A stretch of DNA of 64,000 nt, from positions 6,301 through 70,300 of the forward strand of contig DAXK01000045.1 in NCBI GenBank assembly GCA_002506365.1. The letters are read 5' to 3'. This document shows positions 1 through 64,000 of the stretch, one piece after another. The position numbers and the translations under genes were made by a program. Below the pieces are notes generated by a model that did not search any database, had not been told where the DNA came from, and saw only the letters and a program-made list of their open reading frames with translations. Numbering within the stretch: the stretch's first letter is position 1; every line of letters starts with the position of its first letter. The DNA comes from an archaeon UBA583. GTDB lineage: Archaea > Nanobdellota > Nanobdellia > Woesearchaeales > UBA583.

Positions 1-1500
1 TTTTTAAACTTCACAGTAAATTCAGGACAAATCACTGAATCTATTTTAAAATCAATTGAATCAAACAAATTCAAAGATATTAAATCAGAAAACCCTCAAA
101 AAGTATTAATTGAATACCCTAGTCCAAACACAAACAAAAACCTACACATCGGACACGTAAGAAATATCTTATTAGGAAACACACTAATTAATATTTTAAA
201 AGCAACAGGAAATCAAGTAATTAAAACAAGTATCAATAACGATAGAGGAATTGCAATCTGTAAAGCAATGATGGGATACCAATTATTTCACTCTAATGAT
301 ACACCAGAATCAATGAATCTAAAACCAGATGAATTTGTAGCAAAATGTTATGTAGAATTTGAAGCTGAAACTAAAAAAGATGAAACATTAAACGAAAAGG
401 CGCAAGCAATGTTAGTTAAATGGGAAGAAAACGATAAACAAACTAGAGACTTATGGGAAAAAATTTTAGATTTAGTATACTCAGGATATAAAGAAACATT
501 TGAAAACTATAAACTTGGAGAATTTGATGAACAATACTACGAATCTCAAATTTACGATAAAGGAAAAGAAATTGTCGAAGACGCAATAAACTCAAAAGTT
601 GAAGGATTTAAATATGACGAAGAATCAGGGGCAGCTTTAGTTGACTTTGAAAACGAAACTTTTGGAAAAAAATATCTATTAAGAGGAGATGGAACAACTC
701 TTTATATGACTCAAGACTTATACTTAGCAAAATTAAAACACGACAAATATAATGCTGACAAATATGTATTTATTGTAGGGAAAGAACAACAATATCACTT
801 TGAAGTATTATTTGAAATCTTAGGTAGATTAGGATTAGGAGGAGCAGAAAAAAATTATCACTTTGCTTACGGTTACGTATTTAATAAAGATGGAACTAAA
901 TTCTCATCAAGAGCAGGAAATGTTGTAGGTGCTGATTGGTTATTAAAAGAAATGATTGAACACTCTAAACAAAACTTATTAGGAAAAGATTTAACAAAAG
1001 ACTTACCTGTTGAGGAATTAAACAAAAGAGCAAGCATTATTGGATATGGAGCACTAGCATTTTCAATGTTAAATGTAAACGCACTATCTGATATGAAATT
1101 TGATATGGATAAAGCTTTAGCATTTGAAGGAGAAACAGGACCATATGTTCAATATACATACGCAAGAATTAAATCAATTTTAAGAAAAGCAAACCAAAAC
1201 AATATTACAACTAAAGATATCGATTTCAATAACTACAACGATAGTGAAGTTCAATTAATTAAACAATTAGGAGAATTTCAAAACGCAGTATTACAAGCAG
1301 AACAAAAATTCAAACCAAGTGCAATTTCAAATTATTTAATTAGAGTTTGTCAATCTTTCAACGAATTCTATCAAAATAATAAAATTGTTGGAGGAGATGA
1401 AGATAAATTACAATCAAGATTATTATTAATTGAATCAACATCTAAAGTAATTCAAACAGGACTAGGATTATTAGGAATTGAAACTTTAGAAGAAATGTAA
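1..1500 (+). CDS. argS: Arginyl-tRNA synthetase, 5' partial (reading frame is open from base 1; the ORF-track Met at 268 is internal)
   Basis: Frame 1 is open from position 1 and encodes ...PSPNTNKNLHIGHVRN (class I HIGH motif). KFSSRAGNVV matches the ArgRS KMSKS-like MSTRxG region, and the protein ends in the conserved C-terminal Met (..ETLEEM*). Confidence 0.8.
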   Translation, partial: FLNFTVNSGQITESILKSIESNKFKDIKSENPQKVLIEYPSPNTNKNLHIGHVRNILLGNTLINILKATGNQVIKTSINNDRGIAICKAMMGYQLFHSNDTPESMNLKPDEFVAKCYVEFEAETKKDETLNEKAQAMLVKWEENDKQTRDLWEKILDLVYSGYKETFENYKLGEFDEQYYESQIYDKGKEIVEDAINSKVEGFKYDEESGAALVDFENETFGKKYLLRGDGTTLYMTQDLYLAKLKHDKYNADKYVFIVGKEQQYHFEVLFEILGRLGLGGAEKNYHFAYGYVFNKDGTKFSSRAGNVVGADWLLKEMIEHSKQNLLGKDLTKDLPVEELNKRASIIGYGALAFSMLNVNALSDMKFDMDKALAFEGETGPYVQYTYARIKSILRKANQNNITTKDIDFNNYNDSEVQLIKQLGEFQNAVLQAEQKFKPSAISNYLIRVCQSFNEFYQNNKIVGGDEDKLQSRLLLIESTSKVIQTGLGLLGIETLEEM

Positions 1501-1606
1501 TATTTTTGGCTTTGTCAAAAATTAATTATCTAAATTATTTTTTATTTTTAATAACAACTAACACTTACAACAAATCTTTAAAACATTAAAACACAAATTT
1601 TAAATT

Positions 1607-2119
1607 ATGTTAAAAAGAAACCACTTTTTATGGACTTTAGGAATAAGTCCATGGATATTCCACTACCTAAACTACGAACTAGAATTAATTTTTGCTCTAT
1701 CAATAATCACTGCATTTTTATCTTCCTTGCCAGACTTAGACCAAAAAATTGTAAAATACTTTAAAAAATTAAACTACAAAAGTTTTTTCCTAACTTATCC
1801 AATTTATTTACTGATAAAATTAATATTTAAACATAGAACAATTACACACAGTCTATTTATTCCAACAGTAATTTTAATTTTAAATTATTCTAACATAGAA
1901 AATATTTTTATTTCACACTTTCTAATCTCATTAAGTTTAGCTTTAATTTTACACATTTTAGAAGATGCGATGACAATTGCAGGAGTTAAAGCATTTTGGC
2001 CAATTCCAATCAAAATTAGATTTGCAAGTTTTAAAACTGCATCAAATTTTGACAATAATATCTTACACATTTTAGGATTACTTATATTAATTAGTTTCCC
2101 AAGTTATTATTTCTTATAG
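1607..2119 (+). CDS. Membrane-bound metal-dependent hydrolase, YdjM/DUF457-like
   Basis: Multi-TM protein carrying KHRTITHSLF and HILEDAMTIAGVKAFWPI, which resemble the conserved H/D motifs of the DUF457 (YdjM) family. Confidence 0.5.
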   Translation: MLKRNHFLWTLGISPWIFHYLNYELELIFALSIITAFLSSLPDLDQKIVKYFKKLNYKSFFLTYPIYLLIKLIFKHRTITHSLFIPTVILILNYSNIENIFISHFLISLSLALILHILEDAMTIAGVKAFWPIPIKIRFASFKTASNFDNNILHILGLLILISFPSYYFL

Positions 2120-2170
2120 ATAATAATTATTAAATAATCTTTTTAAATCAATTTTAACTTTCTAATTTAT

Positions 2171-3139
2171 ATGAATCAACCAACCAACCAACCTACTCTA
2201 TATTTCCCACCAATCAACAAACTCGGAAATGTAGCATTTAGACGAGTATGTAATAACTCTGGAGCCGAATTTGTCTTCACAGAAATGGTACGAGTTGAAA
2301 AAATAATTGAAGGTGACCCTTTCCAATTAAGAAAACTAAGAATTCCAAAAGATATGGAAAATAAAACAATTGTCCAAATAATCTGTGAAGACATAAATCG
2401 AATTGAAGAGTGTGTTGACAAAATTGTAGAACTAACTCATGGACTATTTGAAATTAATTATAATATGGGTTGCCCACAATCCACAATGTCCAAAAACGAA
2501 TGTGGTGGAGGAATTGTAAAAAACCCAACCAAAGTAAAACAAGTAGCACAAGCATTAGCCAAAGCCTGCAAAAAACACAATATCCAAGCATCAATTAAAA
2601 CAAGAATTGGATATGATAGAGAAAACATTAACATTTTAGAAAATGTTCAAAATATCAAAGACGCAGGAATTACAAAAATCTACATTCACGGAAGAACATT
2701 ATTAGATGGATACAGAAGACCAGCAACTTACGAAGAAATCGGACAAGTAAAAAAGAAATTCCCAGAACTTGAAATAATCGGAAACGGAGATATTGTTGAT
2801 TTAAATTCTTTAAATAACTTAATCAAACAAACAAATTGTGACGGAGTTTTAATCGGGAGAGCAGCTCTAAACAATCCATATATCTTCAAAGAACTAACAA
2901 ACCAAACACACATCAAACACAGTTCAGGAATTGAATTAATAACAACACTTCCAGCAATAATCGAATTATTACAATACGGAATTCAAGAAGAATTAAATTT
3001 AGACTATTTAAAGCAAAATATTGTATTTATGACAAAAGGTGTTATAGGAAGTTCTGAATTTAGAACAAAATTAAATAATACTTCTGACATTAAAGAATTT
3101 TTAACATATTGTGAAAATTTGAATATTAATAAATATTAA
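2171..3139 (+). CDS. dus: tRNA-dihydrouridine synthase
   Basis: The N-terminal FRRVCNNSGAEFVFTEMV matches Dus (FRrlcrelGa..vyTEMv). The NMGCPQ motif with its catalytic Cys is present, consistent with a TIM-barrel flavoenzyme. Confidence 0.8.
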   Translation: MNQPTNQPTLYFPPINKLGNVAFRRVCNNSGAEFVFTEMVRVEKIIEGDPFQLRKLRIPKDMENKTIVQIICEDINRIEECVDKIVELTHGLFEINYNMGCPQSTMSKNECGGGIVKNPTKVKQVAQALAKACKKHNIQASIKTRIGYDRENINILENVQNIKDAGITKIYIHGRTLLDGYRRPATYEEIGQVKKKFPELEIIGNGDIVDLNSLNNLIKQTNCDGVLIGRAALNNPYIFKELTNQTHIKHSSGIELITTLPAIIELLQYGIQEELNLDYLKQNIVFMTKGVIGSSEFRTKLNNTSDIKEFLTYCENLNINKY

Positions 3140-3147
3140 AATTAATT

Positions 3148-4281
3148 TTAATTCATCTCATTTTTAGTTAAATTATCTCTTGCTTTTTTAATTACAACAT
3201 TTTCCAATTCTAAAACAGCACTTACAATTTCTTCCATAATTTGAGAAATTGATAAATTATTCTCTTTTGAAAATATCTTATCAAAAAAACTCACCTTTTT
3301 CCCTGAACCTGATTTAAAATATAAATTAAACTTTTCATAATTAAAATTATTCCTAACATAATCATAATTCTCAACTAATTTATCTTTTCCTAAACCTTTA
3401 GCAAAAAACTCCATTTTATGAATATCTTCAATTACTCCATACGGCAAACAAGGAACACTCCCCATTAAAATATCTTTAAACTTTCCATTAGTAAAATGAA
3501 CTGTATTTGCACAAACACCCGTTAATTTAGTAAAATTATCTCCTTTCCCTGTATTTTCCCCATATTCATATTTAATCTTTGGAAAAATCTTTGGTAAAAT
3601 TTTAGGATAAAAATTATAATCACGACTTGTAATCACAATATCAGTAAATAACTTTGAATAACCACAATTCACATAAATATCTAAAATATAACACATTAAA
3701 CTAAAATCAAAAGAATCAACTAAAGGTTCCCCATACAAATTATTATCTCTAAAATACAAAACTAACTTTCTTTTTTTATTAGTTAACTTTTCCTCAAAAT
3801 TATACTTTTTCTTTAAAAATAATTCTTGCTCAAAATTAACTAACTCACAATTTCTCTCTCTCTCTAAATTTGAAACTTTCTTAAACTTTTTTTGAATATC
3901 CTTAGAATAAACATCACAAACTAACTTAAAACTATCAATTAAACTTAAACCTTCAAATCCCTCACTCATTTTTTCAATCTTTTTAACTTGCTCATACTTA
4001 AACAAAACATCATTAACTCCCTCAAATAAATAACAAATTTGTAAAGATAAATCTAAATAATCTAAATTTTTATTTTTATCATCTAACTTAACATAATAAT
4101 TATTTAAAACTAAATTACTAATCCTAACTTTACCCTCCTCATCAACTACAAACCAATCATCTAAATACTTTTTATCAATTTTAGAACTAATTTCATTATT
4201 TAACTTGGAAATTTCAATCATAACTACATTTTTAATTTTAATATTAAATATTTTACTAGTTATTTCCCTATAGTAAAACAT
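3148..4281 (-). CDS. Hypothetical protein (377 aa, soluble)
   Basis: Long ORF with host-like composition and no recognisable motif; the true start may be an internal Met. Confidence 0.4.
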   Translation of the reverse strand: MFYYREITSKIFNIKIKNVVMIEISKLNNEISSKIDKKYLDDWFVVDEEGKVRISNLVLNNYYVKLDDKNKNLDYLDLSLQICYLFEGVNDVLFKYEQVKKIEKMSEGFEGLSLIDSFKLVCDVYSKDIQKKFKKVSNLERERNCELVNFEQELFLKKKYNFEEKLTNKKRKLVLYFRDNNLYGEPLVDSFDFSLMCYILDIYVNCGYSKLFTDIVITSRDYNFYPKILPKIFPKIKYEYGENTGKGDNFTKLTGVCANTVHFTNGKFKDILMGSVPCLPYGVIEDIHKMEFFAKGLGKDKLVENYDYVRNNFNYEKFNLYFKSGSGKKVSFFDKIFSKENNLSISQIMEEIVSAVLELENVVIKKARDNLTKNEMN

Positions 4282-4327
4282 TAAACTTTAAAAATCAAAT
4301 ACACCATTTAATCGTATATAACAAAAA

Positions 4328-4618
4328 ATGGAACTATTATATTTATATTATTACTTTGGTACAATTAACTTAATTACAACAATTTTTTTTATTTGGGATA
4401 AATTTAAATCTCAATTTACATACGCTAGAAGAATATCTGAATCAAGTTTCCACATTTTAGAATTATTAGGAGGTTGCTTTTCAACTTTTTTTTTAATTAA
4501 TTTAATTAACCATAAAAGTGCAAAATTAAGTTTTCAAGTAATTTCATACACAATCTTAGGAGTTTGGATTTATTTTATATTCAAATTTAAAGATTTTTTA
4601 TTACCATTTTTGAACTAA
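4328..4618 (+). CDS. Small hydrophobic membrane protein (96 aa)
   Basis: Three predicted TM segments; no recognisable motif. Confidence 0.3.
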   Translation: MELLYLYYYFGTINLITTIFFIWDKFKSQFTYARRISESSFHILELLGGCFSTFFLINLINHKSAKLSFQVISYTILGVWIYFIFKFKDFLLPFLN

Positions 4619-4732
4619 TTTGAACTAATTAACACAACTAATAACATATCACTATCAGTAATATCTACACAATATTTAACAAAATCTTTGATTTATTCGC
4701 TGAATAAATTAAATATATTTATTTACTATTAC

Positions 4733-4755
4733 AAATTAAAAATAATCCTTTTAAA
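4733..4755 (+). promoter_or_regulatory. Conserved upstream motif AAATTAAAAATAATCCTTTTAAA, candidate BRE/TATA promoter of pilin-like gene 4777
   Basis: An identical 23-mer occurs at 6622-6644. Both copies end 22-23 nt before the start codon of a paralogous pilin-like gene. Confidence 0.4.
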
Positions 4756-4776
4756 GTGTAATTTATCAGTTTTTTT

Positions 4777-6528
4777 ATGTTTACACAATTTAATAAAAAA
4801 GCAGTCCACCCAGTTGTAGCTGTATCTTTATTATTAGTTGTATCTGTTATCGCAGTTGTTGGATTCCAATCTTGGTTTACCGAATTTTCGAGTTCAACTC
4901 TTACAAATGTTGAAACTCAAACATCAAAACAAGCAACAGAATTAAAAATAGAAGGATTATTTAATAATCAATTATATTTAAAAAATTCAAACACTAATAA
5001 TGTTAAAAATTCTAATTTAATTATTCAAAATATTAAAATTATAGATAAAACCTCAAAACAAATTTGTGGATTTAGTAATACTCCAATTACAAGTAATTCA
5101 AGTAATTCAAATTTATATAATAATTTACAAGGACATTGGAAATTTGACACAGACAATAATATTTTAAAAGACCACTCAAAAAATAATATGGATGGAGAGT
5201 TATATACAAGTTCAGATTTATTAGCAAATTTTGACAATGATTTTTCAACTCAAACAAACTATGGTTACACAATCACTGATCCAAATGGTGGAGTAAATTG
5301 TTCAGTTTCAGGAATTTCAGGGAATGGTTGTGAATTCACAATAGGTGGGGCAGAAAGACTAGCAATTACAAATCCAAAAAATTTTGATTTAACAAGCAAT
5401 TCAATAAAAGCATTTTCAATTTGGTTTAATTATTATGGTTCACCAGGTTATCAAGCAACAATTTTTGGAAAAACAACTTCAAACACTTGGCAAACTGGTC
5501 AAGGTTATGGTTTAATTGTAAGTGATTATAAACAACTTTCATTTTCAATAATTGATGAAAATAATAATAAATTATCATTAGAATCAGGAGCAAATTCAAT
5601 TAATTTTAATCAATGGAATCACGCTACTGTTCAATTTAATAATGGAAATTATAGTTTATATTTAAATGGGGTTTTAGTTGATAAAAACGATACTACAAGT
5701 TTAGGAAATTTTAGTTCAACATCAGTTTTAAGACTTGGAGCAGGAGGTTGGGGAAAATATTTTAATGGTAAGTTAGATGAATTTGCAGTTTATGATAAAG
5801 TATTAACACAATCAGAAATTAATAACTTATACACATCTAAAAAAGTAAAATATTTAGAACTAACTGGAAATAGTATTAAATTTGATGGAATAAACGACTA
5901 CATTGAATTACCTCAAAGTTCACATCTTTCAAACTTTGACGATTTATCAGTTATAATTACATATAAAACTCAAGATATAACTAGGAGTTATCCAAAATTT
6001 TTATCATCAAGAATTGAAAATAATGAATTCATATTTTTCGGTTTAGATAAAAATAATCAATACTTAGGAATTTCAAATTCAACTCCAACTGAAAAATGGA
6101 CAACAAGTAAAGTTACACATAGATATTTAACCTCAGAAATTGAAAAAAATAAAAAATATAAAACAATTTATACTTATAATGGAACTTCAAAATTAGCATC
6201 AATTTATAATTCACCTTCACAAGTTCAAAATGTAACAATGGATAATTGGATTCCAAATAAATTACAGAAATTTTATATTGGGACTGATGGGAATACTAAC
6301 ACTAATTATTTTGATGGGGAAATTTATGATATCCAAATTTATAACAAAGTATTATCCAATCAAGAAATCAATTTAATGTATTTAAATCAAGAAATCCCGA
6401 TTCAAATACATAATAATTCAATTTCAAAATATGATATTTCCTTATGTAATTTAGACAAAAACCAAATATATAATGTTTTAATTGAAACAAACTCTGGAAT
6501 AATTGAAACTATTTTACTTAACAAGTAA
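4777..6528 (+). CDS. Secreted or pilin-like protein with an archaeal class III signal peptide and two LamG (concanavalin A-like lectin) domains
   Basis: The N-terminus KKAVHPVVAVSLLLVVSVIAVVGFQSWF resembles an archaeal type IV prepilin signal. LamG_3-like motifs are present: LDEFAVYDKVLTQSEINNLY and FDGEIYDIQIYNKVLSNQEINLMY. Confidence 0.7.
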   Translation: MFTQFNKKAVHPVVAVSLLLVVSVIAVVGFQSWFTEFSSSTLTNVETQTSKQATELKIEGLFNNQLYLKNSNTNNVKNSNLIIQNIKIIDKTSKQICGFSNTPITSNSSNSNLYNNLQGHWKFDTDNNILKDHSKNNMDGELYTSSDLLANFDNDFSTQTNYGYTITDPNGGVNCSVSGISGNGCEFTIGGAERLAITNPKNFDLTSNSIKAFSIWFNYYGSPGYQATIFGKTTSNTWQTGQGYGLIVSDYKQLSFSIIDENNNKLSLESGANSINFNQWNHATVQFNNGNYSLYLNGVLVDKNDTTSLGNFSSTSVLRLGAGGWGKYFNGKLDEFAVYDKVLTQSEINNLYTSKKVKYLELTGNSIKFDGINDYIELPQSSHLSNFDDLSVIITYKTQDITRSYPKFLSSRIENNEFIFFGLDKNNQYLGISNSTPTEKWTTSKVTHRYLTSEIEKNKKYKTIYTYNGTSKLASIYNSPSQVQNVTMDNWIPNKLQKFYIGTDGNTNTNYFDGEIYDIQIYNKVLSNQEINLMYLNQEIPIQIHNNSISKYDISLCNLDKNQIYNVLIETNSGIIETILLNK

Positions 6529-6621
6529 TGTAATAAGTTTTCATTAAAATATTTCAAATTTAATATCCTACATATAATATTCCATCTACAATATATCTGT
6601 TTATACTCTATTCACTCTCTA

Positions 6622-6644
6622 AAATTAAAAATAATCCTTTTAAA
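6622..6644 (+). promoter_or_regulatory. Second copy of the 23-mer AAATTAAAAATAATCCTTTTAAA, upstream of pilin-like gene 6667
   Basis: Exact repeat of the motif at 4733-4755 with the same spacing to the ATG. Confidence 0.4.
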
Positions 6645-6666
6645 CAGATTAATTAATAAATTAGTT

Positions 6667-7086
6667 ATGTATAACTCTTTAAAAAGTAAAAAAGCAGTTC
6701 ACCCTGTTGTATCAGTTGCCCTTTTATTAGTTGTAGCAGTTGTATCTGTTGTTGGTTTCCAAGGATGGTTTAGTTCATTTTCAACAGAAGTTTTAGTAAG
6801 TGTCGAACAAGACACAAATACTCAAATCCCTAGTGATATATACGTTGAAGGTTTAAGTTCAAACAAGATATTTTTAAAATCTCACTCTGGAGCATCAACA
6901 ATCACAAATATTGAAATTCTAAGTGAAAATAAAACTCAAATGTGTATTTTGCCAATAAATTCTAAAATCACAAAAGGTGTATCTCCAATTGATGTTTCAT
7001 CTTGTTCATTAATTTCAAATAACGTTTATGAAATTTTAATTATCGCTAATAACCAATTAGTTCAAAATACAAAAATTGCTAGATAA
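6667..7086 (+). CDS. Small archaeal type IV pilin-like protein (class III signal peptide)
   Basis: SKKAVHPVVSVALLLVVAVVSVVGFQGWFSSFSTEVLVSVEQDT shares about 70 aa of N-terminal module with ORFs 4777, 51629 and 39935(-). Confidence 0.65.
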   Translation: MYNSLKSKKAVHPVVSVALLLVVAVVSVVGFQGWFSSFSTEVLVSVEQDTNTQIPSDIYVEGLSSNKIFLKSHSGASTITNIEILSENKTQMCILPINSKITKGVSPIDVSSCSLISNNVYEILIIANNQLVQNTKIAR

Positions 7087-7209
7087 TTTGAAAATTTATT
7101 TTTTCAAATTAATTTATATTTTCTTTATTCTATAAAACTATTAACCTACATAACTAATTTTTCTTAAGTGAAAACGATTATTTAAAAACCAAAAATCCAT
7201 AAATAAAAT

Positions 7210-8985
7210 ATGTTATACTCTCTAAAAGAATTAATTTTTGGATTAAATGAATTTGAAAAAGCAAAAATTGATGATAGAATTAATCAAGCTTTTTTATTAG
7301 TTCCAAAAATAAAATTAGAGAGATTAGAAGATTTTGAAATTTTAGAAGAAAATATTTACAAATTAAAAGAACAATTAAGAATTAAATCAAGTAATTTAAA
7401 TCGTGTAATTAAAAATAATAAACAATTACCTAAAAAAAAAGTTTTAGAATTTATTAAAGATTTAGAAAATATTAGATATGATTTTTTAAAAGAAGTATTT
7501 TCAAAAATTGAACCAAATAAATTTTCAAATAATTCTTCACAACTAAATTCTAATAATCAAACTATTGATTTAAAAGAAACTAAAATTGAGCCAAAAATAG
7601 ATTCAAAAATTAATCCTGAAATTATTTCTAAAGAAAATTCTAATGAAATACTTGAAGAAAAATCAGATGAAAATAAAATTAAATTATTGGATGAACCAAA
7701 TTTCACACTTTTAATAAATAATGGTAAAACACCTTATTTAACAATTAAATTTAAACATCAATTAGATTTAATTATTTTAAAAAACTTATCAAGTTTATTT
7801 TTTGAAATTTACCAAATGCACGGAACAAATATTATAGTTGAAAATAATACAGCTTTAATAATTCCAAGATTTCAAGGAGATAATTTAATTAATTTACCTC
7901 AAATACAAATTGATTTAGACCAAATTTATAACTTATTAAAATCAAATCAAAATAATAAAAAAAATAACAAACTTGAAGACTCAAATGAAAATAAAGAAAA
8001 AAACCTAACTGAAAATACAAATGAAAAAACTGATAACAACACTAATGAAATAAAACTAGATGAAACTAAAAAACTTGATTCAAATCAACAATATCTAAAC
8101 ATTAATGATGATTTCAAAAAACAAGAATTCAAAACAAAAAAATACGATGAAGATTCACTTGATGCTCTTTTAACAAAACATCAAAAGGAAAATAAACCAA
8201 AAGATGAACCAAACATTACAAAAGCAAATCAAGAAAATGAAAAAATAATATCTGAACCTAAAACTGAATCCATTACTTTTGAAAAAAAAGAACAAGAAAT
8301 TAAAGAACCAGAAATTCAAATTTTAAAAGATGAACATTTAGACTTAATTAAAAAACAAGAAGAAAAATTTGATTTAACTAATAAAAATTCAACTCCCAAT
8401 CAAACAAAAATTGAAACTAAAAAAGAAAATTCATCTGAACAAAACTTAGAACAATCCAAACAAAATAAAATGGATGCTCAAAAACAAATCCAACAATTTC
8501 AATTTGAAATTTATCGTGACGATAATATTGTAGTATATTTTAAAGAAGATTCAAAATCAATTGGGACATTATGTGTGACAACTCCAAATGGAGAATCCAT
8601 CCACAAATTATCTGAAAATGAACTATCTTACTTAACAATATTTTCAAAAGTTTTTGCGGGAGTCTTATTTGAAGTTGTAGGTTGCCATGGAACAAATATT
8701 ATTTGGAACTTTAATGATAATATGATTTCAATTATTCCAAGACACCAAGACGATAATGTTTTAAAAATGTGGGAATTAAACCAGCAAAAACCTGAAACAT
8801 TAGAAAAAATAAAAGAAAAATTATTAACAACAATCTTAATAGAACAAGAAAAAAATAAACCAAAAACTCCAATTGCTAAAGATGAAAAACCAAAACCAGC
8901 AATTGAAAAAATTGAAGGTGAATCTTCAGATGATAAAGAAAAAAGAGCTCAACACTTACTAAATTCATTAAGGAGAATTCCTTAA
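7210..8985 (+). CDS. Protein with two degenerate HIT-like domains separated by a K/E/N-rich low-complexity linker
   Basis: Two internal repeats resemble the HIT fold (..HGTNIIVENNTALIIPRFQGDN and ..HGTNIIWNFNDNMISIIPRHQDDN, compare N.G..AGQ.V.HvHlHvIPR..gD). The His-x-His-x-His triad is replaced in both copies. Confidence 0.4.
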   Translation: MLYSLKELIFGLNEFEKAKIDDRINQAFLLVPKIKLERLEDFEILEENIYKLKEQLRIKSSNLNRVIKNNKQLPKKKVLEFIKDLENIRYDFLKEVFSKIEPNKFSNNSSQLNSNNQTIDLKETKIEPKIDSKINPEIISKENSNEILEEKSDENKIKLLDEPNFTLLINNGKTPYLTIKFKHQLDLIILKNLSSLFFEIYQMHGTNIIVENNTALIIPRFQGDNLINLPQIQIDLDQIYNLLKSNQNNKKNNKLEDSNENKEKNLTENTNEKTDNNTNEIKLDETKKLDSNQQYLNINDDFKKQEFKTKKYDEDSLDALLTKHQKENKPKDEPNITKANQENEKIISEPKTESITFEKKEQEIKEPEIQILKDEHLDLIKKQEEKFDLTNKNSTPNQTKIETKKENSSEQNLEQSKQNKMDAQKQIQQFQFEIYRDDNIVVYFKEDSKSIGTLCVTTPNGESIHKLSENELSYLTIFSKVFAGVLFEVVGCHGTNIIWNFNDNMISIIPRHQDDNVLKMWELNQQKPETLEKIKEKLLTTILIEQEKNKPKTPIAKDEKPKPAIEKIEGESSDDKEKRAQHLLNSLRRIP

Positions 8986-9005
8986 AATAAATTTATATTT
9001 TCAAA

Positions 9006-9797
9006 ATGGAAACTTTAAAAAAACAAAACTCTATAGAAACTCAAATTCAAAGACTATTTTCAAAACTAGAAACCTATCAACTAGAAATTTTCGCATATAG
9101 TTCACAAAACAATTTACCTATATTAACTCCATCCCCTTTAGAAAATTTCACTCTATTTAACTCTGAAATTTGTTTTAACCAACTAAATCAATTACACTCT
9201 AATATCTTAAACTTTGTAAAAATAATAAATACTCCTCTATATGTTAAACATCAAGAAACAATTTCTAGATATAACTCATTAATATTTCGCATAATTGGGA
9301 ACTTAAGACTTTTAATTGAATTTTATCAATCTCAACATAGATATAATTTATCACTTAGAAAAGGTCTAGATTCATTTAACTTAAATTTAATCTATCAAAA
9401 TTCCTCATTTCCAAATACATTTCAAAAAGATAATCTTCTAATGTTTACAAAACTTTCAAACTTTCCATTTGAAAATAAAAAATACCTAATAACTCTCTCA
9501 ACATTTCACAAATCAACAGGATTTTTCACAAATTTAAAACATTCAGAATTTCATTTAATTTATCAAAAAAATGATACAATTGGTTTTAAAGATGATTCAA
9601 ATGTATACTATTCAAAAACAAAAGAAGAATTTTTAAATCAATTATTTGAAAAAATAAATAAACTATCAAATACAAATTTTAATATTCAAACCGATGAAAA
9701 TAAAATAATCTCAATAATAATTCATTCTAGTTTTGATGGAAAATTTGAAAATGACCCACCAGTTATAAACCAAGAACAATTCAAAAAAGTAGCATAA
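9006..9797 (+). CDS. Hypothetical protein (263 aa)
   Basis: ORF only. It starts 20 bp after ORF 7210..8985, so the two are probably co-transcribed. Confidence 0.4.
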   Translation: METLKKQNSIETQIQRLFSKLETYQLEIFAYSSQNNLPILTPSPLENFTLFNSEICFNQLNQLHSNILNFVKIINTPLYVKHQETISRYNSLIFRIIGNLRLLIEFYQSQHRYNLSLRKGLDSFNLNLIYQNSSFPNTFQKDNLLMFTKLSNFPFENKKYLITLSTFHKSTGFFTNLKHSEFHLIYQKNDTIGFKDDSNVYYSKTKEEFLNQLFEKINKLSNTNFNIQTDENKIISIIIHSSFDGKFENDPPVINQEQFKKVA

Positions 9798-9871
9798 ATA
9801 ATCTCAAATTTATATCCAATTATTATAATAAATCAAAGGTTTTATAAACCTATAAATTTTTATCCTAAATT

Positions 9872-10177
9872 ATGAGTGAATTCAAACAAGTGCTAGAAAT
9901 TGAAAAGAAATTTCAAAAAACTATTTCTACTGCAAATTCTAAATCTGAAACTAAAATTAATAAATCAGTTTCAGATTTAAAACTTAAAGAAGAAGCAATG
10001 AAAAAAGACTTAATTTCAGAATTAAATACTGACTTAGACAAACTAAAATCAGATTTAACAAAAAAAGGAGAACTGCAAGTTGAAAATTCAAAAAAAATGG
10101 CAGAAAATATTATTAAAACAGCAAACATCGATAAAGCTGTATCACACTTAGTGGGAGAATTTAAAAATGGCTTTTAG
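9872..10177 (+). CDS. atpH: A-type ATP synthase subunit H (stator stalk, coiled-coil)
   Basis: 101-aa charged coiled-coil protein lying immediately upstream of atpI and overlapping it by 11 nt, which is the canonical archaeal H-I-K-E-C-F-A-B-D order. Confidence 0.5.
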   Translation: MSEFKQVLEIEKKFQKTISTANSKSETKINKSVSDLKLKEEAMKKDLISELNTDLDKLKSDLTKKGELQVENSKKMAENIIKTANIDKAVSHLVGEFKNGF

Positions 10178-11918
10178 TCCAGCTTCAATGTCAAAAGTAA
10201 ATTTATTTGCTAGTTCAGATAAAATTACAGAAATTACAAATTTATTATATGATTTAAAATTAGTTCAATTTTTTGACTTAAAACAAGAAAACTTTGAAAA
10301 ATTTGAACATACTGACTTAAATGAGATCTCACACGAATTATTACAAACTAGATCATCAATCAGGCTACTTAAAAAATACTTTAAAGTAAACACAAACAAA
10401 CCTAATGAAAATGCAATTGATGAAATTTTAAAAGTTAAAACTAAATTAGACGATTTATTAAAAAAAGAAATTTCACAAAAAGATGAATTAAAAAGAACAA
10501 AACTTTTACTAGATTTAAAAGTAAATCCTAAAGATTTAACTAATGAAGATTTAAAAGTTGGATTTATTCCATCAAAAAAACAATTATTACTAAAAAAATT
10601 AACTGCAAATAAAATTAAATTTAATTCCCTAAAACAAGGAAAAAGAATTTATTTTGTATGTAAAACAAAAAAAGAATTAGACTTTGAATTCAAACACTTT
10701 TACTTACCTAAAAAATTAGATGAAAATCTAGAAACAAAATTAGAAAAAACAACTAAATCAATTAAAAAGGCAAATCTTGACTTAAGAAATTTATCAAACA
10801 ATAATTTAGAAAACTTAAGAGCAAAAGAACACCACCTAACAAAAGAATTAGAAATCTTAGAATCAAAACCAAATTTTGCAAAATCAGAAAACATTGTAAT
10901 TATTAGTGGACACATTCCAACAAACAAAGTAAGAAAATTAAAAGTTGAATTAGTTAGATTATTAGTTGATAAATTTGAACTTTCAGTTGAAAAAGCGACA
11001 AGTGATAATACTCCAATTAAATTAAATCATAATCAAGTAACTGGAAACTTTGTAGAATTATTAAAAATGTATTCCTTACCAAAATATAATGAAATTGATC
11101 CAACATTTTTTATCTTTTTAACATTCCCAATTTTCTTTGGATTTATTTTAGGAGATGTTATTTATGGACTAATCTCATTAATCTTATTTACATTTATGAA
11201 AATTAAACTACCTAAAATTAAAGAATTTTTATCCATTCTTCAATTATCTGCTGGTTCATCAATTTTCTTTGGAATTATCTTTGGAGAATTTATGGGTTAC
11301 GAAATTCACGGTTCATTTTACGGATTTTTAGCAAGAAGTCAAGAAGCTACAACACTTTTAGCAATTGCAGTTGTATTTGGTTTAATGCATATCAATTTAG
11401 GATTAATATTAGGATTTGTAAATGAATTATCAAATAAACATACAAAAAAAGCAATTTGTGATAAATTATCATTTATTATTATGCAAATTGGTGTTGGATT
11501 ATTAGCTTACGGGATTAGTGTATCATCTAATCTTTTAACAATTATTGGAAGTGTAACATTGTTTTTATCTTGCGCCCTAATTTACATGGGTCACGGATTT
11601 ATTGGAATTATGGAAATTCCTTCCTTTTTCACAAACATTTTATCATACGCAAGACTTATGGCAGTAGGATTATCCTCAGTTGTAATTGCAATGTTAGTTA
11701 ATCAATATACTGAATTATTTTTCAGTTATGGTGTTTTCGGAATTATTGGGGCTGTTTTAATGTTCTCAATCGGTCACACATTTAATATTGTATTGGGAAA
11801 CTTTGAAGGTTTCGTTCACACTTTACGTCTGCACTATGTAGAACAAATGACAAAATTCTACTCTGGAGGAGGAGAAGAATTTAAACCATTTGGACAAAGA
11901 AAAATCGACCAAGAATAG
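10167..11918 (+). CDS. atpI: A-type ATP synthase subunit I (membrane a-subunit homologue)
   Basis: Soluble N-terminal half plus a C-terminal multi-TM domain containing the conserved Arg helix (..SYARLMAVGLSS..). Position in the operon fits. Confidence 0.85.
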   Translation: MAFSPASMSKVNLFASSDKITEITNLLYDLKLVQFFDLKQENFEKFEHTDLNEISHELLQTRSSIRLLKKYFKVNTNKPNENAIDEILKVKTKLDDLLKKEISQKDELKRTKLLLDLKVNPKDLTNEDLKVGFIPSKKQLLLKKLTANKIKFNSLKQGKRIYFVCKTKKELDFEFKHFYLPKKLDENLETKLEKTTKSIKKANLDLRNLSNNNLENLRAKEHHLTKELEILESKPNFAKSENIVIISGHIPTNKVRKLKVELVRLLVDKFELSVEKATSDNTPIKLNHNQVTGNFVELLKMYSLPKYNEIDPTFFIFLTFPIFFGFILGDVIYGLISLILFTFMKIKLPKIKEFLSILQLSAGSSIFFGIIFGEFMGYEIHGSFYGFLARSQEATTLLAIAVVFGLMHINLGLILGFVNELSNKHTKKAICDKLSFIIMQIGVGLLAYGISVSSNLLTIIGSVTLFLSCALIYMGHGFIGIMEIPSFFTNILSYARLMAVGLSSVVIAMLVNQYTELFFSYGVFGIIGAVLMFSIGHTFNIVLGNFEGFVHTLRLHYVEQMTKFYSGGGEEFKPFGQRKIDQE

Positions 11919-12117
11919 ATTTTTATTTGTTTAAATTTTTGGACACTTTGCGAAAACATTGTTTTCACAACGGCTTAGAAATCTTCGATTTCTTGAAAGA
12001 AAAATCGACCAAGAATAGATTTTTATTTGTTTAAATTTTTGGACACTTTGCGAAAACATTGTTTCTTTATTTAAATTTTAATTTAAATCAAGGCTTAGAA
12101 ATTTACTAAATTTCTTG
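11896..12117 (+). repeat. Tandem direct duplication with an exact 100-bp period: the last 23 nt of atpI plus its downstream T-rich region is repeated
   Basis: 11896-11964 is identical to 11996-12064 (69/69 bp). The following segments are related (cggcttagaaatcttcgatttcttg vs aggcttagaaatttactaaatttcttg). Confidence 0.85.
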
Positions 12118-12244
12118 ATCACGACGGATTAAAATTAATAATTTTTTACTTTGTGATATTATTCACTTTTATTTTTTATAATAATTTATATTAATTTTCA
12201 AAAATAAATTATCTCAAAATAATAATATTTTAATAATATACTTT

Positions 12245-12658
12245 TTACTCTAAAATATCATCTAAAAATTTATCAAATAACATTGAAACATTACCTCGAT
12301 AAACAAATCTTTTATTTTCATTATACTTAAACTCAATCCCTTGAACTTTCACATTATCTACATTATAATCATGAGTTAACCTATACTCAACTCTAATCTT
12401 TCCTTGTTCACAATCAACCTGAATATAATCCTTTTTAATTGAGCAATAATCTAACACTCCACCCTTTTGAAATTTATCCTCTAAAAATCTTTCAAGACCT
12501 CCTGCCTTAGAAATATTGTTCATAATTCCCATTTGATTTTTTTCATTTGCTTTTTTATCAAAAACTTTTTTTTTACCAGAACTAGTTTCTTGTTTTAATC
12601 TTTTTTTTCTATCCTTATGTTTTTCCTTCATCTCTGAAACTTTATTTTGATAAGCCAT
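12245..12658 (-). CDS. Hypothetical small basic protein (137 aa) on the opposite strand, interrupting the ATP synthase operon
   Basis: ORF with a K/R-rich N-terminus and a C-terminal globular part; no recognisable motif. It sits between atpI and atpK. Confidence 0.45.
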   Translation of the reverse strand: MAYQNKVSEMKEKHKDRKKRLKQETSSGKKKVFDKKANEKNQMGIMNNISKAGGLERFLEDKFQKGGVLDYCSIKKDYIQVDCEQGKIRVEYRLTHDYNVDNVKVQGIEFKYNENKRFVYRGNVSMLFDKFLDDILE

Positions 12659-12764
12659 AAACTAGGTATGATTTTTAATATTTATTAAGTTAATTATTTA
12701 TTTCATCTATATAATCATATACTAAATAACAAGACTTATAAACCCTAAAGATTTTAAAACAATT

Positions 12765-13004
12765 ATGGTAGTAGAAACAATGATTTCAACAACAGGTCTA
12801 TTAGGACTTGGAGCAGGATTAGCAATTGGTTTAGCAGCAATTGGAACTGGATTAGGACAAAGAGATGCAATGGCTGCAGCAATTGGAGCTATCTCAGAAG
12901 ACCCAAAAATGTTTTCAAAAGCATTAATTTTCGCAGTTTTACCAGAAACAATTTTAATTTTTGGTTTCGTTACAGCGTTCTTAATTATGGGAATGGCGGC
13001 TTAA
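12765..13004 (+). CDS. atpK: A-type ATP synthase proteolipid subunit K (c subunit)
   Basis: 79-aa two-helix hairpin, GLGAGLAIGLAAIGTGLGQ, with the conserved carboxylate in helix 2 (..AVLPETILIFG..). Confidence 0.85.
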   Translation: MVVETMISTTGLLGLGAGLAIGLAAIGTGLGQRDAMAAAIGAISEDPKMFSKALIFAVLPETILIFGFVTAFLIMGMAA

Positions 13005-13026
13005 GCCCCTCCCTTTTTTATTAAGA

Positions 13027-13587
13027 ATGTCTTTACAAGATATTTCTAGAGATATTCAATCAAAAGCAAACCTTCAAAAAGAACAAATTGAAGAACAAAC
13101 TAATGATGCAATTAAAACTCTAGAATCACAATTTGAAAAAAACTTTTCTCAACACAAAGAAAACGTTTTAGAAAAATATGAATCTGAATCTAAATTAGTT
13201 TCAACTAAAATATCTAGTAAATACTCTAAAATCTCAAAAGAATTAGAACTAGACGCTAAAGCTCAAATTTTAGAAACTGTAAAACAAAAAGCTTTAACAC
13301 AAATTTTAAATTTATCAAAAACTGATAGAGAAACTTTAATTCAAAAATTATTTAAACTTGCAAAAAAATTAATCAAATACGATGTAATCTATACTTCAAA
13401 ATCTGATTTAGCTTTTGTAAAATCTCTAACAACTGACAAAATTAAAGTTTGTAGTAAAGCAAATTTAAACGGTTTAGTTTTTGAAACTGAAAATGGTTTA
13501 GAAAAATTAGATTTAAATTTTGAAAATTTATTTACTGATATTTTATCAGAAAATGAAGCAGAACTTCAAAATATTTTATTTAACTAA
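13027..13587 (+). CDS. atpE: A-type ATP synthase subunit E
   Basis: 186 aa with an N-terminal coiled coil and a C-terminal globular domain; operon position. Confidence 0.6.
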   Translation: MSLQDISRDIQSKANLQKEQIEEQTNDAIKTLESQFEKNFSQHKENVLEKYESESKLVSTKISSKYSKISKELELDAKAQILETVKQKALTQILNLSKTDRETLIQKLFKLAKKLIKYDVIYTSKSDLAFVKSLTTDKIKVCSKANLNGLVFETENGLEKLDLNFENLFTDILSENEAELQNILFN

Positions 13588-13596
13588 CTAATAAAA

Positions 13597-14607
13597 ATGG
13601 CTAAAGTAATTAAATTAAAAAAAGACTCCTACAACTCTGCAAAACTAGCTGTTGCGAGTGGTAAACTTTACGGGACTGATAAAATCAAAGAGCTAATTAA
13701 TTTAGATTTTGATGAAATTTTAAGATTTTTAGAAGAAAATGGTTTTAGAAATTCAGTTGACAAATCATATCTTCAATACGATGGATTTTACCTAGTTGAA
13801 AGAGTTTTAAATGATCACTTATCTAATATCTATAAAACTGTTTTTACAGGTTCATCCTCTAAAAATCAAAAATTATTAGAATCATATTATTTAAAATATC
13901 AAGTTCATAATCTTTTAGTAGTTTTAAGATGTAAATTATCTAATGAAACAGAATTTGAAACATATTTAATTGGAGACTCCAGAAGAAAAGAAAAATATAT
14001 CAAAGCATTTGCAATGCCAAACATTGAAGATTCATTAACATATTTACTTAAAAAATCTGGATTTAATCATAAAATTGCTTTAGAAGAATACTCTAAAGGA
14101 TTATATAACTTAGAAAATTATCTATATAGTTCATATTATTCAAAACTAAACGAATTAAATTTTAAATTTAATAATATTGATGAAAAACATTTCTCAAAAT
14201 TTATTAAAAATTATATTGATTTATTAAATGCTAGAACATATTTAAGATTAAAAGTTGAAGACTCTAAAGAATTTAACTTTAAAGATTTTTATATGTTTGG
14301 AGGAAGATTAGTTTTAGAAGATTTCACAAATTTAGATTCAAAATCTACTGAAGATACATTAAACACATTTAATGAAATTTTCGGTGAACTTGAAGGATTA
14401 GAAGCTACATCATTTGAATCACTAGATAAAAGAATTTCCATTCACAAAAAAGAAAGTGAAGGATTATTTAATTCAGTTAGATTCGGTTCACCATTTTTTG
14501 CTTTAAAATTTTTATTTAAAGTTGAAAAAGAAATGGGACAATTAAGAATCTTATTAAAATCTAAATATTTAAAATTAGAAAAATCTGAAATTGAGAGGTT
14601 ATTATAA
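13597..14607 (+). CDS. atpC: A-type ATP synthase subunit C
   Basis: 336-aa helical protein between atpE and atpF; assigned by operon position. Confidence 0.6.
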   Translation: MAKVIKLKKDSYNSAKLAVASGKLYGTDKIKELINLDFDEILRFLEENGFRNSVDKSYLQYDGFYLVERVLNDHLSNIYKTVFTGSSSKNQKLLESYYLKYQVHNLLVVLRCKLSNETEFETYLIGDSRRKEKYIKAFAMPNIEDSLTYLLKKSGFNHKIALEEYSKGLYNLENYLYSSYYSKLNELNFKFNNIDEKHFSKFIKNYIDLLNARTYLRLKVEDSKEFNFKDFYMFGGRLVLEDFTNLDSKSTEDTLNTFNEIFGELEGLEATSFESLDKRISIHKKESEGLFNSVRFGSPFFALKFLFKVEKEMGQLRILLKSKYLKLEKSEIERLL

Positions 14608-14609
14608 AA

Positions 14610-14897
14610 ATGTCAAAAATAATTGTTTGCGGAAATGAAGAATTTACACTAGGTTTTGAACTAGTAGGAATACAAGCTCAACCAATTGAGAAATTTGAAT
14701 CATTAATTTCAAAATCTTCTGATACTGGAATTATCATTATCTCTCAAGAAGAATATAATAAATTAACTTTAAAATTAAAAAATTCAGTTGATAGATTATT
14801 AAAACCAATCGTTGTAATTTTATCAAAAGAAGATATTAAAGGTGGAAACCTAAAGGACGCGATTATTCGTGCTCTAGGTGTTGATTTACTTAAATAA
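14610..14897 (+). CDS. atpF: A-type ATP synthase subunit F
   Basis: 95 aa, MSKIIVCGNEEFTLGFELVGIQ...GIIIISQE..., matching the AtpF/V-ATPase F pattern (iavIGd.dtv.GF.LaGi...giiiite). Confidence 0.75.
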   Translation: MSKIIVCGNEEFTLGFELVGIQAQPIEKFESLISKSSDTGIIIISQEEYNKLTLKLKNSVDRLLKPIVVILSKEDIKGGNLKDAIIRALGVDLLK

Positions 14898-15236
14898 TTT
14901 CATTATATGAAATTTGACGTATTTATTTTATATACTTTGTATATAAAATAAATTTATCATAGAAATTATTTTTATTTCTTAAATTTTAAATAAATTTATT
15001 TATCCAAATATTTTATTTTCTTTACTTATTTGGTTATTTTTTTCAAAATTTATCTCTTAAAAATTTAAATATATTCTCAAAATAATGTTATTTTTATTTT
15101 TTAATTTAGATTATTTTAAAATCAAAATAATTACAATTATACCTTATTTAATTCTAATCTTTTATAGGTTAACTATAAATTATTCAAGTAAATCTAAACC
15201 TTTATAAAGTCTAAATTTTTTCTCTAAATTATAAGA

Positions 15237-16982
15237 ATGGCTAATGATTCAAAAGGTAAAATTATTAGAGTTTCCGGACCAGTTGTAGAAGCTACCGGAA
15301 TCTCCGTTGCAATGTCAGACATTGTAAGAGTAGGAAAAGAAGAATTAATGGGAGAAGTAATCAAAATTGAAGAAAACTCCTTTATCATCCAAGTTTACGA
15401 AAACACAACAGGTGTTAGACCAGGTGAGCCAGTAACAAATACAAAACTTCCACTTTCAGTAGAAGTTGGACCAGGTTTATTAGGTTCTATCTATGATGGA
15501 ATTCAAAGACCATTAGAAATTTTAGAAAAAGAAATGGGTCACTTCATTAAAAGAGGGGTTGACGCTGATGGAATTGATCACAAAAAAGTTTGGGATTTCA
15601 AAGCAACTGTTAAAAAAGGAGATACTTTAACTGAAAGTGCAATTGTTGGAACTGTTCAAGAATTTGACTTTACACATAAAGTAATGTTACCAAATAGAGT
15701 TTCAGGAAAAGTTGCTGAAATTAAATCAGGTAAATTTACTGTTTCTGACGTAATCGGAAAATTAGAAGATGGGACTGAGATTAAAATGTCACACTTTCAA
15801 CCAGTACGGCAAGCTAGAAAATTTAATTCTAAATTAGCACCAGCTGAACCATTAACAACAGGACAAAGAGTATATGATGTATTCTTCCCAGTTGCTAAAG
15901 GAGGAGTAGCTGCATTACCAGGACCATTTGGAGCTGGAAAAACAGTAACACAACAATCAATTGCTAAATGGTCAGACGCTGATATTGTAATTTATGTTGG
16001 ATGTGGAGAAAGAGGAAACGAAATGACAGAAGTTTTAACTGAATTTCCTCACTTAATTGATCCTAAATCTGGAAAACCAATGATGGAAAGAACAGTTTTA
16101 ATTGCAAATACATCAAACATGCCAGTAGCAGCTAGAGAAGCTTCTATCTATGTAGGAATTACAATTGCTGAATATTACAGAGATCAAGGATTAAATGTTG
16201 CTTTAATGGCTGATTCAACTTCAAGATGGGCTGAAGCAATGAGAGAAATTTCATCAAGATTAGAAGAAATGCCTGGTGAAGAAGGATATCCAGCATACTT
16301 ATCAACAAAATTAGCTAACTTTTATGAAAGAGCAGGTTTAGTTGAAACTTTAAACGGAGAAAAAGGATCTGTAACAGCAATTGGAGCAGTTTCACCAGCG
16401 GGAGGAGACTTCTCAGAACCAGTAACACAAAACACATTAAGAGTAGCTAAATGTTTCTGGGCTTTAGATGCTAAATTAGCAGAAAAAAGACACTACTGGT
16501 CCATTAACTGGTTAAACTCATATTCATTATACCACGAATCATTAAGAGATTACTTTAAAAAGAACGCAGATAAAAACTGGGAAGCTAAAGTAAAAGAATT
16601 AATGGGAATTTTACAAGAAGAAGATGCTTTAATGGAAATTGTTCAATTAGTAGGTTCTGACTCATTACCTGAAAACCAACAAATTACACTTGAAGTAGCT
16701 AAAATTATTAGAGAACATCTATTACAACAAAATGCTTTCCACGAAGTTGACAGATTCTGTCCATTACAAAAATCAAATGATTTAATTGATTTAGTTTTCT
16801 TATTTAGAGATTCTGCATCCAAAGCTTTAGAAGCTGGGGTTCCTGCTAGAGAAATCTTAGCAACTAAAGGACAATATGAAATTGCAACAGTTAAATTAGA
16901 AGAAGATTATACTAAAATTTTATCTAAAACTAAAAAGACTATTGAATCCGAAATGGAGGAATTAATTAAGAAATATAAATAG
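15237..16982 (+). CDS. atpA: A-type ATP synthase catalytic subunit A
   Basis: Walker A GPFGAGKTV, full-length alpha/beta ATPase architecture, 581 aa with no intein. Confidence 0.95.
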   Translation: MANDSKGKIIRVSGPVVEATGISVAMSDIVRVGKEELMGEVIKIEENSFIIQVYENTTGVRPGEPVTNTKLPLSVEVGPGLLGSIYDGIQRPLEILEKEMGHFIKRGVDADGIDHKKVWDFKATVKKGDTLTESAIVGTVQEFDFTHKVMLPNRVSGKVAEIKSGKFTVSDVIGKLEDGTEIKMSHFQPVRQARKFNSKLAPAEPLTTGQRVYDVFFPVAKGGVAALPGPFGAGKTVTQQSIAKWSDADIVIYVGCGERGNEMTEVLTEFPHLIDPKSGKPMMERTVLIANTSNMPVAAREASIYVGITIAEYYRDQGLNVALMADSTSRWAEAMREISSRLEEMPGEEGYPAYLSTKLANFYERAGLVETLNGEKGSVTAIGAVSPAGGDFSEPVTQNTLRVAKCFWALDAKLAEKRHYWSINWLNSYSLYHESLRDYFKKNADKNWEAKVKELMGILQEEDALMEIVQLVGSDSLPENQQITLEVAKIIREHLLQQNAFHEVDRFCPLQKSNDLIDLVFLFRDSASKALEAGVPAREILATKGQYEIATVKLEEDYTKILSKTKKTIESEMEELIKKYK

Positions 16983-16983
16983 T

Positions 16984-17060
16984 CGAAAATAATCTTTGAT
17001 TATTTCGACCTCCATCAACCATTGTGTTGATGTGAGAATCATTTACAAATCCATTGGATT
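16984..17060 (+). promoter_or_regulatory. Stable hairpins in the atpA-atpB intergenic region (possible attenuator or processing site)
   Basis: gtcgaaaataat-ctttg-attattttcgac forms a perfect 12-bp stem. A second hairpin follows: catcaac-cattgtg-gttgatg. Confidence 0.35.
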
Positions 17061-17095
17061 TGAAATGAATATCTAAAATTAAAAATAAATAAAAT

Positions 17096-18472
17096 ATGGC
17101 AGTAAAAAAAGAATATAAAACAATTAGTAGAGTTGCTGGACCATTAGTTTTTGTAAAGAAAACTCATCCAGTTGGTTATGGAGAATTAGTAGAATTAAAA
17201 ATTAACGGAGAACAAAAATTCGGACAAGTTTTAGAAACTGCTGACGATAATGTTGTTGTTCAATTATTTGAAGGAACACAAGGAGTTGACAAAGATGTAA
17301 CTGTTAAATTCTTAGATGAACCTTTAACAATTAAATTAGACGATTCAATCCAAGGAAGAGTTTTATCAGGAATTGGTAAACCTTTAGATAACGGTCCAGG
17401 ATTAGTTGGAACTAAAACAGAAATTGGTGGAGCAGCTATTAATCCATACTCAAGAGGATTACCTGACAACTTTATTCAAACTGGAATTTCATCAATTGAT
17501 TTAATGACAACTTTAGTTAGAGGTCAAAAGTTACCTATCTTTTCAGGTTCAGGATTAACACACAATGACTTAGCTCTGCAAATTGCAAGACAAGCAAAAG
17601 TAGTTGGTGATGATTCAGAATTCTTAGTAGTTTTCGCAGCTATGGGAATTACAAACGAAGATGCTTTAAAATTCCAAAGAAGTTTTGAAGAATCAGGTGC
17701 GATTGATAATGCAGTATTATTTATTAATAAAGCAGACGATCCTTCTGTTGAAAGATTAGTTACTCCAAGAATGGCTTTAACTGCTGCTGAATACTTTGCT
17801 TTTGAAAAGAATAAACACGTTTTAGTAATTATGACTGATGTTACAAATTATTGTGAATCCTTAAGAGAAATCGGTGCTGCTAGAGAAGAAATTCCTGGTA
17901 GAAGAGGTTACCCTGGATACATGTATACAGATTTAGCTGAATTATATGAAAGAGCTGGTATGATTAAAGGTAAAACTGGATCAGTTACACAATTACCAAT
18001 TTTAACAATGCCTGGTGATGATAAAACTCACCCAATTCCAGACTTAACAGGATATATTACTGAAGGTCAAGTTCAATTAGGAAGAGAATTACACAGAAAG
18101 AATATTTATCCATCAATTGACGTATTACCATCATTATCAAGATTAATGGGTCTTGGGACAGGTAAAGGTAAAACAAGAGAAGATCACAAAAAAGTGGCTG
18201 ACCAAGTATTTGCTTTATACGCTGAAGGTAAGGATTTAAGAGGTCTTGTAGCTATTGTTGGTGAAGAAGCTTTATCAGACAGAGATAAAAGAAAATTAAA
18301 CTTTGCTAAAATCTTTGAAGAAAAATTCCTACAACAAGGATTAGAAGAAGATAGAGAATTCATTAAAACAATGGATTTAGCTTGGGAAATCTTAGGAACA
18401 ATTCCAAGAGAAGAATTAGTAAAAATCGATAATAAATTAAAAGATATTTACTATAAGGAAACAAAGTTATAA
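17096..18472 (+). CDS. atpB: A-type ATP synthase regulatory subunit B
   Basis: 458-aa paralogue of subunit A without a canonical P-loop, with a conserved central nucleotide-binding fold. It follows atpA. Confidence 0.9.
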
Positions 18473-18479
18473 TTAAACA

Positions 18480-19112
18480 ATGTCAAAAACAATTAGTCCA
18501 AATCGGTCAGAATTACTAAAGTTAAAAACTAGAGTTAAAACTGCCTCAAAAGGTCACTCTCTTTTAAAAAAGAAAAGAGATGGTCTTGTAATGGACTTTT
18601 TTAAGTTACTTGAAAATGCTAAAGATTTACGTAAAGATATGATTTCAACGTATATTAAAGCTGAAGATTCCTTAAAAAAGACGAGGATTTTATCTTATGA
18701 TTTAGAACTTAAATTATATTCAAAGACTACAAAAGGTAGAAATTTAATTGATTTTCAATCCAAAAATATCATGGGTTTATCAGTTCCACAAATTAAATCT
18801 GAATTTAAAAAAAGAGATTTAATTCAAAGACAAAGAACGATTTATTCATCTCAAACTATGGATGATACAATTAAAAAATATGAAAGTTTAGTTGAACAAA
18901 TTATTATTGTAGCTGAAATTGAAACTGCAATGATTAGATTATTATCTGAAATTGAAAAAACTAAAAGAAGAGTAAACGGTTTAGAATTTAATATTATTCC
19001 AGAATTAAAAAAAGCTGAATCTTTTGTAAAATTATCTCTTGAAGAACAAGAAAGAGATAACACAATTAGATTAAAAAAAATTAAAGCAAAGCTTGACAAA
19101 GCACAAGCTTAA
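18480..19112 (+). CDS. atpD: A-type ATP synthase subunit D (central stalk)
   Basis: The N-terminus ISPNRSELLKLKTRVKTASKGHSLLKKKRDGLVMDF matches the AtpD signature (PTR.eLl.lK.rl..A.rGh.LLK.KRD.L). Confidence 0.85.
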   Translation: MSKTISPNRSELLKLKTRVKTASKGHSLLKKKRDGLVMDFFKLLENAKDLRKDMISTYIKAEDSLKKTRILSYDLELKLYSKTTKGRNLIDFQSKNIMGLSVPQIKSEFKKRDLIQRQRTIYSSQTMDDTIKKYESLVEQIIIVAEIETAMIRLLSEIEKTKRRVNGLEFNIIPELKKAESFVKLSLEEQERDNTIRLKKIKAKLDKAQA

Positions 19113-19175
19113 ATATAAATTTAAATAATTTATATATTTAATTTTATTTCTATATTAAAATATTTTATTAATAAT

Positions 19176-20015
19176 TTAATTATTTTTAGAAATACTCTCT
19201 AAATAAATAACCAAACTATTTAATAATTTTAAAAAATTATCAATTCTAATCGTATAGATATCATCCCTATTCTTTTTACTCTCAGCCATTATAACATTTT
19301 TATACTCTTGAATTTGTTCAAAATTACTATCAGTTAATAATTTTCTTAAATCATTTAAATGGATTTCAATACCATATATATTTAAATATTTTTTATTTAA
19401 AATTTCCTCAATAACTGCTTTAAATTCTTCATCAGTATAACCTTTTTCAAACTTCTCAAGATAATTATACTTATTAGTTAAATAATCTGACAAATCTCTA
19501 TGTTGTTTTAAAATAAATGGATTTTCTTTTTTTTTATCTAACTCCATAGATTTTTTCCCAATTAAAATATTCATAAGAGTTAAAATTATCTTTAACTTTT
19601 TTAATGGTTCTTTTTTTAAATTTTTAATATGGTCTTCATTTACTTGAAACCTTATAGCAACTTTATCAAATTCATTTAAATCAATCATATCATCTAATAA
19701 CTTTTTAATAATACTAAACTCACTTCTCCCTTTTCCAATAGGATTTTGATATCTATTAACATAATAATTTAAAATTTCTTGACAAATATTTTCATTAACT
19801 AAAAATATACTTTTAAAAAAATCGTAATCTAACTTATTTTTCTTTTTTCTTTTATGTAAAATATTTCTATACTCATCAGAACTTAAACTTAAATTTAAAT
19901 TATATAACACTAAATCAATATTTTTATAATTATTAATTGACACTTTTTCAAATTCATCAAATTTTTTAATAAAATTACTCTCAGCATCTCCAAATAAATT
20001 AAACTTTTTAAACAT
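19176..20015 (-). CDS. Hypothetical protein (279 aa)
   Basis: ORF only; K/N-rich with no recognisable motif. Confidence 0.4.
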   Translation of the reverse strand: MFKKFNLFGDAESNFIKKFDEFEKVSINNYKNIDLVLYNLNLSLSSDEYRNILHKRKKKNKLDYDFFKSIFLVNENICQEILNYYVNRYQNPIGKGRSEFSIIKKLLDDMIDLNEFDKVAIRFQVNEDHIKNLKKEPLKKLKIILTLMNILIGKKSMELDKKKENPFILKQHRDLSDYLTNKYNYLEKFEKGYTDEEFKAVIEEILNKKYLNIYGIEIHLNDLRKLLTDSNFEQIQEYKNVIMAESKKNRDDIYTIRIDNFLKLLNSLVIYLESISKNN

Positions 20016-20168
20016 AATAAACTATTAAATTTTAACATTATAAATTTTAAGTTTTACTAACTGTTTACACAAACAAATTAATTATCTAACTAAATACATA
20101 ATTAATATAATTATTAAAGTTTCAAAATTAAACCAATTAAATAAATAGTTTAAAGAATCTAAAAATAT

Positions 20169-20495
20169 ATGAAAAAAAATATACTACTAGGATTATCATT
20201 TATATCTTTACTATCAGTAATACTATTATCAGCATGTTCAAGTGAACCAAATTATCAAAATTTTGAAAAAAGTAAAACAGAATCTTTAACATTTTTAGAA
20301 AATTCAGAACAATTTAGAAATCATCAAGGATTTGACATTTTATTAACAAATGAAGAAATTGTATCATGTGGTAAAAATTGTTTCGAATTTGATTATCAAT
20401 ACTCCGTTTTAGGGGATAAACTTGGTTATGAAAGTAAAATCCAAGTAAAAGATAATGTTGCAAGTTTTATATCTAAGCCAACAGCCTTAAATTAA
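20169..20495 (+). CDS. Small lipoprotein (lipobox LLSAC)
   Basis: Signal peptide MKKNILLGLSFISLLSVILLSAC|SS. Confidence 0.45.
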   Translation: MKKNILLGLSFISLLSVILLSACSSEPNYQNFEKSKTESLTFLENSEQFRNHQGFDILLTNEEIVSCGKNCFEFDYQYSVLGDKLGYESKIQVKDNVASFISKPTALN

Positions 20496-22958
20496 TTAAA
20501 CAATTAAAATTAAACCAACTAAAATTAATGAAACTAAACCAAACCAAAAATTACTAGCCTCATCTAAAAAATCATCAAATAATACAATTGCTTTTGACCC
20601 ACCAGCACCTTCAACCTTTTGAGGATCAAGCCCAGTAATAAAAACATCTAAAAATTCATAATCTCCAACACCAGAAATATTATAATTAATTGTAATTGAA
20701 TTCTCATCAGTAAAACCTGCTCCAAAATTTAAACTAACATTTTTAACATTAGTTGGAATAATTGCCCATTGATATAACTCTCCATTCAAATTCCCTAAAA
20801 TTGGATTAGAAGACTCATCAGTATTATACCAACCTGAAGTTGATTTCACAATAGAACCATTAAGAACAAAATTAGAAGGAATTAAATCATAAATTGTAAC
20901 AACTGAAGATTTAGGAGTAGATAAACTCCCCTTATTCACAACAACAATATTTACATTATACTTATCCTCTCCAATACTTTTAATAGACTTATTAATATCT
21001 AACCAATACCCTGTAATTAAATTCACACCCCTAACATAAGTTGAAGATAAAGATTCACTACTTTTTGACTTTTGTAACTGAGTTCCATCATCTAATAAAG
21101 TAAAATCCACATCAAACCAAACCATTGGATTCTCAAAACCTGAAAAATTAAAATTCCAATTATTAGAAACCCATGGAGTTGTTAAATCAACAACTGAACT
21201 TAAACTATAATCTTGAACTAAATTAGAATTTGAAATAGAATCATTCTCAATTGTATTAGGATCACTATAAACTCCGCTAACATTTTTTTGAGAAACCCAA
21301 ATTGTAGCCTTATTTAATTCATAAGATAAAGGAGAAGAAGTAAAAAAACTAGAATTAACATTCCAAGTTACATTAGAATTAGTAAAATCAGAATTACTAA
21401 ATCCAACAATTTCCTTTTCCAAACTAATATTAGCATTTGAAATCCCAAAAATATTTTCAACATTAATTCCAGAAAAACTATCTTTTAAAACAAAACTCAA
21501 ACTTGAATTAGAAATATTAAAAATTCCAGAAAACCCTGAACCTGTAGGAAATAAAACATCGTAATTAATCTCAAAATTATCTGATACATTAAAACAATTC
21601 CCATTATTAATATCCCAATCAAAACTATACTCATCTGGTGCAAAAGTTGTAAACCCTGCCCCACTCCCAACAACTGAACCTGAATCAAATTTTACTTTAT
21701 CACCAACATCTCCTGATAAACTAAAACTTCCATAATCTACAGAAACATTATACAAACACCCATCCTGACCTAAATTATTTTCAAAAACATTTGAAATTTT
21801 ATCATTAATATTAATAGAAGTCCCACTCATAACTCTACTATTTGAAGTTGAAGTATTAAATAAAATTGGAAACTTCTTAACAGGATAAATCTCATAACTA
21901 AACTCAGAACTATCTCCAAAATCTAACTCTGGAACAAACAAAGTTACACTTGAATCTGTTCTATTTGTAACATATCCAGTATTTCCTAAACTATTATGTG
22001 GGGTTGAAATAAATTTAGAAGAATTAATAATTACCTCAACATCATAAACTGGTTCACTAGCATGAACATTAGAAATTGTAATTTTTCCTAAATAATCATT
22101 TTCATTTTTTGAATAAATTCTTCTAATTTCCTCTAAACTTAAAGATTTATTATAAATTCTAACTTCATCAATTAACCCATCAAACTCATAATTTTCATCA
22201 TCATCTTTATAACCTCCTATAAATAAATTATATGGTTTTGGAGTATAACTAATATCTCCACTAGTCACATAAGAATCAATCATTTCTCCATCAACATAAA
22301 ACTTAACAATTGAACCATCATAAGTTCCAACAATATGATACCATTGCCCTGTATTTAAAGTATTAGTGCTAGGTTGAGCCCAAGTATTTCCTGGCATTGT
22401 ATCTGTCTTTAAATACATACCAATATAATTTGAACCTCCAACATTACCAAGTGAAAATCCTGACTCACTCCCTCCAGTATCCCAAACCAAACTAACTGCT
22501 CCAGCCCACGCAACAAAATTATTAATATTTATCCAAGCAGATACAGTAATATCTTGTTTAATCTCCAGCCCAGTTGAATTTAAAACTTCCAAATAATCAG
22601 TTACACCATCAAACACATAACAGCCTGAATTTTCATAACACCCCAAACTATTCCAAATAATACCTGTAGATTCATTAAACACATAATTATTAGAAGAATA
22701 ATCATCTTTATTAGAAATATTATTATAATTAAAAGGAAAATACAAAACTAAATTTTCACTATTATAACTATCTGCAAAATTAGAATGTGAAGTTTTAGCA
22801 TTAGAATAATAATCAAAATAATTAGAACTAGAAACCTTCTCATCAAAATCAACTCTAATTGTCTCAGTTGTCGCAGAAAATCCAAAATAAATAAAATTTA
22901 AACTAAAAAATAAAATAAAAATTAAACTTTTAATTTTTTTATTTTTATTTTTTATCAT
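20496..22958 (-). CDS. Large surface protein with an N-terminal signal peptide, a LamG domain and a C-terminal TM anchor
   Basis: Signal peptide KKIKSLIFILFFSLNFIYFGFSA. LamG_3 motif DGLIDEVRIYNKSLSLEEIRRIY. The C-terminus ..FWFGLVSLILVGLILIV is hydrophobic. S/N/T-rich. Confidence 0.6.
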   Translation of the reverse strand: MIKNKNKKIKSLIFILFFSLNFIYFGFSATTETIRVDFDEKVSSSNYFDYYSNAKTSHSNFADSYNSENLVLYFPFNYNNISNKDDYSSNNYVFNESTGIIWNSLGCYENSGCYVFDGVTDYLEVLNSTGLEIKQDITVSAWININNFVAWAGAVSLVWDTGGSESGFSLGNVGGSNYIGMYLKTDTMPGNTWAQPSTNTLNTGQWYHIVGTYDGSIVKFYVDGEMIDSYVTSGDISYTPKPYNLFIGGYKDDDENYEFDGLIDEVRIYNKSLSLEEIRRIYSKNENDYLGKITISNVHASEPVYDVEVIINSSKFISTPHNSLGNTGYVTNRTDSSVTLFVPELDFGDSSEFSYEIYPVKKFPILFNTSTSNSRVMSGTSININDKISNVFENNLGQDGCLYNVSVDYGSFSLSGDVGDKVKFDSGSVVGSGAGFTTFAPDEYSFDWDINNGNCFNVSDNFEINYDVLFPTGSGFSGIFNISNSSLSFVLKDSFSGINVENIFGISNANISLEKEIVGFSNSDFTNSNVTWNVNSSFFTSSPLSYELNKATIWVSQKNVSGVYSDPNTIENDSISNSNLVQDYSLSSVVDLTTPWVSNNWNFNFSGFENPMVWFDVDFTLLDDGTQLQKSKSSESLSSTYVRGVNLITGYWLDINKSIKSIGEDKYNVNIVVVNKGSLSTPKSSVVTIYDLIPSNFVLNGSIVKSTSGWYNTDESSNPILGNLNGELYQWAIIPTNVKNVSLNFGAGFTDENSITINYNISGVGDYEFLDVFITGLDPQKVEGAGGSKAIVLFDDFLDEASNFWFGLVSLILVGLILIV

Positions 22959-22992
22959 TTTAATAAATATCCCACCTTTAAACTATATAAAC

Positions 22993-23445
22993 TTAATCCC
23001 AAATTTTACCAAATCCAATATCAAACTTAGCAAAACTAAACTCAATAACATTATACACATAAATTAATCCAAACAAAACAAAAACTTTAGGATTTTCAAA
23101 CAATAAATATCCAAAATAAAAAATTAATATTGTAAAAAAATTATAAAATAACATTCTATGTTGCTTCCAACACCTAGTATTAAACCAAACTAAAAATAAA
23201 AAATAAATAACAAAACATAAATTAACTCCTAAAACAAAAATCCCAAAATTTACTTGTTTATATATTTCATAACTTAAAATTAAACTACTACTAAAAATCA
23301 TAATAATTAAAACGTATAATAAACTCTTAAACCTATAATACATTTTATTATGTGAATCTTTTCTTTTTTTAGAAATTTTAAACCCAACACCTAAACTCAA
23401 TATATACAACACAAAAATTAAAAACAATGTAATATTAAAACTCAT
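22993..23445 (-). CDS. 4-TM membrane protein (150 aa), probably co-transcribed with the 820-aa surface protein
   Basis: ORF with four hydrophobic helices; no recognisable motif. Confidence 0.4.
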   Translation of the reverse strand: MSFNITLFLIFVLYILSLGVGFKISKKRKDSHNKMYYRFKSLLYVLIIMIFSSSLILSYEIYKQVNFGIFVLGVNLCFVIYFLFLVWFNTRCWKQHRMLFYNFFTILIFYFGYLLFENPKVFVLFGLIYVYNVIEFSFAKFDIGFGKIWD

Positions 23446-23579
23446 AATTTAAAATACCAATTTTACAATATAAATAATTATTATAACTATTAAATAATAC
23501 CTAAATAAAAAATCACAATTCAAATTTAACTTTTAAATAAAAACAAATTATTATAAATAACCAAATTCAAATCTAAACT

Positions 23580-23912
23580 ATGAATTTAATTAAAAATTTA
23601 AAAAAGAGAGGTCAAGCTTTACCATTAAATACAATTGTAATCGCAATTTTAGTAATAATTGTATTATTAGTAATTATTGTATTTTTCACAACAGAAGTAG
23701 GTAAAACTGGTGATCAATTATCTGAAAACTCAGCATCTAGTTGTTCAATTTCAAATCCAGCACTAGCAACACTAGGTTACACAGGATTTATCTCAAAAGA
23801 TAAATTTGATCAAACTCCTGGAGATTATAAAAAAGCTGTTGGAGTTTCAGACTGTTATGTAAGTAAAACTCAAACTGATACTTGGACTGCTTCAGCTCCA
23901 ACTACAAATTAA
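23580..23912 (+). CDS. Type IV pilin-like protein (class III signal, KRGQ|A cleavage-type site)
   Basis: NLKKRGQALPLNTIVIAILVIIVLLVIIVFFTT has a basic leader, a G-Q-A cleavage-type site and a hydrophobic helix. Confidence 0.6.
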   Translation: MNLIKNLKKRGQALPLNTIVIAILVIIVLLVIIVFFTTEVGKTGDQLSENSASSCSISNPALATLGYTGFISKDKFDQTPGDYKKAVGVSDCYVSKTQTDTWTASAPTTN

Positions 23913-24036
23913 TTAATTAAAACTAATTAATTTTTTATAATTAAAACTAATTTTTCACACTATCAAATTTTAAACTTATTTTTTACTTCTAAAACTAAAA
24001 CTTAAACTTTAAAAACTAAAATAAATAAATCTCAAT

Positions 24037-24342
24037 ATGAAATTACTAACAAATTTTAGAAAAAACGCTCAAGCATTACCATTAAACACAATTGTAATTG
24101 CTATTTTAGTAATCATTGTATTATTAGTAATCATTGTATTCTTTACAACAGAAGTAGGAAAAACTGGAGAACAACTTTCAGAAAACTCAGCATCAAGTTG
24201 CTCACTATCAAATCCAGCACTAGCAACATTATATGACTCAATTCAACCTGTAGCTGAAGGTCAAACATGTGAAGATGCTGGTTGGGTCGACCACAAACTA
24301 GCTGGAATTGTTCCTGATTGTTGTGTAAAAAAACAAAATTAA
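24037..24342 (+). CDS. Type IV pilin-like protein, tandem paralogue of 23580..23912
   Basis: The first roughly 60 aa are nearly identical to the preceding gene (about 90% nt identity over about 180 nt). The C-terminal roughly 40 aa are unrelated. Confidence 0.6.
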   Translation: MKLLTNFRKNAQALPLNTIVIAILVIIVLLVIIVFFTTEVGKTGEQLSENSASSCSLSNPALATLYDSIQPVAEGQTCEDAGWVDHKLAGIVPDCCVKKQN

Positions 24343-24405
24343 ATAATTAAAATAATAATTAAATTATTTTTTTTAATAAAAAATAAAATTAAATAAAAAC
24401 TAATT

Positions 24406-25053
24406 CTAATGTAAAATAATTTTAGGTTTATTCATATCCTCAATAATTTGAGCACTTCTCTCATCTGGTGAAACAACTTCAGACTTATAATCTCCACATG
24501 GTTTTAATTCATTTTTAGAAGGTAAATAATCTGTTGAAATTTTTTCCAATATATACTCTTGAGCCATCATAAAATCAGAACTATCATACCTTGGTTCATT
24601 ATTAATTAAAAATTGCTCCAACTGACCACAACTTTCTAAAAAAGGTTTAAAATTAGAATTTAATTTTAAATTTAATAATTCCAAACTATTAGCATAAATA
24701 ATTGCTTGACTTGAAAATCCATAAGACTTCAAATCTTGATACATAACCAAAGATCCATCATTTTGTAATTGATTATAATAATTAATATCTAATAAAAAAT
24801 CCAAACTATCATGTAAAAAATCAGAAATATCTTCATCTTCAACATTTTTAACTAAAGTATAAACCTTTTTATTTAATTCAAAAAAAGTATACATTGGTTC
24901 AACCCCTCCCAAAGAAGATTTATAATTTTGTAAACTAATCTGAGCGTTAGAACCTAATTCTTTTTGAAAAACTTTCTCAACCTCACTAAAAATAGAATCA
25001 ACTTCTAAAGTATCTAAAATTTCTGGATATTCATTTTCATTATCACTTACCAT
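24406..25053 (-). CDS. Hypothetical acidic protein (215 aa)
   Basis: ORF only. Confidence 0.4.
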   Translation of the reverse strand: MVSDNENEYPEILDTLEVDSIFSEVEKVFQKELGSNAQISLQNYKSSLGGVEPMYTFFELNKKVYTLVKNVEDEDISDFLHDSLDFLLDINYYNQLQNDGSLVMYQDLKSYGFSSQAIIYANSLELLNLKLNSNFKPFLESCGQLEQFLINNEPRYDSSDFMMAQEYILEKISTDYLPSKNELKPCGDYKSEVVSPDERSAQIIEDMNKPKIILH

Positions 25054-25111
25054 TATAACTACTTATAAATTACATCATTTAAAAAGTTTTTGAAAATAAA
25101 ATAAAAATAAT

Positions 25112-26122
25112 TTAGAAAAACGCATCTAGCGTTTTAACATTCTTAATCCCATTCAAACTTCTATCAATCATCATAAGTTCAAAATCGTGTGCTTGTAAAA
25201 TTTCTCGAATACTATCCTTATTAATAGTTTTAAACTCAACTTCAACATTCTCCGTTTTCATTTGTTTAAAAACATTAAAAACCTCAACCCAAGTATGTGA
25301 AAATGTATCATGCCATTTTAAATTTGTAAAAATTTCATCCCACCTATCCTTATACTCTCGAACTAACTTTAAAGCTTTCTTAGGTCCAATTCCCTTAATT
25401 CCGCCAGGATTAAAATCAGTCCCACACAAAATTGCAACAATAATTAATTCATCTAAACTAATCTGTAACTTATCTAAAACTTTATCTAACTCATAAAACT
25501 CAATTGGCACATCTCTATAAACAGAACTCCCTGGAACCTTTCTTTTATTTGAAACAGACAAATTTCTAATTAAATACTTTGTTCCAAACAATAAACTATC
25601 AAAATCTTGAGAACACGCTGCAAAAACTTTTCCCTCATTACATAATCTTCCTGCTTGAGCTTCTCCCTCTGAAGGTGCTTGAACTACAGGAAACCCAAAA
25701 GCCTCAATTAAAGCAATAGAATCTTTAACCATCTCAGGAGTTAACCTATTTAAAGCTTGAGCATGCTTTTTAGCCTCAACTAAATCATCATTATCAATAG
25801 CTGCTTGATACTTTAACTTTGCATCTTCCTTTTTCTTTTGCCGAATTTCTCTCTCAGCTTCCTTTAACTTAGGCGCCTCACCATCAAAAACAAAAACAGC
25901 TTTAATATTATTTTTCTTAAAATAAACACACCTATTAAATAACCCTTTCAAATGAGAAGTAACATTTCCCTTTGAATCTGTAAGTGATGTTCCATCCGCT
26001 TGTCTAATTGAAGCTAAAAACTGATAAATCATATTAAAACTATCAATAGCAATTTTCTTATTTGAAATTGAACTTAACTCAATTTGCTCATACTCTAAAA
26101 TATCTTTTAACGCAACTCCCAT
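25112..26122 (-). CDS. fen: Flap endonuclease 1
   Basis: MGVALKDIL.. N-terminus. XPG-N/XPG-I architecture with conserved acidic residues (..VFVFDGEAPKLK.., ..GFPVVQAPSEGEAQ..). Length 336 aa. Confidence 0.9.
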   Translation of the reverse strand: MGVALKDILEYEQIELSSISNKKIAIDSFNMIYQFLASIRQADGTSLTDSKGNVTSHLKGLFNRCVYFKKNNIKAVFVFDGEAPKLKEAEREIRQKKKEDAKLKYQAAIDNDDLVEAKKHAQALNRLTPEMVKDSIALIEAFGFPVVQAPSEGEAQAGRLCNEGKVFAACSQDFDSLLFGTKYLIRNLSVSNKRKVPGSSVYRDVPIEFYELDKVLDKLQISLDELIIVAILCGTDFNPGGIKGIGPKKALKLVREYKDRWDEIFTNLKWHDTFSHTWVEVFNVFKQMKTENVEVEFKTINKDSIREILQAHDFELMMIDRSLNGIKNVKTLDAFF

Positions 26123-26187
26123 AAATCTAATAAAAAAATAAGATTTAGAACTTATAAACTTTGTGAAATTTATAAATAAAATCCACT

Positions 26188-26676
26188 CTATTTAATAAAT
26201 TCATTAACACTAACAATAGTTTTAATAGAATTTAAATAAAAAATATAACTAGTAGCAACACCTTGAAACTTAGAAATTTGACTCTTTGTCATATAAACTT
26301 CAGGTTTATCAATTAAATTTATAGTATCCTTATAAGAATTAATAATTGTATTCAAATCCGCAATCACAAGACTTGAATGATCCTCTAAACCATTATATCT
26401 TAAATTCATTGAATCTATTGCGCAAATAGTTAATTCACGAATACTATCATTCTCAATACTTGAAACATTATCTAACACTCTCTGATAATTTTCAGATAAC
26501 TCCATAGCATTATCAAAATAAAAATCACTCATATTCCTTGAAAGTTCCTTTAAACTTTTAATAATATTATACTCATTCCCACTTGTATTTTTTAACTGAG
26601 CTGAATAATTTCCAAACAAATTCAATATATTCTCAAGCCCATTCACATTTTGTGTATAGGTATCCATCACTAACAT
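26188..26676 (-). CDS. Hypothetical protein (162 aa)
   Basis: ORF only. Confidence 0.35.
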   Translation of the reverse strand: MLVMDTYTQNVNGLENILNLFGNYSAQLKNTSGNEYNIIKSLKELSRNMSDFYFDNAMELSENYQRVLDNVSSIENDSIRELTICAIDSMNLRYNGLEDHSSLVIADLNTIINSYKDTINLIDKPEVYMTKSQISKFQGVATSYIFYLNSIKTIVSVNEFIK

Positions 26677-26901
26677 ATAGAATTCTAACTACTTAAATTT
26701 AAGGTTTAAAATTCACACTTTTTATTTTCAAAAATAAACTAATTTAACAACTTATTTTCAAATTTTAATCAAATATAAGAAAAATTAATAAATTCAAAAA
26801 GCCAATATGAATACCATACAAGGCAGTTTAAAATTTTAACTTGTGATTTGTTGTCACTCAAAATAAAAAACTTTATAAACAACAAATACTAGAATAAATC
26901 T

Positions 26902-27525
26902 ATGGAAGAATTCAAAGAATCTACAAGACGCGCATTTAAACAATGTCGAGGCGACATAGATTCTTTGAAAATTGAAAATCAACTACTAAAAGAAAAATTA
27001 GATTCTCTTAGTTCAACAAATTCTAATTTACAAAATACAATTACAGATTTAAATGCTGAAATGAAAGGAATTAAAATTGCCTTAGACTATATTAAATCTT
27101 TTAACGAGAACTCAAATTCACAACTTCAAAACCAACAAAATACTCAACCTCACCAAACTCCAACCCAAATTCCTCAACAAGTAATTCAACAACAACCAGC
27201 TCAACAAAACTACCAAAGTATTCCTGATGCTCACATCCCGCAACCTCCAGCAGACCCATACGAAGCATTACTAGCATTTAAAGCTAAATCAAATAAAAGA
27301 GAAGTTTTAAAACAAAAATTAGTAAGTATGATTGGAGATAATGGAATGAATTTATCAGAACTAAAATTTATGTTTGTTGACCATCAAAGATTTGTATCAA
27401 AAGCAACTTTTTATAATTACTTAAAAGAATTAGAAGCAAACGGAACAATCACTCAAGAAAGAGTAAACGGTAAAGCTCATGTATTTGTATCACAAATGCT
27501 CACAGATGAATTAAATAGTAGATAA
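26902..27525 (+). CDS. Coiled-coil, Q/P-rich linker and C-terminal winged-helix-like protein (possible regulator)
   Basis: N-terminal heptad-like region. Low-complexity QQNTQPHQTPTQIPQQ. C-terminal ..NLSELKFMFVDHQRFVSKATFYNYLKELEANGTI.. is wHTH-like. Its stop abuts the start of the next ORF. Confidence 0.4.
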   Translation: MEEFKESTRRAFKQCRGDIDSLKIENQLLKEKLDSLSSTNSNLQNTITDLNAEMKGIKIALDYIKSFNENSNSQLQNQQNTQPHQTPTQIPQQVIQQQPAQQNYQSIPDAHIPQPPADPYEALLAFKAKSNKREVLKQKLVSMIGDNGMNLSELKFMFVDHQRFVSKATFYNYLKELEANGTITQERVNGKAHVFVSQMLTDELNSR

Positions 27526-28191
27526 ATGAACAAAGAAGACGATTTTAAAACAACTGAAAACAATAATAATCAAACAGAAGATAATAATATTTCTAAAAAT
27601 AATAAATTAGGTATTTTACTTAAATTTGGAGCAATTTCTGCAGTTCCACCATTATTAGGACATTATATAAGAAAAAAAAATGGTGATATTAATAATTGGC
27701 TAGTAGGATTAGGAGTAATCACATCACTTACTGGTTCAATATATCAAAACCAAGAATTATTTCAAACACAAGAAGATTCATACTTAACAAAAATTGAATA
27801 TCCAACCAAAAATTCAGGATTAGAACAATACTTAATATCAAGAAATGAAACAGAACTTGAAATATTTCAAAAAAACAACCCAACAATAACTCAACACAAA
27901 ACACAATCATTTGGAGAATTTTCATACAGCATAGGACACACACTAACAAATTTAATAACTCCAATCCCACTATCAAAACTAGTAAACAAAATTCAAGGTA
28001 ACTCACCAACTAACATTCATGAATTTGTTGGAAACTTTTCATACGATGTAATTAATTCAAATTATTCAGTAAATAAAAAAAGAAAAGGAATTGGTAACTG
28101 TAATTATGTAATAAATGGAGATAAAATAACATTTAATAATTCACCAAAAGAAAAAATAAACTGCAAACAAGCATACAATAAATTAAAATAA
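27526..28191 (+). CDS. Hypothetical protein with one TM segment, translationally coupled to 26902..27525
   Basis: ATG immediately follows the upstream TAA. Hydrophobic segment LGILLKFGAISAVPPLLG. Confidence 0.35.
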   Translation: MNKEDDFKTTENNNNQTEDNNISKNNKLGILLKFGAISAVPPLLGHYIRKKNGDINNWLVGLGVITSLTGSIYQNQELFQTQEDSYLTKIEYPTKNSGLEQYLISRNETELEIFQKNNPTITQHKTQSFGEFSYSIGHTLTNLITPIPLSKLVNKIQGNSPTNIHEFVGNFSYDVINSNYSVNKKRKGIGNCNYVINGDKITFNNSPKEKINCKQAYNKLK

Positions 28192-28269
28192 TAATTTTCT
28201 ATCTAAACTTAAATAAAAAATAACAAAAATAACAATATAAAAAAATAAATAATTAAACTAATTATTTAT

Positions 28270-28827
28270 CTATTTATTAGAAACTAACTTTAATTGATTC
28301 TCTAACTTTTTATCAGACATATTCGGATCCCAAGCCCCAACCATTGATTTTTCAATTTGTAAAACTGGTTGCCCTAAAATTTGTTTATATTGATTAATTA
28401 AATCAAAAGCCTTCTCACTTGGAACTTGTCTATATGGTCTTTTCATATATTCAAACTTTTCATAATGCTCATCATCATAACTTCCAATAACATCATAATC
28501 AATTAAACCTAATCTAAATTTTTGATTATTTGATTTTTCCCCACAAGTTAACCAACTAGTATTTGTAGGCTTATTCACATAAATATCAGAAATCTCTTTA
28601 ATAATAGGTTTTAACTCTCTAACAACTCTATAAATATTATCTGAATTCTTCCCAAACTCTAATTCATTTGGAATTAAAACAGGAGCTAAAATTTTCCAAT
28701 TTTCAGGTTCCATTACATACTGAGCTAAAAATAAATCAGCAGAATTCTTTTTAACATATTCAATATATCCGCTATGACTACTTCTCTCTAAAAACTCTTC
28801 TAACATAATACTCCAAAGTAGTAACAA
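28270..28827 (-). CDS. Hypothetical protein (185 aa)
   Basis: ORF only. Confidence 0.35.
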   Translation of the reverse strand: MLLLWSIMLEEFLERSSHSGYIEYVKKNSADLFLAQYVMEPENWKILAPVLIPNELEFGKNSDNIYRVVRELKPIIKEISDIYVNKPTNTSWLTCGEKSNNQKFRLGLIDYDVIGSYDDEHYEKFEYMKRPYRQVPSEKAFDLINQYKQILGQPVLQIEKSMVGAWDPNMSDKKLENQLKLVSNK

Positions 28828-28851
28828 TTTATAAACACATAGTATAAAAAA

Positions 28852-29523
28852 TTAAAGCTTAACTTCACTCAATACTCTACTCTCAAAATTAAACTCAAAT
28901 ACTTTAAAAGTTTCAGCTAAATTAATAACTTTAGTTTTATTCACAATCTCCTCTAAACCTGAAGTTTCATGAATATGACCAACAAAACACACATCTGGAC
29001 AAAACTCATCACTTTGTAAAAATTGACTTAACGGTTCAGACCCAGTAACAAAATGATAAGGACTTGCATCACCAAGCATTGTATCACAAGCAGGAATATG
29101 ATTCATTTGAATTTTAAATCTACAATTTGAAACCAAACTAAAATTATCCACCATATTATCAAAAACATCCTCCTCAAACCTCCCATTTTGCCCAATTTCC
29201 ATATAATTAGTTCCAAAAATAGCTAGTTCATTATCTCCAAAAATCAAAGGATTATTTCCAATTAACTTCACATTATAAAATTCCTTTAAATTATTAATAC
29301 CATTTCTAGTTTCATGATTACCTGGAATCATAAAAATCTCCTTATTATTATCAATAAACGGTTTCAAAACTTTAGCAAAATCATTTGGAACATTAGACAA
29401 ATCTCCATTAAACAAAATAAAATCGATATCTGAAAAATCTACAGATTTTGAAATTCTATTCACTAACTCTAAATTACTATGTAAATCAGAACAAGCTACA
29501 AATTTAATGGTTTTTTTATTCAT
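28852..29523 (-). CDS. Calcineurin-like metallophosphoesterase
   Basis: Motifs in order: ACSDLHSN (DxH), NGDLSN (GD), GNHE, GHIHE. Confidence 0.7.
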   Translation of the reverse strand: MNKKTIKFVACSDLHSNLELVNRISKSVDFSDIDFILFNGDLSNVPNDFAKVLKPFIDNNKEIFMIPGNHETRNGINNLKEFYNVKLIGNNPLIFGDNELAIFGTNYMEIGQNGRFEEDVFDNMVDNFSLVSNCRFKIQMNHIPACDTMLGDASPYHFVTGSEPLSQFLQSDEFCPDVCFVGHIHETSGLEEIVNKTKVINLAETFKVFEFNFESRVLSEVKL

Positions 29524-29562
29524 AAAATAATAAATAATTTTTAATTTATAAAAATACTTAAT

Positions 29563-32500
29563 TTATTTTTCTTTATTTGTTGAAAATTCTTTCTCAATAA
29601 CTTCATCAATCATAGTATAAAATTCTTTCTTATTACAATTATATAACTCATTTTTAATAATAGTTCTAGATTTTCCAATTTTAATTGAATCCGCTACATA
29701 TTTTTTAAAAATTCTATGATTTGCTCTAGACTCCTCACTATTTAAATAATTTTTTCTAACAACAATAATTCTAACAAACACAACAAAAGCTAAAACAAAA
29801 ACTCCAGCTAAAACATAAATCATAACTCTAGAATCCTCCTCAACTACTTCACTCTCATAACTTTCATTTAAAATTTCTTGATTTGTAAGATTTATATCTT
29901 CAACTTTTAAATCCTCGCCCTTTACCTTATCTGTAATTTCATCTGACATTGTTTTAAAATTTTTAATTTTTAAATCATCATTTTCAGTTTTAACTTTTTT
30001 AACAACTTCAATATCATCATTTTCAGTTTCAACTATTTCTACAATCTCTTCAACATCTTCTACATCCTCCTCATTACTTGAAACCATAAAAGAATCAGCT
30101 TCAATAACCGCACTACTTTTAAGTCCTGAAATTTTATAATAACCTGAACTCAAACTACAATAAAAACCAGAATAAAGTTTATTATCACACTTAAAATAAT
30201 ACTCATTACTTCCCAAACAATTCTTTGAAAAAGAACTAATAGAAGAAATTTCAGTATTTTTTACACAAACATAATCCAAATCTAGATTATTCTTCAAATA
30301 AACTGTCTTATCAAGCCCTAAACTTGAAAATCCCTTTAAAATAATACTTGACCTATCAGTAAAATCATATTTAATTTCAATATCAGATAAATCTAACTCC
30401 TCATCTGAAAAATCATAGCCAAACTCAACTAACTTTAAACTTCCATCTAAAATTAAAACATCCTCTTTTCTTGAAAACTTTGAACTTGAACTTATAGAAT
30501 CCCCATCAACTTTATAATTAAATTTATTATCTTCATCCTTAACTAATCCAAATTCATCTTCTGAAGTAGAACTAGAGCTCCCACCTCCCCCACCTCCCCC
30601 TGAACTTCCACTACTTGATGAACTACAACTTTGAACTAAACTCTCACGAGTATAACTAGTTCCACAAGAATTTAAATCTACAGCAACCCTACTTTGAGAA
30701 CTAGAACTACAAGTTCCCCAACTTCCATAACTCCAATCCTCAGTGCACATTTGAGAAACTCCTGAATGACTCAAACCAGAAATTTTAACCGTTGAATTAC
30801 TCAAATCAGTATAACTAACATTATAACCATTCACAACTTTAGGAATAACATCAACAAAAGTTTCATTATCCCCATCACACAAATCAGAAATTTCATCTAA
30901 ACTTCCAACCTCTAAATCCTTCAAACACAAACTATGTGCCTTAGAAATATTTCCATATAAATCTAAATAAATTGTCTTAGTATTTCCACTCTCTAACTCT
31001 AACCCACTAACAAAAAATTTACTCTTATTACTCTTAACTTCACTTTTAATAATTACCTTTGTAAAATCAATACTTAAATTAGAAAAATTATAAGAAAACT
31101 CAACTAACTTATCAGAATTATTACTAAAACTTACATTTAAAACTTCATCAAAAACCTTACTTAAATTACTGGATAAATTAATAGAAATATTCAAATTACT
31201 AAAACTAGAATCAACATTAGACTCATCCCCAACAACATTATCAACTAAATCACTAACTCCATCATTATCAAAATCAGTAGCATTTCCTCCTAAATTCAAA
31301 CTAAAATTCACAAATAACTCATAAATATCGAAAATTCCTAAATCATCAGTAAAATTAAAACTAATAACTTGACTTGTATAATTAAAAATTGTTAAATTTG
31401 TAACTAACTTATTATTAACAACTAAATCAGTAATATCAATTTTTTTTGATCCAACATTATAAATTAAACTTGAAACATTTTTATTAAAACTTGCATTAAT
31501 AAAAAAATTTAATTTAGAAACATTTACAACTGTATTATTTAAAGGACTATAAATAACTAATTTAGGTAATAAATTAAAAGTAAAATTAATCACTTTACTT
31601 GATTTAATTCCATAAATATCTGTCACATTAAATAAAATACTTTGATTAACAACATCAGTTAAATTTAAACTAATATTTAACCAATTATCACTCAAACTAC
31701 TTGATAAATCTACATAATTTGTTCCATTAAAATAAAATACTTCTGAAATATTTTTACTAAAATTTAAACTAAAATTATACCATAAATCATAATTAGTTAC
31801 AACTGAATCAAAAACAGGACTAACAAAATTAATTCTAGGCTCATTAACTGTAAAATAAACTTTATCAGAACTAAAGATTTTACCATTAATTGAATCATTC
31901 ATAAATACAATAGCTGAATAATTTCCAAATGTTGAAAAGTCATAACTATAATTAAAATAAGTTAAATTCACTTTATTCATAGAATAATTTGTAATACCAT
32001 TATCAAAACTAATCCAGGCACTATCAGAATTATTACTTGAACTTACATTAAAACCTACTATTGGATTATCTAAATTACTCAAATTAATTGGATTGTCTAA
32101 ATTAATACTAACATCTTCAAATAAAGAATTAGTGGAAATCACATATGAGAATGGTTGGGGACCATTTGGCACATTACTTCCCTTAATTTTTAAACTATAA
32201 TTCCCACTATCTGATAACTTAATTCTAATTCCCTCAACATTATTTAATAAATCAACTGAATCATTAAACGGATAACTAAAATCATTTCCAAAATACTCAG
32301 TCCCATCTGGAGAAATTAAAACTAAATCTAAATTATTAACTAATTTATTTCCAGCCCCAACTGAACTAGGATAATCAGTCCAAACCAAAGAAACTCGAAA
32401 TTCTAAACTAGATTTATTAATTGTAAAGTTATATTCATATTCTTGAGAAGTTGAAAGCCCCGAACTAATTTCAAATAATTCTAAACTATTTTTATTATCC

Positions 32501-34062
32501 TCAAAAATCGTCCTATTCAAATCAACAAATCCCCACCCTTGATTCATATCAGGCATAGTTCCAGTAATATCTTTAGCCCCATTAATTAACATTGCTTTAA
32601 CTAACGCAGAAGTAGGACTACTAATACTTTTATTTTTAATTAAATATTCTCGTAATAAAGAAACAATTCCAGCAGTCGTAGGAGTTGCCATAGAAGTTCC
32701 ACTCTTAACACTATAATCTCCACTCCCTCCATTTACATGTGATTTAGTTGAAGTAATTCCTGAACCCGGAGCTACAACATCAGGTTTAATTCTTCCATCA
32801 TCAGTTGGACCTTTTGAACTAAAACTAGCAATTGATAAATCCACCGAACTAGCTCCAACAGTAATTGCATTCTTAGAAGTTCCAGGTGGTAAAACAGAAT
32901 TTGCTCCAGAATATTCACAATTATTTCCACCAGTTCCACAATTCCCTGCAGCAAACAAAATAATCATATCCTTATTATTCCAAGTAAAAGTATCAACATC
33001 AACAGACTCACTAGAATAATCCCCTAAACTTGTAGGATCACCCCAACTATTAGAATGAATTTGAGCACCAAATACATAAGCAGGTTCAAACATCCCAGTA
33101 GCCAAATTATTTGGAACTCCTAAACCAAAATCACTCCCAGTCCAATACTCAAGAGCCTGAAAATATAAATCAGACTTTGGAGCCATCCCAGAATTTGAAC
33201 CAACATAATTATTATTTTCTAAATCAGCTCCAGATAAAACACCATTACCTAAAACTGAACCTGCAACATGTGTCCCATGTCCAGAATCTAAATCGGAAGC
33301 TCCATCAGAACCCACAAGCTCAATAATTTCAACTGACTTATTTAAAAAATCAGCATGGAAAGAAGAATTATGAACTCCAATATCTAAACCAGTATCAGCA
33401 ACTGCTACAATCTGACCCTCACCAAATAAATTAAATTCATTAAAATAATTATAAACATTAGTTGTAGACTTAGAATTAACATTTTGAATTTGCGGATAAC
33501 TATAACTATAAATAAAATTAACCTGTTCATACTCCTCTAAAAAAGAAACTTTAGACTTATCAATTAAAATAAGTAACCGTCCATTATCTGAAGAAATAAT
33601 TTCCCCACCTAAACTTAAAACTTCATTCTCAAATAAACTTGAAACTGATTTATCAAATAAATGAACTTTAAATAATTCTGGACTTAAAACATTAAAATTT
33701 GATACTCTAAAATTTTGAATTTCCTTAGTTTTCTCAATTTTTTCATTATTACTATCTTTATTTTTTTTAAATCTTTCAACAGATTTAATAAAAGAAAAAT
33801 CAGAAACTTCATCAACAATATTTTTATCAAATTTAGTTAAAAAAGAATTATCTCCAACATAAGAAATAAAAAAAACTCCAATATTTTCCAAACTATCCTT
33901 ATCCTCTTGATAAATTAAATCTGAAAACTCAACCACAAAATATTTATCAGTCGATTCAACAAAAGATGGAACTAAATCAAAATCCTCCCCTTTAGAAAAA
34001 CCAGAAACTAATACTATTAAAATTAAAAAAAAAATACTAATAAATTCAAAAAATTTTCTCAT
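29563..34062 (-). CDS. Giant (1499 aa) secreted, membrane-anchored subtilisin-like serine protease (peptidase S8)
   Basis: N-terminal signal peptide. Catalytic triad motifs VAVADTGLD, HGTHVAGSV and GTSMATPTTAG. Long beta-rich N/S-rich extension, Gly/Ser linker SGSSGGGGGGGSSSS, C-terminal TM (VLAGVFVLAFVVFV) and a basic tail. Confidence 0.85.
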   Translation of the reverse strand: MRKFFEFISIFFLILIVLVSGFSKGEDFDLVPSFVESTDKYFVVEFSDLIYQEDKDSLENIGVFFISYVGDNSFLTKFDKNIVDEVSDFSFIKSVERFKKNKDSNNEKIEKTKEIQNFRVSNFNVLSPELFKVHLFDKSVSSLFENEVLSLGGEIISSDNGRLLILIDKSKVSFLEEYEQVNFIYSYSYPQIQNVNSKSTTNVYNYFNEFNLFGEGQIVAVADTGLDIGVHNSSFHADFLNKSVEIIELVGSDGASDLDSGHGTHVAGSVLGNGVLSGADLENNNYVGSNSGMAPKSDLYFQALEYWTGSDFGLGVPNNLATGMFEPAYVFGAQIHSNSWGDPTSLGDYSSESVDVDTFTWNNKDMIILFAAGNCGTGGNNCEYSGANSVLPPGTSKNAITVGASSVDLSIASFSSKGPTDDGRIKPDVVAPGSGITSTKSHVNGGSGDYSVKSGTSMATPTTAGIVSLLREYLIKNKSISSPTSALVKAMLINGAKDITGTMPDMNQGWGFVDLNRTIFEDNKNSLELFEISSGLSTSQEYEYNFTINKSSLEFRVSLVWTDYPSSVGAGNKLVNNLDLVLISPDGTEYFGNDFSYPFNDSVDLLNNVEGIRIKLSDSGNYSLKIKGSNVPNGPQPFSYVISTNSLFEDVSINLDNPINLSNLDNPIVGFNVSSSNNSDSAWISFDNGITNYSMNKVNLTYFNYSYDFSTFGNYSAIVFMNDSINGKIFSSDKVYFTVNEPRINFVSPVFDSVVTNYDLWYNFSLNFSKNISEVFYFNGTNYVDLSSSLSDNWLNISLNLTDVVNQSILFNVTDIYGIKSSKVINFTFNLLPKLVIYSPLNNTVVNVSKLNFFINASFNKNVSSLIYNVGSKKIDITDLVVNNKLVTNLTIFNYTSQVISFNFTDDLGIFDIYELFVNFSLNLGGNATDFDNDGVSDLVDNVVGDESNVDSSFSNLNISINLSSNLSKVFDEVLNVSFSNNSDKLVEFSYNFSNLSIDFTKVIIKSEVKSNKSKFFVSGLELESGNTKTIYLDLYGNISKAHSLCLKDLEVGSLDEISDLCDGDNETFVDVIPKVVNGYNVSYTDLSNSTVKISGLSHSGVSQMCTEDWSYGSWGTCSSSSQSRVAVDLNSCGTSYTRESLVQSCSSSSSGSSGGGGGGGSSSSTSEDEFGLVKDEDNKFNYKVDGDSISSSSKFSRKEDVLILDGSLKLVEFGYDFSDEELDLSDIEIKYDFTDRSSIILKGFSSLGLDKTVYLKNNLDLDYVCVKNTEISSISSFSKNCLGSNEYYFKCDNKLYSGFYCSLSSGYYKISGLKSSAVIEADSFMVSSNEEDVEDVEEIVEIVETENDDIEVVKKVKTENDDLKIKNFKTMSDEITDKVKGEDLKVEDINLTNQEILNESYESEVVEEDSRVMIYVLAGVFVLAFVVFVRIIVVRKNYLNSEESRANHRIFKKYVADSIKIGKSRTIIKNELYNCNKKEFYTMIDEVIEKEFSTNKEK

Positions 34063-34199
34063 AAAATAATCTCATAAATTTATTTTTATAAATACTAGTA
34101 ATAACTAAAAACAAATAATAAATAAATAATAAATTATTAATATAAATTTAATAAATAATTTAAAAATAAAAATAATTTAATAATTTAAAAAATATATTT

Positions 34200-34994
34200 T
34201 TACTCAACAACTGATGTAAAAATATTTTTTAAATTTAAAAATTCTCCCAAAATATCATCATAAAATAAAGTGATAGATTCCCAATAAAAATTAAATAAAA
34301 TAAACAAAATAATATACTTAATTAATCTTCCCATAAAAACCAAATAAATATACTGACCTAAAGGATACCTAAAACTTCCAAAAAATACAGTTAATAATTC
34401 TACAGGTCCTGGAAAAATATTTCCTAATAATAAAATCCACCCTCCACTAGAATTAATTTTTTCTTGATACTTTTCAAAATTTTTAGCAAAAATTTTTGAA
34501 ACAAATCTTTCTCCTAACAATCTTCCAACTAAATAATTAAAAACTAACCCACAAACATTTCCAATTGTCATAAGCAACAAAATCACAAACCCTGGATAAG
34601 TAGTTGAATCTAAAAAAAATATAAATAATGCCTCTGAAGGAATTGCTAAAAAAAACAAACTTCCAAAAATTGCAGTATAAAACATTCCAGCAATTGTATT
34701 ATTTGCAATCTCACCCTCAAAATATAAATATCTTGAATAAACTGTTGGATTTGATTTTAAAATACTCATAATATACTCTAAAAAAGGTTCATAAAAAATA
34801 TAAATCAAACCAATACACACAAAAATCAAAGGCCACTTTAAACTCAAAGGTTTTCCACCTCTAACATTTCTACTTTTCTTTTTCTGAGTTCTCTCAATCT
34901 CAGAAGGCAAAATTATTTCAATTTCATCGTGCGGATCTTCAATTTCCACATAATAATCATTTGATTTACTCATATAACTTAAAGTTCTAAACAA
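34200..34994 (-). CDS. DedA/TVP38 (VTT-domain) family membrane protein
   Basis: Multi-TM protein. The segment ..LVGRLLGERFVSKIFAKNFEKYQEKINSSGGWILLLGNIFPGPVELLTVFFG.. resembles the DedA signature. Confidence 0.5.
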   Translation of the reverse strand: MFRTLSYMSKSNDYYVEIEDPHDEIEIILPSEIERTQKKKSRNVRGGKPLSLKWPLIFVCIGLIYIFYEPFLEYIMSILKSNPTVYSRYLYFEGEIANNTIAGMFYTAIFGSLFFLAIPSEALFIFFLDSTTYPGFVILLLMTIGNVCGLVFNYLVGRLLGERFVSKIFAKNFEKYQEKINSSGGWILLLGNIFPGPVELLTVFFGSFRYPLGQYIYLVFMGRLIKYIILFILFNFYWESITLFYDDILGEFLNLKNIFTSVVE

Positions 34995-35025
34995 AGTTTA
35001 TAAATATATCTTACTACAAAATAAT

Positions 35026-35751
35026 ATGGGATATGAAATTTTATCAGATGATTTACTTCATAACAAAGATGAGGCAAACGGACCACCTAGATCTTCTTGG
35101 CTTAGAAAATTTATAGACAGAGTTAAATGGTTCAAATTACATTTATTTACAGTTTTAATAATTATACTAGGGATATTTTTATATTTTAATTTAGATTTAG
35201 ATTTTAATTTTGAAGATACCGAATCTGGAGTATTAACATTATCTGGAAACTTTAAATCATTTTCACAAAACTACACTGGAGATTTAGAAGTTGACTCAAC
35301 AAAATTTTCAATTTTAAGTCCATCTGGACAATTTGATGGAGAAACACAAACAATATTACTAAAAAATTTTTCAGGAACAATTAACCAAATAAATAAATCT
35401 ATTATATTTAATGGAACAACACAAACCTTAGAATTTGGTAAAAATAAACTAAACACACAAGACAAAACTTTTATTTTAACATCTACTGGAAAAACAAACA
35501 CAAAATTATTACTAAAAGAAATTTTCTTTGAAGAATTAAACGGAGCTGCTAAACTTGACAAAACACTAAACTATGAATTTGAAAATTCATCAATTAAAAT
35601 TTTTAACTTTAACACAAGTTTTGCATACGATGGAACTTTCACATTCTCAGGACAAGCTGAAAAATTTGAGATTATTTCAAACAAACATAATTTAAAAATT
35701 AACTTTGATAAAAACTCAACTAAACCAAATTCAGAAGAAACTTCTGAATAA
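35026..35751 (+). CDS. Hypothetical single-pass membrane protein (241 aa), divergent from the DedA-like gene
   Basis: N-terminal cytoplasmic stretch, TM LHLFTVLIIILGIFLYF, and an S/T/N-rich extracytoplasmic domain. Its last roughly 90 nt are duplicated downstream. Confidence 0.45.
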   Translation: MGYEILSDDLLHNKDEANGPPRSSWLRKFIDRVKWFKLHLFTVLIIILGIFLYFNLDLDFNFEDTESGVLTLSGNFKSFSQNYTGDLEVDSTKFSILSPSGQFDGETQTILLKNFSGTINQINKSIIFNGTTQTLEFGKNKLNTQDKTFILTSTGKTNTKLLLKEIFFEELNGAAKLDKTLNYEFENSSIKIFNFNTSFAYDGTFTFSGQAEKFEIISNKHNLKINFDKNSTKPNSEETSE

Positions 35752-35943
35752 TTTTTTTTGCCTCGTTTTTTAGAATTTTTAGCCAAAAGTGAGAAAGCCT
35801 CAAGATGGCTTTCGACCTGACGCGTATAAAAAATTCTTAAAAAAACGTGATTTGAGATTATCTCAAACAAACATAACTTAAAAATTAACTTTGATAAAAA
35901 TTCAACAAAACCAAACTTAGAAGAAACTTCTGAATAATTTTTT
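35665..35943 (+). repeat. About 93-bp direct repeats (3' end of ORF 35026 and a noncoding copy 186 bp downstream) bracketing a GC-rich roughly 93-bp island
   Basis: 35665-35757 and 35851-35943 align with 6 mismatches, mostly T/C transitions. The insert 35758-35850 contains gccaaaagtgagaAAGCCtcaagatGGCTTTcgacctgacgcg (a 6-bp stem with a 7-nt loop) in an otherwise roughly 25% GC genome. Confidence 0.7.
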
Positions 35944-36062
35944 ACCTTGTTTTTATTTAATTTAATTTCAAATCTTTAATTATTAATCTTATAATAATAT
36001 TCTAAACTACATTTATCACAATAAAATAAATAACTGAAACAATTAAATAACCAATAATCACT

Positions 36063-39000
36063 TTAATCATTTTTATCATCTCTCTTTAAATATTTTTTAT
36101 TATTAACAACATCTAAAGCCTCCAAAGTTTTTTTTTCATAATAATTATCCAATATCTCAAAAGTTCTTTTCTTACTAAAATTAATTTTATTATAAATAAA
36201 AAATCCACAAATAAACAAAATCAAAAATATGCTAATATACCCCTCAACCCTAAATGTTTGATTACTACTTAAAACCTTAATAACATTTCCTCCACTTAAA
36301 CTACTATTTGTATTATTATTAGTATTCAATTTATTCTCTCCAAAAAATCCAAAATCTAAACTATTCTTATCATTCAAAGTAATTTGCTCAGAATTCAACT
36401 CTAAAACAACCCCATGTTTTAATCCATAAATTAAATATAAATCATTCCAATTATCACACCTTAAACTATTAAAATATTTTCCATCACAAGTTAAAACAAA
36501 TTCATTATTTTCTAAACAATTTTCAGAAACATCACTAACACTATTTAAACTCCCTGAATACTTAACACAAACTTTATTCAAATTATTTTTATTTTTTAAA
36601 TAAATAACTGGATTTGTAACTAATTGAGTCAAACCTGAAACAATAACATAATTACTTTTATCACCTAACTCATCACTCACAATATTTAATGTTTCCAAAT
36701 TTAAATTAGAATAATTAAAATTAAACTCAAAACTAACTATCTTTAAATTATCAACAATTAAATCAATACTTTTAATACTCTCAAACTTAGAACTTTCATC
36801 AATTTTTTTTAAATCAACTAAAACATCAAAATTACTCAATTCATTAAAAAAAATCAAATTTCCATTTCCATCTCCACTATTAAAATTCTGAGTATCCACA
36901 AAAACATTATCCGAACTTAAAGATTTTTTTTTATTTTTTCTACTACTAGAACCTCCTCCACTACTTTTAACAACAGTAGAAACTATTTCACAACTCTGAG
37001 AAAGGTTCTCCCTTGTAAAACTAGTCCCGCAAGAGTTCAAATCAATAGCACTTCTTTTCATAACCCCATTATCACAACTAGACCAACTAGAATACTCCCA
37101 ACTCTCAGAACACATCTGATAAACTGCTGAATGAGTTAATCCTGAAACAAAAACAAATATTTTATTATCTTTATATTTTTTCTCCACCTCATAATTATTA
37201 TACTCAAATGGGAAGGAATTAACATAATACTCATAAGACCCATTACAACTCAAACTAAAATTAAAATCTTCAACAAAATTATCACTCAAACAAACTCCAG
37301 AATTCTTATTCTTATCACCAATTAACTCAAAACGAATAGTCTTACTCTCATTATTAGATAAATTAACTCCCGAAATAAATAATTTAGTTAAATTATTAAA
37401 ATTATTTGTTTCAAATTTAATATTTGATAAATTTATAGATTTATTATCATAAAGCTCAAAATTAAATCTATTATTTGAATTATTATCATAAAAATATAAA
37501 TTATTATTATTTCTCTCAACTGACAAATTCAAATTAATTTCTCCAAATAAACTCAAATTAAACTTATCTTTATCTAAAAATCTTTCAAAACTTAACTTAT
37601 GTAAAATAAATCCATCTAAAGTTTTTTCATAAATCTCAAACCCAAAAAAATAAATCTCAGGAGAAATATTAAAAACTCCATTATAAGAATTATTCAAAAC
37701 TTTATCCGATAAATCAATATACTTATTCTCAAAACCTAACTCTATATACTTAAACAAATTCCCATTTTCTAAAAACTCATCAGAAAAATTAATCTCAAAC
37801 TCAAACTCACTTTGATTACTTAAATTAAAATAAAATAAATCTTCATTATTATAACCATTCTCCTCAGACTCCCAATAACTTAAATTAATTAAATAATTAA
37901 ACTCTAAAGGTAAAATCTCTTTAATCTCAGAATTAACTTTAGAAACTACAACTGAAAATGATTGATTCTTTAAAGTTGTAATATTAAATCCATAAACAGA
38001 TAAACTATACTCTCCTAAAACCAATTCATCAGAATTTACAACAATTTGTTCAATATTATTTAATCTATCAAAATCTCCCTCATCAGAAAAATCATTCCCT
38101 AAATACTCAACACCATCCTCAGATACAACCCTTAAATCTAAATCATTAACTAAACCTAAACCAGGATAATCAGACCAAACCAAAGTTAATTTTAAATCTG
38201 AACTTAAATTTGTAACATTAAAACTATAATTAAAAACTCCTCCATGTCCAATCCCAACTAACTCATCAACAAATATTAACTCACGATTATTACTCTCATC
38301 AACAGAACCTTTCAAATCCACAACTCCAAAACCATAAACATTATCTGGTCCAACAACTCCATTATCCTTAGCCCCATTAATTAATGCAGCTTTAACCAAA
38401 CTTGAAGACACAACATCAAAACTTTTATTTTTAATTAAATACTCTCTAATCAAAGCACTAACTCCCGCAACTAAAGGTGCTGCCATAGAAGTTCCACTTT
38501 TACTTTGATAATCTCCAGACCCTGATGCAAAACTTGAACGTGTAGATGTAACAGAACTTCCCAAAGCCACAATATCAGGCTTAAACCTTCCATCCTCAGT
38601 TGGTCCACGAGAACTAAATCCAGCAATATTAAATCCATCTGAACTAGTTGCTCCAACCGCAATTGAATTTTTACTAGAAGACTGTAAAGTAACACTACTA
38701 CCTCCAGAACTCCCATAATTCCCTGTTGCCATAACAATAGTAAAATCAAAATTATTGTAAATAAATTCATCAATATCATAAGAATGAGATAAATATTTAC
38801 CCAAATTATTTCTATTTCCCCAACTATTAGAATGAACTCTAACTCCTTGATCATAAGCTGGACCAAATAAATTATTTAAATTATTTGGAATTGAAAGAAC
38901 ATATTTATTATAATAATTCCCACAATACATAGAATTATCACACAAAATCTCAATTGCTTGAAAAAATAATCCAGCTAATGGAGCAGTTCCAGATTTTGAA

Positions 39001-39617
39001 CTTGAAAAATTCCTACTAATAATGTCCGAACCTGACAAAACACCAGTCCCAACAGCAGACCCAGCTACATGAGTCCCATGCCCATTTACATCAGAAGTTC
39101 CATCATTATTTAAATTTCCATCTCCAACCTCATATAATATTACAGTTTTATTTCTAAAATCATTATGAATATTTGATAAATCTCCAGTATCTAAACCAGT
39201 ATCAGAAATTCCAATAATTTGACCTAATCCATACAACCCAAAATTATCAAAAAAATAATTAACATTCAAAAACTCTTTTCCCTCCACATTTTGTTTAACT
39301 GGGAAACTAAAATTTTCAACAAATTCAACATACTCAAGTTCGGAAATAATATTCACACTTAAACTATCTAAACCAAACCTAACTCTATTCTCAGAAACTA
39401 AAAATATTTCCCCTCCTAAATTTAAAATATTATTTGATAATTCTAAAACAAACTCATCAGAAGATAACTCAACTAAATAGACTTCAAAATCATTAGAATT
39501 CAAATTAATAAAATTATTATCATTAACTTGAAGTTTTTCATCATATTCACTAAACCCAAAAAAAAAAGAATTTACAAAAAAGATAAATAAAATAAATAAT
39601 TTTATTTTTTTTAACAT
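36063..39617 (-). CDS. Second giant (1184 aa) membrane-anchored subtilisin-like serine protease (S8), paralogue of 29563..34062
   Basis: GISDTGLDTG, HGTHVAGSA and GTSMAAPLVAG. It shares a Cys-rich module with the first protease (GLTHSAVYQMCSESWEYSSW..DLNSCGTSFTRENLSQSC vs GLSHSGVSQMCTEDWSYGSW..DLNSCGTSYTRESLVQSC). C-terminal TM plus tail. Confidence 0.85.
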   Translation of the reverse strand: MLKKIKLFILFIFFVNSFFFGFSEYDEKLQVNDNNFINLNSNDFEVYLVELSSDEFVLELSNNILNLGGEIFLVSENRVRFGLDSLSVNIISELEYVEFVENFSFPVKQNVEGKEFLNVNYFFDNFGLYGLGQIIGISDTGLDTGDLSNIHNDFRNKTVILYEVGDGNLNNDGTSDVNGHGTHVAGSAVGTGVLSGSDIISRNFSSSKSGTAPLAGLFFQAIEILCDNSMYCGNYYNKYVLSIPNNLNNLFGPAYDQGVRVHSNSWGNRNNLGKYLSHSYDIDEFIYNNFDFTIVMATGNYGSSGGSSVTLQSSSKNSIAVGATSSDGFNIAGFSSRGPTEDGRFKPDIVALGSSVTSTRSSFASGSGDYQSKSGTSMAAPLVAGVSALIREYLIKNKSFDVVSSSLVKAALINGAKDNGVVGPDNVYGFGVVDLKGSVDESNNRELIFVDELVGIGHGGVFNYSFNVTNLSSDLKLTLVWSDYPGLGLVNDLDLRVVSEDGVEYLGNDFSDEGDFDRLNNIEQIVVNSDELVLGEYSLSVYGFNITTLKNQSFSVVVSKVNSEIKEILPLEFNYLINLSYWESEENGYNNEDLFYFNLSNQSEFEFEINFSDEFLENGNLFKYIELGFENKYIDLSDKVLNNSYNGVFNISPEIYFFGFEIYEKTLDGFILHKLSFERFLDKDKFNLSLFGEINLNLSVERNNNNLYFYDNNSNNRFNFELYDNKSINLSNIKFETNNFNNLTKLFISGVNLSNNESKTIRFELIGDKNKNSGVCLSDNFVEDFNFSLSCNGSYEYYVNSFPFEYNNYEVEKKYKDNKIFVFVSGLTHSAVYQMCSESWEYSSWSSCDNGVMKRSAIDLNSCGTSFTRENLSQSCEIVSTVVKSSGGGSSSRKNKKKSLSSDNVFVDTQNFNSGDGNGNLIFFNELSNFDVLVDLKKIDESSKFESIKSIDLIVDNLKIVSFEFNFNYSNLNLETLNIVSDELGDKSNYVIVSGLTQLVTNPVIYLKNKNNLNKVCVKYSGSLNSVSDVSENCLENNEFVLTCDGKYFNSLRCDNWNDLYLIYGLKHGVVLELNSEQITLNDKNSLDFGFFGENKLNTNNNTNSSLSGGNVIKVLSSNQTFRVEGYISIFLILFICGFFIYNKINFSKKRTFEILDNYYEKKTLEALDVVNNKKYLKRDDKND

Positions 39618-39643
39618 AGAAAAAAGTGCAGTTCAAATAATAT

Positions 39644-39844
39644 AAACATCATTTTAAACTAAAACACTCAAAACTAGACTTTCAAAATTTAATCTTTATT
39701 CATTAAAAAGTTAATTATTCTTAAAAATTACACAGTAATTTTCTAGGTTTTCTTGGCGAGACTTTCTTTTAGCGCCCAAAGGTAAGCGTCCAAAAGAAAG
39801 ATCATATCAAACATCATTTTAAACTAAAACACTCAAAACTGGAC
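39644..39844 (+). repeat. 36-bp direct repeats (aaacatcattttaaactaaaacactcaaaact[a/g]gac) bracketing a roughly 130-bp insert with a GC-rich core
   Basis: 39644-39679 and 39809-39844 differ at one base. The insert contains ggttttcttggcgagactttcttttagcgcccaaaggtaagcgtccaaaagaaag, which resembles the island core at 35780-35815. Confidence 0.6.
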
Positions 39845-39934
39845 AAAAACAATAAAAAATAATATTAAATAAAACTATTCAACTAACTCAACTTAAAAAA
39901 ATTAATTTATTTTCAAATTAAATTAATTTTAAAT

Positions 39935-41557
39935 TTAACTTGCTATAAGTTCATATGAATCAAAAAAAACATCAGTTCCAACTTGAAATATATTTAATTC
40001 ATTATGAGTGTCAGAACCTTCAAAAATTAAATTAATGGAATCATTAATTGGATTAAATTCATAAATTTTAGGACCTATTCCCCCTCCTTGTGGACTCCAA
40101 TATTTTTGAGTGATATATAATTTATCTCCAAATTGATACATCTCTACTTGATCTCCAACATTTAAATATCCATCAAATGTTGAAACCATTGAAAAAGTAG
40201 TTCCATTAAATTTTCCAACATTATAATCAGTTGACCCATCATCAACTCTAAAAATAAATAATTCATTTCCAATCTTAAAAATTTGAGAATTTGAACTTGT
40301 AAATGTATTTAAACTTCCACCTCTAAAATCTGTAACTCTTGTAATTGTTGACCCATCATATTCAAATAATTCTTGTCCAGTTGACCCATCATTATGAATA
40401 AAATATAATTTTCCATTTAACTCAGTATATTCATAAGGTCTAGTAAAACTATCTCCTGGTCTAATATCTTGAACAAGATTTGTAGTAACTCCATCTGATT
40501 CCCAAACCTCAAAACCTTGTGAACCATTTCTTGCACTAAACACTACTTTATTATTAAAAACAATTAAATCTCCAGTCAAACTATCTCCAACTCCAGAAAC
40601 AATATCTGCAACATTTGTTGTAACTAATGAAGTTGTTGTTTTATATAATTCATTTCCAAAAGTAGCAGAATTTCCTGCAAAATATAAATCTCCATTATAT
40701 GGAGTTAAACTTCCAAAATACCCACTCTCAGAAGCTCCAGGATAATAATCTTGATCAAAAGAAATAGTAGTTCCATCAAAACTAAATAATTCTTGTTCAC
40801 TAGATCCATTTTTAGAAATAAAATAAATTTTATTATTAAACTCTGTAATAGATGAAACCATTACATAACCAATAATTGAAGTTGGAATATAATCAACCAA
40901 ATTTAAACTTGGAGGAGAAGTTAAAACTTCATAAACTCCTGCTTTAATAGAATCATTATAATAAAATAAATAATTTTTTCCATTAAAAGAAAAAGAATTT
41001 TTACTAAATAACTGACCTAAATTTAAATTATGTTCAACTAAATTAGTTCCAGTGATTTGAGTATCTCCTTGACCTCCCTTTAATTCATTATCAACAAACT
41101 TATAACTCTCAAAAATCCCATCATCCGTAACAACAACAATATTAGCTGACCCAGAAACATTATCCAAACAACTTGAAATATTAACTGAATCTAAACCTGA
41201 AACACTACCATTAAAATTACAATCAACATCATTAATTTTAATAGAATTAATAGAAGAATTCCCAGCTGAGTTTACATATAATTTTTCTCCAACTAATCCT
41301 TCAACAGTCACAGAGTTTGAAGAGCTAGTTTGAGTTTCAACATCCACAAAAACTCCAGAACTAAATGTTGTGAACCAACCTTGAAATCCAACTACAGCAG
41401 TTACAGCAATTACTAAAAGTAAAGCAGTAGCTACAACTGGACTTATAGCTTTATTACTATAAATTAATTTTTTTATTTTAAATTTAAACATAAATATTAA
41501 TTTAATTTTTTTCATTATAAATATTTTGTTTATATAAAATAAATAACTAAATAACAA
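39935..41557 (-). CDS. Pilin-like (class III signal peptide) protein with ELWxxDGT-type beta-propeller repeats; the real start is probably an internal Met (about 41515 or 41491)
   Basis: KAISPVVATALLLVIAVTAVVGFQGWFTTFSS. Repeats ELFSFDGTT, GFEVWESDGVT and ELFEYDGST, each spaced by about 45-50 aa. Confidence 0.6.
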   Translation of the reverse strand: MLFSYLFYINKIFIMKKIKLIFMFKFKIKKLIYSNKAISPVVATALLLVIAVTAVVGFQGWFTTFSSGVFVDVETQTSSSNSVTVEGLVGEKLYVNSAGNSSINSIKINDVDCNFNGSVSGLDSVNISSCLDNVSGSANIVVVTDDGIFESYKFVDNELKGGQGDTQITGTNLVEHNLNLGQLFSKNSFSFNGKNYLFYYNDSIKAGVYEVLTSPPSLNLVDYIPTSIIGYVMVSSITEFNNKIYFISKNGSSEQELFSFDGTTISFDQDYYPGASESGYFGSLTPYNGDLYFAGNSATFGNELYKTTTSLVTTNVADIVSGVGDSLTGDLIVFNNKVVFSARNGSQGFEVWESDGVTTNLVQDIRPGDSFTRPYEYTELNGKLYFIHNDGSTGQELFEYDGSTITRVTDFRGGSLNTFTSSNSQIFKIGNELFIFRVDDGSTDYNVGKFNGTTFSMVSTFDGYLNVGDQVEMYQFGDKLYITQKYWSPQGGGIGPKIYEFNPINDSINLIFEGSDTHNELNIFQVGTDVFFDSYELIAS

Positions 41558-41560
41558 TAT

Positions 41561-41920
41561 TTACTCAACTAACTCAACTTTATCTCCTATCTTAATATCA
41601 TTAAACTTACCAGCAGTTGACTCAAATACATATCTTGCTTGTGCTTTTGGAGTATAACTTGCCCTCCAAGGCTTTAAAACAATTCTATCAACAACTTCCA
41701 TATTAGAATTTACAAATAAAATATGATAAGGATAAAAACAAAAAAACATTGTAACAGAACTTCCAAACCGAACATCTTGTGATGATGGCATAACTAAACA
41801 AGCTCCTTTCTCAATTGTTTTTTTAGATGCAAACATCAAACCAACAGAAATTCTCCAAATAGATTTCATAACATTAACATTAGGCAAAATTACTTTACCT
41901 TTGTGAATTAATTGACTCAT
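41561..41920 (-). CDS. DUF192 (COG1430) family protein
   Basis: 119 aa; ..RISVGLMFA......GACLVMP...DVRFGSSVTMF.....DILFVNSNMEVVDR.......KAQARYVFE..AG... fits the DUF192 conservation pattern. Confidence 0.5.
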   Translation of the reverse strand: MSQLIHKGKVILPNVNVMKSIWRISVGLMFASKKTIEKGACLVMPSSQDVRFGSSVTMFFCFYPYHILFVNSNMEVVDRIVLKPWRASYTPKAQARYVFESTAGKFNDIKIGDKVELVE

Positions 41921-42166
41921 AGAATAAAAATAAAATTATACATTTAAAAATAAATGTATTTAAAAAAAGGAAAATACAAAATTAATTTTAATTTTTTAAC
42001 GTTCGTAAACTCCCTAAAATTAAAAATAATTTAAAATTTATGAATTTCTCAGATTTAGAGAAATTCTTTATATAGATTTTTTTTAACAAACATTATTTCA
42101 TTAAAATCCGCACGAACTTCGTCCGCACTAAAATTTTAATTCATAATCATTGTTAAAAAAATATTT

Positions 42167-44047
42167 TTATAACGTTTCTCGACCAATCTTTTCATATAAT
42201 TTATAATACCAATCAACAAATCCATAAACTTTCAAATTTACAGGCATAAAAAATCCTAAATCATCCTTTTTAGCAAAATTATCTAAAAATAAACTAGCAT
42301 CAGCTTTATCTAAATAAACTTTAAATAATTGTTCATAATTTTTAATTGTCCATCCCGCAAACTTATTAAAACTCTCTTTTGACATATCAATCTTAAGGTT
42401 TTCATTTTCACAATCAAAATTTAAAACTCCAGTTTCAAACAATCCAGTTAAATGAACTAAACCTTCACAATAATATGGCCAAACTGATTTAGTTTTCTTC
42501 CAAGCAATTAATTTTACAGCCCTCTCAACAACATCATAAAAAACTTCTTTCCAATAAGTTTCAACTTCATCTGATTTAAAAAAAGAAACTAAACCTCCAG
42601 TTGTAGCTTTATATTCCTCAATATTTTTAAAATTTCCAGACCCATTCATCTTAATTTCAGAATCACATCCTTTCCATAAAATATGTCCAAACTCATGCCC
42701 AATTGTAGAAATTGAATATATTTTATGCCAAATATCAGGAGTTTCACAAGCAACTTTTTTCAATTCATCTAAAAACTCTTTTCCAAAAACTTTATTAGAT
42801 AACTTCATATTTGGAGCAGTTTTCTCTAATTCTAAAATAAAATCAGCAAAAGCAAAAATTTTCTTTCCTCTCTTAGAACTTACAAATTCATCATTTGGAA
42901 CAACTTGAGCTGAAAAAAATCCATGAAAAAATTTTGCAAAATATAATAATGGTTTTCCAACATATAATTGAACATTATCTAATCCCTCAAGTGAAACAGA
43001 CTTAATATCTAAAATATTATTACAATCCAAACAATTTGAATCATTACTTAAATACTCATTATACATACTTTTTGTAGCAGATACAACTGTGCTAGCATCA
43101 TTTCGCTTAGGATTTACAACTCTTAAATCCCACTCAATCTCCACACAATTTCTAATATTATCATTATAATACTCCATACAATGTCCTACTTGAATTGGAC
43201 AATCAACATCCATCCAAGCAAAATCAACATCACGCCAAACAGAAATTAAATTATCGCAATCTCTTTCAGATAAAGCATGAATTAAACTCTCAAAATACTT
43301 ATTCCAATTATCTTTCATATCAAAAACATCATCAGACAATTCATCTAAAACTAAAATTAAATCATGTAACTTAGAACAAATCTCATCAACTTCAACTTCA
43401 AAAAATTCTCCATAACTTTGAGTTGAAAACCCACAACTTGAATCTTCATCTTCAACTAAAATTGAATAACTTCTATCTCCAATAGATCCATCAGGTAATT
43501 TATCCATTAAATTATTCTTATGAACAAAGCTAATAGCTTCTTGAACTTTATTATCAAATTTATTTAACAAAATAGAATTAATCTCATTTATAGCAGAATC
43601 CCAAGAAACATCTAATTGAGTAAAAGAAATACCAATTGATTTCACACCTTTAATTAATTCTCGATAAAATGGAGTTAATAACTCTTTTTCCTCCATTTCA
43701 TAAATTAATTCTTCAAACATTGAAATATGATAACTTCCAGCCCAACTATAACTAGATGCTAATATCTCTTTTTTAGATTCTGCATCTAAATCATTACTTT
43801 CAATTTCAGAAATTAAAAAATCATCCTTTAAAGTAACTAATCTACGAATTACAGATAATCTATTTTTATCATTTTTTTCAAACTCAATTGATTCTAAAAA
43901 ATCATCAATAAATTTAGCTTTTTTTTTATCTCCAAACTCATTTTCTTCAAAACACTTGTAAAAAGAATTCAAATTAGCATTTAAGCCATTTGAAATCTCA
44001 TAAACCTTTTGTAAATCATTCATAAAATCAGTTTTTAAATCAGTCAT
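42167..44047 (-). CDS. Large cytoplasmic protein with an HEXXH zinc-metallopeptidase motif (626 aa)
   Basis: ..SISTIGHEFGHILW.. followed by acidic residues about 20-25 aa downstream (..NIEEYKATTGG..), which is gluzincin-like. No signal peptide. Family not recognised. Confidence 0.45.
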   Translation of the reverse strand: MTDLKTDFMNDLQKVYEISNGLNANLNSFYKCFEENEFGDKKKAKFIDDFLESIEFEKNDKNRLSVIRRLVTLKDDFLISEIESNDLDAESKKEILASSYSWAGSYHISMFEELIYEMEEKELLTPFYRELIKGVKSIGISFTQLDVSWDSAINEINSILLNKFDNKVQEAISFVHKNNLMDKLPDGSIGDRSYSILVEDEDSSCGFSTQSYGEFFEVEVDEICSKLHDLILVLDELSDDVFDMKDNWNKYFESLIHALSERDCDNLISVWRDVDFAWMDVDCPIQVGHCMEYYNDNIRNCVEIEWDLRVVNPKRNDASTVVSATKSMYNEYLSNDSNCLDCNNILDIKSVSLEGLDNVQLYVGKPLLYFAKFFHGFFSAQVVPNDEFVSSKRGKKIFAFADFILELEKTAPNMKLSNKVFGKEFLDELKKVACETPDIWHKIYSISTIGHEFGHILWKGCDSEIKMNGSGNFKNIEEYKATTGGLVSFFKSDEVETYWKEVFYDVVERAVKLIAWKKTKSVWPYYCEGLVHLTGLFETGVLNFDCENENLKIDMSKESFNKFAGWTIKNYEQLFKVYLDKADASLFLDNFAKKDDLGFFMPVNLKVYGFVDWYYKLYEKIGRETL

Positions 44048-44129
44048 AATTAAAATATATAGAACTTAATTTATAAAAATTTAGTTTAATTTTAAGAATT
44101 CGATTTAAATACAAAATTATTTTCCAAAT

Positions 44130-44873
44130 TTGTGTTACTTGCTACATATTTTAAACAATCAATTTATATTCACAAAACTTAACTTTATTATATATAAAAT
44201 TAATAAATTAATAAATAGACAATTTTACAAAACCAAAATGGATTTAAAATTAAAAATAAAAAAAATATTATATCAATTAAGTATTATATTTTTCACATTA
44301 TCTTTTCTCACAATAATTGGGACTTCAAACTCTGAATCAGTAATACTTAAAACTCATAATGAAAATATCCCTAAACAACTATTTGATATAACATTTAATA
44401 TATATAAAAACCAAATTGGAGATATAGAACAATTATCAGGATATGGAACATTTGAAAATTTTGGATATGAAACAACACAATTACAATATACTCTAATTTT
44501 ATATGATTCTAATGTTCAAAAAGTATTATCAGTTGATAAAATAATTACTGTTCAAAGCCAAGAATCTCTAAGTTTTGAATTTGAAGAATTTAAAGATTTA
44601 GAACTTGAACCTGGAAAATATTCTATAGTATTAAGCACAATTTACAACACAGATGTAAAAGATATATTTATTCAAGATTTTTATATTTCTAATTTTTATA
44701 AAGATTCTATACAATTTATTTTATTTGTAGTATTTACAATCTTAATCTTTTTTACAATGTTCTTTATAGTTTTTGAAGTTAAAAAAGGTAAAACAAAAAA
44801 AGAAAATAAATTAATTATAAAAGAATATTTAATTAAAAATAAAAAAAAGAAACTAAAACCTAATAAAAAATAA
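44130..44873 (+). CDS. Membrane-anchored protein (N-terminal TM or signal, beta-rich ectodomain, C-terminal TM plus basic tail), paralogue of 49740..50522
   Basis: Shared motifs with ORF 49740(-): FDI.F..Y, GTFENFGYE/D, EEFKD. ELEPG aligns with NLSVG. Both have a C-terminal TM segment. Confidence 0.45.
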   Translation: MCYLLHILNNQFIFTKLNFIIYKINKLINRQFYKTKMDLKLKIKKILYQLSIIFFTLSFLTIIGTSNSESVILKTHNENIPKQLFDITFNIYKNQIGDIEQLSGYGTFENFGYETTQLQYTLILYDSNVQKVLSVDKIITVQSQESLSFEFEEFKDLELEPGKYSIVLSTIYNTDVKDIFIQDFYISNFYKDSIQFILFVVFTILIFFTMFFIVFEVKKGKTKKENKLIIKEYLIKNKKKKLKPNKK

Positions 44874-44919
44874 ATTTAATTTAAATAAATTTAAATATTA
44901 TAAATTCCATAAATATATT

Positions 44920-45498
44920 ATGAGTTTAGAAAATCCAAAATTACACTGGTATAATCAACCAAAAACAAATACAACTGGTTATAAATTATCAGGTAAATTT
45001 GATTACATTACAGTAGCATCATCACCAATGGAAGATGGAATCACATTAGAAATTGCAAATTCAATCAAAAATTACATAAATGTTTCATCCACCCCATACC
45101 AAATGAATTCATACAATGAATCAATAAATGCAAACTTTCATTGGTTTCCAATTTCAGAATTGGGATTTATGGGTTTTAATACAATTTATGGTTTTATTAA
45201 AACTATGGAAAAAATCGATAAATACAAACAAAAATCAATTATCCACTGTGAAGCTGGAACAAACCGAAGTCCAACTATGGCAATGCTTTGGTTATTATAC
45301 AAAAATGATAATAATCTTAAAAAAGCAAAATCATTCACACCTTTAGAACTAGACCTTGATTCAAAAGTTAAAGGAAACATAGAACTAGGATTAATTCCAT
45401 CTTTAGAAGATTTAAATTTATTTTTTAATGGAATAAAAAAAGATAGATATTTAGATGATATTTTATTTAATGATACAGATTTAGGAAACAAATATTAA
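44920..45498 (+). CDS. Protein-tyrosine/dual-specificity phosphatase-like protein
   Basis: CX5R active-site signature IIHCEAGTNRSPTMAMLWLLY (HCxxGxxRS). Confidence 0.65.
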   Translation: MSLENPKLHWYNQPKTNTTGYKLSGKFDYITVASSPMEDGITLEIANSIKNYINVSSTPYQMNSYNESINANFHWFPISELGFMGFNTIYGFIKTMEKIDKYKQKSIIHCEAGTNRSPTMAMLWLLYKNDNNLKKAKSFTPLELDLDSKVKGNIELGLIPSLEDLNLFFNGIKKDRYLDDILFNDTDLGNKY

Positions 45499-45523
45499 AT
45501 AAATAATTTTTTTAATTAATTAA

Positions 45524-46384
45524 TTATTTATTATCTCTAGTATGAATTTCAAATAATTCATCTTCAATTTCATCTAAAAAATCATCAATGTCTTTATCTG
45601 GATGTTCCTTTTGAAATTTCTCAAAAGCATCATCATACTTATACACTTCATAAGGATTATCTCCACCATAAATTTCATACTCAATAGAATTAATGAATTT
45701 TTTAAAATCCATATCCGAATCTTCTTTTTGTAAATGTTCTAACCTTTTAGAAAAAGATTCAACAGATTTTTCTAAATCTCCTTGTTTTACATGTTCAGGA
45801 CCTTTAAAATTAAATGTAGGTAAAATTCCAACTCTATCAAAAACTCTAAATACTCTACCATAAACTAATCCTCCAGTCTTTAAAATATTAGAAGCTTCTT
45901 TATCATAAAACTCATAAACATTCTTATCAAAAATTCCCTCTAATTTAATAAAAAAAGTTTCAAAATTTACATCTTTAACTTGATAAATCCCAAAATGAGA
46001 ATTATCTTTTAATTGTTTTAAAAATAACTTTTCAGTTTCAGTAAAAATTCCAGCTCCTAAAATATCATCATACAAAAACTTATCTTGGTCTTTAATTTTT
46101 GCTCGTAACAATAAAAATTCAATAAACCTAAAACTAAACTTATGTTCATTCTTATCATCCTTTGGAACATTTGAATATACTTTATAATGTTCAATATACT
46201 CTTTTAAATCAAACTTTCTATCAAAATAATTAATACACTTCCCATACACATCTCTTAATAAAAAATTTAATTTATACGTATCTAAAGCTTCTTCATTAAC
46301 ACCTGAACCGTGACAAACTTTAAACTTTTTACCAGAATTACAAAAACATGGTCTATTTTCAGAAACAATAATCTTACTATTCAT
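45524..46384 (-). CDS. SEC-C motif-containing protein (286 aa)
   Basis: N-terminal CFCNSGKKFKVCHG matches the SEC-C metal-binding motif (CPCGSGKKYKxCCG). The rest is unrecognised. Confidence 0.5.
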   Translation of the reverse strand: MNSKIIVSENRPCFCNSGKKFKVCHGSGVNEEALDTYKLNFLLRDVYGKCINYFDRKFDLKEYIEHYKVYSNVPKDDKNEHKFSFRFIEFLLLRAKIKDQDKFLYDDILGAGIFTETEKLFLKQLKDNSHFGIYQVKDVNFETFFIKLEGIFDKNVYEFYDKEASNILKTGGLVYGRVFRVFDRVGILPTFNFKGPEHVKQGDLEKSVESFSKRLEHLQKEDSDMDFKKFINSIEYEIYGGDNPYEVYKYDDAFEKFQKEHPDKDIDDFLDEIEDELFEIHTRDNK

Positions 46385-46526
46385 AAAATAAATCTACAAA
46401 CAACATATTATAAAACTTTGTGAGCACATTATGTCTAAATAAATTATCTTATTAATATAATAAAATACACAAAAAATATTAAAAATAAAACTAAAAACTA
46501 AAAACTAAAAAATAATTTGAATATAA

Positions 46527-47342
46527 TCATTCAATAATTACTTTAATAGTTTCAGTATGATAAACTTCACCATTTGTTAAAACATAACCAACTCTAAAAT
46601 AATTAACTCCCTTCTCTAACTTTTTAGTTAAAATATCAAACTTATGTTCATTAACATCTTGTCCAACAAAAACAGCAGAAGTTTCAGGATAAGTCATATC
46701 AGGATTATCATTAGAAATTAAAACCTTATAATACTTAAACATCTCCTTATCATCTAACTTTTCCCATTCAACAGAAACTAATTGTTTTTCTTTATCATAC
46801 TCAACTTCAATTCCATCAGCTTCAAACTCTAACTCATCATCCTCTCTTTGATCTTCAAAATCCTCATTTTCAAACTCTTCTTCATCAGATTCATCTTCAA
46901 ATCTTTCCCTTTCTAATTCTTCTAATTCCTCTTCTAATTCTTCAATCTCATCAAGCATTTCATTATACTCTTCTTCAAGTTCCTCAAATTCTTCTTCTAA
47001 CTCATCAATCTCATTAAATTCTTCATCCAATAAATCACCTAACTCATTTTCAGAACCAATTTCTTCATCATTTTCAAAATCTTCAAAAACTTCATCAACT
47101 AAATCATCCTGATAATTCTCATCACCATTTTCATTAACTTGTTCATCTCTATCACAAATATTATTGTTATCAACATCCAAACAACACTCAATTCCAACTC
47201 TAATATATGGAGCATTACAAACTACTGCTTTTTCTGAAATTCTTGCAAGATCTTCATCTGAAACTTCAGTTAAATCTACACCTGCACAACCTGTCAAAAA
47301 CAAAGTCCCTAACATTGTAAAACCAATACTTTTCTTTTTCAT
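46527..47342 (-). CDS. Acidic lipoprotein (lipobox LTGC) with a Cys-rich segment and an extreme E/D-rich region
   Basis: MKKKSIGFTMLGTLFLTGC|AG. CNAPYIRVGIECCLDVDNNNICD. About 90-aa E/D-rich low-complexity tract. Confidence 0.45.
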   Translation of the reverse strand: MKKKSIGFTMLGTLFLTGCAGVDLTEVSDEDLARISEKAVVCNAPYIRVGIECCLDVDNNNICDRDEQVNENGDENYQDDLVDEVFEDFENDEEIGSENELGDLLDEEFNEIDELEEEFEELEEEYNEMLDEIEELEEELEELERERFEDESDEEEFENEDFEDQREDDELEFEADGIEVEYDKEKQLVSVEWEKLDDKEMFKYYKVLISNDNPDMTYPETSAVFVGQDVNEHKFDILTKKLEKGVNYFRVGYVLTNGEVYHTETIKVIIE

Positions 47343-47444
47343 ATTTGATTTTTTAAAAATTTGACTTAAAAAGATTTGTTACTTTAAAAATAAAATCTAA
47401 TATAAATAATTATATAAAACTCAACATAAAAAACTTAAAATTCT

Positions 47445-48734
47445 TTATTTAAATTCTACAATACCTGAATATAAAAAATATAAAAATTGATGATAATTAA
47501 TTGGTTCCAAAGTTAACTTAAAATCCTTTTTTCTAACTAATTTATACAAACTATCTTTTCCAGCATTATAACTAACTCCAATCATAAACAAATCAATATA
47601 ACTAAAAGGATGAGTCCCATAAATATTAATATCTAACTCTTGCATAAAATTAATTAAATTTAAAATTCCAGCCTCAATTAATTCATCATCACTAGCAGAA
47701 CTAAAATTTTTCTTTTTAGTAAATCTTTCATAAGTTTTAGGCATAACTTGAATTGGTCCACGAGCCCCAGCATGAGATGTGCTAGAACCATACCCATAAG
47801 AAGTTTCAATTAAACATAATAAATTAACTAATTTAGAATTCACATTTAATTTATTTGATAACTTATCAATTTTCTCTCTTAACTGAGGATTTAAAGAAAC
47901 TGAATTAATTGAAAACTTAGTAATTTCACTTAATTTATGAATATTAATATCTGACAACTCTAAACCTTTTTTATTAACATGTCTAAGCAATCTTAACAAC
48001 AATTTATCAGAATCTTCTTTTGAATAAATATAATCAATAATTTTTTTTTCAATTAATTTAGGGTAATCTTTATAATTCACACCTTTATCATTCATAAAAA
48101 CTCTCAAACTAGAATACTTAATTTCATTAATCTTATTATTAAACCAATTAATTTCAGAATCAACATCACCGAGCAAGGAACCTAAATTCTCAAATAAATA
48201 TTTTTTAACCAAAACTGAATAATACCTATCTCTCATAAGTAAAAATAAAATTCTTAAATCTTCCAAAAAATTTTTCTTTAATAATCCTTTTTCAATATTT
48301 AAATTTTGTAACATAATCTCAAAAACTGGTTTTAAAACAAATCCATTTTCACTATAAAAATTCGATCTTGATATTCCCATATACAAAATTCCCATAATAA
48401 AATTATATCCCTGTTCATCTAATTTTTCTTTAATAATTTTTTTCTTTTGATAAAAACCAGCATTACTATAACCTGCTGGAAAATTAAACTCATACCAAAC
48501 TGAAACATAATAATCAAATAAAACTTGACACTCATCAACACTTAACTCTTCTTTAAAATGTAATTTTTTAATAACATAAGATAAATCAATTTTATCATTT
48601 GAACTTAAATTACCACTTTGATAACTAGAATTTGAACTTAAGCTAGGTTCAGCACTAATTTTACCTGAACCAAAACCAGCAGCTAAAAGACCAGTTCCAA
48701 ATATTTTTTTTAAAAAACTTCTTCGAGTATCCAC
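47445..48734 (-). CDS. Tat-secreted protein with a C-terminal lytic transglycosylase (SLT, GH23-like) domain
   Basis: Twin-arginine signal MDTRRSFLKKIFGTGLLAAGFGSGKISA. SLT catalytic region ..LIETSYGYGSSTSHAGARGPIQVMPKTY.. (compare ES....S.AGA.GLMQ.MP.T). Confidence 0.6.
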   Translation of the reverse strand: MDTRRSFLKKIFGTGLLAAGFGSGKISAEPSLSSNSSYQSGNLSSNDKIDLSYVIKKLHFKEELSVDECQVLFDYYVSVWYEFNFPAGYSNAGFYQKKKIIKEKLDEQGYNFIMGILYMGISRSNFYSENGFVLKPVFEIMLQNLNIEKGLLKKNFLEDLRILFLLMRDRYYSVLVKKYLFENLGSLLGDVDSEINWFNNKINEIKYSSLRVFMNDKGVNYKDYPKLIEKKIIDYIYSKEDSDKLLLRLLRHVNKKGLELSDINIHKLSEITKFSINSVSLNPQLREKIDKLSNKLNVNSKLVNLLCLIETSYGYGSSTSHAGARGPIQVMPKTYERFTKKKNFSSASDDELIEAGILNLINFMQELDINIYGTHPFSYIDLFMIGVSYNAGKDSLYKLVRKKDFKLTLEPINYHQFLYFLYSGIVEFK

Positions 48735-48902
48735 AATATAATCTAAAAAAAGAATATTTTATTTATAAAAAAATGTCACAACAAAATAAACTACAAATTT
48801 TAAATACAAACTATTAAAATATTACTAGAAAAACTAATAATATTTTAACCACAAAAGAATTAAGCAAAACTTAAAATATTTAATTTAATAAAATTAATTA
48901 AT

Positions 48903-49616
48903 TTATTTTTTAGAATTTAATTTTGATTTTTCACTACATTCCAAATCATTTAACCAATTAATAACTAAATCTACTCCAATCTTATAAAAAAAATTAGTTA
49001 AATCATTAATCTCCTCAAAACTAGAACTCTTAGCAGACTTTCCACCATGAACAATTGAATGCCTTTTTCCTAAAATTACTCGTAATCTATCAATTCTTCC
49101 TTTTTCCAAATCAAGTAACTTAAAAAAATCTAAACCAATTAAATCAAATGCTTTTCTAATTGAATCTAAATTTTGAAACTTATAATTTTGTGAAATAATT
49201 TCTCCCTTTGTAATTTTCCCATCTTTATACAAATCAATTTCAGAAAATGTAAACTTTTTATTAAAATCCAAAACACCTTTTGACTCAGAAAATTTATGAT
49301 TAATTAACTCAACAAATAAATCTCTAAAAAAACTCTCAAAATATGTAATTAAAGAAGTTAAATACAAATTATAATTTATATTATATATATTCTCATTAAT
49401 TAAATTTTCATGTGAAGTTTGAACAATACTTCCAAGTAACGAACCATCCATAGATGAAGAAATAGAATTTACATCAAATTGTTTAAAATAATGATTTAAA
49501 TTATCTTGAAATTCCATATGTTTATCTTTTAACAAATTATGTCCAGTTGAACTAAATTTAATTCTAGTTAAATTAGAAAAATAATTCTCAACAGGATAAG
49601 TAATATTTTTATTCAT
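48903..49616 (-). CDS. Hypothetical protein with a possible C-terminal HEPN-like Rx4H motif
   Basis: ..ILGKRHSIVHGG.. gives R-x4-H in a predicted helical context. Otherwise unrecognised. Confidence 0.3.
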   Translation of the reverse strand: MNKNITYPVENYFSNLTRIKFSSTGHNLLKDKHMEFQDNLNHYFKQFDVNSISSSMDGSLLGSIVQTSHENLINENIYNINYNLYLTSLITYFESFFRDLFVELINHKFSESKGVLDFNKKFTFSEIDLYKDGKITKGEIISQNYKFQNLDSIRKAFDLIGLDFFKLLDLEKGRIDRLRVILGKRHSIVHGGKSAKSSSFEEINDLTNFFYKIGVDLVINWLNDLECSEKSKLNSKK

Positions 49617-49739
49617 AAATATACCTAAAACAACCTAAATTATAAAACTTTTCTATAAATAAATTAAATAAAATAAAATAAATAAATTCTATAAATAATA
49701 TAAACATACTTTAAGTAAATTTTATTTTTAAAATAACTA

Positions 49740-50522
49740 TTAACTTTCATTAGACTTCATAGCATTAATAATATTAAATAAAATAAAAACAAAAACCATA
49801 AAACTTACAATATATATAACAATATTCAAATTATCCTTCATATTAATTTGCTTTTCTTCACCCTCAATAATTCTAAAACTTTGAGAAAATTTATCAGTAA
49901 CATTATCTCCATAGTTAGTAATAAAAATAAAATCATACAATCCAACACTTAAATTTACATCTTTAAACTCTTCTAAATCAAAATTAATTAATTCATTAGT
50001 TTCAACTACTAAACTTCCTGTAATCTCCTTTAACATAGTTTGTTGAAAATCAACTAAAACTAAACTATAATTTACTGGGGTTGGATCATATCCAAAATTT
50101 TCAAAAGTTCCAATAGCTCTAAGTTCATTAACAAAATTAACAACTGACCCATAAACTCTAAACTCAATATCAAATAAATCTTTAGGAACAATCTCAACTT
50201 CTTCACCCTCCTCAATCTCTTCAAAAATAACTTTATAACCATTATATTTCAAATTTGGCAATTTATCTTCATTATCTAAAAACTTTAAAGTCCAATTACT
50301 CGATTCAGGATAAAAATTAGAATTTTGTTTTAAAGATTCTACACAATTCATATTTTTTGTTAAAATAAAATACTCTGATTCAGATTTAGTTGAAATATAC
50401 AATTCTTCACAAGTTGTAATATCAAATGGTCTAAGAGAACTTCCATCACCTCCAACATAAGAATAAATATAATTAAAATTAAATAATATCATTATCGTAA
50501 CTAATATTATCTTTTTAAACAT
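49740..50522 (-). CDS. Membrane-anchored protein, inverted paralogue of 44130..44873
   Basis: GTFENFGYD, EEFKD, C-terminal TM IVIYIVSFMVFVFILFNII. See 44130. Confidence 0.45.
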   Translation of the reverse strand: MFKKIILVTIMILFNFNYIYSYVGGDGSSLRPFDITTCEELYISTKSESEYFILTKNMNCVESLKQNSNFYPESSNWTLKFLDNEDKLPNLKYNGYKVIFEEIEEGEEVEIVPKDLFDIEFRVYGSVVNFVNELRAIGTFENFGYDPTPVNYSLVLVDFQQTMLKEITGSLVVETNELINFDLEEFKDVNLSVGLYDFIFITNYGDNVTDKFSQSFRIIEGEEKQINMKDNLNIVIYIVSFMVFVFILFNIINAMKSNES

Positions 50523-50703
50523 AAATTAAATTAAATTAAACTTAGTATAAATAAAATTATAACTAAAAAAAACTCAAAACTAAAAGAAAATAATTAAACT
50601 ATTCAAACAAATTTAATTGAAATTATTTTTATATTTTAATAAAAATATGATTTAAAATAAAAAATAAATTTATTTAAAATTTTTAGAAATTTTAAAATTT
50701 CTT

Positions 50704-51489
50704 TTAATTTAAAATATGTAATAAAAACTTATCACCAAGTGAACCCATTAATTCTTGAGAAGTAGTTTTAAACTCAATACATCCAGTCTCTGAATCATAC
50801 AAAACTTCATTACTTGTATAATCTGAATCAAATAAAATCAATTTATTAGAAAGTGTTGAATCAGCACAAGTAATTTCATCAGAACTAATAATATCTTCTA
50901 AAGCATTTAAAGGAAATCCAAACCCAATACTCATTAAAGTATATAATCTTCCAGAAACTTTCACAACAGCCCCATTACTTGAAGGTTTTGAATTAAAAAT
51001 AAAATCAAAAGTTTCAGTCTCAAAAAATTCTTCTTTACTAATTCCAATTTTATAATTTAATTTTTCAATATCATCTAAATTATTATAAAACTGCATATTA
51101 ATAGTTTTCCCATCTACCTCAAAAGGATATTTATATATTTCAACATTTACTTTAGTTTCTTCAGACTTTTTAGATGAAGATTTTTTAGTTTCAACTATTT
51201 CCTTTTTTTTAATTTCTTCCTTAATTTCTAAAACTTCTGATACTAATTCCTCATTAGTTGAATCCTCTTTAACAATTTGAGGTTTTTCTTTAACTTTTTC
51301 AATTATTTCTTCAGATAAAGTTTCTTTTTTCTCAATTTCATCAGCAATATTTTCAACTTTTTTTAAATCTGAATTATTAACATTTTCAACAGAATTATTT
51401 AAAATTTCACTTGAATTCACTTCTGAATTAACTCCAACACATCCTGCAATAAACGCAATAAATATTAATAAAATAAAATTTTTATTCAT
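50704..51489 (-). CDS. Lipoprotein (lipobox IAGC) with a K/E-rich linker
   Basis: MNKNFILLIFIAFIAGC|VG followed by a low-complexity KEEIKKKE region and a C-terminal globular domain. Confidence 0.45.
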   Translation of the reverse strand: MNKNFILLIFIAFIAGCVGVNSEVNSSEILNNSVENVNNSDLKKVENIADEIEKKETLSEEIIEKVKEKPQIVKEDSTNEELVSEVLEIKEEIKKKEIVETKKSSSKKSEETKVNVEIYKYPFEVDGKTINMQFYNNLDDIEKLNYKIGISKEEFFETETFDFIFNSKPSSNGAVVKVSGRLYTLMSIGFGFPLNALEDIISSDEITCADSTLSNKLILFDSDYTSNEVLYDSETGCIEFKTTSQELMGSLGDKFLLHILN

Positions 51490-51628
51490 AGAAAAAACTA
51501 GTATAAATTATATTATAAACTCTTGTCATATTCAAAACAAATTACTAAATAATTATAATTAATTTATCCTAAATAATACGTAATTTTTTTATAACTACTA
51601 ATTTAAAAAGTTTAAATATATATAATAT

Positions 51629-51967
51629 ATGTCATATCATTTTATTATGAATACATTTAAAATTAGAAAAAATAAACATGCGATATCTCCAGTTGTTGCA
51701 ACAGCACTACTTTTAGTTGTAGCAGTTATTTCAGTTGTAGGTTTCCAAGGTTGGTTTACTCAATTTTCATCCTCAACATTAGTAAATGTAGAATCACAAA
51801 GTTCAAATTCTTTAACTTCAAATTCAATTGAAGGGATTTACGGAAACAATTTATATATTAAATCTGGAACAAATAATTCTCCATTAAAATCAATTAATAT
51901 TGGTGGAGAAGATTGTCAAATTAATGAAAATTTGATAAGGTTTAATAAAATAGAAAATTCCAAATAA
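51629..51967 (+). CDS. Small type IV pilin-like protein (class III signal); probable start at the internal Met (about 51647)
   Basis: KNKHAISPVVATALLLVVAVISVVGFQGWFTQFSSSTLVNVESQSS shares the N-terminal module with ORFs 4777, 6667 and 39935(-). Confidence 0.6.
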   Translation: MSYHFIMNTFKIRKNKHAISPVVATALLLVVAVISVVGFQGWFTQFSSSTLVNVESQSSNSLTSNSIEGIYGNNLYIKSGTNNSPLKSINIGGEDCQINENLIRFNKIENSK

Positions 51968-52105
51968 TTTCTTAACACTTCGTTAAAATTATTTAGAATT
52001 TAAATTAATATTTTTCGCTCGATTTCCGCGAAAAAGAAATATAGTATTTTTATTTCTTCTCAATTCTTCCGCACTTCGTTTGTCGAAATCAGAAGAATTA
52101 AAAAT

Positions 52106-53917
52106 TTATTTTAAAGCCGCTAGAGCTTCAAAATCATCAAGCATCCCTTCAATAACTGAAAGTCCACTTTGAAAATACTCTGGCTTAGAAATATCCATTC
52201 CAATCGTTTTCTTAACTAATTCAGCAGGAGGCAAACTCCCTCCAGACTTTAAAAACTCCTTATACTTAGGAATAAAACTTTCCCCTTCTTCCTTATACTT
52301 ATTATACAAAGCAAAAGTTAAAATATTTCCAAAACTATAAGCGTAACAATAAAACGGACTTCTAAAAATATGAGGAATTGAACTCCAAGTTGAAGTCTTA
52401 TCACCCTCAACTCTTACAATTGCATCTCCACTCATCTTATTAACCTCTTCTCCCCAAGCCTTATTAAAATCCTCATAACCAAGCCCCTCACCTGAATGAA
52501 TTGCCTTATGACATCTTCTCTCAAATAAAATATATTGAATTTGTCTATGAATAGTTGCAAAAGTACTCCCTAAATTTTCATCTAAATAAGATAACTTCTC
52601 ATCATCAGACATTTGACTCATTAAAGTCTCCGACAAAATCATCTCATTAAACACTGAAGCAGTCTCAGCTAAACACATCCCAGTAGAATAAACTTCCGCC
52701 TCTTGAGCTTGTGATAAATGTCCATGTGTAGCGTGTCCTAACTCATGAGCAAGTGTAGAAACATCTCCTAACTTATTAGTCCAATTTAATAAAACATAAC
52801 TCTCAAATCCTTTATCATAACAAGCAAACGCTCCACCTCTCTTCCCCTTCCCAGGAAAAACATCAACACGCGCATTCTCAAACATATTAACAGAAAAATC
52901 ATAAAACTCAACATCAAACTTCTTAATCGTATCTAAAAATAATTTCAAACCATCTTCAAAAGTATATTCCTTCTCAACCTTATCTAATGGAGCCATAACA
53001 TCCCAAACATTTAATTTATCCTTCCCCATTAACTTAGCCTTAATCTTTAAATACTTTTGATACATAGGATAAGACTTTTCAACTTCAGATAATAAAGTAT
53101 CAACAACATCATCGGAAAGCTCCTCAGACTTATTTCGACGACTCATAACATGGTCATATCCACGAATATTTAATTCACTAGTACAATCCTTTAAAATATT
53201 AGAATAACAATTACCTAATACAATTTGCGTCTTCTCATCTTCAAAAACTTCACGAATAGATTCATAAGCATTCTTACGAACTCTCTCATCAGTAGACTGT
53301 CTTAAAGCTCTAACCTCTGAATCAGTAACCATCTTATCTTCCTCAGTTTCAAAATCATGAACCTTAAACTCAAAAGAACCTGTCAATTCTTCATATAAAC
53401 TTGAAAAAGCAGACTTACCACCACTTGGAGCCTTAAACATTAAAGCCTTCTCAGTCTTCTCATCTAAAACATACTTAATACTTTGAGCAGTTTGATAGAA
53501 ATAATTCTTCCAAGCAGATAACTCTGGCAATTCAGATAATCTAATTAAATCATCATATCCTCTAGCCTTAAACTCTTGCCCTACAAAAGTTAAACCATTA
53601 AAAATTTCAGTAAATTTGTGAGATAACTCTCCTTGTTTCTTTAAAATATCTTGATTTTGAGTATCTAAACTACTTGTATATAACATAAAAATTTGAATCT
53701 TTGAAACAATTGTTCCATACTCATTTTCATCGGCAAAAAACTCAACAAACTTATCGTCAGCCAAACCAGAAATTTTCCCAGTATATTTAGAAATAAAACT
53801 ATCAACAAGAGAAGATATTTTATTCACATCTTCGGCAATTTGCGGATCAGCAACACTAGTATAATAATCTTTCATATCCCAACTTGTTTTAGCATTTTTA
53901 ATATTAAATTCACTCAT
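52106..53917 (-). CDS. pepF: Oligoendopeptidase F (peptidase M3B)
   Basis: TLAHELGHATHGHLS (HEXXH) in the M3 context. 603 aa. Confidence 0.85.
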   Translation of the reverse strand: MSEFNIKNAKTSWDMKDYYTSVADPQIAEDVNKISSLVDSFISKYTGKISGLADDKFVEFFADENEYGTIVSKIQIFMLYTSSLDTQNQDILKKQGELSHKFTEIFNGLTFVGQEFKARGYDDLIRLSELPELSAWKNYFYQTAQSIKYVLDEKTEKALMFKAPSGGKSAFSSLYEELTGSFEFKVHDFETEEDKMVTDSEVRALRQSTDERVRKNAYESIREVFEDEKTQIVLGNCYSNILKDCTSELNIRGYDHVMSRRNKSEELSDDVVDTLLSEVEKSYPMYQKYLKIKAKLMGKDKLNVWDVMAPLDKVEKEYTFEDGLKLFLDTIKKFDVEFYDFSVNMFENARVDVFPGKGKRGGAFACYDKGFESYVLLNWTNKLGDVSTLAHELGHATHGHLSQAQEAEVYSTGMCLAETASVFNEMILSETLMSQMSDDEKLSYLDENLGSTFATIHRQIQYILFERRCHKAIHSGEGLGYEDFNKAWGEEVNKMSGDAIVRVEGDKTSTWSSIPHIFRSPFYCYAYSFGNILTFALYNKYKEEGESFIPKYKEFLKSGGSLPPAELVKKTIGMDISKPEYFQSGLSVIEGMLDDFEALAALK

Positions 53918-54115
53918 AAATAAATATCTAAAATAGATTATATAAATATAATGTGTCTTAAACCAAAACCAACTAATCTATAATAATAATCTAAAAATAA
54001 TATTAAATAGTCTTATTTAAAAATAAACAAATACAATTTTTATATATAGAACATTATATAATACAATATAATACAAAATTAATAATATATTAATATTAAT
54101 CAATAATAATTAAAA

Positions 54116-55666
54116 ATGAACTCAAAAATCACATTCGACACTTTAGGATTAAATGAAACAATTCTAAACACAATTAAAAAGAAAGGATTTGAATATCCAA
54201 GTAAAATCCAAGCAAAAATAATTCCATTAATGCTTGAAAATAAACACGATATTATTGGAATTTCACAAACAGGAAGTGGAAAAACAGCAAGTTTTGGACT
54301 CCCATTAATCCAAACAATCAAACCACACAACAAAACACCAAAAGTAATTATTCTAACTCCAACAAGAGAACTTGCAATCCAAGTAACAAACGATTTAGAA
54401 TCATACGGAAAACCAAACGCCAAAACAGAAAACCCACTAAAAATATTAACAGTGTACGGTGGAACAGCAATGAAATATCAAATTGATAGATTAGATAGAG
54501 GAGTGGACATTGTTGTGGGAACACCAGGAAGAGTTTTAGATTTAATTGATAAAAGAATTCTAAATCTAGAAAATGTAGAAAATTTTATTTTAGATGAAGC
54601 TGATGAAATGCTAAACATGGGATTTATCGATGATATTGAAGATATATTATACTACACACCAAAACACAAAAAAGTATTACTATTCTCAGCAACAATGCCA
54701 CAAAAAATTAAAGATTTATCAAAAAGATATATGAACAATCAAGTAATCGTTGAAGTAAAATCTAAAATCGAAACTAAATCAAAAATTAATCAAGAATATA
54801 TAATGCTCGACTTATCAGATAAATTTCCAACTCTTTGTAAACTAATTGATATGGAAGAATCTTTTTATGGAATTGTATTCGCTATGACAAAAGATAGCGT
54901 AAATGAAGTAACTCAAAGACTAAAGAAAGCTGGATATTTAGCAGACTGCATTCACGGAGACATCCAACAAAACAAAAGAGAAAGAATTTTAACAGATTTC
55001 AAAGAATCAAAAATTAATATTTTAGTTGCAACAGATGTAGCAGCCAGAGGAATTGACATTAACGATTTAACACATGTAATTAATTACTCATTACCAAAAG
55101 AAGTAGAATCATACGTTCATAGAATTGGAAGAACTGGTAGAGCTGGAAAATCAGGACACGCAATCTCCTTAGTAACGCCAGCACAAAAGTTTATGATTTT
55201 CGATATTCAAGAACAAACAGAACTCCCAATTTACAGAATTGACATCCCAACTGATAAAGATGTATTTAACAGTAAAGTATCCAACATTAAAAAAGATGTA
55301 AATAATATCATTGAATCAAACCCTCACTTTGAATACAACGATTTAGCAAAAGACTTAATCAAAACACATGGTCCAGAAAAAGCCTTAAATGCATTATTAC
55401 TAAAACTAAACCAAAATAAAAAAAATAATGGAGTAGTTGAAAGAACAAGATTATTTGTAGCAAAAGGAAAAGTTGACAAATTTGATAAAACAAAATTATT
55501 AGAATTTTTAGAATCGAAAGTAGGATTTAAAATAAATGCTGAAAGTATCAAAATTAACGGAAATTATTCTTTCATTAATGTAGAAGCACAACAAGCCGAA
55601 GAAATAGTTAAAGCTTTCACAAAAAGTGATGGAGAAAGACCATTAGTTGAAAAATCAGCTAAATAA
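54116..55666 (+). CDS. DEAD-box ATP-dependent RNA helicase with a C-terminal RNA-binding extension
   Basis: Motif I SQTGSGKTASF, Ia PTRELA, II DEAD, III SAT, VI HRIGRTGRAG. Confidence 0.9.
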   Translation: MNSKITFDTLGLNETILNTIKKKGFEYPSKIQAKIIPLMLENKHDIIGISQTGSGKTASFGLPLIQTIKPHNKTPKVIILTPTRELAIQVTNDLESYGKPNAKTENPLKILTVYGGTAMKYQIDRLDRGVDIVVGTPGRVLDLIDKRILNLENVENFILDEADEMLNMGFIDDIEDILYYTPKHKKVLLFSATMPQKIKDLSKRYMNNQVIVEVKSKIETKSKINQEYIMLDLSDKFPTLCKLIDMEESFYGIVFAMTKDSVNEVTQRLKKAGYLADCIHGDIQQNKRERILTDFKESKINILVATDVAARGIDINDLTHVINYSLPKEVESYVHRIGRTGRAGKSGHAISLVTPAQKFMIFDIQEQTELPIYRIDIPTDKDVFNSKVSNIKKDVNNIIESNPHFEYNDLAKDLIKTHGPEKALNALLLKLNQNKKNNGVVERTRLFVAKGKVDKFDKTKLLEFLESKVGFKINAESIKINGNYSFINVEAQQAEEIVKAFTKSDGERPLVEKSAK

Positions 55667-55779
55667 TTTTTATTTTAAAAATAATTATAATTACAAAAAT
55701 AATAATTATAATATTTGTAACTGTTAATAACAACAAAACATAAATATTATAAATACTTTATTTTTATTTATTTCTATAA

Positions 55780-56304
55780 ATGGAACTCCCAGAAAACTCA
55801 CTGCTAGGAAATCAACTATTTTTCCCATCATATAACAAAACAACCAGGCAATACACACTAAAAACACAAACTTCACGAGCTGGATTATACATAGCAGCTC
55901 TGCCAAAAAAAACTAAATTTAATCTCATTTTAGATGGATTTAATTTATTTAACCACTCAAATCAAGAAATAATTGAAGGAAGTTTAAATCAATATCATTT
56001 AAATTGGAGAATTGGCCATCCAAAAATTATATCATTAGAACATGGAATAAGATTCCCACAAACATTAAATCAACTTTTAGAAAATAAATTAATTGAGCAA
56101 ACAACATATACTAACTTTTTTAACAATCAAAACTTTCATCAATTAGATAATGAATTAAGACAAATCCCTGAACACTTACAACAAGTATATTTTGTAACAA
56201 AACTAGGTCACGATAAAATAAGTTTAATACCAAAACAAGGGGAAAAAACTCCAAAAAAACAATCAGAAAGTTTAATAGAAAAACTAACTCCAAGTTTTAA
56301 TTAA
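55780..56304 (+). CDS. Hypothetical protein (174 aa)
   Basis: ORF only; Q/N-rich. Confidence 0.3.
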   Translation: MELPENSLLGNQLFFPSYNKTTRQYTLKTQTSRAGLYIAALPKKTKFNLILDGFNLFNHSNQEIIEGSLNQYHLNWRIGHPKIISLEHGIRFPQTLNQLLENKLIEQTTYTNFFNNQNFHQLDNELRQIPEHLQQVYFVTKLGHDKISLIPKQGEKTPKKQSESLIEKLTPSFN

Positions 56305-56352
56305 TATACTAATAATGCCTACACTTATAATAACAAACTTACTTTTTTTATT

Positions 56353-56694
56353 ATGAACGAGAAAGCAATTTCAAAACTAAAACAAATTTTAGATATTTTA
56401 GTAAAATTTAATCAAGAAGATAAATATGGTAGTCAAGGATTTAACGATAGAGTAACAGTTGCTCAAGAAATTTTTCACAGAAACAAACAGGATAAAGAAT
56501 TTATGACAGCTTATAATAAATTATTAAACAAACAAACAACAATGTTTAGTAAATTAATCCAAGCAGAAATTGTTGTAAAAGAAAAAAAAGAAAAAAAAGT
56601 TTTCAAGAAAAATCCAAACAAACCTACAAAAGTAGTCCCAGGAGCTAAAAAATATACAAAACCAGGAACAAAACCTGCTAACTTTCAAAAATAA
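56353..56694 (+). CDS. Hypothetical basic protein (113 aa)
   Basis: ORF only; K-rich C-terminus. Confidence 0.35.
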   Translation: MNEKAISKLKQILDILVKFNQEDKYGSQGFNDRVTVAQEIFHRNKQDKEFMTAYNKLLNKQTTMFSKLIQAEIVVKEKKEKKVFKKNPNKPTKVVPGAKKYTKPGTKPANFQK

Positions 56695-56770
56695 ATAATA
56701 AATACTAAATTATAATAAATAATAACTAATAAAAATAATTAATTATTTTTATTTTTATCTTTTTTAACAA

Positions 56771-57253
56771 TTATTCACCAATTCTAACTTTAATTTTATC
56801 ATAATTTTCATCCATTGGTTCAAAATCTAACGAAGATTTAACCCCTTGACTAAATGAATAATCTCTAAACTCATCAACTCCAAATTTATCATCTCCATCA
56901 CAAAATCCTTCATATTCTCCCTTAAGCCCAGATTTAGGTTTAGTTAAATAAGCAACTTGCCCAACTTTATTATTATCATTTAAAATAAACAAAACTAAAT
57001 ATGAATCAAAACCTCTCTCATCAAAACAAAACTCTTGTTTATTAATTTGATACCCAATTAACCTAATTCCAGAATCAATTCCCCTAAAAGTATGTTTATC
57101 AATATCATAATTTAAAATTGTTTCCAAATTTAATTTTTCACCCTCAGCATTCAATTCACAAAAAACCTTAAATCCTTTCCCAGAATTATTTTCATTATAA
57201 TCATTTAAATAACAAGGTTTATTCAAAATACTCATATTCATAATTCTAAACAA
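56771..57253 (-). CDS. Hypothetical protein (160 aa)
   Basis: ORF only. Confidence 0.35.
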   Translation of the reverse strand: MFRIMNMSILNKPCYLNDYNENNSGKGFKVFCELNAEGEKLNLETILNYDIDKHTFRGIDSGIRLIGYQINKQEFCFDERGFDSYLVLFILNDNNKVGQVAYLTKPKSGLKGEYEGFCDGDDKFGVDEFRDYSFSQGVKSSLDFEPMDENYDKIKVRIGE

Positions 57254-57360
57254 TTCTTATTATTTATAAATATCAACTATAAAAATTTACTCCTAATATT
57301 ATAAATAAACAAATAGAAATAAACAAATAAATAAAAATAGTATAAATAATTTAAACTAAA

Positions 57361-58557
57361 TTACTTACCACTTGTGATTTCAATCACATCACCAAACTTT
57401 AACACATAATCTTTTCCAACCATCATTTTAGATTTAACATCAGTTGCTTTAATAAAATGTTTTCCAAAATCAGTATGTAATCTATATGCAAAATCAAGCG
57501 CAGTCGCCTCCTTATGCATTAAAAAACAATCAACAATAACATTCTCCTTTTTCCCCTCAATTTTCTTTAAACCACCAGGATAAATAGGTTTCATCTCCAG
57601 TAATTCAAAAACAGCACAATTTAATGCTTGTTGAACACCAGTCCCACCAATTGTTTTAATATCCTTAGCAATTAAATTTAATCCATTCTTTTGGGCATCA
57701 TTTAACTTAGTTTCATCAATAATTTCAAAATTATCTTCTCCATAAATATAATTAACAAATTTCGCATCATTTGCTTTTTTTAAATTAAATTCATAATTAG
57801 CAGTAACTGGAATTATTTTATAATGTGGAAACTCCTTTTTTAAAGCATTTAATTTTATTTCCCATAAATTATCATCCATTAAAATATCACACTTATTAGC
57901 GGCAATAATCATCTGTTTAGAAACTTCACGAAGTTTTTTACACAACTCAAATAAATTATCCCCAACATTATCTTTAGTTAAACCAAGAGAATCAACAGCT
58001 ATTCTAATTTGTCTTTCATTAATATTTAAACCTGAAATAACTGAACCAATAGCAACTTCAATTTTTTCATCCTTTAATCTCATTTTTTTTTCAATATTTT
58101 TCCAATGTTTACTAATTACATTAAAAAACCATTGATTTAATTCTTCCTCTAAAAATCTAATATCATTAGCCGGATTATAAGAATTAATTTCAACTTTCTC
58201 TCCATGACCATTTGTAGATCCAGATAAATCAATTACATGAATTAAAGCATCAGCTTGTCTTAAATCATCTAAAAACTTATTTCCTAAACCTTTTCCCTCA
58301 GAAGCTCCAGGAACTAATCCAGCAACATCAATAATCTCAATTGGCACAAATCTCCAATCTCCTTGAACAAATCCATCTCTAGGTGTAGAATGATTATTAA
58401 AAAAAACAGCAGGGTCTTCAGTTTTCACATACCCAATAGCAGAATTAGCATCAATAGTTGTAAATGGAAAATCTCCAGATTCAACATCAGCTAAAGTTAA
58501 ACTTCTAAAAAAAGCGGATTTACCTACATTAGGTTTTCCTACAATACCAATTATCAT
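57361..58557 (-). CDS. Obg-family GTPase of the archaeal Ygr210/YchF(OLA1)-like type with a C-terminal TGS-like domain
   Basis: G1 IVGKPNVGKS at the extreme N-terminus, G2 FTTI, G3 DVAGLV. 398 aa, C-terminal beta-grasp-like region. Confidence 0.8.
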   Translation of the reverse strand: MIIGIVGKPNVGKSAFFRSLTLADVESGDFPFTTIDANSAIGYVKTEDPAVFFNNHSTPRDGFVQGDWRFVPIEIIDVAGLVPGASEGKGLGNKFLDDLRQADALIHVIDLSGSTNGHGEKVEINSYNPANDIRFLEEELNQWFFNVISKHWKNIEKKMRLKDEKIEVAIGSVISGLNINERQIRIAVDSLGLTKDNVGDNLFELCKKLREVSKQMIIAANKCDILMDDNLWEIKLNALKKEFPHYKIIPVTANYEFNLKKANDAKFVNYIYGEDNFEIIDETKLNDAQKNGLNLIAKDIKTIGGTGVQQALNCAVFELLEMKPIYPGGLKKIEGKKENVIVDCFLMHKEATALDFAYRLHTDFGKHFIKATDVKSKMMVGKDYVLKFGDVIEITSGK

Positions 58558-58666
58558 AATAAAAAATATAATTGGGAGATTATAAATATTTAGAATATAA
58601 TTTTACGGACTTACCAACATTTGGTTTTATTTTTTCAAAAAAATAAAAATAAGTCAATTTTTCATT

Positions 58667-59368
58667 TCAAATTAACTCTTTAGCATCTGACTCAATACTA
58701 CAAACTAAAATTTTACTAATTTGTGAATAACTAAAATCACTTTGACTTTTCCAAACATTAAAAGCATTCTGAATTGCTTGTAAATCAGATTTAGAAGTTG
58801 GAGCATAATCTGACTTATTTGAACTAACAACACCCTCACGCAATAAAACCTTCACAACATCTCGCGTTAAAAAATAAGCATCAAAGCCAACTGAACGCAA
58901 AAAATATGCGGTTGTAGTAATTCCAAACCTATTCCCATTTTTATTTAAATACTTATACAATCCATACTGGTCATCCTTTGGCCAACTAACTAAAAACTTC
59001 CCAAAACTCCCATATTCTTTAGCAATCTGTTCAAAAAACTCTGCATTAAAAATTACAGATTGAACTTTTCTTAAATTTCTAACAATTCTATCATCACTCA
59101 TAATATTTTCATACTCATCAGGTGAAATATTATTTAATCTACTAACATCAAACTTAAAAAAAACTTCTTCAAAACCTTCCCACTTATTTTCAATAACTTT
59201 CCAACTAAAAGCACTTTGAAAAACTCTCTTAGAAATCTCAGATAAATACCTATCATCAGATATTTTTAATAATTCTAAATCAGATTTTAAATTTAAACTT
59301 CCAAAAATCTCACAATCGCTCCCCTTTCTAGCTAGAGCAAACTGATAAATTTCATTAATATCTCTCAT
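58667..59368 (-). CDS. tag: DNA-3-methyladenine glycosylase I (Tag)-like
   Basis: ..DDRIVRNLRKVQSVIFNAEFFEQIAKEYGSFGKFLVSW.. and ..RFGITTTAYFLRSVGFDAYFLTRD.. align to conserved Tag blocks (IIRhRgKIqA.I.NA...l..e.gsF..fvWsF ; KrGFkFvGtTicYsFmQAcGlVnDH). The N-terminus is divergent. Confidence 0.55.
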   Translation of the reverse strand: MRDINEIYQFALARKGSDCEIFGSLNLKSDLELLKISDDRYLSEISKRVFQSAFSWKVIENKWEGFEEVFFKFDVSRLNNISPDEYENIMSDDRIVRNLRKVQSVIFNAEFFEQIAKEYGSFGKFLVSWPKDDQYGLYKYLNKNGNRFGITTTAYFLRSVGFDAYFLTRDVVKVLLREGVVSSNKSDYAPTSKSDLQAIQNAFNVWKSQSDFSYSQISKILVCSIESDAKELI

Positions 59369-59485
59369 AATATTATTTAAAATTAAATTATTATAAAATT
59401 AACTCAAAAATAAAAATAAAAATAAATAAAATAAAGTAAAAACAAAAATAAAAAAGAAATAAAATAAAAACAAAATTTAAAATAA

Positions 59486-60640
59486 TTATTTAGTTTTCTT
59501 CAAATTAAAAACAACAATTTCATTTTGAGAACCAAGCCTCATCTTAGGACCCCACAATCCAGCTCCATCAGTCACATAAACAAAAGTATCAAAAATTTCA
59601 TAAAATCCATCTGAATAATCATACATCAAATCAACAATTAAAGTAGCTGGAAAAATTTGACCTCCGTGAGTATGACCATACAACAATAAATCAAACCCGT
59701 AACCTGCAGCAAACTCAACATTTCTAGGTTCATGATACAAAAGCATAGAAAACTTATCATCATCTAATTTAATCCCATTCAAATAATCCTTAAACAAATC
59801 ATTACTTCTTTCATAATCAATTCCAACAATCTCAAGTTCTCCAAAATTAACTTTTTTATTATTTAAAACAGTAATTGTTTCAATATCTGATAAATATTCA
59901 AATATCTTATCAGGAAAATGATAAAACTCATGATTCCCTCTTTCAAAATAAACTGGAACACCTAAAGTTTTAAACTTATCAAAATCTTCTTTTTCATACT
60001 TTTCAAAATCAATCAAATCACCCGTAAAAACAATAAACTCAGGATTTTGAGCTAACGCCAAATCTAAAACATTTTCCATATATTCTTGATTAACTGTTCC
60101 ATATTGGATATCTGAAATCTGAACAAATTTATAATCTCTATCAAGCTTTGAAGAATTAATAGAATAACTCTCAACCGCCAAAGGCTTTTCAAAATTATAA
60201 ATAGATAAAATAACTAAAAAAATAAAACTTAAAGAAAAAAAATACTTAACAAACTTAAAATCTAATAACTCACGAGCTCTAAAAACCCACAAAAAAACAT
60301 TTAACATCCAATAAATAAAAGATACAGTAAATGCAACTGCCATAATTCCTAAATAATACGAACTAATTCTTGTAATTTCCACTGAAATAAGTCGTGAAAA
60401 AATAAAAATAATCATATAAACAACATTAAACCCAAAAGTATAAGTTAAGATTTTAGCTTTCTCACAATGAAAAAATTGTTTATTTAACATTAACATAAAT
60501 GGAAATGTGCAAACTCCTAAAAGCAACTGCGCAACAATCATAAACATTAAAAAAAATAATATAGATTCTAATACCATAAAATAATAAACCAAAATACAAT
60601 TAAAAATAAATGTTGTAACTAACAAACTAACAAACAACAA
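59486..60640 (-). CDS. Membrane-anchored metallophosphoesterase (YkuE-like)
   Basis: N-terminal multi-TM domain, then GDLID, GNHEF and GHTHGGQ. Confidence 0.7.
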   Translation of the reverse strand: MLFVSLLVTTFIFNCILVYYFMVLESILFFLMFMIVAQLLLGVCTFPFMLMLNKQFFHCEKAKILTYTFGFNVVYMIIFIFSRLISVEITRISSYYLGIMAVAFTVSFIYWMLNVFLWVFRARELLDFKFVKYFFSLSFIFLVILSIYNFEKPLAVESYSINSSKLDRDYKFVQISDIQYGTVNQEYMENVLDLALAQNPEFIVFTGDLIDFEKYEKEDFDKFKTLGVPVYFERGNHEFYHFPDKIFEYLSDIETITVLNNKKVNFGELEIVGIDYERSNDLFKDYLNGIKLDDDKFSMLLYHEPRNVEFAAGYGFDLLLYGHTHGGQIFPATLIVDLMYDYSDGFYEIFDTFVYVTDGAGLWGPKMRLGSQNEIVVFNLKKTK

Positions 60641-60694
60641 ACTAACAAAATTAATAGAACTAATTTTATAAACTAATTTTTATTATTACAAACT

Positions 60695-61414
60695 ATGACA
60701 CTAAACTCATTTTCATTAAATTTACCATTATATGAAAAAAACCTTTCAATAGAAAATCCAACCCAATTAGTAAAACATTTTCAAACTGATAATTTTATAA
60801 CAATTGAAAAACTTGAAAATATAATTTCTCCGATTCAAAACTTTTCACCATGTTCAATGTTACTAGAAAACCAAAATGATTTATTTTACCATCTACAAAA
60901 ACTCCACACAATAAGTTCAGCCCATTACAAACTAGGAATAACTCATAATATGAAAGGAAAATTTCCACACTCTTGTTGCGGAATATCTTCTGATAACTTA
61001 AACTTTTCACTATTACAACTAGGATATGAAAACTCAATGAAAGTATCATCAGATAAAGAATTTGACCACGAATATAATTTATTACCATTCACCCTAAAAA
61101 AAGAAAATAAAAAAGGAGTAATAATAATAGATCCAACATCAGACCAACTATGGCACAAACTCCATCCAAAACAAAGACCAAAAAATATGATAACTGTTCA
61201 CTTTTCAAACATTTGGGAATATAAAACTAACTGGCATAATGGGGCAAATTTATCTCCTGATGGAATTACAAATAAAAGAACAATCAAAGATACACTAACT
61301 TGGAATAAAAATAAATCAAAAAATACTAAAATAAGTTTTCAAAATTTTCACGAAGGATTAGCCCAAATTGAAATTTTTAAATCATTAAAAAATCCAATTA
61401 AATTAAACATTTAA
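60695..61414 (+). CDS. Hypothetical protein (239 aa)
   Basis: ORF only. Confidence 0.35.
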   Translation: MTLNSFSLNLPLYEKNLSIENPTQLVKHFQTDNFITIEKLENIISPIQNFSPCSMLLENQNDLFYHLQKLHTISSAHYKLGITHNMKGKFPHSCCGISSDNLNFSLLQLGYENSMKVSSDKEFDHEYNLLPFTLKKENKKGVIIIDPTSDQLWHKLHPKQRPKNMITVHFSNIWEYKTNWHNGANLSPDGITNKRTIKDTLTWNKNKSKNTKISFQNFHEGLAQIEIFKSLKNPIKLNI

Positions 61415-61465
61415 AATTTATAATTTAACCATCTAACTCTATAATATAACTACAACTTGTGACAA

Positions 61466-62866
61466 ATGAGTTTTATAAAACCAACAAACAAAAATAAATT
61501 AATGGTAGAAAAAAAAACACCAGTTTCTAAACCTAAAACAAAGGAAAAAGAAACTAAAATGAAGACTTCAAAAGAAAATTCAAAAGTTAAAACAGAAGAA
61601 AAAAAAATTGAAGAAAAAAAAGTAAAAACTAAAAAATCAACAACTAAAAAATCAGAACCAAAAAAAAAAGTTTCTAAAGCTTCTGATTCAAAAAAAACAC
61701 AAACTAAATCAACTAAAAAAGTTGAAGAAAAAAAAGTTGAAACTAAAAAATCAACAACTAAAAAAACTAAAAAGAAAATTAGTGAATCAAAACTTTGGAA
61801 AGTTTTATCATTAGTATTAGTAATTGTAGTAGTATTTTTAGCATTTGCAATTGGAATTAAATTCTTTACTGGAACTTCATCAGATGATTCATTTGAAAAA
61901 GAATTAGATAAAAAAGTTGAAGACTTAAACAATCCAATCCTAACAACACCATCAAATACTGATGTTTCATTACTAATTGTAGAAGATAAAAATTGTGCTA
62001 ATTGTCAAGTTGACTTTTTAGCTGAACAAATTAAATTAAACTTAATTCCAAATTTAACAGTTGAAAAAACACAATTCGATTCAGACGTAGGTTCAGCAAT
62101 CACACAACAACTAGGAATTAAAATTGTTCCTGTTTTTCTATTTAGTAAAAACTTAGAACAAAGAAAAGATTGGGAAAAATTAGCAAGCGTAATGATCCCA
62201 GTTGAAATTTCAGGAGCTGAATACTTTTTACTAAATCCAATGGCAATTGAATTTAAAACTTTAATTGAAACACCAATTCAAACTGAATCTGCAATCACAT
62301 ACGGAAACAAAGATGCAAAAGTAACATTAGTTGAATTTAGTGACTTTGAATGTCCAGTATGCGCTTTAATGAAAGGAAGTCCTGAATTAACTCAAGAATT
62401 TAAAACTCAAAACCCAACATTCATTCCAACAATTCCAAAAATTATGGAAGAATATGTTGAAACTGGAAAAGTAAAATATGTATTTTATAACTTTCCAATT
62501 GATAGAATTCACCAATCAGCTAGAGCTGCTCACAATGCAGGATTATGTGCTAATGAACAAAATAAATTCAAAGAATATTCAGATGTATTATATCAAAAAA
62601 GATCAAAATGGGTTGAACACACAAATAATACTAAACAAATTTTAACTAACTTTGCTAAAGATTTAGACTTAGATAAATCACAATTTGAAACTTGTATGGA
62701 AACTCAAAAATATAATGATCAAATTGATAGTGAAATGAAATTAGCTCTTCCTTACGGTGTAGCTGGAACTCCAACTTACTTTGTAAATAAACAAATTATC
62801 ACAGGATTAGTTGATTATGAAACATTTAAATCAGTTGTTGAATCTGAATTAGAGAAATCACAATAA
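61466..62866 (+). CDS. Membrane-anchored DsbA-like thiol:disulfide oxidoreductase with a K-rich low-complexity N-terminus
   Basis: K/T-rich repeats (KKVEEKKVETKKSTTKKT x2), TM LSLVLVIVVVFLAFAIGI, then two CxxC motifs (NCANC and FECPVCAL) in a thioredoxin-like context. Confidence 0.6.
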   Translation: MSFIKPTNKNKLMVEKKTPVSKPKTKEKETKMKTSKENSKVKTEEKKIEEKKVKTKKSTTKKSEPKKKVSKASDSKKTQTKSTKKVEEKKVETKKSTTKKTKKKISESKLWKVLSLVLVIVVVFLAFAIGIKFFTGTSSDDSFEKELDKKVEDLNNPILTTPSNTDVSLLIVEDKNCANCQVDFLAEQIKLNLIPNLTVEKTQFDSDVGSAITQQLGIKIVPVFLFSKNLEQRKDWEKLASVMIPVEISGAEYFLLNPMAIEFKTLIETPIQTESAITYGNKDAKVTLVEFSDFECPVCALMKGSPELTQEFKTQNPTFIPTIPKIMEEYVETGKVKYVFYNFPIDRIHQSARAAHNAGLCANEQNKFKEYSDVLYQKRSKWVEHTNNTKQILTNFAKDLDLDKSQFETCMETQKYNDQIDSEMKLALPYGVAGTPTYFVNKQIITGLVDYETFKSVVESELEKSQ

Positions 62867-62875
62867 TAAATCAAA

Positions 62876-63331
62876 ATGATAAATTTTATTTTAATTTATT
62901 TTATTTCTTATTTTTTAACATTTTTAGGTTTTTTACTAGCCAAAGAAGAAGTTGTTAAAGACGAATTAAAAGAAATCCAAAGAGCAATTACATTCTCAGT
63001 TGACGGATTAGTATTTATTACATACATTTTAATGTTATATTTATTTACTGAACACATTATTGTAATTATTATAACTATCACATTATTAATACTTAAATTA
63101 ATTAGTTCACACAAAAAAATTAACTATCTAAAACAAATTCACAATGTATTATTATTTTCATCAACTATATTATTTACATTTAAATTTTCTGATTCAAATT
63201 TAATTTATTTATCAATTATCCCAATGATTGTATTATTTATAGAAAATACAAATCAAAAACTATCTAAAAGGTCTGAAATATACAAATTTGTATTATTAAC
63301 AGTTCTTTTAATCTTATTAAATGTGTTATAA
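62876..63331 (+). CDS. Hypothetical 4-TM membrane protein (151 aa)
   Basis: ORF only. It directly follows the DsbA-like gene and contains no Cys, so it is not VKOR-like. Confidence 0.35.
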   Translation: MINFILIYFISYFLTFLGFLLAKEEVVKDELKEIQRAITFSVDGLVFITYILMLYLFTEHIIVIIITITLLILKLISSHKKINYLKQIHNVLLFSSTILFTFKFSDSNLIYLSIIPMIVLFIENTNQKLSKRSEIYKFVLLTVLLILLNVL

Positions 63332-63405
63332 TTTAACATATTTATTTTTAATTTAACATCTAATTTTCAAAAAGTATATAAATCTCAAAATTCATTTATT
63401 ATCAA

Positions 63406-63795
63406 ATGGTAAGAACAGATTTAATTCAAATTCTTGATAAAATTTTAACACAAAGAATAAAACAAGATTTTAATATTGACAAACAATCAAAAAATTTATT
63501 TAAAGTAAATACAGATTTAGAACACATAGGGCTCCAAAATCTAATAGGACATTATGATGAAACATTCACACTAGAACATCACAACCCAGTAAATAAAGCT
63601 CAATTTTCGTCAAATAAAACACAACAATACTCCAAACCATACGAATTTGGAAAAGTTAATTTAAGATATACTGATAATGGTGTTGATATAATCACAAAAC
63701 TATGTTGTGGAAAAAAAATTAAACTATCAATCCCTCAACAATTTTTAGATAAATCTAATGAATATAATGTAATGGGTGAACATTTTGTATATTAA
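63406..63795 (+). CDS. Hypothetical protein (129 aa)
   Basis: ORF only. Confidence 0.35.
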   Translation: MVRTDLIQILDKILTQRIKQDFNIDKQSKNLFKVNTDLEHIGLQNLIGHYDETFTLEHHNPVNKAQFSSNKTQQYSKPYEFGKVNLRYTDNGVDIITKLCCGKKIKLSIPQQFLDKSNEYNVMGEHFVY

Positions 63796-64000
63796 AAATA
63801 AATAATATAAATAATTTAAAGTAAACCAAAATAAAATAAAAATTGAAACAAAAAATTAAACGAAGACAACAAAAACTAACAAATTCATTATGTGAAATAT
63901 TAGAAAATGAAATATTGGATAAAATTTCAAAAAAAGATTTTATTGATCTTGAAACTCAAAGTTTAATCTTAGAAGATTTAGACTTTATGGACATATATAC

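Follow-up and report, generated by a model that had tools for sequence, protein, structure and literature searches.

Within the window, by which we mean the whole 64-kb stretch of DNA analyzed here, the gene for a 241-aa predicted membrane protein is followed by a short hairpin element (family 1, hereafter E) and then by a second copy of its own 3' end. The protein matched no Pfam family in a Pfam search, and its orthologues in related archaea exhibit 54-90% identity. The features of this region (locus 1) are as follows.

35026..35751, plus strand: host gene, 241-aa predicted membrane protein (ORF list)
35664..35757, plus strand: direct repeat copy 1, A1 (repeat search and alignment)
35749..35852, plus strand: family-1 hairpin element E (covariance models R1, 127 bits, and R2, 121 bits)
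35764..35780, plus strand: outer stem, left arm, T-rich (CGTTTTTTAGAATTTTT; fold prediction and aligned members)
35781..35827, plus strand: GC-rich conserved core (46% GC; near-invariant between the window and DT_72)
35793-35813, plus strand: apical hairpin, GAAAGCC (35793-35799)-tcaagat-GGCTTTC (35807-35813) (fold)
35828..35847, plus strand: outer stem, right arm, A-rich (AAAAAATTCTTAAAAAAACG; fold prediction and aligned members)
35850..35943, plus strand: direct repeat copy 2, A2, the displaced gene 3' end (repeat search and alignment)

Repeats, insert and fold at locus 1

The first repeat copy comprises the final 88 nt of the gene, TAA included, followed by six T, and the stop codon and 3' end of the gene are intact within it. 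The second copy has its own TAA at 35935-35937, with an in-frame TGA slightly upstream, and the 125 nt between its stop and the next gene match the 110 nt found at L003, where neither element nor duplication is present. A first-pass annotation of this DNA had proposed a direct repeat with six mismatches at a spacing of 186, which was borne out over 94 nt at 94% identity. The mismatches between A1 and A2 (three T/C, two C/T and one T/A) are in five of six cases synonymous third-position differences (P ~0.02). When the two 186-nt units were aligned, a weaker similarity persisted for ~13-20 nt beyond the stop and was then lost. We therefore rejected a simple tandem duplication at locus 1, given that the similarity of the units is gone ~20 nt past the stop and that the element is present once. 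TRF called no tandem repeat at this locus.

Between the repeats lie 92 nt (35758-35849) with 36% GC, the best 50 nt of which reach 46%. The intergenic DNA of the window averages 14.9% GC, its 50-nt windows having a mean of 16.6% (sd 8.5%), and among all intergenic spots this insert ranks second, behind the insert of locus 2 described below. About 1% of all 50-nt windows, coding ones included, are equally GC-rich, so that the island, previously described as strikingly GC-rich, is striking for intergenic DNA and not for the genome as a whole.

The E family consists of non-coding sequences of ~100 nt that form a long imperfect hairpin, with a T-rich 5' arm, a conserved GC-richer core bearing a 7-bp apical hairpin, and an A-rich 3' arm that terminates in (C/G)GTG or GTTG. 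The copy in the window begins with TAA and a T-run and ends with an A-run and CGTG, abutting A2. The tail of A2 resembles the 5' end of E, which makes the exact 5' boundary of the element ambiguous. The hairpin that had been noticed in the insert is present, nested inside this longer one, and the UGA and CGA that flank it possibly form a tandem G-A internal loop. The outer arms pair over 16 bp, a pairing kept in all aligned members. In an alignment of three sequences, the fold comprises 28 pairs with 100% of cells paired, and six pairs change on both sides, against none in slid controls. Four pairs of the outer stem change on both sides across the aligned members, and a further compensatory change in the apical stem turns GCC/GGC into GUC/GAC in L030. 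These covarying positions support the predicted fold. The G-U pairs form in the sense strand only, and folding of the window hairpin gave z = -2.4 for the plus strand and z = -3.2 for the minus strand. Hairpins are common in intergenic DNA here.

Related elements in other genomes and at other loci

E was found at six loci, behind four unrelated host genes (the 241-aa gene, a 149-aa gene, atpF and Dus) and in six Nanoarchaeales/Woesearchaeota lineages. Every copy lies in sense orientation behind its host gene, in the T-rich zone of the terminator at the stop codon or shortly past it, and between direct repeats of the gene's 3' end (37-149 nt). The copy in the window and its homologs are listed here.

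Window, 35749-35852, plus strand: behind the 241-aa gene; repeat 94 nt, 94% identical
L027 (DT_72 MAG): behind the 149-aa gene; repeat 149 nt, 99% identical
L012/L013: behind atpF; repeat ~37 nt, 79% identical
L033 (DT_72): behind atpF; repeat with a 70-nt identical core
L030/L031/L032: behind a 66%-identical orthologue of the window's 241-aa gene; repeat 88 nt, 91% identical
L036: behind Dus; old copy (27.5 bits); repeat 87 nt, 74% identical

The structure is the same in three assembly sources for L030-L032, and likewise in three for L033-L035. In the 149-aa gene of DT_72, the insertion would lie inside the coding region if the native C-terminus reads ...KPKTKKTETKKED. Old copies show decayed repeats. 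Copy number is low: the ~200 kb of related DNA examined contain about one copy per 25-30 kb, and exact-match scans of the whole collection yielded only one further genome. A core-pattern scan of JGI metagenome contigs returned only chance matches in GC-rich bacterial genes, three scans of viral contigs gave no E matches, and a search of a 1.84-billion-protein library with the translated element, aimed at spurious ORFs, recovered only two irrelevant repeat proteins. BLAST of the three insert cores (those of locus 1 and of the two loci below) against the window and the first ten loci detected no other copies.

Closely related genomes also supplied empty sites, without element and without duplication: L003 for the 241-aa gene, the window itself and L014 for atpF, and the window for ArgRS, a host of family 2. 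The presence of the same element behind unrelated genes, together with its absence from orthologous sites in close relatives, indicates that the element itself moves. In sum, the locus-1 element recurs in other genomes and behind other genes, always between repeats, relatives have sites that lack both element and duplication, and compensatory changes support the fold. Covariance models were built for family 1 (R1 and R2) and family 2 (R3).

A second locus with the same architecture, as the first-pass annotation had described for 39644-39844, was recovered with these features.

39644..39679, plus strand: repeat copy 1, 36 nt (repeat search)
39680..39808, plus strand: insert, family-2 element with two hairpins, 129 nt (alignment, fold and covariance model R3, 159 bits)
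39809..39844, plus strand: repeat copy 2, 1 mismatch (repeat search)

The S8 protease gene on the minus strand (36063..39617) has repeat copy 1 in its promoter/5' region; a search for homologues of the protease N-terminus in relatives returned none, nor did it return the query itself. Another family-2 copy was found at positions 4795-4905 of L012, behind ArgRS and with a direct repeat of 24 nt. The core that the inserts of loci 1 and 2 were said to share did not hold up, as BLAST produced no match between them and the family-1 covariance models miss locus 2 (E <= 10, filters off). Loci 1 and 2 belong to distinct families, for each of which a homologue exists elsewhere. The idea of miniature structured elements with long target duplications is thus retained, on the strength of the locus-1 copies, the empty sites and the fold, without the assignment of both loci to one family.

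All eight E and family-2 loci exhibit the order repeat-element-repeat, none lacking repeats and none with two elements. Their repeats measure 24, 36, 37, 70, 87, 88, 94 and 149 nt, a series that led us to drop the idea of multiples of ~36 nt (histone or Okazaki spacing), and those of different loci share no core sequence. At every locus, the element runs directly into repeat copy 2 at its 3' end. The 3' junctions display 0-4 nt of microhomology and small indels, and the 5' side is in T-rich sequence.

A third locus in the window follows atpI and carries a different hairpin, termed H.

10167..11918, plus strand: atpI, host gene of locus 3
11896..11964, plus strand: repeat copy 1 (last 23 nt of atpI including the stop, and 46 nt of 3' UTR)
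11965..11995, plus strand: insert, H-type hairpin H1 (GGCTTAGAAATCTTCGATTTCTTG at 11972-11995)
11996..12064, plus strand: repeat copy 2, 100% identical to copy 1
12092..12118, plus strand: older, diverged H-type hairpin H2 (colinear with the closest relative's single H)

H1 is homologous to H hairpins in L011, L033, L030 and L036. The layout of E thus recurs in at least two other families, namely the H hairpin and the locus-2 type. In the closest relative, L011, the H hairpin is native and accompanies a single atpI end with no duplication. The atpI locus of L036 is a three-unit tandem array of exact head-to-tail 93-nt units, and the same H|AAAG junction occurs in the window, DT_72 and L036. 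The native hairpin of L011 and the three-copy array of L036 indicate that part of the phenomenon is amplification of units rather than fresh insertion, and the atpI/H locus looks like plain tandem duplication and amplification. A minus-strand ORF (12245..12658) was considered as a relocated copy of the 137-aa ORF of L012 and found not to be homologous.

The displaced gene ends provide a further layer of information, to which the mostly synonymous A1/A2 differences of the window and the three-unit array of L036 also belong. In L030, the displaced copy retains an ORF with a different C-terminal tail. In DT_72, a window-type atpI end adjoins the H hairpin, and the stop codons TAG and TAA have changed places, which a crossover in CAAGAATA predicts. 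Some displaced ends thus look like the alleles of other lineages, which suggests that the units also spread by homologous recombination. This comes close to the copy-and-paste repair that the first-pass annotation had offered as an alternative. Such ends are unlike fresh gap-fill duplications, so that a second process must be added to any insertion model.

Comparison with known elements

Among the 50 window proteins, Pfam searches found no transposase, integrase, HUH/Y1 protein, reverse transcriptase, Cas1 or Cas2, and no parent insertion sequence with ends matching those of E was found in the DNA examined. ARAGORN detected no tRNA, split tRNA or tmRNA in the window, and no Rfam family reached its gathering score there, chance-level matches alone appearing at E <= 10 around the three loci. 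A C/D box sRNA was rejected: the C-like GUGAGAA is not kept (GCNAGAA in DT_72, AUGAAGA in L012) and the boxes are only 21 nt apart. An integron attC site was likewise discarded, the RYYYAAC/GTTRRRY boxes being absent by eye. A paper on the C/D sRNAs of Pyrobaculum describes a transposon-like spread of sRNA genes with no comparable architecture.

E resembles MITEs in being small, non-coding, non-autonomous and mostly intergenic, in its several copies flanked by direct repeats, and in its hairpin-forming inverted arms, whose 16 bp correspond to the inverted repeats of such elements. MITE target duplications are 2-10 bp long and fixed per family (PMC11602168), whereas the flanks observed here are variable and span 24-149 nt. 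Moreover, the arms of E co-vary as a helix instead of being conserved as protein-binding sites, and its orientation is fixed relative to the upstream gene. The same paper places a Woesearchaeal genome among the most MITE-dense archaea (PMC11602168).

Other known systems share single features with E. REPINs are extragenic hairpins of ~100 nt that often lie behind genes, are non-autonomous and may act on transcript ends, a description into which E fits by its length, position and lack of autonomy. They are known from bacteria, occur in hundreds of copies, produce no target duplication and accompany a RAYT gene; here long flanking repeats are always present, copies number about one per 25-30 kb, and the window has no Y1/HUH protein. 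REP/REPIN elements are mobilised by RAYT (Y1/HUH) transposases (PMC3116915). In the att-type arrangement, the host gene stays intact through a second 3' end and the displaced, allele-like original lies downstream, as at the loci described here. Elements integrated at tRNA-gene att sites and the insertion in the Allomyces mitochondrial atp6 gene carry a copy of the 3' end of their target gene in this manner, but these span kilobases and encode their own integrase or endonuclease. The inserts of the present loci measure 31-250 nt and contain no gene (92 nt at locus 1), their repeats lack a common core and no integrase is encoded in the window. Polymorphic toxin loci (CdiA-CT, Rhs) harbor displaced 'orphan' 3' modules with toxin domains and immunity genes under diversifying selection; there too, 3' ends of a gene are stacked downstream and exchanged via homologous recombination in a conserved part just upstream, as for atpI in DT_72, whereas the ends observed here derive from ATP synthase, ArgRS and Dus, all housekeeping genes, and the peptides they encode hardly differ.

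Non-LTR retroposons and SINEs, which to our knowledge are not known in archaea, are similar in their variable duplications, structured RNA-like body, A-rich 3' region and a proposed enzyme acting in trans, and differ in that the present elements lack a terminal poly(A) and an evident internal promoter and that the window encodes no reverse transcriptase. The mobile GC clusters and double-hairpin elements of fungal mitochondria are also GC-rich palindromic mini-elements of very AT-rich genomes, situated between genes and at gene ends; they duplicate a few bases of their target, belong to another host lineage and have no sequence relation to E. A CRISPR-like order of repeat, spacer and repeat is contradicted by the absence of Cas1/Cas2 from the window, by repeats that differ per locus (24-149 nt), and by inserts that are homologous across loci, which spacers are not. 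Whole head-to-tail units, as in tandem repeats, were observed for atpI in L036 and not at locus 1.

Origin of the repeat-element-repeat units

Taken as a whole, these data are best explained if the island is a copy of a small, non-autonomous family of mobile elements of Nanoarchaeales/Woesearchaeota (DPANN), with a proposed insertion-duplication step and subsequent spread by recombination, a reading that we regard as probable. An enzyme supplied in trans would insert the element at widely and variably staggered breaks or at a single-strand gap. The T-rich 5' end of the element may join the T-run of the terminator via microhomology, and its defined 3' end would be attached to the other strand at a point 24-150 nt upstream, homology playing little or no part, the intervening stretch then being duplicated by gap filling. 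Because the stretch that precedes E is present on both sides of the element, the host gene retains an intact 3' end and the displaced copy lies downstream. The unit of gene end and element could next expand and contract by unequal crossing-over. Homologous recombination within the gene end might then carry it to that gene in related lineages, and the displaced ends that resemble alleles would be the trace of this. Carrying T-runs on both strands, E may in addition serve as a movable stop for transcription from either direction, and would then do its host no harm. Whether these modules form a new archaeal class is a more tentative matter. It is conceivable, though we would not expect it, that enzyme-less hairpin modules use single-strand gaps or staggered breaks (possibly at replication forks or by way of an RNA copy), generate duplications of 24-150 nt that preserve the gene's 3' end, and spread as cassettes by recombination.

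Transposition could be dispensed with if the hairpins were native to 3' UTRs or terminators and replication or repair errors at the hairpin base duplicated the upstream stretch in a microhomology-mediated manner, with unequal crossing-over and exchange between lineages thereafter. The H hairpin behind a single atpI end in L011, the three exact head-to-tail units in L036, the H|AAAG junction common to the window, DT_72 and L036, the presence of some microhomology at the junctions and the frequency of intergenic hairpins here all agree with this. However, tandem duplication of a gene end with its hairpin predicts two hairpins where all eight E and family-2 loci have one, and it leaves aside the recurrence of the same element behind the 241-aa, 149-aa, atpF and Dus genes and its absence at the orthologous sites of close relatives; we hold this account to be unlikely. 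Somewhat more doubtful still is an RNA route, in which the element is co-transcribed in the host 3' UTR, reverse-transcribed in trans, and inserted by target-primed reverse transcription or cDNA-mediated break repair. Both of these processes can produce target duplications of variable length and carry along the 3' end of the donor gene. An RNA intermediate is consistent with the sense orientation behind the host gene at eight of nine loci, the compensatory changes and sense-only G-U pairs of the fold, the A-rich 3' tail, repeats varying over 24-149 nt, the small untemplated-looking indels at the 3' junction and the allele-like displaced ends. Reverse transcriptases of diversity-generating retroelements (DGRs) are known from DPANN archaea and are common there, which counts for this route and for the DGR reading below. 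Against it, the window contains no reverse transcriptase, the T-runs of the 5' arm should end archaeal transcription before the core is reached, and the A-run is followed by 3-5 other bases and is hence not a terminal tail.

The remaining explanations are much less credible. If the loci were remnants of integrated plasmids or viruses, an integrase would have made an att duplication and the body would have been deleted to ~100 nt. The attL and attR sites of integrative elements are typically direct repeats of this type, derived from a gene 3' end with the gene kept intact, and the repeats of 24-149 nt reported here resemble them; yet six loci would each have had to arrive independently at one and the same ~100-nt remnant with its conserved fold, the repeats of different loci have no common core and no integrase lies nearby, and we judge this very improbable. 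A strain-chimeric contig or an MDA chimera could account for two repeat copies that differ like alleles, as well as for the Logan contig that breaks within the locus-2 repeat, and the DNA stems from an older WGS record (AYRE01). At locus 1, however, a contig from JGI/NCBI agrees base for base (100% identical) with a Logan assembly made independently from SRR1023996, and no 31-mer is common to both repeat copies. Unrelated samples and assemblers likewise yielded this architecture with homologous elements, including old copies with decayed repeats, so that an artefact can hardly be credited. Finally, a repeat of ~90 nt at a gene 3' end that recurs directly downstream recalls the variable and template repeats of a DGR, but the mismatches are not adenine-specific, whichever copy or strand is considered, and are synonymous in five of six cases, no reverse transcriptase is encoded nearby, and the layout is the same at ATP synthase and ArgRS genes. 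The mismatch pattern refutes this reading, and what probability it retains is negligible.

The genomes of DPANN archaea are tiny and considered poor in mobile DNA. Structured mini-elements by which the 3' ends of housekeeping genes are repeatedly duplicated and displaced would introduce a new source of change into them. We know of no described prokaryotic mobile element with target duplications this long or variable, and a literature search turned up no archaeal mini-element described with long target duplications, nor any mention of AYRE01 or SRR1023996. At ten times the length of those of known prokaryotic transposable elements, the duplications point either to a chemistry of insertion not yet described or to repair that makes use of hairpins; should the new class be real, it would represent a mode of transposition without a described prokaryotic counterpart. 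If the elements do stop transcription in both directions wherever they insert, they would be relevant to transcription termination in very AT-rich archaea. The two covariance models offer a searchable marker for the movement of DNA between uncultured, host-dependent cells, and the allele-like displaced ends record past recombination between lineages. For annotation and assembly, the consequences include short false ORFs derived from displaced ends, contig breaks at the repeats, and chimeric gene ends.

Repeat-flanked inserts of the window

35664-35757 and 35850-35943 (locus 1): direct repeat of 94 nt with 6 mismatches, copies 186 nt apart, around a 92-nt insert; copy 1 is the 3' end of ORF 35026..35751 (241 aa), TAA included
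39644-39844 (locus 2): 36-nt repeats with 1 mismatch around a 129-nt insert
11896-12125 (locus 3): 69-nt repeat, 100% identical, comprising the last 23 nt of atpI and 46 nt downstream (UTR), around the 31-nt hairpin H1

The long repeat of a gene end at locus 1, the GC-rich island that it encloses and the hairpin within were all recovered as the first-pass annotation had described them, as was the architecture of locus 2; locus 3, which it had not listed, emerged from a window-wide repeat scan. The window has a GC content of about 25% and its intergenic DNA one of only 14.9%, against which the core of the locus-1 insert reaches 46% and ranks second among the intergenic 50-mers, the locus-2 insert ranking first. 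Folding revealed the described hairpin to be the tip of a longer one, whose closing stem pairs a T-rich 5' arm with an A-rich 3' arm. Locus 1 is base-for-base identical in the JGI/NCBI contig and in an independent Logan assembly, which excludes an assembly error. A plain two-unit tandem repeat is likewise excluded, because the similarity of the two 186-nt units is lost about 20 nt past the stop. The island contains no tRNA, and relaxing the thresholds still gave no Rfam family. A C/D box sRNA was rejected since the C/D-box-like motifs of the window copy are lost in other family members, and a DGR repeat pair since the mismatches (pyrimidine transitions and a single T/A) show no adenine specificity and no reverse transcriptase lies nearby. 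At 35935-35965, the sequence following the stop of the displaced copy (TAATTTTTTACCTTGTTTTTATTTAA) is similar to the element's initial 30 nt (TAATTTTTTTTGCCTCGTTTTTTAGAA); this could reflect target mimicry or microhomology, or be what is left of an older copy.

In contig L003, which carries the host gene's closest relative (90% protein identity), the stop is followed by 110 nt of AT-rich DNA and then the same S8 protease gene as the window, with no duplication, no GC island and no covariance-model match at that locus. Since the extra 186 nt are lacking there, and the gaps to the protease gene are similar (125 nt from the copy-2 stop in the window), on this comparison they are peculiar to the window's lineage.

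Element families and their structure

An exact-match scan with 22 nt of the core against one genome per species yielded a single additional genome, that of the Nanoarchaeales MAG DT_72, whose core is almost identical and in whose outer arms four pairs have changed in a compensatory way. From these copies we built covariance models, which then detected further members among loci collected for other purposes, about 200 kb of related sequence in all.

Related elements in other archaeal contigs (element; host gene; flanking repeat)
Family 1, DT_72, ~110 nt; predicted end of an unrelated 149-aa gene; 149 nt, from the gene's 3' part
Family 1, L012/L013; atpF; ~37 nt, 79%
Family 1, L033 (DT_72); atpF; 70 nt, identical
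Family 1, L030/L031/L032 (one locus type, three sources); 66%-identical orthologue of the window host gene; 88 nt, 91%
Family 1, L036 (old copy, 27.5 bits); Dus; 87 nt, 74%
Family 2, L012, 105 nt; behind ArgRS; 24 nt, from the ArgRS end

The proposal of a family of miniature elements was thus borne out by the core search and covariance models suggested with it, homologous copies lying behind unrelated genes in other genomes between repeats of the gene end. A single family with a core common to loci 1 and 2 did not hold: BLAST found no match between the two inserts and the family-1 models miss locus 2, ruling out its insert as a member. This insert belongs instead with the ArgRS element (family 2), with which it has two hairpins in common, supported by compensatory changes. 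The Logan contig of SRR1023996 breaks off at 39673, within the locus-2 repeat; a k=31 graph is expected to stop at a repeat of 36 nt.

All family-1 copies lie in sense orientation to the upstream gene; at the end of each, an A-run leads into (C/G)GTG or GTTG, which abuts the second repeat copy. In each of three sequences, 28 of 28 predicted pairs form; among the three, six pairs change on both sides, against none with the partners slid as a control, a count that leans towards structure because the alignment was fitted to the model; four both-side changes had already been seen in a separate MAFFT/RNAalifold run on two sequences. The apical stem of L030 changes from GCC/GGC to GUC/GAC. Contigs L028 and L029 end 36-55 nt past their orthologue of the 241-aa-type gene, a hint that a comparable repeat may lie there.

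The hairpin of locus 3 (H, GGCTTAGRAAT...ATTYCTTG) was also found behind atpI in L011, DT_72 and L036; in L030 it sits nested within the family-1 element. That composite (L030 10797-10943) holds a family-1 core and an H-type hairpin within one outer stem, a layout which suggests that one mini-element has inserted into another. H2, an older and diverged hairpin copy, lies 100 nt downstream at locus 3.

Probable insertion, displacement and recombination

Each of the eight loci of families 1 and 2 consists of a single element with a repeat on either side, and none shows an element without repeats or two elements. On the element side the 3' junction is invariant, with microhomology of a few bases at most; the 5' side falls within the T-rich stretch past the stop, and the flanking repeats range from 24 to 149 nt. 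Empty sites, whose comparison the first-pass annotation had also suggested, extend beyond L003: the covariance-model search found no element behind atpF in the window or in L014, both of which are empty sites for the atpF insertion, and the window ArgRS end is one for the family-2 insertion of L012. We consider it fairly probable that these are mobile elements whose insertion is coupled to a long duplication. The insertion route is put forward far more tentatively: an enzyme supplied in trans would act on widely staggered breaks or a single-strand gap, and the gap would then be filled. Duplication bounded by the hairpin without transposition appears unlikely, tandem duplication followed by loss being disfavoured because every locus is repeat-element-repeat with a single element; insertion via an RNA route we regard as still more doubtful.

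Five of the six differences between the intact and displaced gene ends of locus 1 are synonymous third-position changes (P ~0.02 for the excess in a model retaining mutation types), and the displaced copy of L030 keeps an open frame ending in a different, plausible C-terminal tail. At atpI of DT_72 (L033 7735-7970; also L034 and L035), the gene's own end is followed by an H hairpin, a window-type atpI end (AAAGAAAAATCGACCAAGAATAA), two more hairpins and a second copy of its own end, with the stop codons exchanged, the active end having TAG and the window-type relic TAA. This swap is exactly what a crossover within the shared CAAGAATA would predict, and the locus looks like stacked, recombined 3' ends. 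Together, these sequence patterns indicate that homologous recombination in the gene end carries units of gene end plus element from one related lineage to another, and that these units expand or contract by unequal crossing-over. L011, whose AtpI is 92% identical, carries a single gene end with a single H hairpin; L036 (11709-11987) has three head-to-tail 93-nt units, 95-97% identical, each composed of the final 23 nt of atpI, the stop, UTR and an H hairpin, a minisatellite made from a gene end. In the old copies at L012 atpF and L036 Dus the flanking repeats have decayed, as expected for relics.

Known element classes and genomic surroundings

Being small, hairpin-forming and non-autonomous, the elements would by analogy work most like MITEs or REPINs. 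REPINs are associated with RAYT, an association that fails in the window. Integrative elements and some mitochondrial mobile genes leave the host gene intact through a duplicate of its 3' end, as here, but they encode their own enzymes, whereas the present elements hold no enzyme gene. The stacking of displaced ends resembles that of orphan modules in toxin loci. MITEs are defined by a short, fixed target duplication of 2-10 bp (PMC11602168), unlike the 24-149-nt repeats. Our searches of the accessible literature turned up no account of elements like these.

The window genes are archaeal (A-type ATP synthase operon, a pilin-like protein with class III signal peptide, S8 proteases), the nearest named relatives are Nanoarchaeales/Woesearchaeota MAGs, and identical proteins are recorded in WGS project AYRE01. 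A Pfam scan of the window proteins detected no transposase, integrase, reverse transcriptase or Cas1. The S8 protease N-terminus (38568-39617) retrieved no homologous protein at E <= 1e-40 and missed even its own entry, probably because the word index copes poorly with sequence of low complexity. Two small paralogous genes lie in tandem at 23579-24240 (23580..23912 and 24037..24342; first 205 nt 84% identical), neither with a Pfam family. Between atpI and atpK, 846 nt (11919-12764) break the ATP synthase operon and contain a minus-strand 137-aa ORF of unknown family (12245..12658); relatives have 198-335 nt at that spot, and in DT_72 a glycoside hydrolase gene occupies the position. The atpA-atpB spacer (16983-17070) is filled by three consecutive stable hairpins (MFE -33 kcal/mol over 126 nt) with no flanking repeat. 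Two further intergenic regions, 42060-42150 and 51968-52105, are hairpin-rich and relatively GC-rich, and may be additional small elements or sRNAs; both contain the motif CCGCAC..TTCGT (at 42108 and 52069; chance expectation 0.03).

Follow-up and report, generated by a model that had tools for sequence, protein, structure and literature searches.

SLT-domain proteins have already been reported in DPANN archaea, and reportedly were noted earlier by Rinke 2013 and Castelle 2015. The hallmarks of the SLT family are a catalytic Glu followed by Ser/Thr, a GLMQ-like motif and an AYNAG-like motif. Proteins with the SEC-C zinc-binding motif include the C-terminus of SecA, YchJ and YecA, and archaea are not known to have SecA or SecB. 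Extracellular murein-like lytic transglycosylase proteins of Pacearchaeota and Woesearchaeota constitute fam00969 (Castelle et al. 2021, PMC8204110), and a role in binding or degrading the walls of bacteria has been proposed for the SLT-domain proteins of these two groups (PMC8204110). Anantharaman et al. 2013 (PMC3710099) described the Ribo L-PSP-HEPN family from bacteria, either as a fusion with endoRNase L-PSP or operonic with ParB, and HEPN_RiboL-PSP has AbiD/AbiF as relatives (PMC3710099).

The window, i.e., the whole stretch of archaeal DNA that was analysed, is 64 kb long. An initial annotation had interpreted its positions 44130-50522 as an island bracketed by two inverted paralogues, here proteins A and B, and forming one module. 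The seven ORFs of this block were confirmed at their coordinates, the start of A being the single correction. It is highly probable that the A-B interval is an ordinary, vertically inherited chromosome piece from an AT-rich, Nanoarchaeia-related DPANN archaeon, and just as probable that the seven genes work independently and have been shaped by differential loss, rather than representing a cassette bounded by A and B. The genes of the block and of the surrounding frame, together with the one inverted repeat, are listed below.

42167..44047, minus strand: DUF7897 protein, left frame gene, divergent from A (Pfam DUF7897, E=1.6e-190)
44238..44873, plus strand: protein A, type-I membrane protein (BLASTP, domain HMM, orthologues)
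44444..44508 and 50048-50112: two arms of an inverted repeat, 65 nt, 80% complementary
44920..45498, plus strand: Cys-based dual-specificity/protein-tyrosine phosphatase (Pfam DSPc, 36.7 bits, above GA 33.5)
45524..46384, minus strand: SEC-C motif protein, 286 aa, cytoplasmic (Pfam SEC-C, 26.6 bits, above GA 20.4)
46527..47342, minus strand: acidic lipoprotein (lipobox LTG/C, pI 4.05, 33.9% D+E)
47445..48734, minus strand: exported SLT-domain protein, 429 aa (Pfam SLT PF01464, motifs)
48903..49616, minus strand: solo HEPN protein, RiboL-PSP-HEPN family (Pfam PF18735, 40.4 bits, above GA 28.4)
49740..50522, minus strand: protein B (BLASTP, domain HMM, orthologue)
50704..51489, minus strand: 261-aa lipoprotein (lipobox IAG/C; orthologues 47-48% in L005 and L006)
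52106..53917, minus strand: M3 oligoendopeptidase, right frame gene (Pfam Peptidase_M3, 1.2e-47)

Proteins Encoded in the Block

The genes of the block were identified by profile and motif, with profile searches supporting the DSPc, SEC-C, SLT-like and HEPN assignments; the biochemical activities of the proteins are predictions. The DSPc gene product, a putative PTP-type Cys phosphatase, carries the P-loop HCEAGTNRS, corresponding to HCX5R(S), and its nearest solved chains are 5z5b ('Protein-tyrosine phosphatase') and 9e9l ('ShufPTP'), with E=1e-3. The gene follows A at a distance of 46 bp, and the two are probably co-transcribed. The SEC-C gene product, likely a conserved cytoplasmic zinc-motif protein, bears the motif at its N-terminus (CFCNSGKKFKVCH; Pfam E=5.6e-6), with the pattern CxC-x8-C-H aligned to SecA zinc peptides. 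This motif is invariant in four orthologues; PDB matches are limited to the SecA zinc motif, and the other ~260 aa gave no family match.

In the SLT protein, a twin-arginine-type signal (MDTRRSFLKK) is followed by an N-terminal region of ~280 aa, helical and orphan, and by a C-terminal SLT domain. Against the Pfam SLT profile (GA 21.3 bits), the whole protein scores 19.2 bits, under the threshold, and a scan restricted to its C-terminal 149 aa gives 22.4 bits, over it. The orthologue P0156 (75% identity, in lineage L012), the sole homologue found in a word-indexed search, scores 21.0 bits. The stretches E310-T-S, G326-P-I-Q-V and Y389-N-A-G are invariant between the two proteins, and in both the SLT segment is also matched by PHROG lytic tail proteins. 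The signal stretch TRRSFLKK is kept in the orthologue as TRRNFLKK; TIGR01409 scores 14.4 bits, below its cut-off of 16.7, and in those parts of the window that carry annotation no gene is listed under a Tat family. The AlphaFold model, built from a 2-sequence alignment, has a pLDDT of 33.6, and no PDB sequence matches were found for the protein. Its features are consistent with an exported lytic transglycosylase. Taking into account that archaea, to our knowledge, have no murein, we infer that its most likely substrate is bacterial peptidoglycan.

The HEPN protein contains the Rx4H motif R185-H-S-I-V-H190, invariant in four orthologues, and a conserved 70-aa N-terminal extension. It would be a solo, AbiD/F-related RNase, probably a stress or defence endoRNase. 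The acidic lipoprotein, a putative surface protein, combines a coiled-coil-like acidic middle with a conserved C-terminal beta-rich domain; its orthologue in L005 gives weak fn3 matches. The 261-aa lipoprotein lies just outside the interval first described and is part of the conserved frame.

Proteins A and B are predicted to be two type-I surface proteins that share a membrane-proximal Ig-like stalk and, after it, a TM anchor. The layout of both runs from a hydrophobic signal at the N-terminus through an ectodomain to a C-terminal TM: in A, a signal/anchor precedes an Ig-like beta-sandwich stalk domain of ~110 aa, one TM and a Lys-rich tail; in B, the signal is followed by an N-terminal head of ~85 aa with 2 Cys, an acidic linker, the A-type Ig-like stalk domain and the TM. 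The mechanical ORF of A reaches TTG 44130; its start is probably ATG 44238 (211 aa), in agreement with the gene call of JGI and with orthologues of 213 aa. The two proteins align with 32% identity over 148 aa (BLASTP E=1e-23), and the HMM of their common domain (~115 aa) gives 138 and 125 bits. They are the sole members of their family within the 64-kb window. The stalk domain is an undescribed family without a Pfam entry, present in 484 representative clusters of proteins of 128-5591 aa, where a TM and a basic tail almost always follow it. A ranks 10th of 34 among the neighbours of B, and B 27th of 34 among those of A; by sequence comparison, they are distant members of this family and not mutual closest relatives. 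The 65-nt repeat, the only meaningful inverted repeat of the region, is A/B coding homology around GTFENFGY and not a terminal repeat.

The gene-by-gene guesses of the initial annotation were mostly right. DSPc above GA and the HCX5R(S) loop bear out the CX5R PTP/DUSP-like phosphatase, and the SEC-C score does the same for the zinc-motif protein; the SLT reading is supported by the SLT domain over GA when scanned alone and by the conserved motifs, and the twin-arginine motif TRRSFLK makes the protein a candidate Tat substrate. The possible HEPN motif is confirmed by PF18735 and by RHxIVH, invariant in four orthologues, and the paralogy of the two membrane proteins by BLASTP, common architecture and the domain HMM. 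The 'extremely acidic Cys-rich lipoprotein' is an acidic lipoprotein indeed (pI 4.05, LTGC), and 'Cys-rich' is generous for a protein with only 5 Cys. The initial annotation had also suggested an episymbiotic archaeon; the organism is indeed an archaeon of DPANN type, and its nearest named relative is a 'Nanoarchaeales archaeon' MAG.

From A through the 261-aa lipoprotein, five of the eight genes encode exported or membrane proteins, so that the region may form a loose surface or host-interaction neighbourhood. Surface proteins (pilins, S8 peptidases, Laminin_G proteins) are abundant across the whole window.

Gene Content in Related Lineages

Five related lineages were recovered, all but one fairly close (about 70-86% identity on frame genes). 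Given this closeness, conserved synteny is expected anyway and says little on functional linkage. The gene orders are as follows.

L005: M3 peptidase, lipoprotein, HEPN, acidic lipoprotein, SEC-C, DSPc, A, DUF7897; without B and SLT
L006-L009 (four samples): M3 peptidase, OTCase, lipoprotein, GNAT, HEPN, (SLT remnant), SEC-C, frameshifted A, DUF7897
L010 (Nanoarchaeales MAG): B, SEC-C, A, DUF7897
L012: SLT, inserted 259-aa gene, acidic lipoprotein

The frame is well kept: the DUF7897 protein, with its invariant HExGH, has orthologues of 68-71% in L005, L006 and L010, and the M3 oligoendopeptidase has orthologues of 86% (L005) and 77% (L006). Within it, no block gene is better conserved than SEC-C, which is found in every relative (74-78% in L005, L006 and L010; 52% in L094). 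HEPN is present in L005 and L006-L009 (71-76%), with none in L010, and A in L005 and L010 (59-63%), being frameshifted in L006. The phosphatase has an orthologue in L005 (51%) and is absent in L006 and L010; the acidic lipoprotein occurs in L005 (53%), L012 and L093 and is likewise absent in L006 and L010. B is found in L010 (43%) and is absent from L005 and L006, which, being sisters, point to a single loss. Four different gene subsets are seen in one syntenic frame, from DUF7897 to the M3 peptidase.

The decayed 3' end of an SLT gene persists in L006: ~150 nt, stop codon included, with frameshifting indels. This remnant proves loss, not gain, of SLT. The variation also extends beyond the A-B interval: one flank carries OTCase, GNAT and small ORFs, and the other, past DUF7897, genes for 277-aa or pilin-like proteins. 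The OTCase and GNAT genes near block genes in L006 are housekeeping genes.

These data do not agree with an island bracketed by inverted paralogues and acting as one module, since its contents vary singly among relatives and independently of A and B. The paralogues are not conserved as boundaries (B is missing in L005, and only SEC-C lies between them in L010), and what relatives hold is different subsets in a conserved frame, not the whole block present or absent as a unit. 'Accessory', as the genes had been called, is fair, several being dispensable among relatives. The compositional deviation that was checked for did not appear: the block GC of 0.238 and GC3 of 0.123 fall within the 0.263+-0.033 and 0.141+-0.035 of the other window genes. 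No Pfam match to an integrase or transposase was found in the block, no tRNA in the 64-kb window, no terminal or flanking repeats apart from the A/B coding homology, and no viral relatives.

The model preferred here is that of seven genes lying between two conserved peptidase genes, DUF7897 and M3, and mostly under their own promoters. The minus-strand intergenic spacers measure 102-181 bp, and we infer independence of transcription among the block genes. The window would carry the fullest gene set, probably the ancestral one, from which different genes were dropped singly in sister lineages; such one-at-a-time loss would fit reductive evolution, and A and B would stand at the ends of the interval by chance.

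Alternative Explanations

SEC-C adjoins an A-family gene at all loci, and it still lies next to an A/B-family gene in L094, where SEC-C identity is down to 52%; this adjacency hints at a two-gene link and would suit SEC-C as a dedicated cytoplasmic partner of A/B-family proteins. It is doubtful that the window represents the ancestral, complete host-contact neighbourhood, with the Tat-SLT protein and the Ig-like stalks acting on the wall of a bacterial host and SEC-C as the A/B partner. Under such a reading the organism may be a Nanoarchaeia episymbiont, the SLT protein a small, Tat-exported murein lytic transglycosylase, and the stalks membrane-anchored.

A non-mobile, functionally coherent host-interaction locus at the site of bacterial-host contact, in which A, B, the two lipoproteins and SLT act together with the phosphatase and SEC-C as cytoplasmic partners, is improbable. 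The local richness in exported and membrane proteins would favour it, but surface proteins abound in the window as a whole, and the enrichment seen locally is therefore nothing special. In two lineages SLT lies next to the acidic lipoprotein, SEC-C stays beside the A-family gene even in distant L094, and the proposal for Pacearchaeota and Woesearchaeota SLT proteins (PMC8204110) points the same way; yet the set of genes dropped from among SLT, the acidic lipoprotein, B and DSPc differs between relatives, L006 has housekeeping genes mixed in, and with spacers of 100-180 bp separate promoters are the more likely arrangement.

A small defence island or hotspot around the HEPN RNase, Abi-like or of the toxin-antitoxin type with the neighbours as partners, is highly unlikely. 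The relation of HEPN_RiboL-PSP to AbiD/AbiF (PMC3710099), the conserved Rx4H motif and the variability of the region speak for it. However, PADLOC matched no defence system in the window and none of its models matched the HEPN protein, the only hits being to the SEC-C zinc motif and to low complexity in the acidic protein, and no R-M, ParB or CRISPR genes are present in the annotated parts of the window. In the window, no MNT or other antitoxin-like small ORF lies beside HEPN. The genes next to it change from lineage to lineage, and none of them is an MNT antitoxin, L-PSP, ParB or R-M gene: the window has B and SLT there, L005 a lipoprotein and the acidic lipoprotein, and L006 GNAT and the SLT remnant.

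The discrete cassette between A and B, which would come and go whole, possibly by recombination of the two paralogues, and serve as one host-interaction or conflict module, is extremely improbable. In its favour, A and B are inverted, are the only family members in 64 kb and persist near each other in L010, and some relatives do without genes of the interval. Against it, four of the five inner genes remain in L005 although B is gone, A and B are retained in L010 with SEC-C alone between, the L006 remnant records piecemeal deletion, the A/B DNA similarity (65 nt at 80%) is too short for homologous recombination, the two are distant family members, gene variation goes on outside the interval, and integrase, tRNA, repeats and compositional shift are lacking. 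This view is already largely refuted, with four subsets in one frame and the SLT remnant speaking against a unit.

If the preferred reading of independent genes under differential loss is right, little changes: the false lead of a new 'system' between inverted paralogues is removed, and documented gene-by-gene loss in a reduced DPANN genome takes its place. Three by-products may be of use. The small SLT-like protein adds to the reports of DPANN lytic transglycosylases, which bear on whether some DPANN have bacterial hosts. The second is a membrane-proximal beta-sandwich domain, uncharacterised and widespread among surface proteins, and the third a SEC-C-motif protein associated with the A/B-domain family.

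Comparison with Known Systems

Like genomic and defence islands, the block comprises dispensable, poorly conserved, partly conflict-related genes between conserved core genes. It differs from them in having no integrase, tRNA, flanking repeats or compositional deviation, in undergoing single-gene losses rather than block exchange, and in that housekeeping genes fill the same interval in a relative.

At the level of single proteins, the phosphatase has the DSPc fold family, the HCX5R(S) P-loop and a similar size in common with PDB 5z5b and 9e9l, at low sequence similarity (E=1e-3); its gene is dispensable in two related lineages. The 286-aa protein shares the zinc motif CxC...C-H with the SecA C-terminus, whereas, compared with SecA, YchJ and YecA, its motif is N-terminal and followed by ~260 aa without a known domain. 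The HEPN protein exceeds the Pfam threshold of the Ribo L-PSP-HEPN family and has the conserved Rx4H endoRNase motif; in contrast to that family, it is solo and archaeal, with a 70-aa N-terminal extension and no L-PSP/ParB neighbour. With respect to fam00969, whose members reach ~3000 aa, the window SLT protein is only 429 aa long, and it is set apart by its signal of twin-arginine type and by the helical, orphan region at its N-terminus. Both are exported proteins with an SLT-type domain from small-genome, murein-less DPANN, and their presumed target is bacterial peptidoglycan.

Gene Order in Related Lineages

The seven-gene block at 44238-50522 is part of a vertically inherited neighbourhood, ordinary and prone to gene loss, in a reduced DPANN genome, and its initial annotation as a cassette or island bracketed by inverted paralogues is not supported. 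Relatives from five related lineages, reached via HEPN and SLT homologues and by a genome scan with an alignment of DUF7897 (a conserved flanking gene), hold differing subsets of these genes within a syntenic frame. The genome contig scan with the DUF7897 alignment gave two loci; with a single DUF7897 protein it gave 22 pattern matches, none of them confirmed as a relative. A word-indexed homologue search with B, the membrane-protein gene at one end of the block, retrieved no sequence besides B itself.

Gene order in the window and in homologous loci on other contigs, read from the M3 peptidase gene to the DUF7897 gene (lipo261, 261-aa lipoprotein just outside the block; A and B, membrane-protein paralogues)
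Window: M3 peptidase, pilin, lipo261, B, HEPN, SLT, acidic lipoprotein, SEC-C, DSPc phosphatase, A, DUF7897
L005: M3 peptidase, three small ORFs, lipoprotein, HEPN, acidic lipoprotein, SEC-C, DSPc phosphatase, A, DUF7897 (without B and SLT)
L006-L009: pilin, M3 peptidase, OTCase, lipoprotein, GNAT acetyltransferase, HEPN, SEC-C, frameshifted A, DUF7897
L010 (Nanoarchaeales MAG): 98-aa ORF, B, SEC-C, A, DUF7897
L012: SLT, unrelated 259-aa gene, acidic lipoprotein
L093: acidic lipoprotein adjoining an A-like gene

The frame genes of L005 share 68-86% identity with those of the window. The L006-L009 loci represent one arrangement found in four samples and are devoid of B, SLT, the acidic lipoprotein and DSPc. 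A cassette bracketed by the inverted paralogues is contradicted by the absence of B from both L005 and L006-L009, and by L010, where A and B are kept in inverted orientation with SEC-C alone between them. The lineages also differ outside the stretch from A to B, both between lipo261 and the M3 peptidase and past DUF7897. In L006, a carbamoyltransferase of the OTCase/ATCase family (2727-3686) and a GNAT acetyltransferase (5051-5626) both lie between the M3 peptidase and HEPN genes, therefore housekeeping-type genes also move in and out of the neighbourhood.

The HEPN-SEC-C spacer of L006 (6450-6576) contains ~150 nt homologous to the 3' end of the SLT gene, with the stop codon retained and frameshifting indels interrupting the sequence; SLT was therefore formerly present there and then deleted. 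A frameshift divides the A gene of L006 in two, and three further samples show the identical 99-aa call. The pairwise identities between L005 and L006 (85.5% for SEC-C, 73.5% for DUF7897), with the window and L010 falling outside, indicate that these two loci are sisters; thus, a single loss accounts for B, while SLT, DSPc and the acidic lipoprotein have undergone repeated losses. The fullest gene set, that of the window, is probably the ancestral one.

Regarding composition, the deviation expected of an island is not observed: the GC and GC3 values of the block (0.238 and 0.123) lie inside the distribution of the remaining genes (0.263 ± 0.033 and 0.141 ± 0.035), and the GC skew shows no switch there. 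Between 19000 and 54000 the skew is strongly negative throughout, matching the mostly minus-strand genes. The sole real inverted repeat of the region is the A/B coding homology itself (65 nt, 80%), the rest being AT-rich noise. No integrase or transposase domains occur among the block proteins, and scans of viral contigs with HEPN and SLT yielded no relatives. PADLOC matches of the zinc motif to "E2" models and low-complexity matches of the acidic protein were rejected as meaningless; no other PADLOC defence-system model matches.

The Domain Common to A and B

The predicted homology between A and B is confirmed (BLASTP 1e-23, 32% identity over 148 aa), and the window encodes no further member of their family. 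The start of A is probably ATG 44238, giving a protein of 211 aa that matches the JGI call and 213-aa orthologues; B has an additional 85-aa head relative to A. The common domain comprises ~110 aa:

44352-44699 (+), domain in A
49857-50210 (-), domain in B

A profile of the 118 residues common to both proteins matches 484 representative clusters at E ≤ 1e-3, of which 297 remain at E ≤ 1e-10. The carriers range from 128 to 5591 aa; some contain tandem copies, and some are very large and also bear Laminin_G_3, Big_7 or GLUG domains. In nearly all of ~40 examples examined, a single TM helix and a K/R-rich tail come within about 5-25 residues after the domain. The domain, which has no Pfam family of its own, is modeled confidently as an Ig-like beta-sandwich and displays the motifs QLFDI, FESFG..PTPV, GKY and YN.DV.DEF.Q.F. 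By neighbour rank, A is 10th of 34 for B, and B is 27th of 34 for A. Rather than a duplicated pair marking boundaries, A and B are old members of a large family.

The most conserved gene of the block (74-78%) adjoins an A/B-family gene at all loci where it is present:

45524-46384 (-), SEC-C gene

The contigs of A-family neighbours L095-L097 are too short to show context, so they stand outside this comparison. In L094, a more distant relative (52% identity), SEC-C (2-766, -) is adjacent to an A/B-family gene (919-1698, +), with an MFS transporter in place of DUF7897 and a different remaining neighbourhood (MFS, GNAT, ParE). SEC-C and the A/B-family gene may thus constitute a two-gene link, and it appears rather unlikely that the region is a host-contact neighbourhood with a SEC-C/stalk-protein pair.

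Identity of the Encoded Proteins

All seven ORFs initially proposed exist, and the gene-level guesses were right. The phosphatase matches Pfam DSPc at 36.7 bits (gathering cut-off, GA, 33.5) and contains HCEAGTNRS; its nearest solved relatives, 5z5b ("Protein-tyrosine phosphatase") and 9e9l ("ShufPTP"), are both small. The 286-aa protein carries an N-terminal SEC-C zinc motif (26.6 bits, GA 20.4), beyond which Pfam and PDB searches reveal no other recognisable domain. A metagenome contig scan with the SEC-C alignment was dominated by this ubiquitous motif: matches were confined to residues ~1-75, and none of the 80 loci was a full-length orthologue. The acidic lipoprotein displays the lipobox LTGC, a pI of 4.05, 34% D+E and five Cys; its NCBIfam Rad50/SMC and Pfam coiled-coil matches were rejected as compositional. 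The 237-aa protein belongs to HEPN_RiboL-PSP (40.4 bits, GA 28.4), and its RHxIVH motif is invariant across four orthologues; a PDB sequence search gave chance matches only.

The SLT-like protein (429 aa) contains a TRRSFLK motif and scores below the TIGR01409 cut-off. The SLT domain reaches 19.2 bits on the whole protein, just under GA (21.3), and 22.4 bits, above GA, when the C-terminal 149 aa are scanned alone. A word-indexed search found one orthologue (75% identity, in L012). PHROG lytic tail proteins weakly match the SLT segment of both proteins, between which the E-T-S, GPIQV and YNAG motifs are invariant. PDB searches with the single sequence and with a profile gave no matches even at E ≤ 10, and the AlphaFold model, built from a two-sequence alignment only, has a pLDDT of 33.6, too low for use.

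Genomic Setting and Host

The window is a very AT-rich archaeal chromosome segment (25% GC) encoding A-type ATPase subunits, FEN1/XPG, ArgRS, Dus, large S8 peptidases and several pilin-like proteins with class-III signal peptides; neither tRNAs nor Rfam RNAs were found in it. The identical sequence is also present in JGI sample 3300003107 and NCBI WGS AYRE01. The nearest named genome is "MAG: Nanoarchaeales archaeon DT_72" (DUF7897 protein 69% identical), which places the host among the DPANN archaea, as had been surmised. Further genes of the window are:

4777-6528, 6667-7086, 39935-41557 and 51629-51967, pilin-like genes with a common class-III signal peptide N-terminus (AISPVVATALLLV...)
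23580-23912 and 24037-24342 (+), tandem small paralogues (110 and 101 aa, 66% identity; Pfam match recorded for neither)
29563-34062 (-) and 36063-39617 (-), giant S8 subtilase paralogues (1499 and 1184 aa, 2 kb apart, 44% identity over 543 aa)
42167-44047 (-), DUF7897 protein with invariant HExGH (GHEFGHILW)

Two of the four pilin-like genes sit just beyond either end of the block. S8 relatives adjoin DUF7897 in L005 and L006. The invariant HExGH suggests that the DUF7897 protein is a zinc metallopeptidase; a homologue (40%) occurs in L011, a 39.6%-GC contig binned as Pseudomonadota, with no neighbours in common.

Functional Considerations and Comparison with Known Systems

In an ordinary, loss-prone neighbourhood, the block genes would share no joint mechanism. 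A and B would act as anchored surface proteins. The phosphatase gene follows A after 46 bp (21 bp in L005), and the two are probably co-transcribed; the remaining genes, separated by spacers of 102-181 bp, would probably be under their own promoters. Because archaea are not known to make murein, bacterial peptidoglycan would be the most plausible substrate of the SLT-like enzyme, which is predicted to be exported. The same proposal has appeared in print for Pacearchaeota and Woesearchaeota proteins with SLT domains (PMC8204110).

The components of the block are known families or, for the stalk domain, a widespread uncharacterised family. The HEPN_RiboL-PSP family has been described as bacterial and distantly related to AbiD/AbiF, its members usually being L-PSP fusions or operon neighbours of ParB (PMC3710099). 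In contrast, the HEPN protein of the window is solo and has no conserved partner, and therefore it most likely works on its own as an RNase in stress or defence.

Follow-up and report, generated by a model that had tools for sequence, protein, structure and literature searches.

The gene at 47445..48734 on the minus strand of the 64,000-nucleotide stretch of DNA analysed here (the window) probably encodes a lytic transglycosylase of family 1 (GH23, SLT-type) that is secreted, has diverged strongly, belongs to a small DPANN-only family and acts on foreign murein, a reading to which we assign a probability of roughly 0.6. The murein target must be foreign because the producer itself has no murein.

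The open reading frame is a real gene under purifying selection. Both it and the sequence strings quoted in a first-pass annotation of this DNA (MDTRRSFLKK, residues 1-10, and LIETSYGYGSSTSHAGARGPIQVMPKT, residues 308-334) were present where that annotation had placed them, and an in-frame TAA lies 9 codons upstream of the GTG start. The identical 429-aa protein was found in NCBI (AYRE01, a 109 kb contig) and in JGI, that is, in two independent assemblies. Its nearest homolog, encoded on Logan contig L001 and 75% identical, has a GTG start and the same leader as well, and comparison with this homolog gave dN/dS values of 0.27 for the whole gene, 0.20 for the SLT domain, 0.23 for the N-terminal domain and 0.52 for the leader plus linker, from which we conclude that the gene is both real and constrained. 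The gene and its parts are as follows:

47445..48734, minus strand: whole SLT gene, GTG start, 429 aa plus stop, comprising leader, linker, helical N-terminal domain and SLT domain
48651..48734, minus strand: predicted signal peptide, residues 1-28, with the twin-arginine motif in its n-region, as read from the sequence
48708..48728, minus strand: twin-arginine consensus T3-R4-R5-S6-F7-L8-K9, an exact match to S/T-R-R-x-F-L-K
48594..48650, minus strand: low-complexity linker rich in Ser and Asn, residues 29-47; pLDDT stays below 50 throughout residues 1-47
47919..48593, minus strand: family-specific all-alpha N-terminal domain, residues 48-272, with 8 helices (pLDDT about 85-96)
47448..47918, minus strand: SLT / GH23 family-1 lytic transglycosylase domain, residues 273-429, from hhalign, the domain profile and Foldseek

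Searches with the single sequence revealed little of this architecture. The 429-aa protein had no precomputed Pfam assignment, phmmer against the PDB found nothing, and a word-indexed search returned solely the protein itself and the one 75% homolog. The first-pass annotation had proposed an SLT domain and named a GH23/SLT profile search as its check, and the outcome of that search depended on the level at which it was made. The protein alone scored 19.2 bits against PF01464 (E 9e-4), under the cut-off of 21.3, whereas the family-level comparison was highly significant: with the 9-member core family set against canonical SLT proteins, hhalign gave a probability of 99.5% and an E of 5e-23 over residues 273-421, all 101 of the proteins retrieved by an SLT-domain profile search carried PF01464, and 11 of 15 proteins from the family or the outgroup reached or exceeded the PF01464 cut-off (for example, 22.0 and 27.8 bits in the core relatives P0005 and P0007). 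The A2 profile matched Slt70, Slt, LtgA, MltC and MltE at 1e-13 to 1e-7, PDB matches that are only partly independent since the A2 alignment already took in canonical SLTs; the core-family profile alone gave weak lytic transglycosylase matches in the PDB (E 0.02).

Structure prediction led to the same identification. An AlphaFold model built from a 9-sequence alignment reached a pLDDT of 83.3 and a pTM of 0.79, the larger alignment being needed for a confident model (pLDDT was 33.6 with 2 sequences). The top PDB and BFVD matches in the fold search were all lytic transglycosylases or g-type lysozymes, indicating a goose-lysozyme-like alpha-helical fold, and Foldseek matched the SLT domain to MltE, MltF, Slt, LtgA, g-type lysozyme and phage lytic transglycosylases with TMt values of 0.5-0.62. 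Taken together, these family-level results are decisive that residues 273-429 form a highly diverged SLT/GH23 domain, as had been proposed at first pass, and 47445-48734 is the only open reading frame of the window to carry one.

The N-terminal domain is private to the family. Residues 48-272 had no match in Pfam, NCBIfam, the PDB or PHROG and contain no recognisable peptidoglycan-binding module, and a search of 1.84 billion representatives found the domain in just the 9 core members of the family. Core-profile PDB matches in this region (coiled-coil, M2-1) were rejected as spurious, and weak GeBP-like_DBD and Pth2 matches were discarded as noise, being far under the cut-offs and not common across the family. 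In the linker that precedes the domain, a script located two N-x-S sequons, at N35 and N42.

The leader carries the twin-arginine consensus followed by a G/A/T-rich h-region, IFGTGLLAAGFGSG, a basic residue (K25) in the c-region and a predicted cleavage site at I-S-A28, before E29; it is disordered in the AlphaFold model, and it is not a lipobox because it has no Cys. A Gly/Ala/Thr-rich h-region and a basic c-region residue are typical of Tat leaders. We infer export through Tat, as no TatA or TatC was found in ~84 kb (all but a few of the window ORFs of >=120 aa, scanned against Pfam over 64 kb, and genes called on ~20 kb of flanks), a scan that covers part of the genome and whose 120-aa limit a TatA of 60-90 aa could escape. 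The alternative that the protein leaves the cell by another route, with the RR leader handled by Sec or retained as an uncleaved membrane anchor on the archaeal surface, would leave the murein function unchanged. In its favour, besides the lack of Tat components in that stretch, are profile scores below threshold (14.4 bits against a TIGR01409 cut-off of 16.7 for the protein, and at most 16.9 against a PF10518 threshold of 22.7 for its relatives), although both profiles are short and were trained chiefly on bacterial and haloarchaeal leaders. Furthermore, 47445-48734 is the sole ORF of the window with a Tat-like N-terminus, the remaining exported proteins having Sec, lipobox or class-III leaders, and the related DPANN SLT proteins P0012, P0015 and P0020 have Lys-rich, Sec-type leaders. 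Nevertheless, 8 of the 9 core members retain the RR consensus while the remaining leader sequence varies and overall identity is only 25-40%, a pattern that is hard to explain without recognition of the motif, and the h- and c-regions are of the Tat type. We consider non-Tat export unlikely on balance; the first-pass claim of a Tat-exported protein thus stands as far as the canonical leader and its conservation are concerned, with TIGR01409 below its cut-off and export itself predicted.

Within the SLT domain, counterparts of all four family-1 lytic transglycosylase motifs are conserved:

47805..47807, minus strand: motif I, E310 codon GAA, predicted catalytic acid/base, with E-T replacing E-S
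47733..47777, minus strand: motif II region S320-HAGARGPIQVMPK-T334, equivalent to S-x-AGA-x-G-L-M-Q-x-M-P-x-T
47559..47573, minus strand: motif III S388-Y-N-A-G392, equivalent to A-Y-N-A-G
47493..47507, minus strand: motif IV E410-P-I-N-Y414, equivalent to E-T-x-x-Y

The catalytic Glu is in place, as the first-pass annotation had stated: neither the 15- nor the 12-sequence alignment shows any change at E310, which the AlphaFold model places at the C-terminal end of helix 300-311. Its aligned counterparts are the Glu of QIESSF / RQESAF in MltC-like 9vi7 and in P. aeruginosa Slt; in Slt this residue is E503, which is replaced by Gln in the inactive variant of structure 6fcq (E503Q). In motif II, where G326-P-I-Q329 stands in place of G-L-M-Q, S320 and G323 are invariant and A324, Q329 and P332 are at least 90% conserved across these alignments, the Gln being lost in one family member, P0011. 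Y389 and G392 of motif III and Y414 of motif IV are invariant in all alignments; N390 does not vary among the 12 sequences of the domain alignment and reaches at least 90% conservation among the 15 of the other, and E410 is invariant in the core family.

These residues also bear on what the enzyme does. A GH23 enzyme with a non-murein substrate (chitin or another GlcNAc polymer), working as a hydrolase like the Ralstonia sp. A-471 chitinase or g-type lysozyme, would accord with a producer that has no murein, with a sequence very divergent from characterised lytic transglycosylases and with the presence of GH23 chitinases and g-type lysozymes among the fold matches (3w6b, 4g9s, 3gxk). We regard it as distinctly improbable, however, since the four motifs are conserved, the sequence-profile matches are all bacterial or phage murein lytic transglycosylases, and the 12-sequence domain alignment holds no second conserved acidic residue past the catalytic Glu, so that a transglycosylase fits better than a g-type lysozyme. 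Attachment has been suggested as one role of DPANN lytic transglycosylase-domain proteins (Castelle et al., 2021, PMC8204110), and the strong divergence of the domain, with E-T for E-S and G-P-I-Q for G-L-M-Q, could likewise point to a weak or inactive peptidoglycan-binding adhesin by which the archaeon holds on to bacterial walls without cutting them. This is very unlikely given that pseudo-enzymes usually lose the catalytic residue, which is kept here, that the active-site Tyr, Asn and Gln are, with the Glu, invariant or nearly so, and that dN/dS in the domain is as low as 0.20. The first-pass annotation had also raised the pseudomurein of methanogen hosts or neighbours as a target, and the DPANN hosts known to date are indeed archaea. 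Pseudomurein glycan contains beta-1,3-linked N-acetyl-L-talosaminuronic acid, the C6 of which is a carboxylate. The 1,6-anhydro ring of the lytic transglycosylase reaction cannot form on such a residue, the beta-1,3 linkage differs from the beta-1,4 bond cut by GH23 enzymes, and the homologs retrieved are all murein enzymes, making this option chemically unlikely and, in our estimate, scarcely credible.

The gene lies on an archaeal, DPANN-like chromosome in a housekeeping context, in agreement with the archaeal and DPANN origin proposed at first pass. The same contig encodes FEN1, a YGR210-type GTPase, a proteasome alpha subunit, ArgRS and an A-type ATPase operon, the A subunit of which is closest, among the matches listed, to Woesearchaeota/Nanoarchaeia MAGs (65% identity), with nearly all of the 80 matches listed labelled archaeal. 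Other exported hydrolases, including two giant S8 subtilases, are encoded near the SLT gene, and genes for the uptake or recycling of peptidoglycan were not seen in that neighbourhood. A non-archaeal origin, whether through contaminating bacterial or phage DNA, wrong binning of the contig or integration of a virus, could be argued from the prevalence of SLT domains in bacteria and phages, weak PHROG matches to lytic tail proteins, the HEPN gene adjoining the SLT gene and the integrase fragments that adjoin the outgroup SLT protein P0015, but it has almost nothing left to recommend it: the archaeal genes share one 109 kb contig with the SLT gene, GC is uniform across the window (20-32%), integrase, capsid and terminase genes are absent near the gene, the same protein is found in both assemblies, homologs sit among archaeal housekeeping genes and the PHROG matches are limited to the SLT domain. 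Phage or mobile-element origin was rejected on gene context.

The family comprises about 9 clusters among the 1.84 billion representatives, all on low-GC DPANN-like contigs, and is confined to one low-GC DPANN lineage, Woesearchaeota/Pacearchaeota-like (Nanoarchaeota in GTDB). Family members are 354 to 539 aa long. The samples from which the lineage comes are JGI 3300003107, 3300021154 and 3300071167, ERR13913590, SRR26541449 and SRR17165150. Their chromosomal contexts include uvrC/uvrA, A-ATPase, IleRS and Cbf5, and the ATPase A on one homolog contig (L087) is 78% identical to that of the window. A downstream gene for an acidic lipoprotein is shared with the closest homolog only; more distant members lie in unrelated housekeeping neighbourhoods, on which ground conserved operon partners were rejected. 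Scanning the contigs of GTDB species representatives with the family alignment returned no locus, either because the genome lies outside those representatives or because the search patterns were too specific. Even the best bacterial SLTs share no more than about 31% identity with the SLT domain, and consequently no bacterial donor lineage can be named.

We propose that the precursor would be exported, most likely folded and through Tat, and cut after I-S-A28. Outside the cell, the SLT domain would cleave the MurNAc-beta-1,4-GlcNAc bond of bacterial peptidoglycan by the usual single-Glu mechanism, leaving 1,6-anhydroMurNAc ends, while the N-terminal domain may place the enzyme on its substrate in the manner of the helical U/L domains of Slt70. 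The target would be a bacterial wall (of a host, prey or neighbour), which the enzyme, working beside the other exported hydrolases encoded nearby, including the subtilases, might breach at the contact site or from which it might free muropeptides for scavenging. We advance more tentatively, with the odds against it, the idea that the family is a dedicated wall-breaching tool of a DPANN lineage with bacterial hosts or prey, exported folded by Tat and with the N-terminal domain serving in target recognition. If that were true, surveys that depend on profile thresholds would consistently miss part of the anti-bacterial weaponry of DPANN archaea, and the binding or lysis specificity of the family would offer a handle on the bacterial hosts of this uncultivated Woesearchaeota/Pacearchaeota-like clade.

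To our knowledge, no pairing of a DPANN parasite or predator with a bacterium has been cultivated, and DPANN parasitism or predation on bacteria is for that reason still debated. Murein-cleaving enzymes in murein-free organisms are among the few genomic clues to attack on bacteria by DPANN archaea, and the present locus supplies a compact candidate that should be easy to express (a mature protein of about 400 aa with two domains and a clear catalytic residue) and is suited to zymography and host-range probing. The family further shows that such enzymes can diverge past standard annotation, which calls for caution in CAZy- or Pfam-based surveys. Rinke and colleagues reportedly tested an archaeal lytic transglycosylase domain experimentally in 2013; the present reading does not draw on that work. 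SLT proteins of Woesearchaeota/Pacearchaeota have been on record since 2013 (Rinke et al., 2013; Castelle et al., 2015; as stated in PMC8204110), GH23 is described in Lake A Woesearchaeota (Vigneron et al., 2022, PMC9723730), and earlier papers describe both SLT proteins in DPANN archaea and archaeal peptidoglycan hydrolases that are secreted by Tat and kill bacteria (PMC8204110, PMC9723730, PMC10936187, PMC12352652). The reading of such genes as attack on bacteria or episymbiosis in DPANN archaea is already published; the locus adds a further example to a known phenomenon and leaves the current picture of these archaea unchanged.

Among known systems, the best profile and local structural matches to the catalytic domain are small bacterial SLT proteins (about 205 aa; Pyrinomonadaceae, Chromobacterium, Burkholderiales) and phage lytic tail or virion transglycosylases (PRD1 P7, phrog_2013, phrog_14342), which differ in having only 23-31% identity and neither the N-terminal domain nor a Tat leader. 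Slt70, Slt and LtgA (1qsa, 6fbt, 5o1j; family 1A, Gram-negative) are the top full-length Foldseek and profile matches and likewise place an all-helical region ahead of a C-terminal SLT domain, in which the catalytic Glu and the motifs are the same. Global superposition on them is nevertheless poor (TM about 0.26, rmsd 17-18 A), N-domain sequence similarity is nil, and they are Sec-exported enzymes of about 600 aa whose substrate is the wall of their own producer, whereas the archaeal producer has no murein.

Among archaea, Woldo and Danwoldo are Tat-signal peptidoglycan hydrolases that Halogranum salarium secretes against bacteria, and 35% of archaeal peptidoglycan hydrolases having a signal peptide carry a Tat-type leader (PLoS Biol 2025, PMC12352652). 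They resemble the SLT protein, the activity of which is predicted, in being archaeal peptidoglycan-degrading enzymes with Tat signal peptides, but they belong to other catalytic classes (one is a homolog of zoocin A, the other a glucosaminidase of PF01832), carry recognisable peptidoglycan-binding domains and come from a haloarchaeon in which Tat is the dominant export route, whereas the SLT protein comes from a DPANN archaeon and has no known binding module. The DPANN lytic transglycosylase-domain proteins described previously (PMC8204110, PMC9723730) share with it an SLT/GH23 domain in a predicted extracellular protein, a small-genome DPANN producer and the same proposed role in binding or degrading bacterial cell walls. 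They (fam00969, PMC8204110) are described as very large extracellular multi-domain proteins, of up to about 3,000 aa, and are detectable by standard profiles; the 429-aa protein falls under the Pfam cut-off and differs from them in its Tat-type leader and its private helical N-terminal domain.

The gene under study lies in a window that is AT-rich throughout (GC content 20-32%).

47445-48734, minus strand: ORF of the SLT protein, 429 aa, GTG start

A TAA lies in frame 9 codons 5' of the GTG, and both strings cited in the first-pass annotation, MDTRRSFLKK at the N-terminus and LIETSYG...SHAGARGPIQVMPKT (residues 308-334), were found in the translation. This is the sole ORF in the window with an SLT domain HMM match in a six-frame search, and also the sole one with a Tat-like N-terminus. 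The same protein (100% identical) is on record at NCBI (WGS AYRE01, 109 kb contig) and at JGI, and a homolog with 75% identity, also with a GTG start, is encoded on Logan contig L001. Comparison of the SLT protein with the L001 homolog gave an overall dN/dS of 0.27, with 0.20 for the SLT region, 0.23 for the N-domain, and 0.52 for the leader and linker; the gene is real and constrained.

PF01464 matched residues 289-404 of the SLT protein alone with 19.2 bits (E 9e-4), under its gathering cut-off of 21.3 bits, and phmmer with the single protein returned no match in the PDB. Taken to the letter, the first-pass annotation's refuting condition of no significant profile match is thus a borderline case, and family-level evidence was therefore needed for the SLT domain that the first-pass annotation had claimed, and there the matches proved strong. 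When 1.84 billion representatives were searched exhaustively by HMMER with a two-sequence profile, just 15 proteins came up at E <= 1e-3, including seven further full-length relatives with 24-40% identity (P0004-P0008, P0010, and P0011), which belong with the SLT protein to a nine-member core family, and six ordinary SLT-domain proteins (P0012-P0017), used as outgroup. P0009 was rejected as a repeat-protein artefact. PF01464 matched 11 of 15 aligned proteins at E <= 0.01, and within the core family P0005 (22.0 bits) and P0007 (27.8 bits) exceeded the cut-off. An hhalign-type profile-profile comparison of the core family with the six canonical SLTs gave a probability of 99.5% (E 5e-23, residues 273-421). 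A domain-only profile retrieved 101 proteins from a 5.8-billion-protein collection, every one of which (101/101) carries a precomputed PF01464 assignment; they are mostly bacterial (Pyrinomonadaceae, Chromobacterium, Burkholderiales, and Petroclostridium), ~205 aa long, and annotated as soluble lytic murein transglycosylase-like. Against the PDB, a mixed profile that includes canonical SLTs matched Slt70, P. aeruginosa Slt, Neisseria LtgA, MltC, and MltE at 1e-13 to 1e-7, and the core-only profile reached a best E of just 0.02 with lytic transglycosylases (LTs) again as top matches, which argues that the core family is a genuine, very divergent SLT branch.

Family-1 LTs have four known motifs, which read as follows in the SLT protein.

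Family-1 LT motifs, canonical form and form in the SLT protein
Motif I: canonical E-S; SLT protein E310-T
Motif II: canonical G-L-M-Q; SLT protein G-P-I-Q329
Motif III: canonical A-Y-N-A-G; SLT protein S-Y-N-A-G392
Motif IV: canonical E-T-x-x-Y; SLT protein E-P-I-N-Y414

In a 15-sequence alignment E310, S320, G323, Y389, G392, and Y414 were invariant and A324, Q329, P332, and N390 at least 90% conserved, and conservation in a 12-sequence domain alignment agreed; the catalytic Glu, E310, is invariant in both and hence in place, as had been proposed. HMMER aligned the family's "liEssYG" with QIESSF of an MltC-like enzyme and with RQESAF of P. aeruginosa Slt, whose Glu, numbered 503 in the full-length protein, is the position changed in the inactive E503Q structures (6fcq). 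No second conserved acidic residue follows the catalytic Glu in the domain alignment, a pattern that would be more in keeping with a transglycosylase than with a g-type lysozyme. A rival reading as a non-catalytic adhesin is unlikely: the departures from the canonical motifs would favour it, but the invariance of E310 speaks against it. AlphaFold, run with the nine-member alignment (a two-sequence input gave pLDDT 33.6), yielded a model with pLDDT 83.3 and pTM 0.79, in which residues 1-47 (leader and Ser/Asn-rich linker) are disordered, residues 48-272 form 8 helices, and residues 273-429 form a helical lobe; helix 300-311 has E310 at its C-terminal end and leads into a short beta region, and this predicted layout is a lysozyme-like arrangement.

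Residues 3-9, T-R-R-S-F-L-K, are an exact instance of the Tat consensus, and after them come an h-region rich in Gly/Ala/Thr, then K25 and I-S-A28; the leader has no Cys and so no lipobox. Profile scores were under threshold, at 14.4 for TIGR01409 against the SLT protein (threshold 16.7) and at most 16.9 for PF10518 against its relatives (threshold 22.7). The motif (S/T/N)RRxFL(K/R/T) is kept in P0002, P0004, P0005, P0008, P0010, and P0011, the other leader residues being unalignable, and the call for P0006, on a 2 kb contig, is truncated at its N-terminus. The motif's apparent lack in P0007 was rejected as a start-codon artefact, since the cluster-mate P0018 starts MGVTRRDFLK, and the motif is therefore present in 8 of the 9 core members. 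This comparative conservation is stronger evidence for a Tat leader than the profile scores. The best surviving rival is export by Sec or anchoring in the membrane: in the related DPANN SLTs P0012 and P0015 the leader is of Sec type and rich in Lys, and the window's other leaders are Sec-type, lipobox, or class-III pilin-like. As neither tatA nor tatC was found among the window's annotated ORFs and ~20 kb of additional contig, we infer Tat use from the leader, and this inference is well supported. Of the Tat export originally proposed, the twin-arginine leader itself stands; given export, Tat is probably the route.

Genes in the window include an A/V-type ATPase operon, ArgRS, Dus, a FEN1-type flap endonuclease, and a YGR210-type Obg GTPase, and NrdD and a proteasome alpha subunit follow on the contig beyond it. 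The nearest relatives of its ATPase A subunit are from MAGs labelled Candidatus Woesearchaeota or Nanoarchaeia (62-65% identity), and among the 80 matches listed nearly all are labelled archaeal, with one record labelled Bifidobacteriaceae. Together with FEN1 and proteasome alpha, these matches support an archaeal, DPANN-like source for the SLT gene, in agreement with the first-pass annotation. Contigs with family members have GC contents of 23-32% and archaeal genes, including Cbf5 (DKCLD and PUA domains), A-ATPase A/B subunits, and IleRS with T2SSE/F; the ATPase A of one (L087) is 78% identical to the window's, any GTDB representative reaching at most 66%. For the outgroup protein P0015 (MCA9497420.1) the NCBI source is a Nanoarchaeota archaeon. 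Contamination or prophage origin was rejected, no integrase or virion genes being nearby; PHROG matches of the SLT protein were weak and confined to the SLT domain.

Neither tRNA genes (ARAGORN) nor Rfam families at gathering threshold were found in the 64-kb window, and GC skew is strongly negative over most of it, matching the predominance of minus-strand genes at ~19-54 kb. P0015, a canonical SLT-domain protein with its Lys-rich leader, lies on a 1.9 kb contig (L091) beside phage-integrase fragments, so a link with mobile elements is possible for some DPANN SLT genes. Among the distant members P0005 (L083/L084), P0007 (L085/L086), and P0010 (L089), two have the SLT-family gene between uvrC and uvrA and the third has it adjoining a short UvrA_inter-domain gene, which could reflect synteny local to the lineage or bacterial genes left over from a joint transfer.

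Other exported proteins and neighbours in the window are listed below.

4777-6528, plus strand: class-III (type IV pilin-like) leader protein, leader ...KKAVHPVVAVSLLLVV, with Laminin_G_3 domains
20496-22958: another Laminin_G_3 protein
29563-34062, minus strand: S8 subtilase, 1,499 aa, Sec-type leader
36063-39617, minus strand: S8 subtilase, 1,184 aa, Sec-type leader
39935-41557, minus strand: class-III (type IV pilin-like) leader protein, leader ...KAISPVVATALLLVIAVTAV
42167-44047, minus strand: full-length DUF7897 protein, 626 aa, E 1.6e-190, function unassigned
46527-47342, minus strand: lipobox protein (LTG|C), directly downstream of the SLT gene
48903-49616, minus strand: HEPN RiboL-PSP family protein, E 4e-10, next to the SLT gene on its upstream side
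50704-51489: lipobox protein (IAG|C)
61466-62866, plus strand: DsbA-like/Thioredoxin_4 protein, 466 aa, long Lys/Glu-rich N-terminal extension

Both giant subtilases, with protease domains of ~300 aa each and remainders lacking annotation, are probably large proteases that the DPANN cell secretes or carries on its surface, and the subtilases, pilin-leader surface proteins, and lipoproteins fit an extracellular degradative or host-interaction repertoire. The downstream lipoprotein, which matches no Pfam family, is extremely acidic in its middle part, where Glu and Asp abound; L001 retains a homolog of it (68% identity) close to the SLT gene, with an opposite-strand 259-aa gene inserted between them. 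This acidic lipoprotein gene is the one shared neighbour of the SLT gene, and it is shared with the closest homolog only. Adjacency of the HEPN RiboL-PSP gene, which may encode a defence or toxin-type RNase, to SLT homologs is not conserved. A DsbA-like gene also occurs on the contig of P0007 (L085 83-805), ~3.5 kb from its SLT-family gene.

Judged from sequence, the SLT protein is most likely an exported murein-cleaving enzyme. The precursor would be exported by Tat and cleaved after A28, and the mature two-domain enzyme would cut MurNAc-beta-1,4-GlcNAc bonds in bacterial peptidoglycan by the single-Glu LT mechanism. Archaea have no murein, so the substrate would have to be foreign: the enzyme may open a bacterial wall, that of a host or of prey, at the contact site or, alternatively, release muropeptides from neighbouring or dead bacteria. 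A non-murein GH23 substrate is a further but improbable rival, to be weighed against the murein transglycosylase annotation of the domain-profile matches. The best bacterial SLTs are 23-31% identical to the SLT domain, for which reason no bacterial donor can be named. Pseudomurein, entertained earlier as a substrate, is unlikely, because C6 of its N-acetyltalosaminuronic acid is a carboxylate, so that a 1,6-anhydro product cannot form, and because its linkage is beta-1,3. The earlier interpretation is thus supported with three qualifications: Tat use is inferred, pseudomurein is unlikely, and the idea is already in the literature.

A further gene lies on the same contig, ~6.8 kb past the window end.

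L093 (contig sequence running past the window end) 19316-20593: CNNM/CBS/CorC_HlyC protein

This family is better known for Mg/Co transporters; its Pfam domains here presumably correspond to K03699. K03699 (tlyC) has been reported as a putative pore-forming toxin alongside GH23 in "vampiristic" Woesearchaeota, a predatory lifestyle proposed from five Lake A MAGs with GH23 genes (Vigneron et al., 2022, PMC9723730). A passage in Castelle et al. (2021, PMC8204110) credits earlier sightings of DPANN LT-domain proteins to Rinke et al. (2013) and Castelle et al. (2015), and an oxygen-deficient-zone study found murein-like LT domain proteins in three DPANN MAGs (PMC10936187). Haloarchaeal Tat-signal peptidoglycan hydrolases (PGHs) have been shown experimentally to kill bacteria, and 35% of archaeal PGHs with signal peptides have Tat-type leaders (PLoS Biology 2025, PMC12352652). 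The biological idea of DPANN enzymes against bacteria is therefore already published. The SLT protein record has no precomputed Pfam assignment because the protein is so divergent; annotation that relies on thresholds overlooks enzymes of this kind. The family amounts to ~9 clusters at 50% identity among 1.84 billion. As a compact protein, the SLT protein is a tractable candidate for studies of whether an uncultivated DPANN lineage acts against bacteria, and of its host range. Compared by description only, it does not fit fam00969 of Castelle et al.; with the documented DPANN LT proteins it has the concept in common, but it differs in its small size, Tat leader, and private helical domain.
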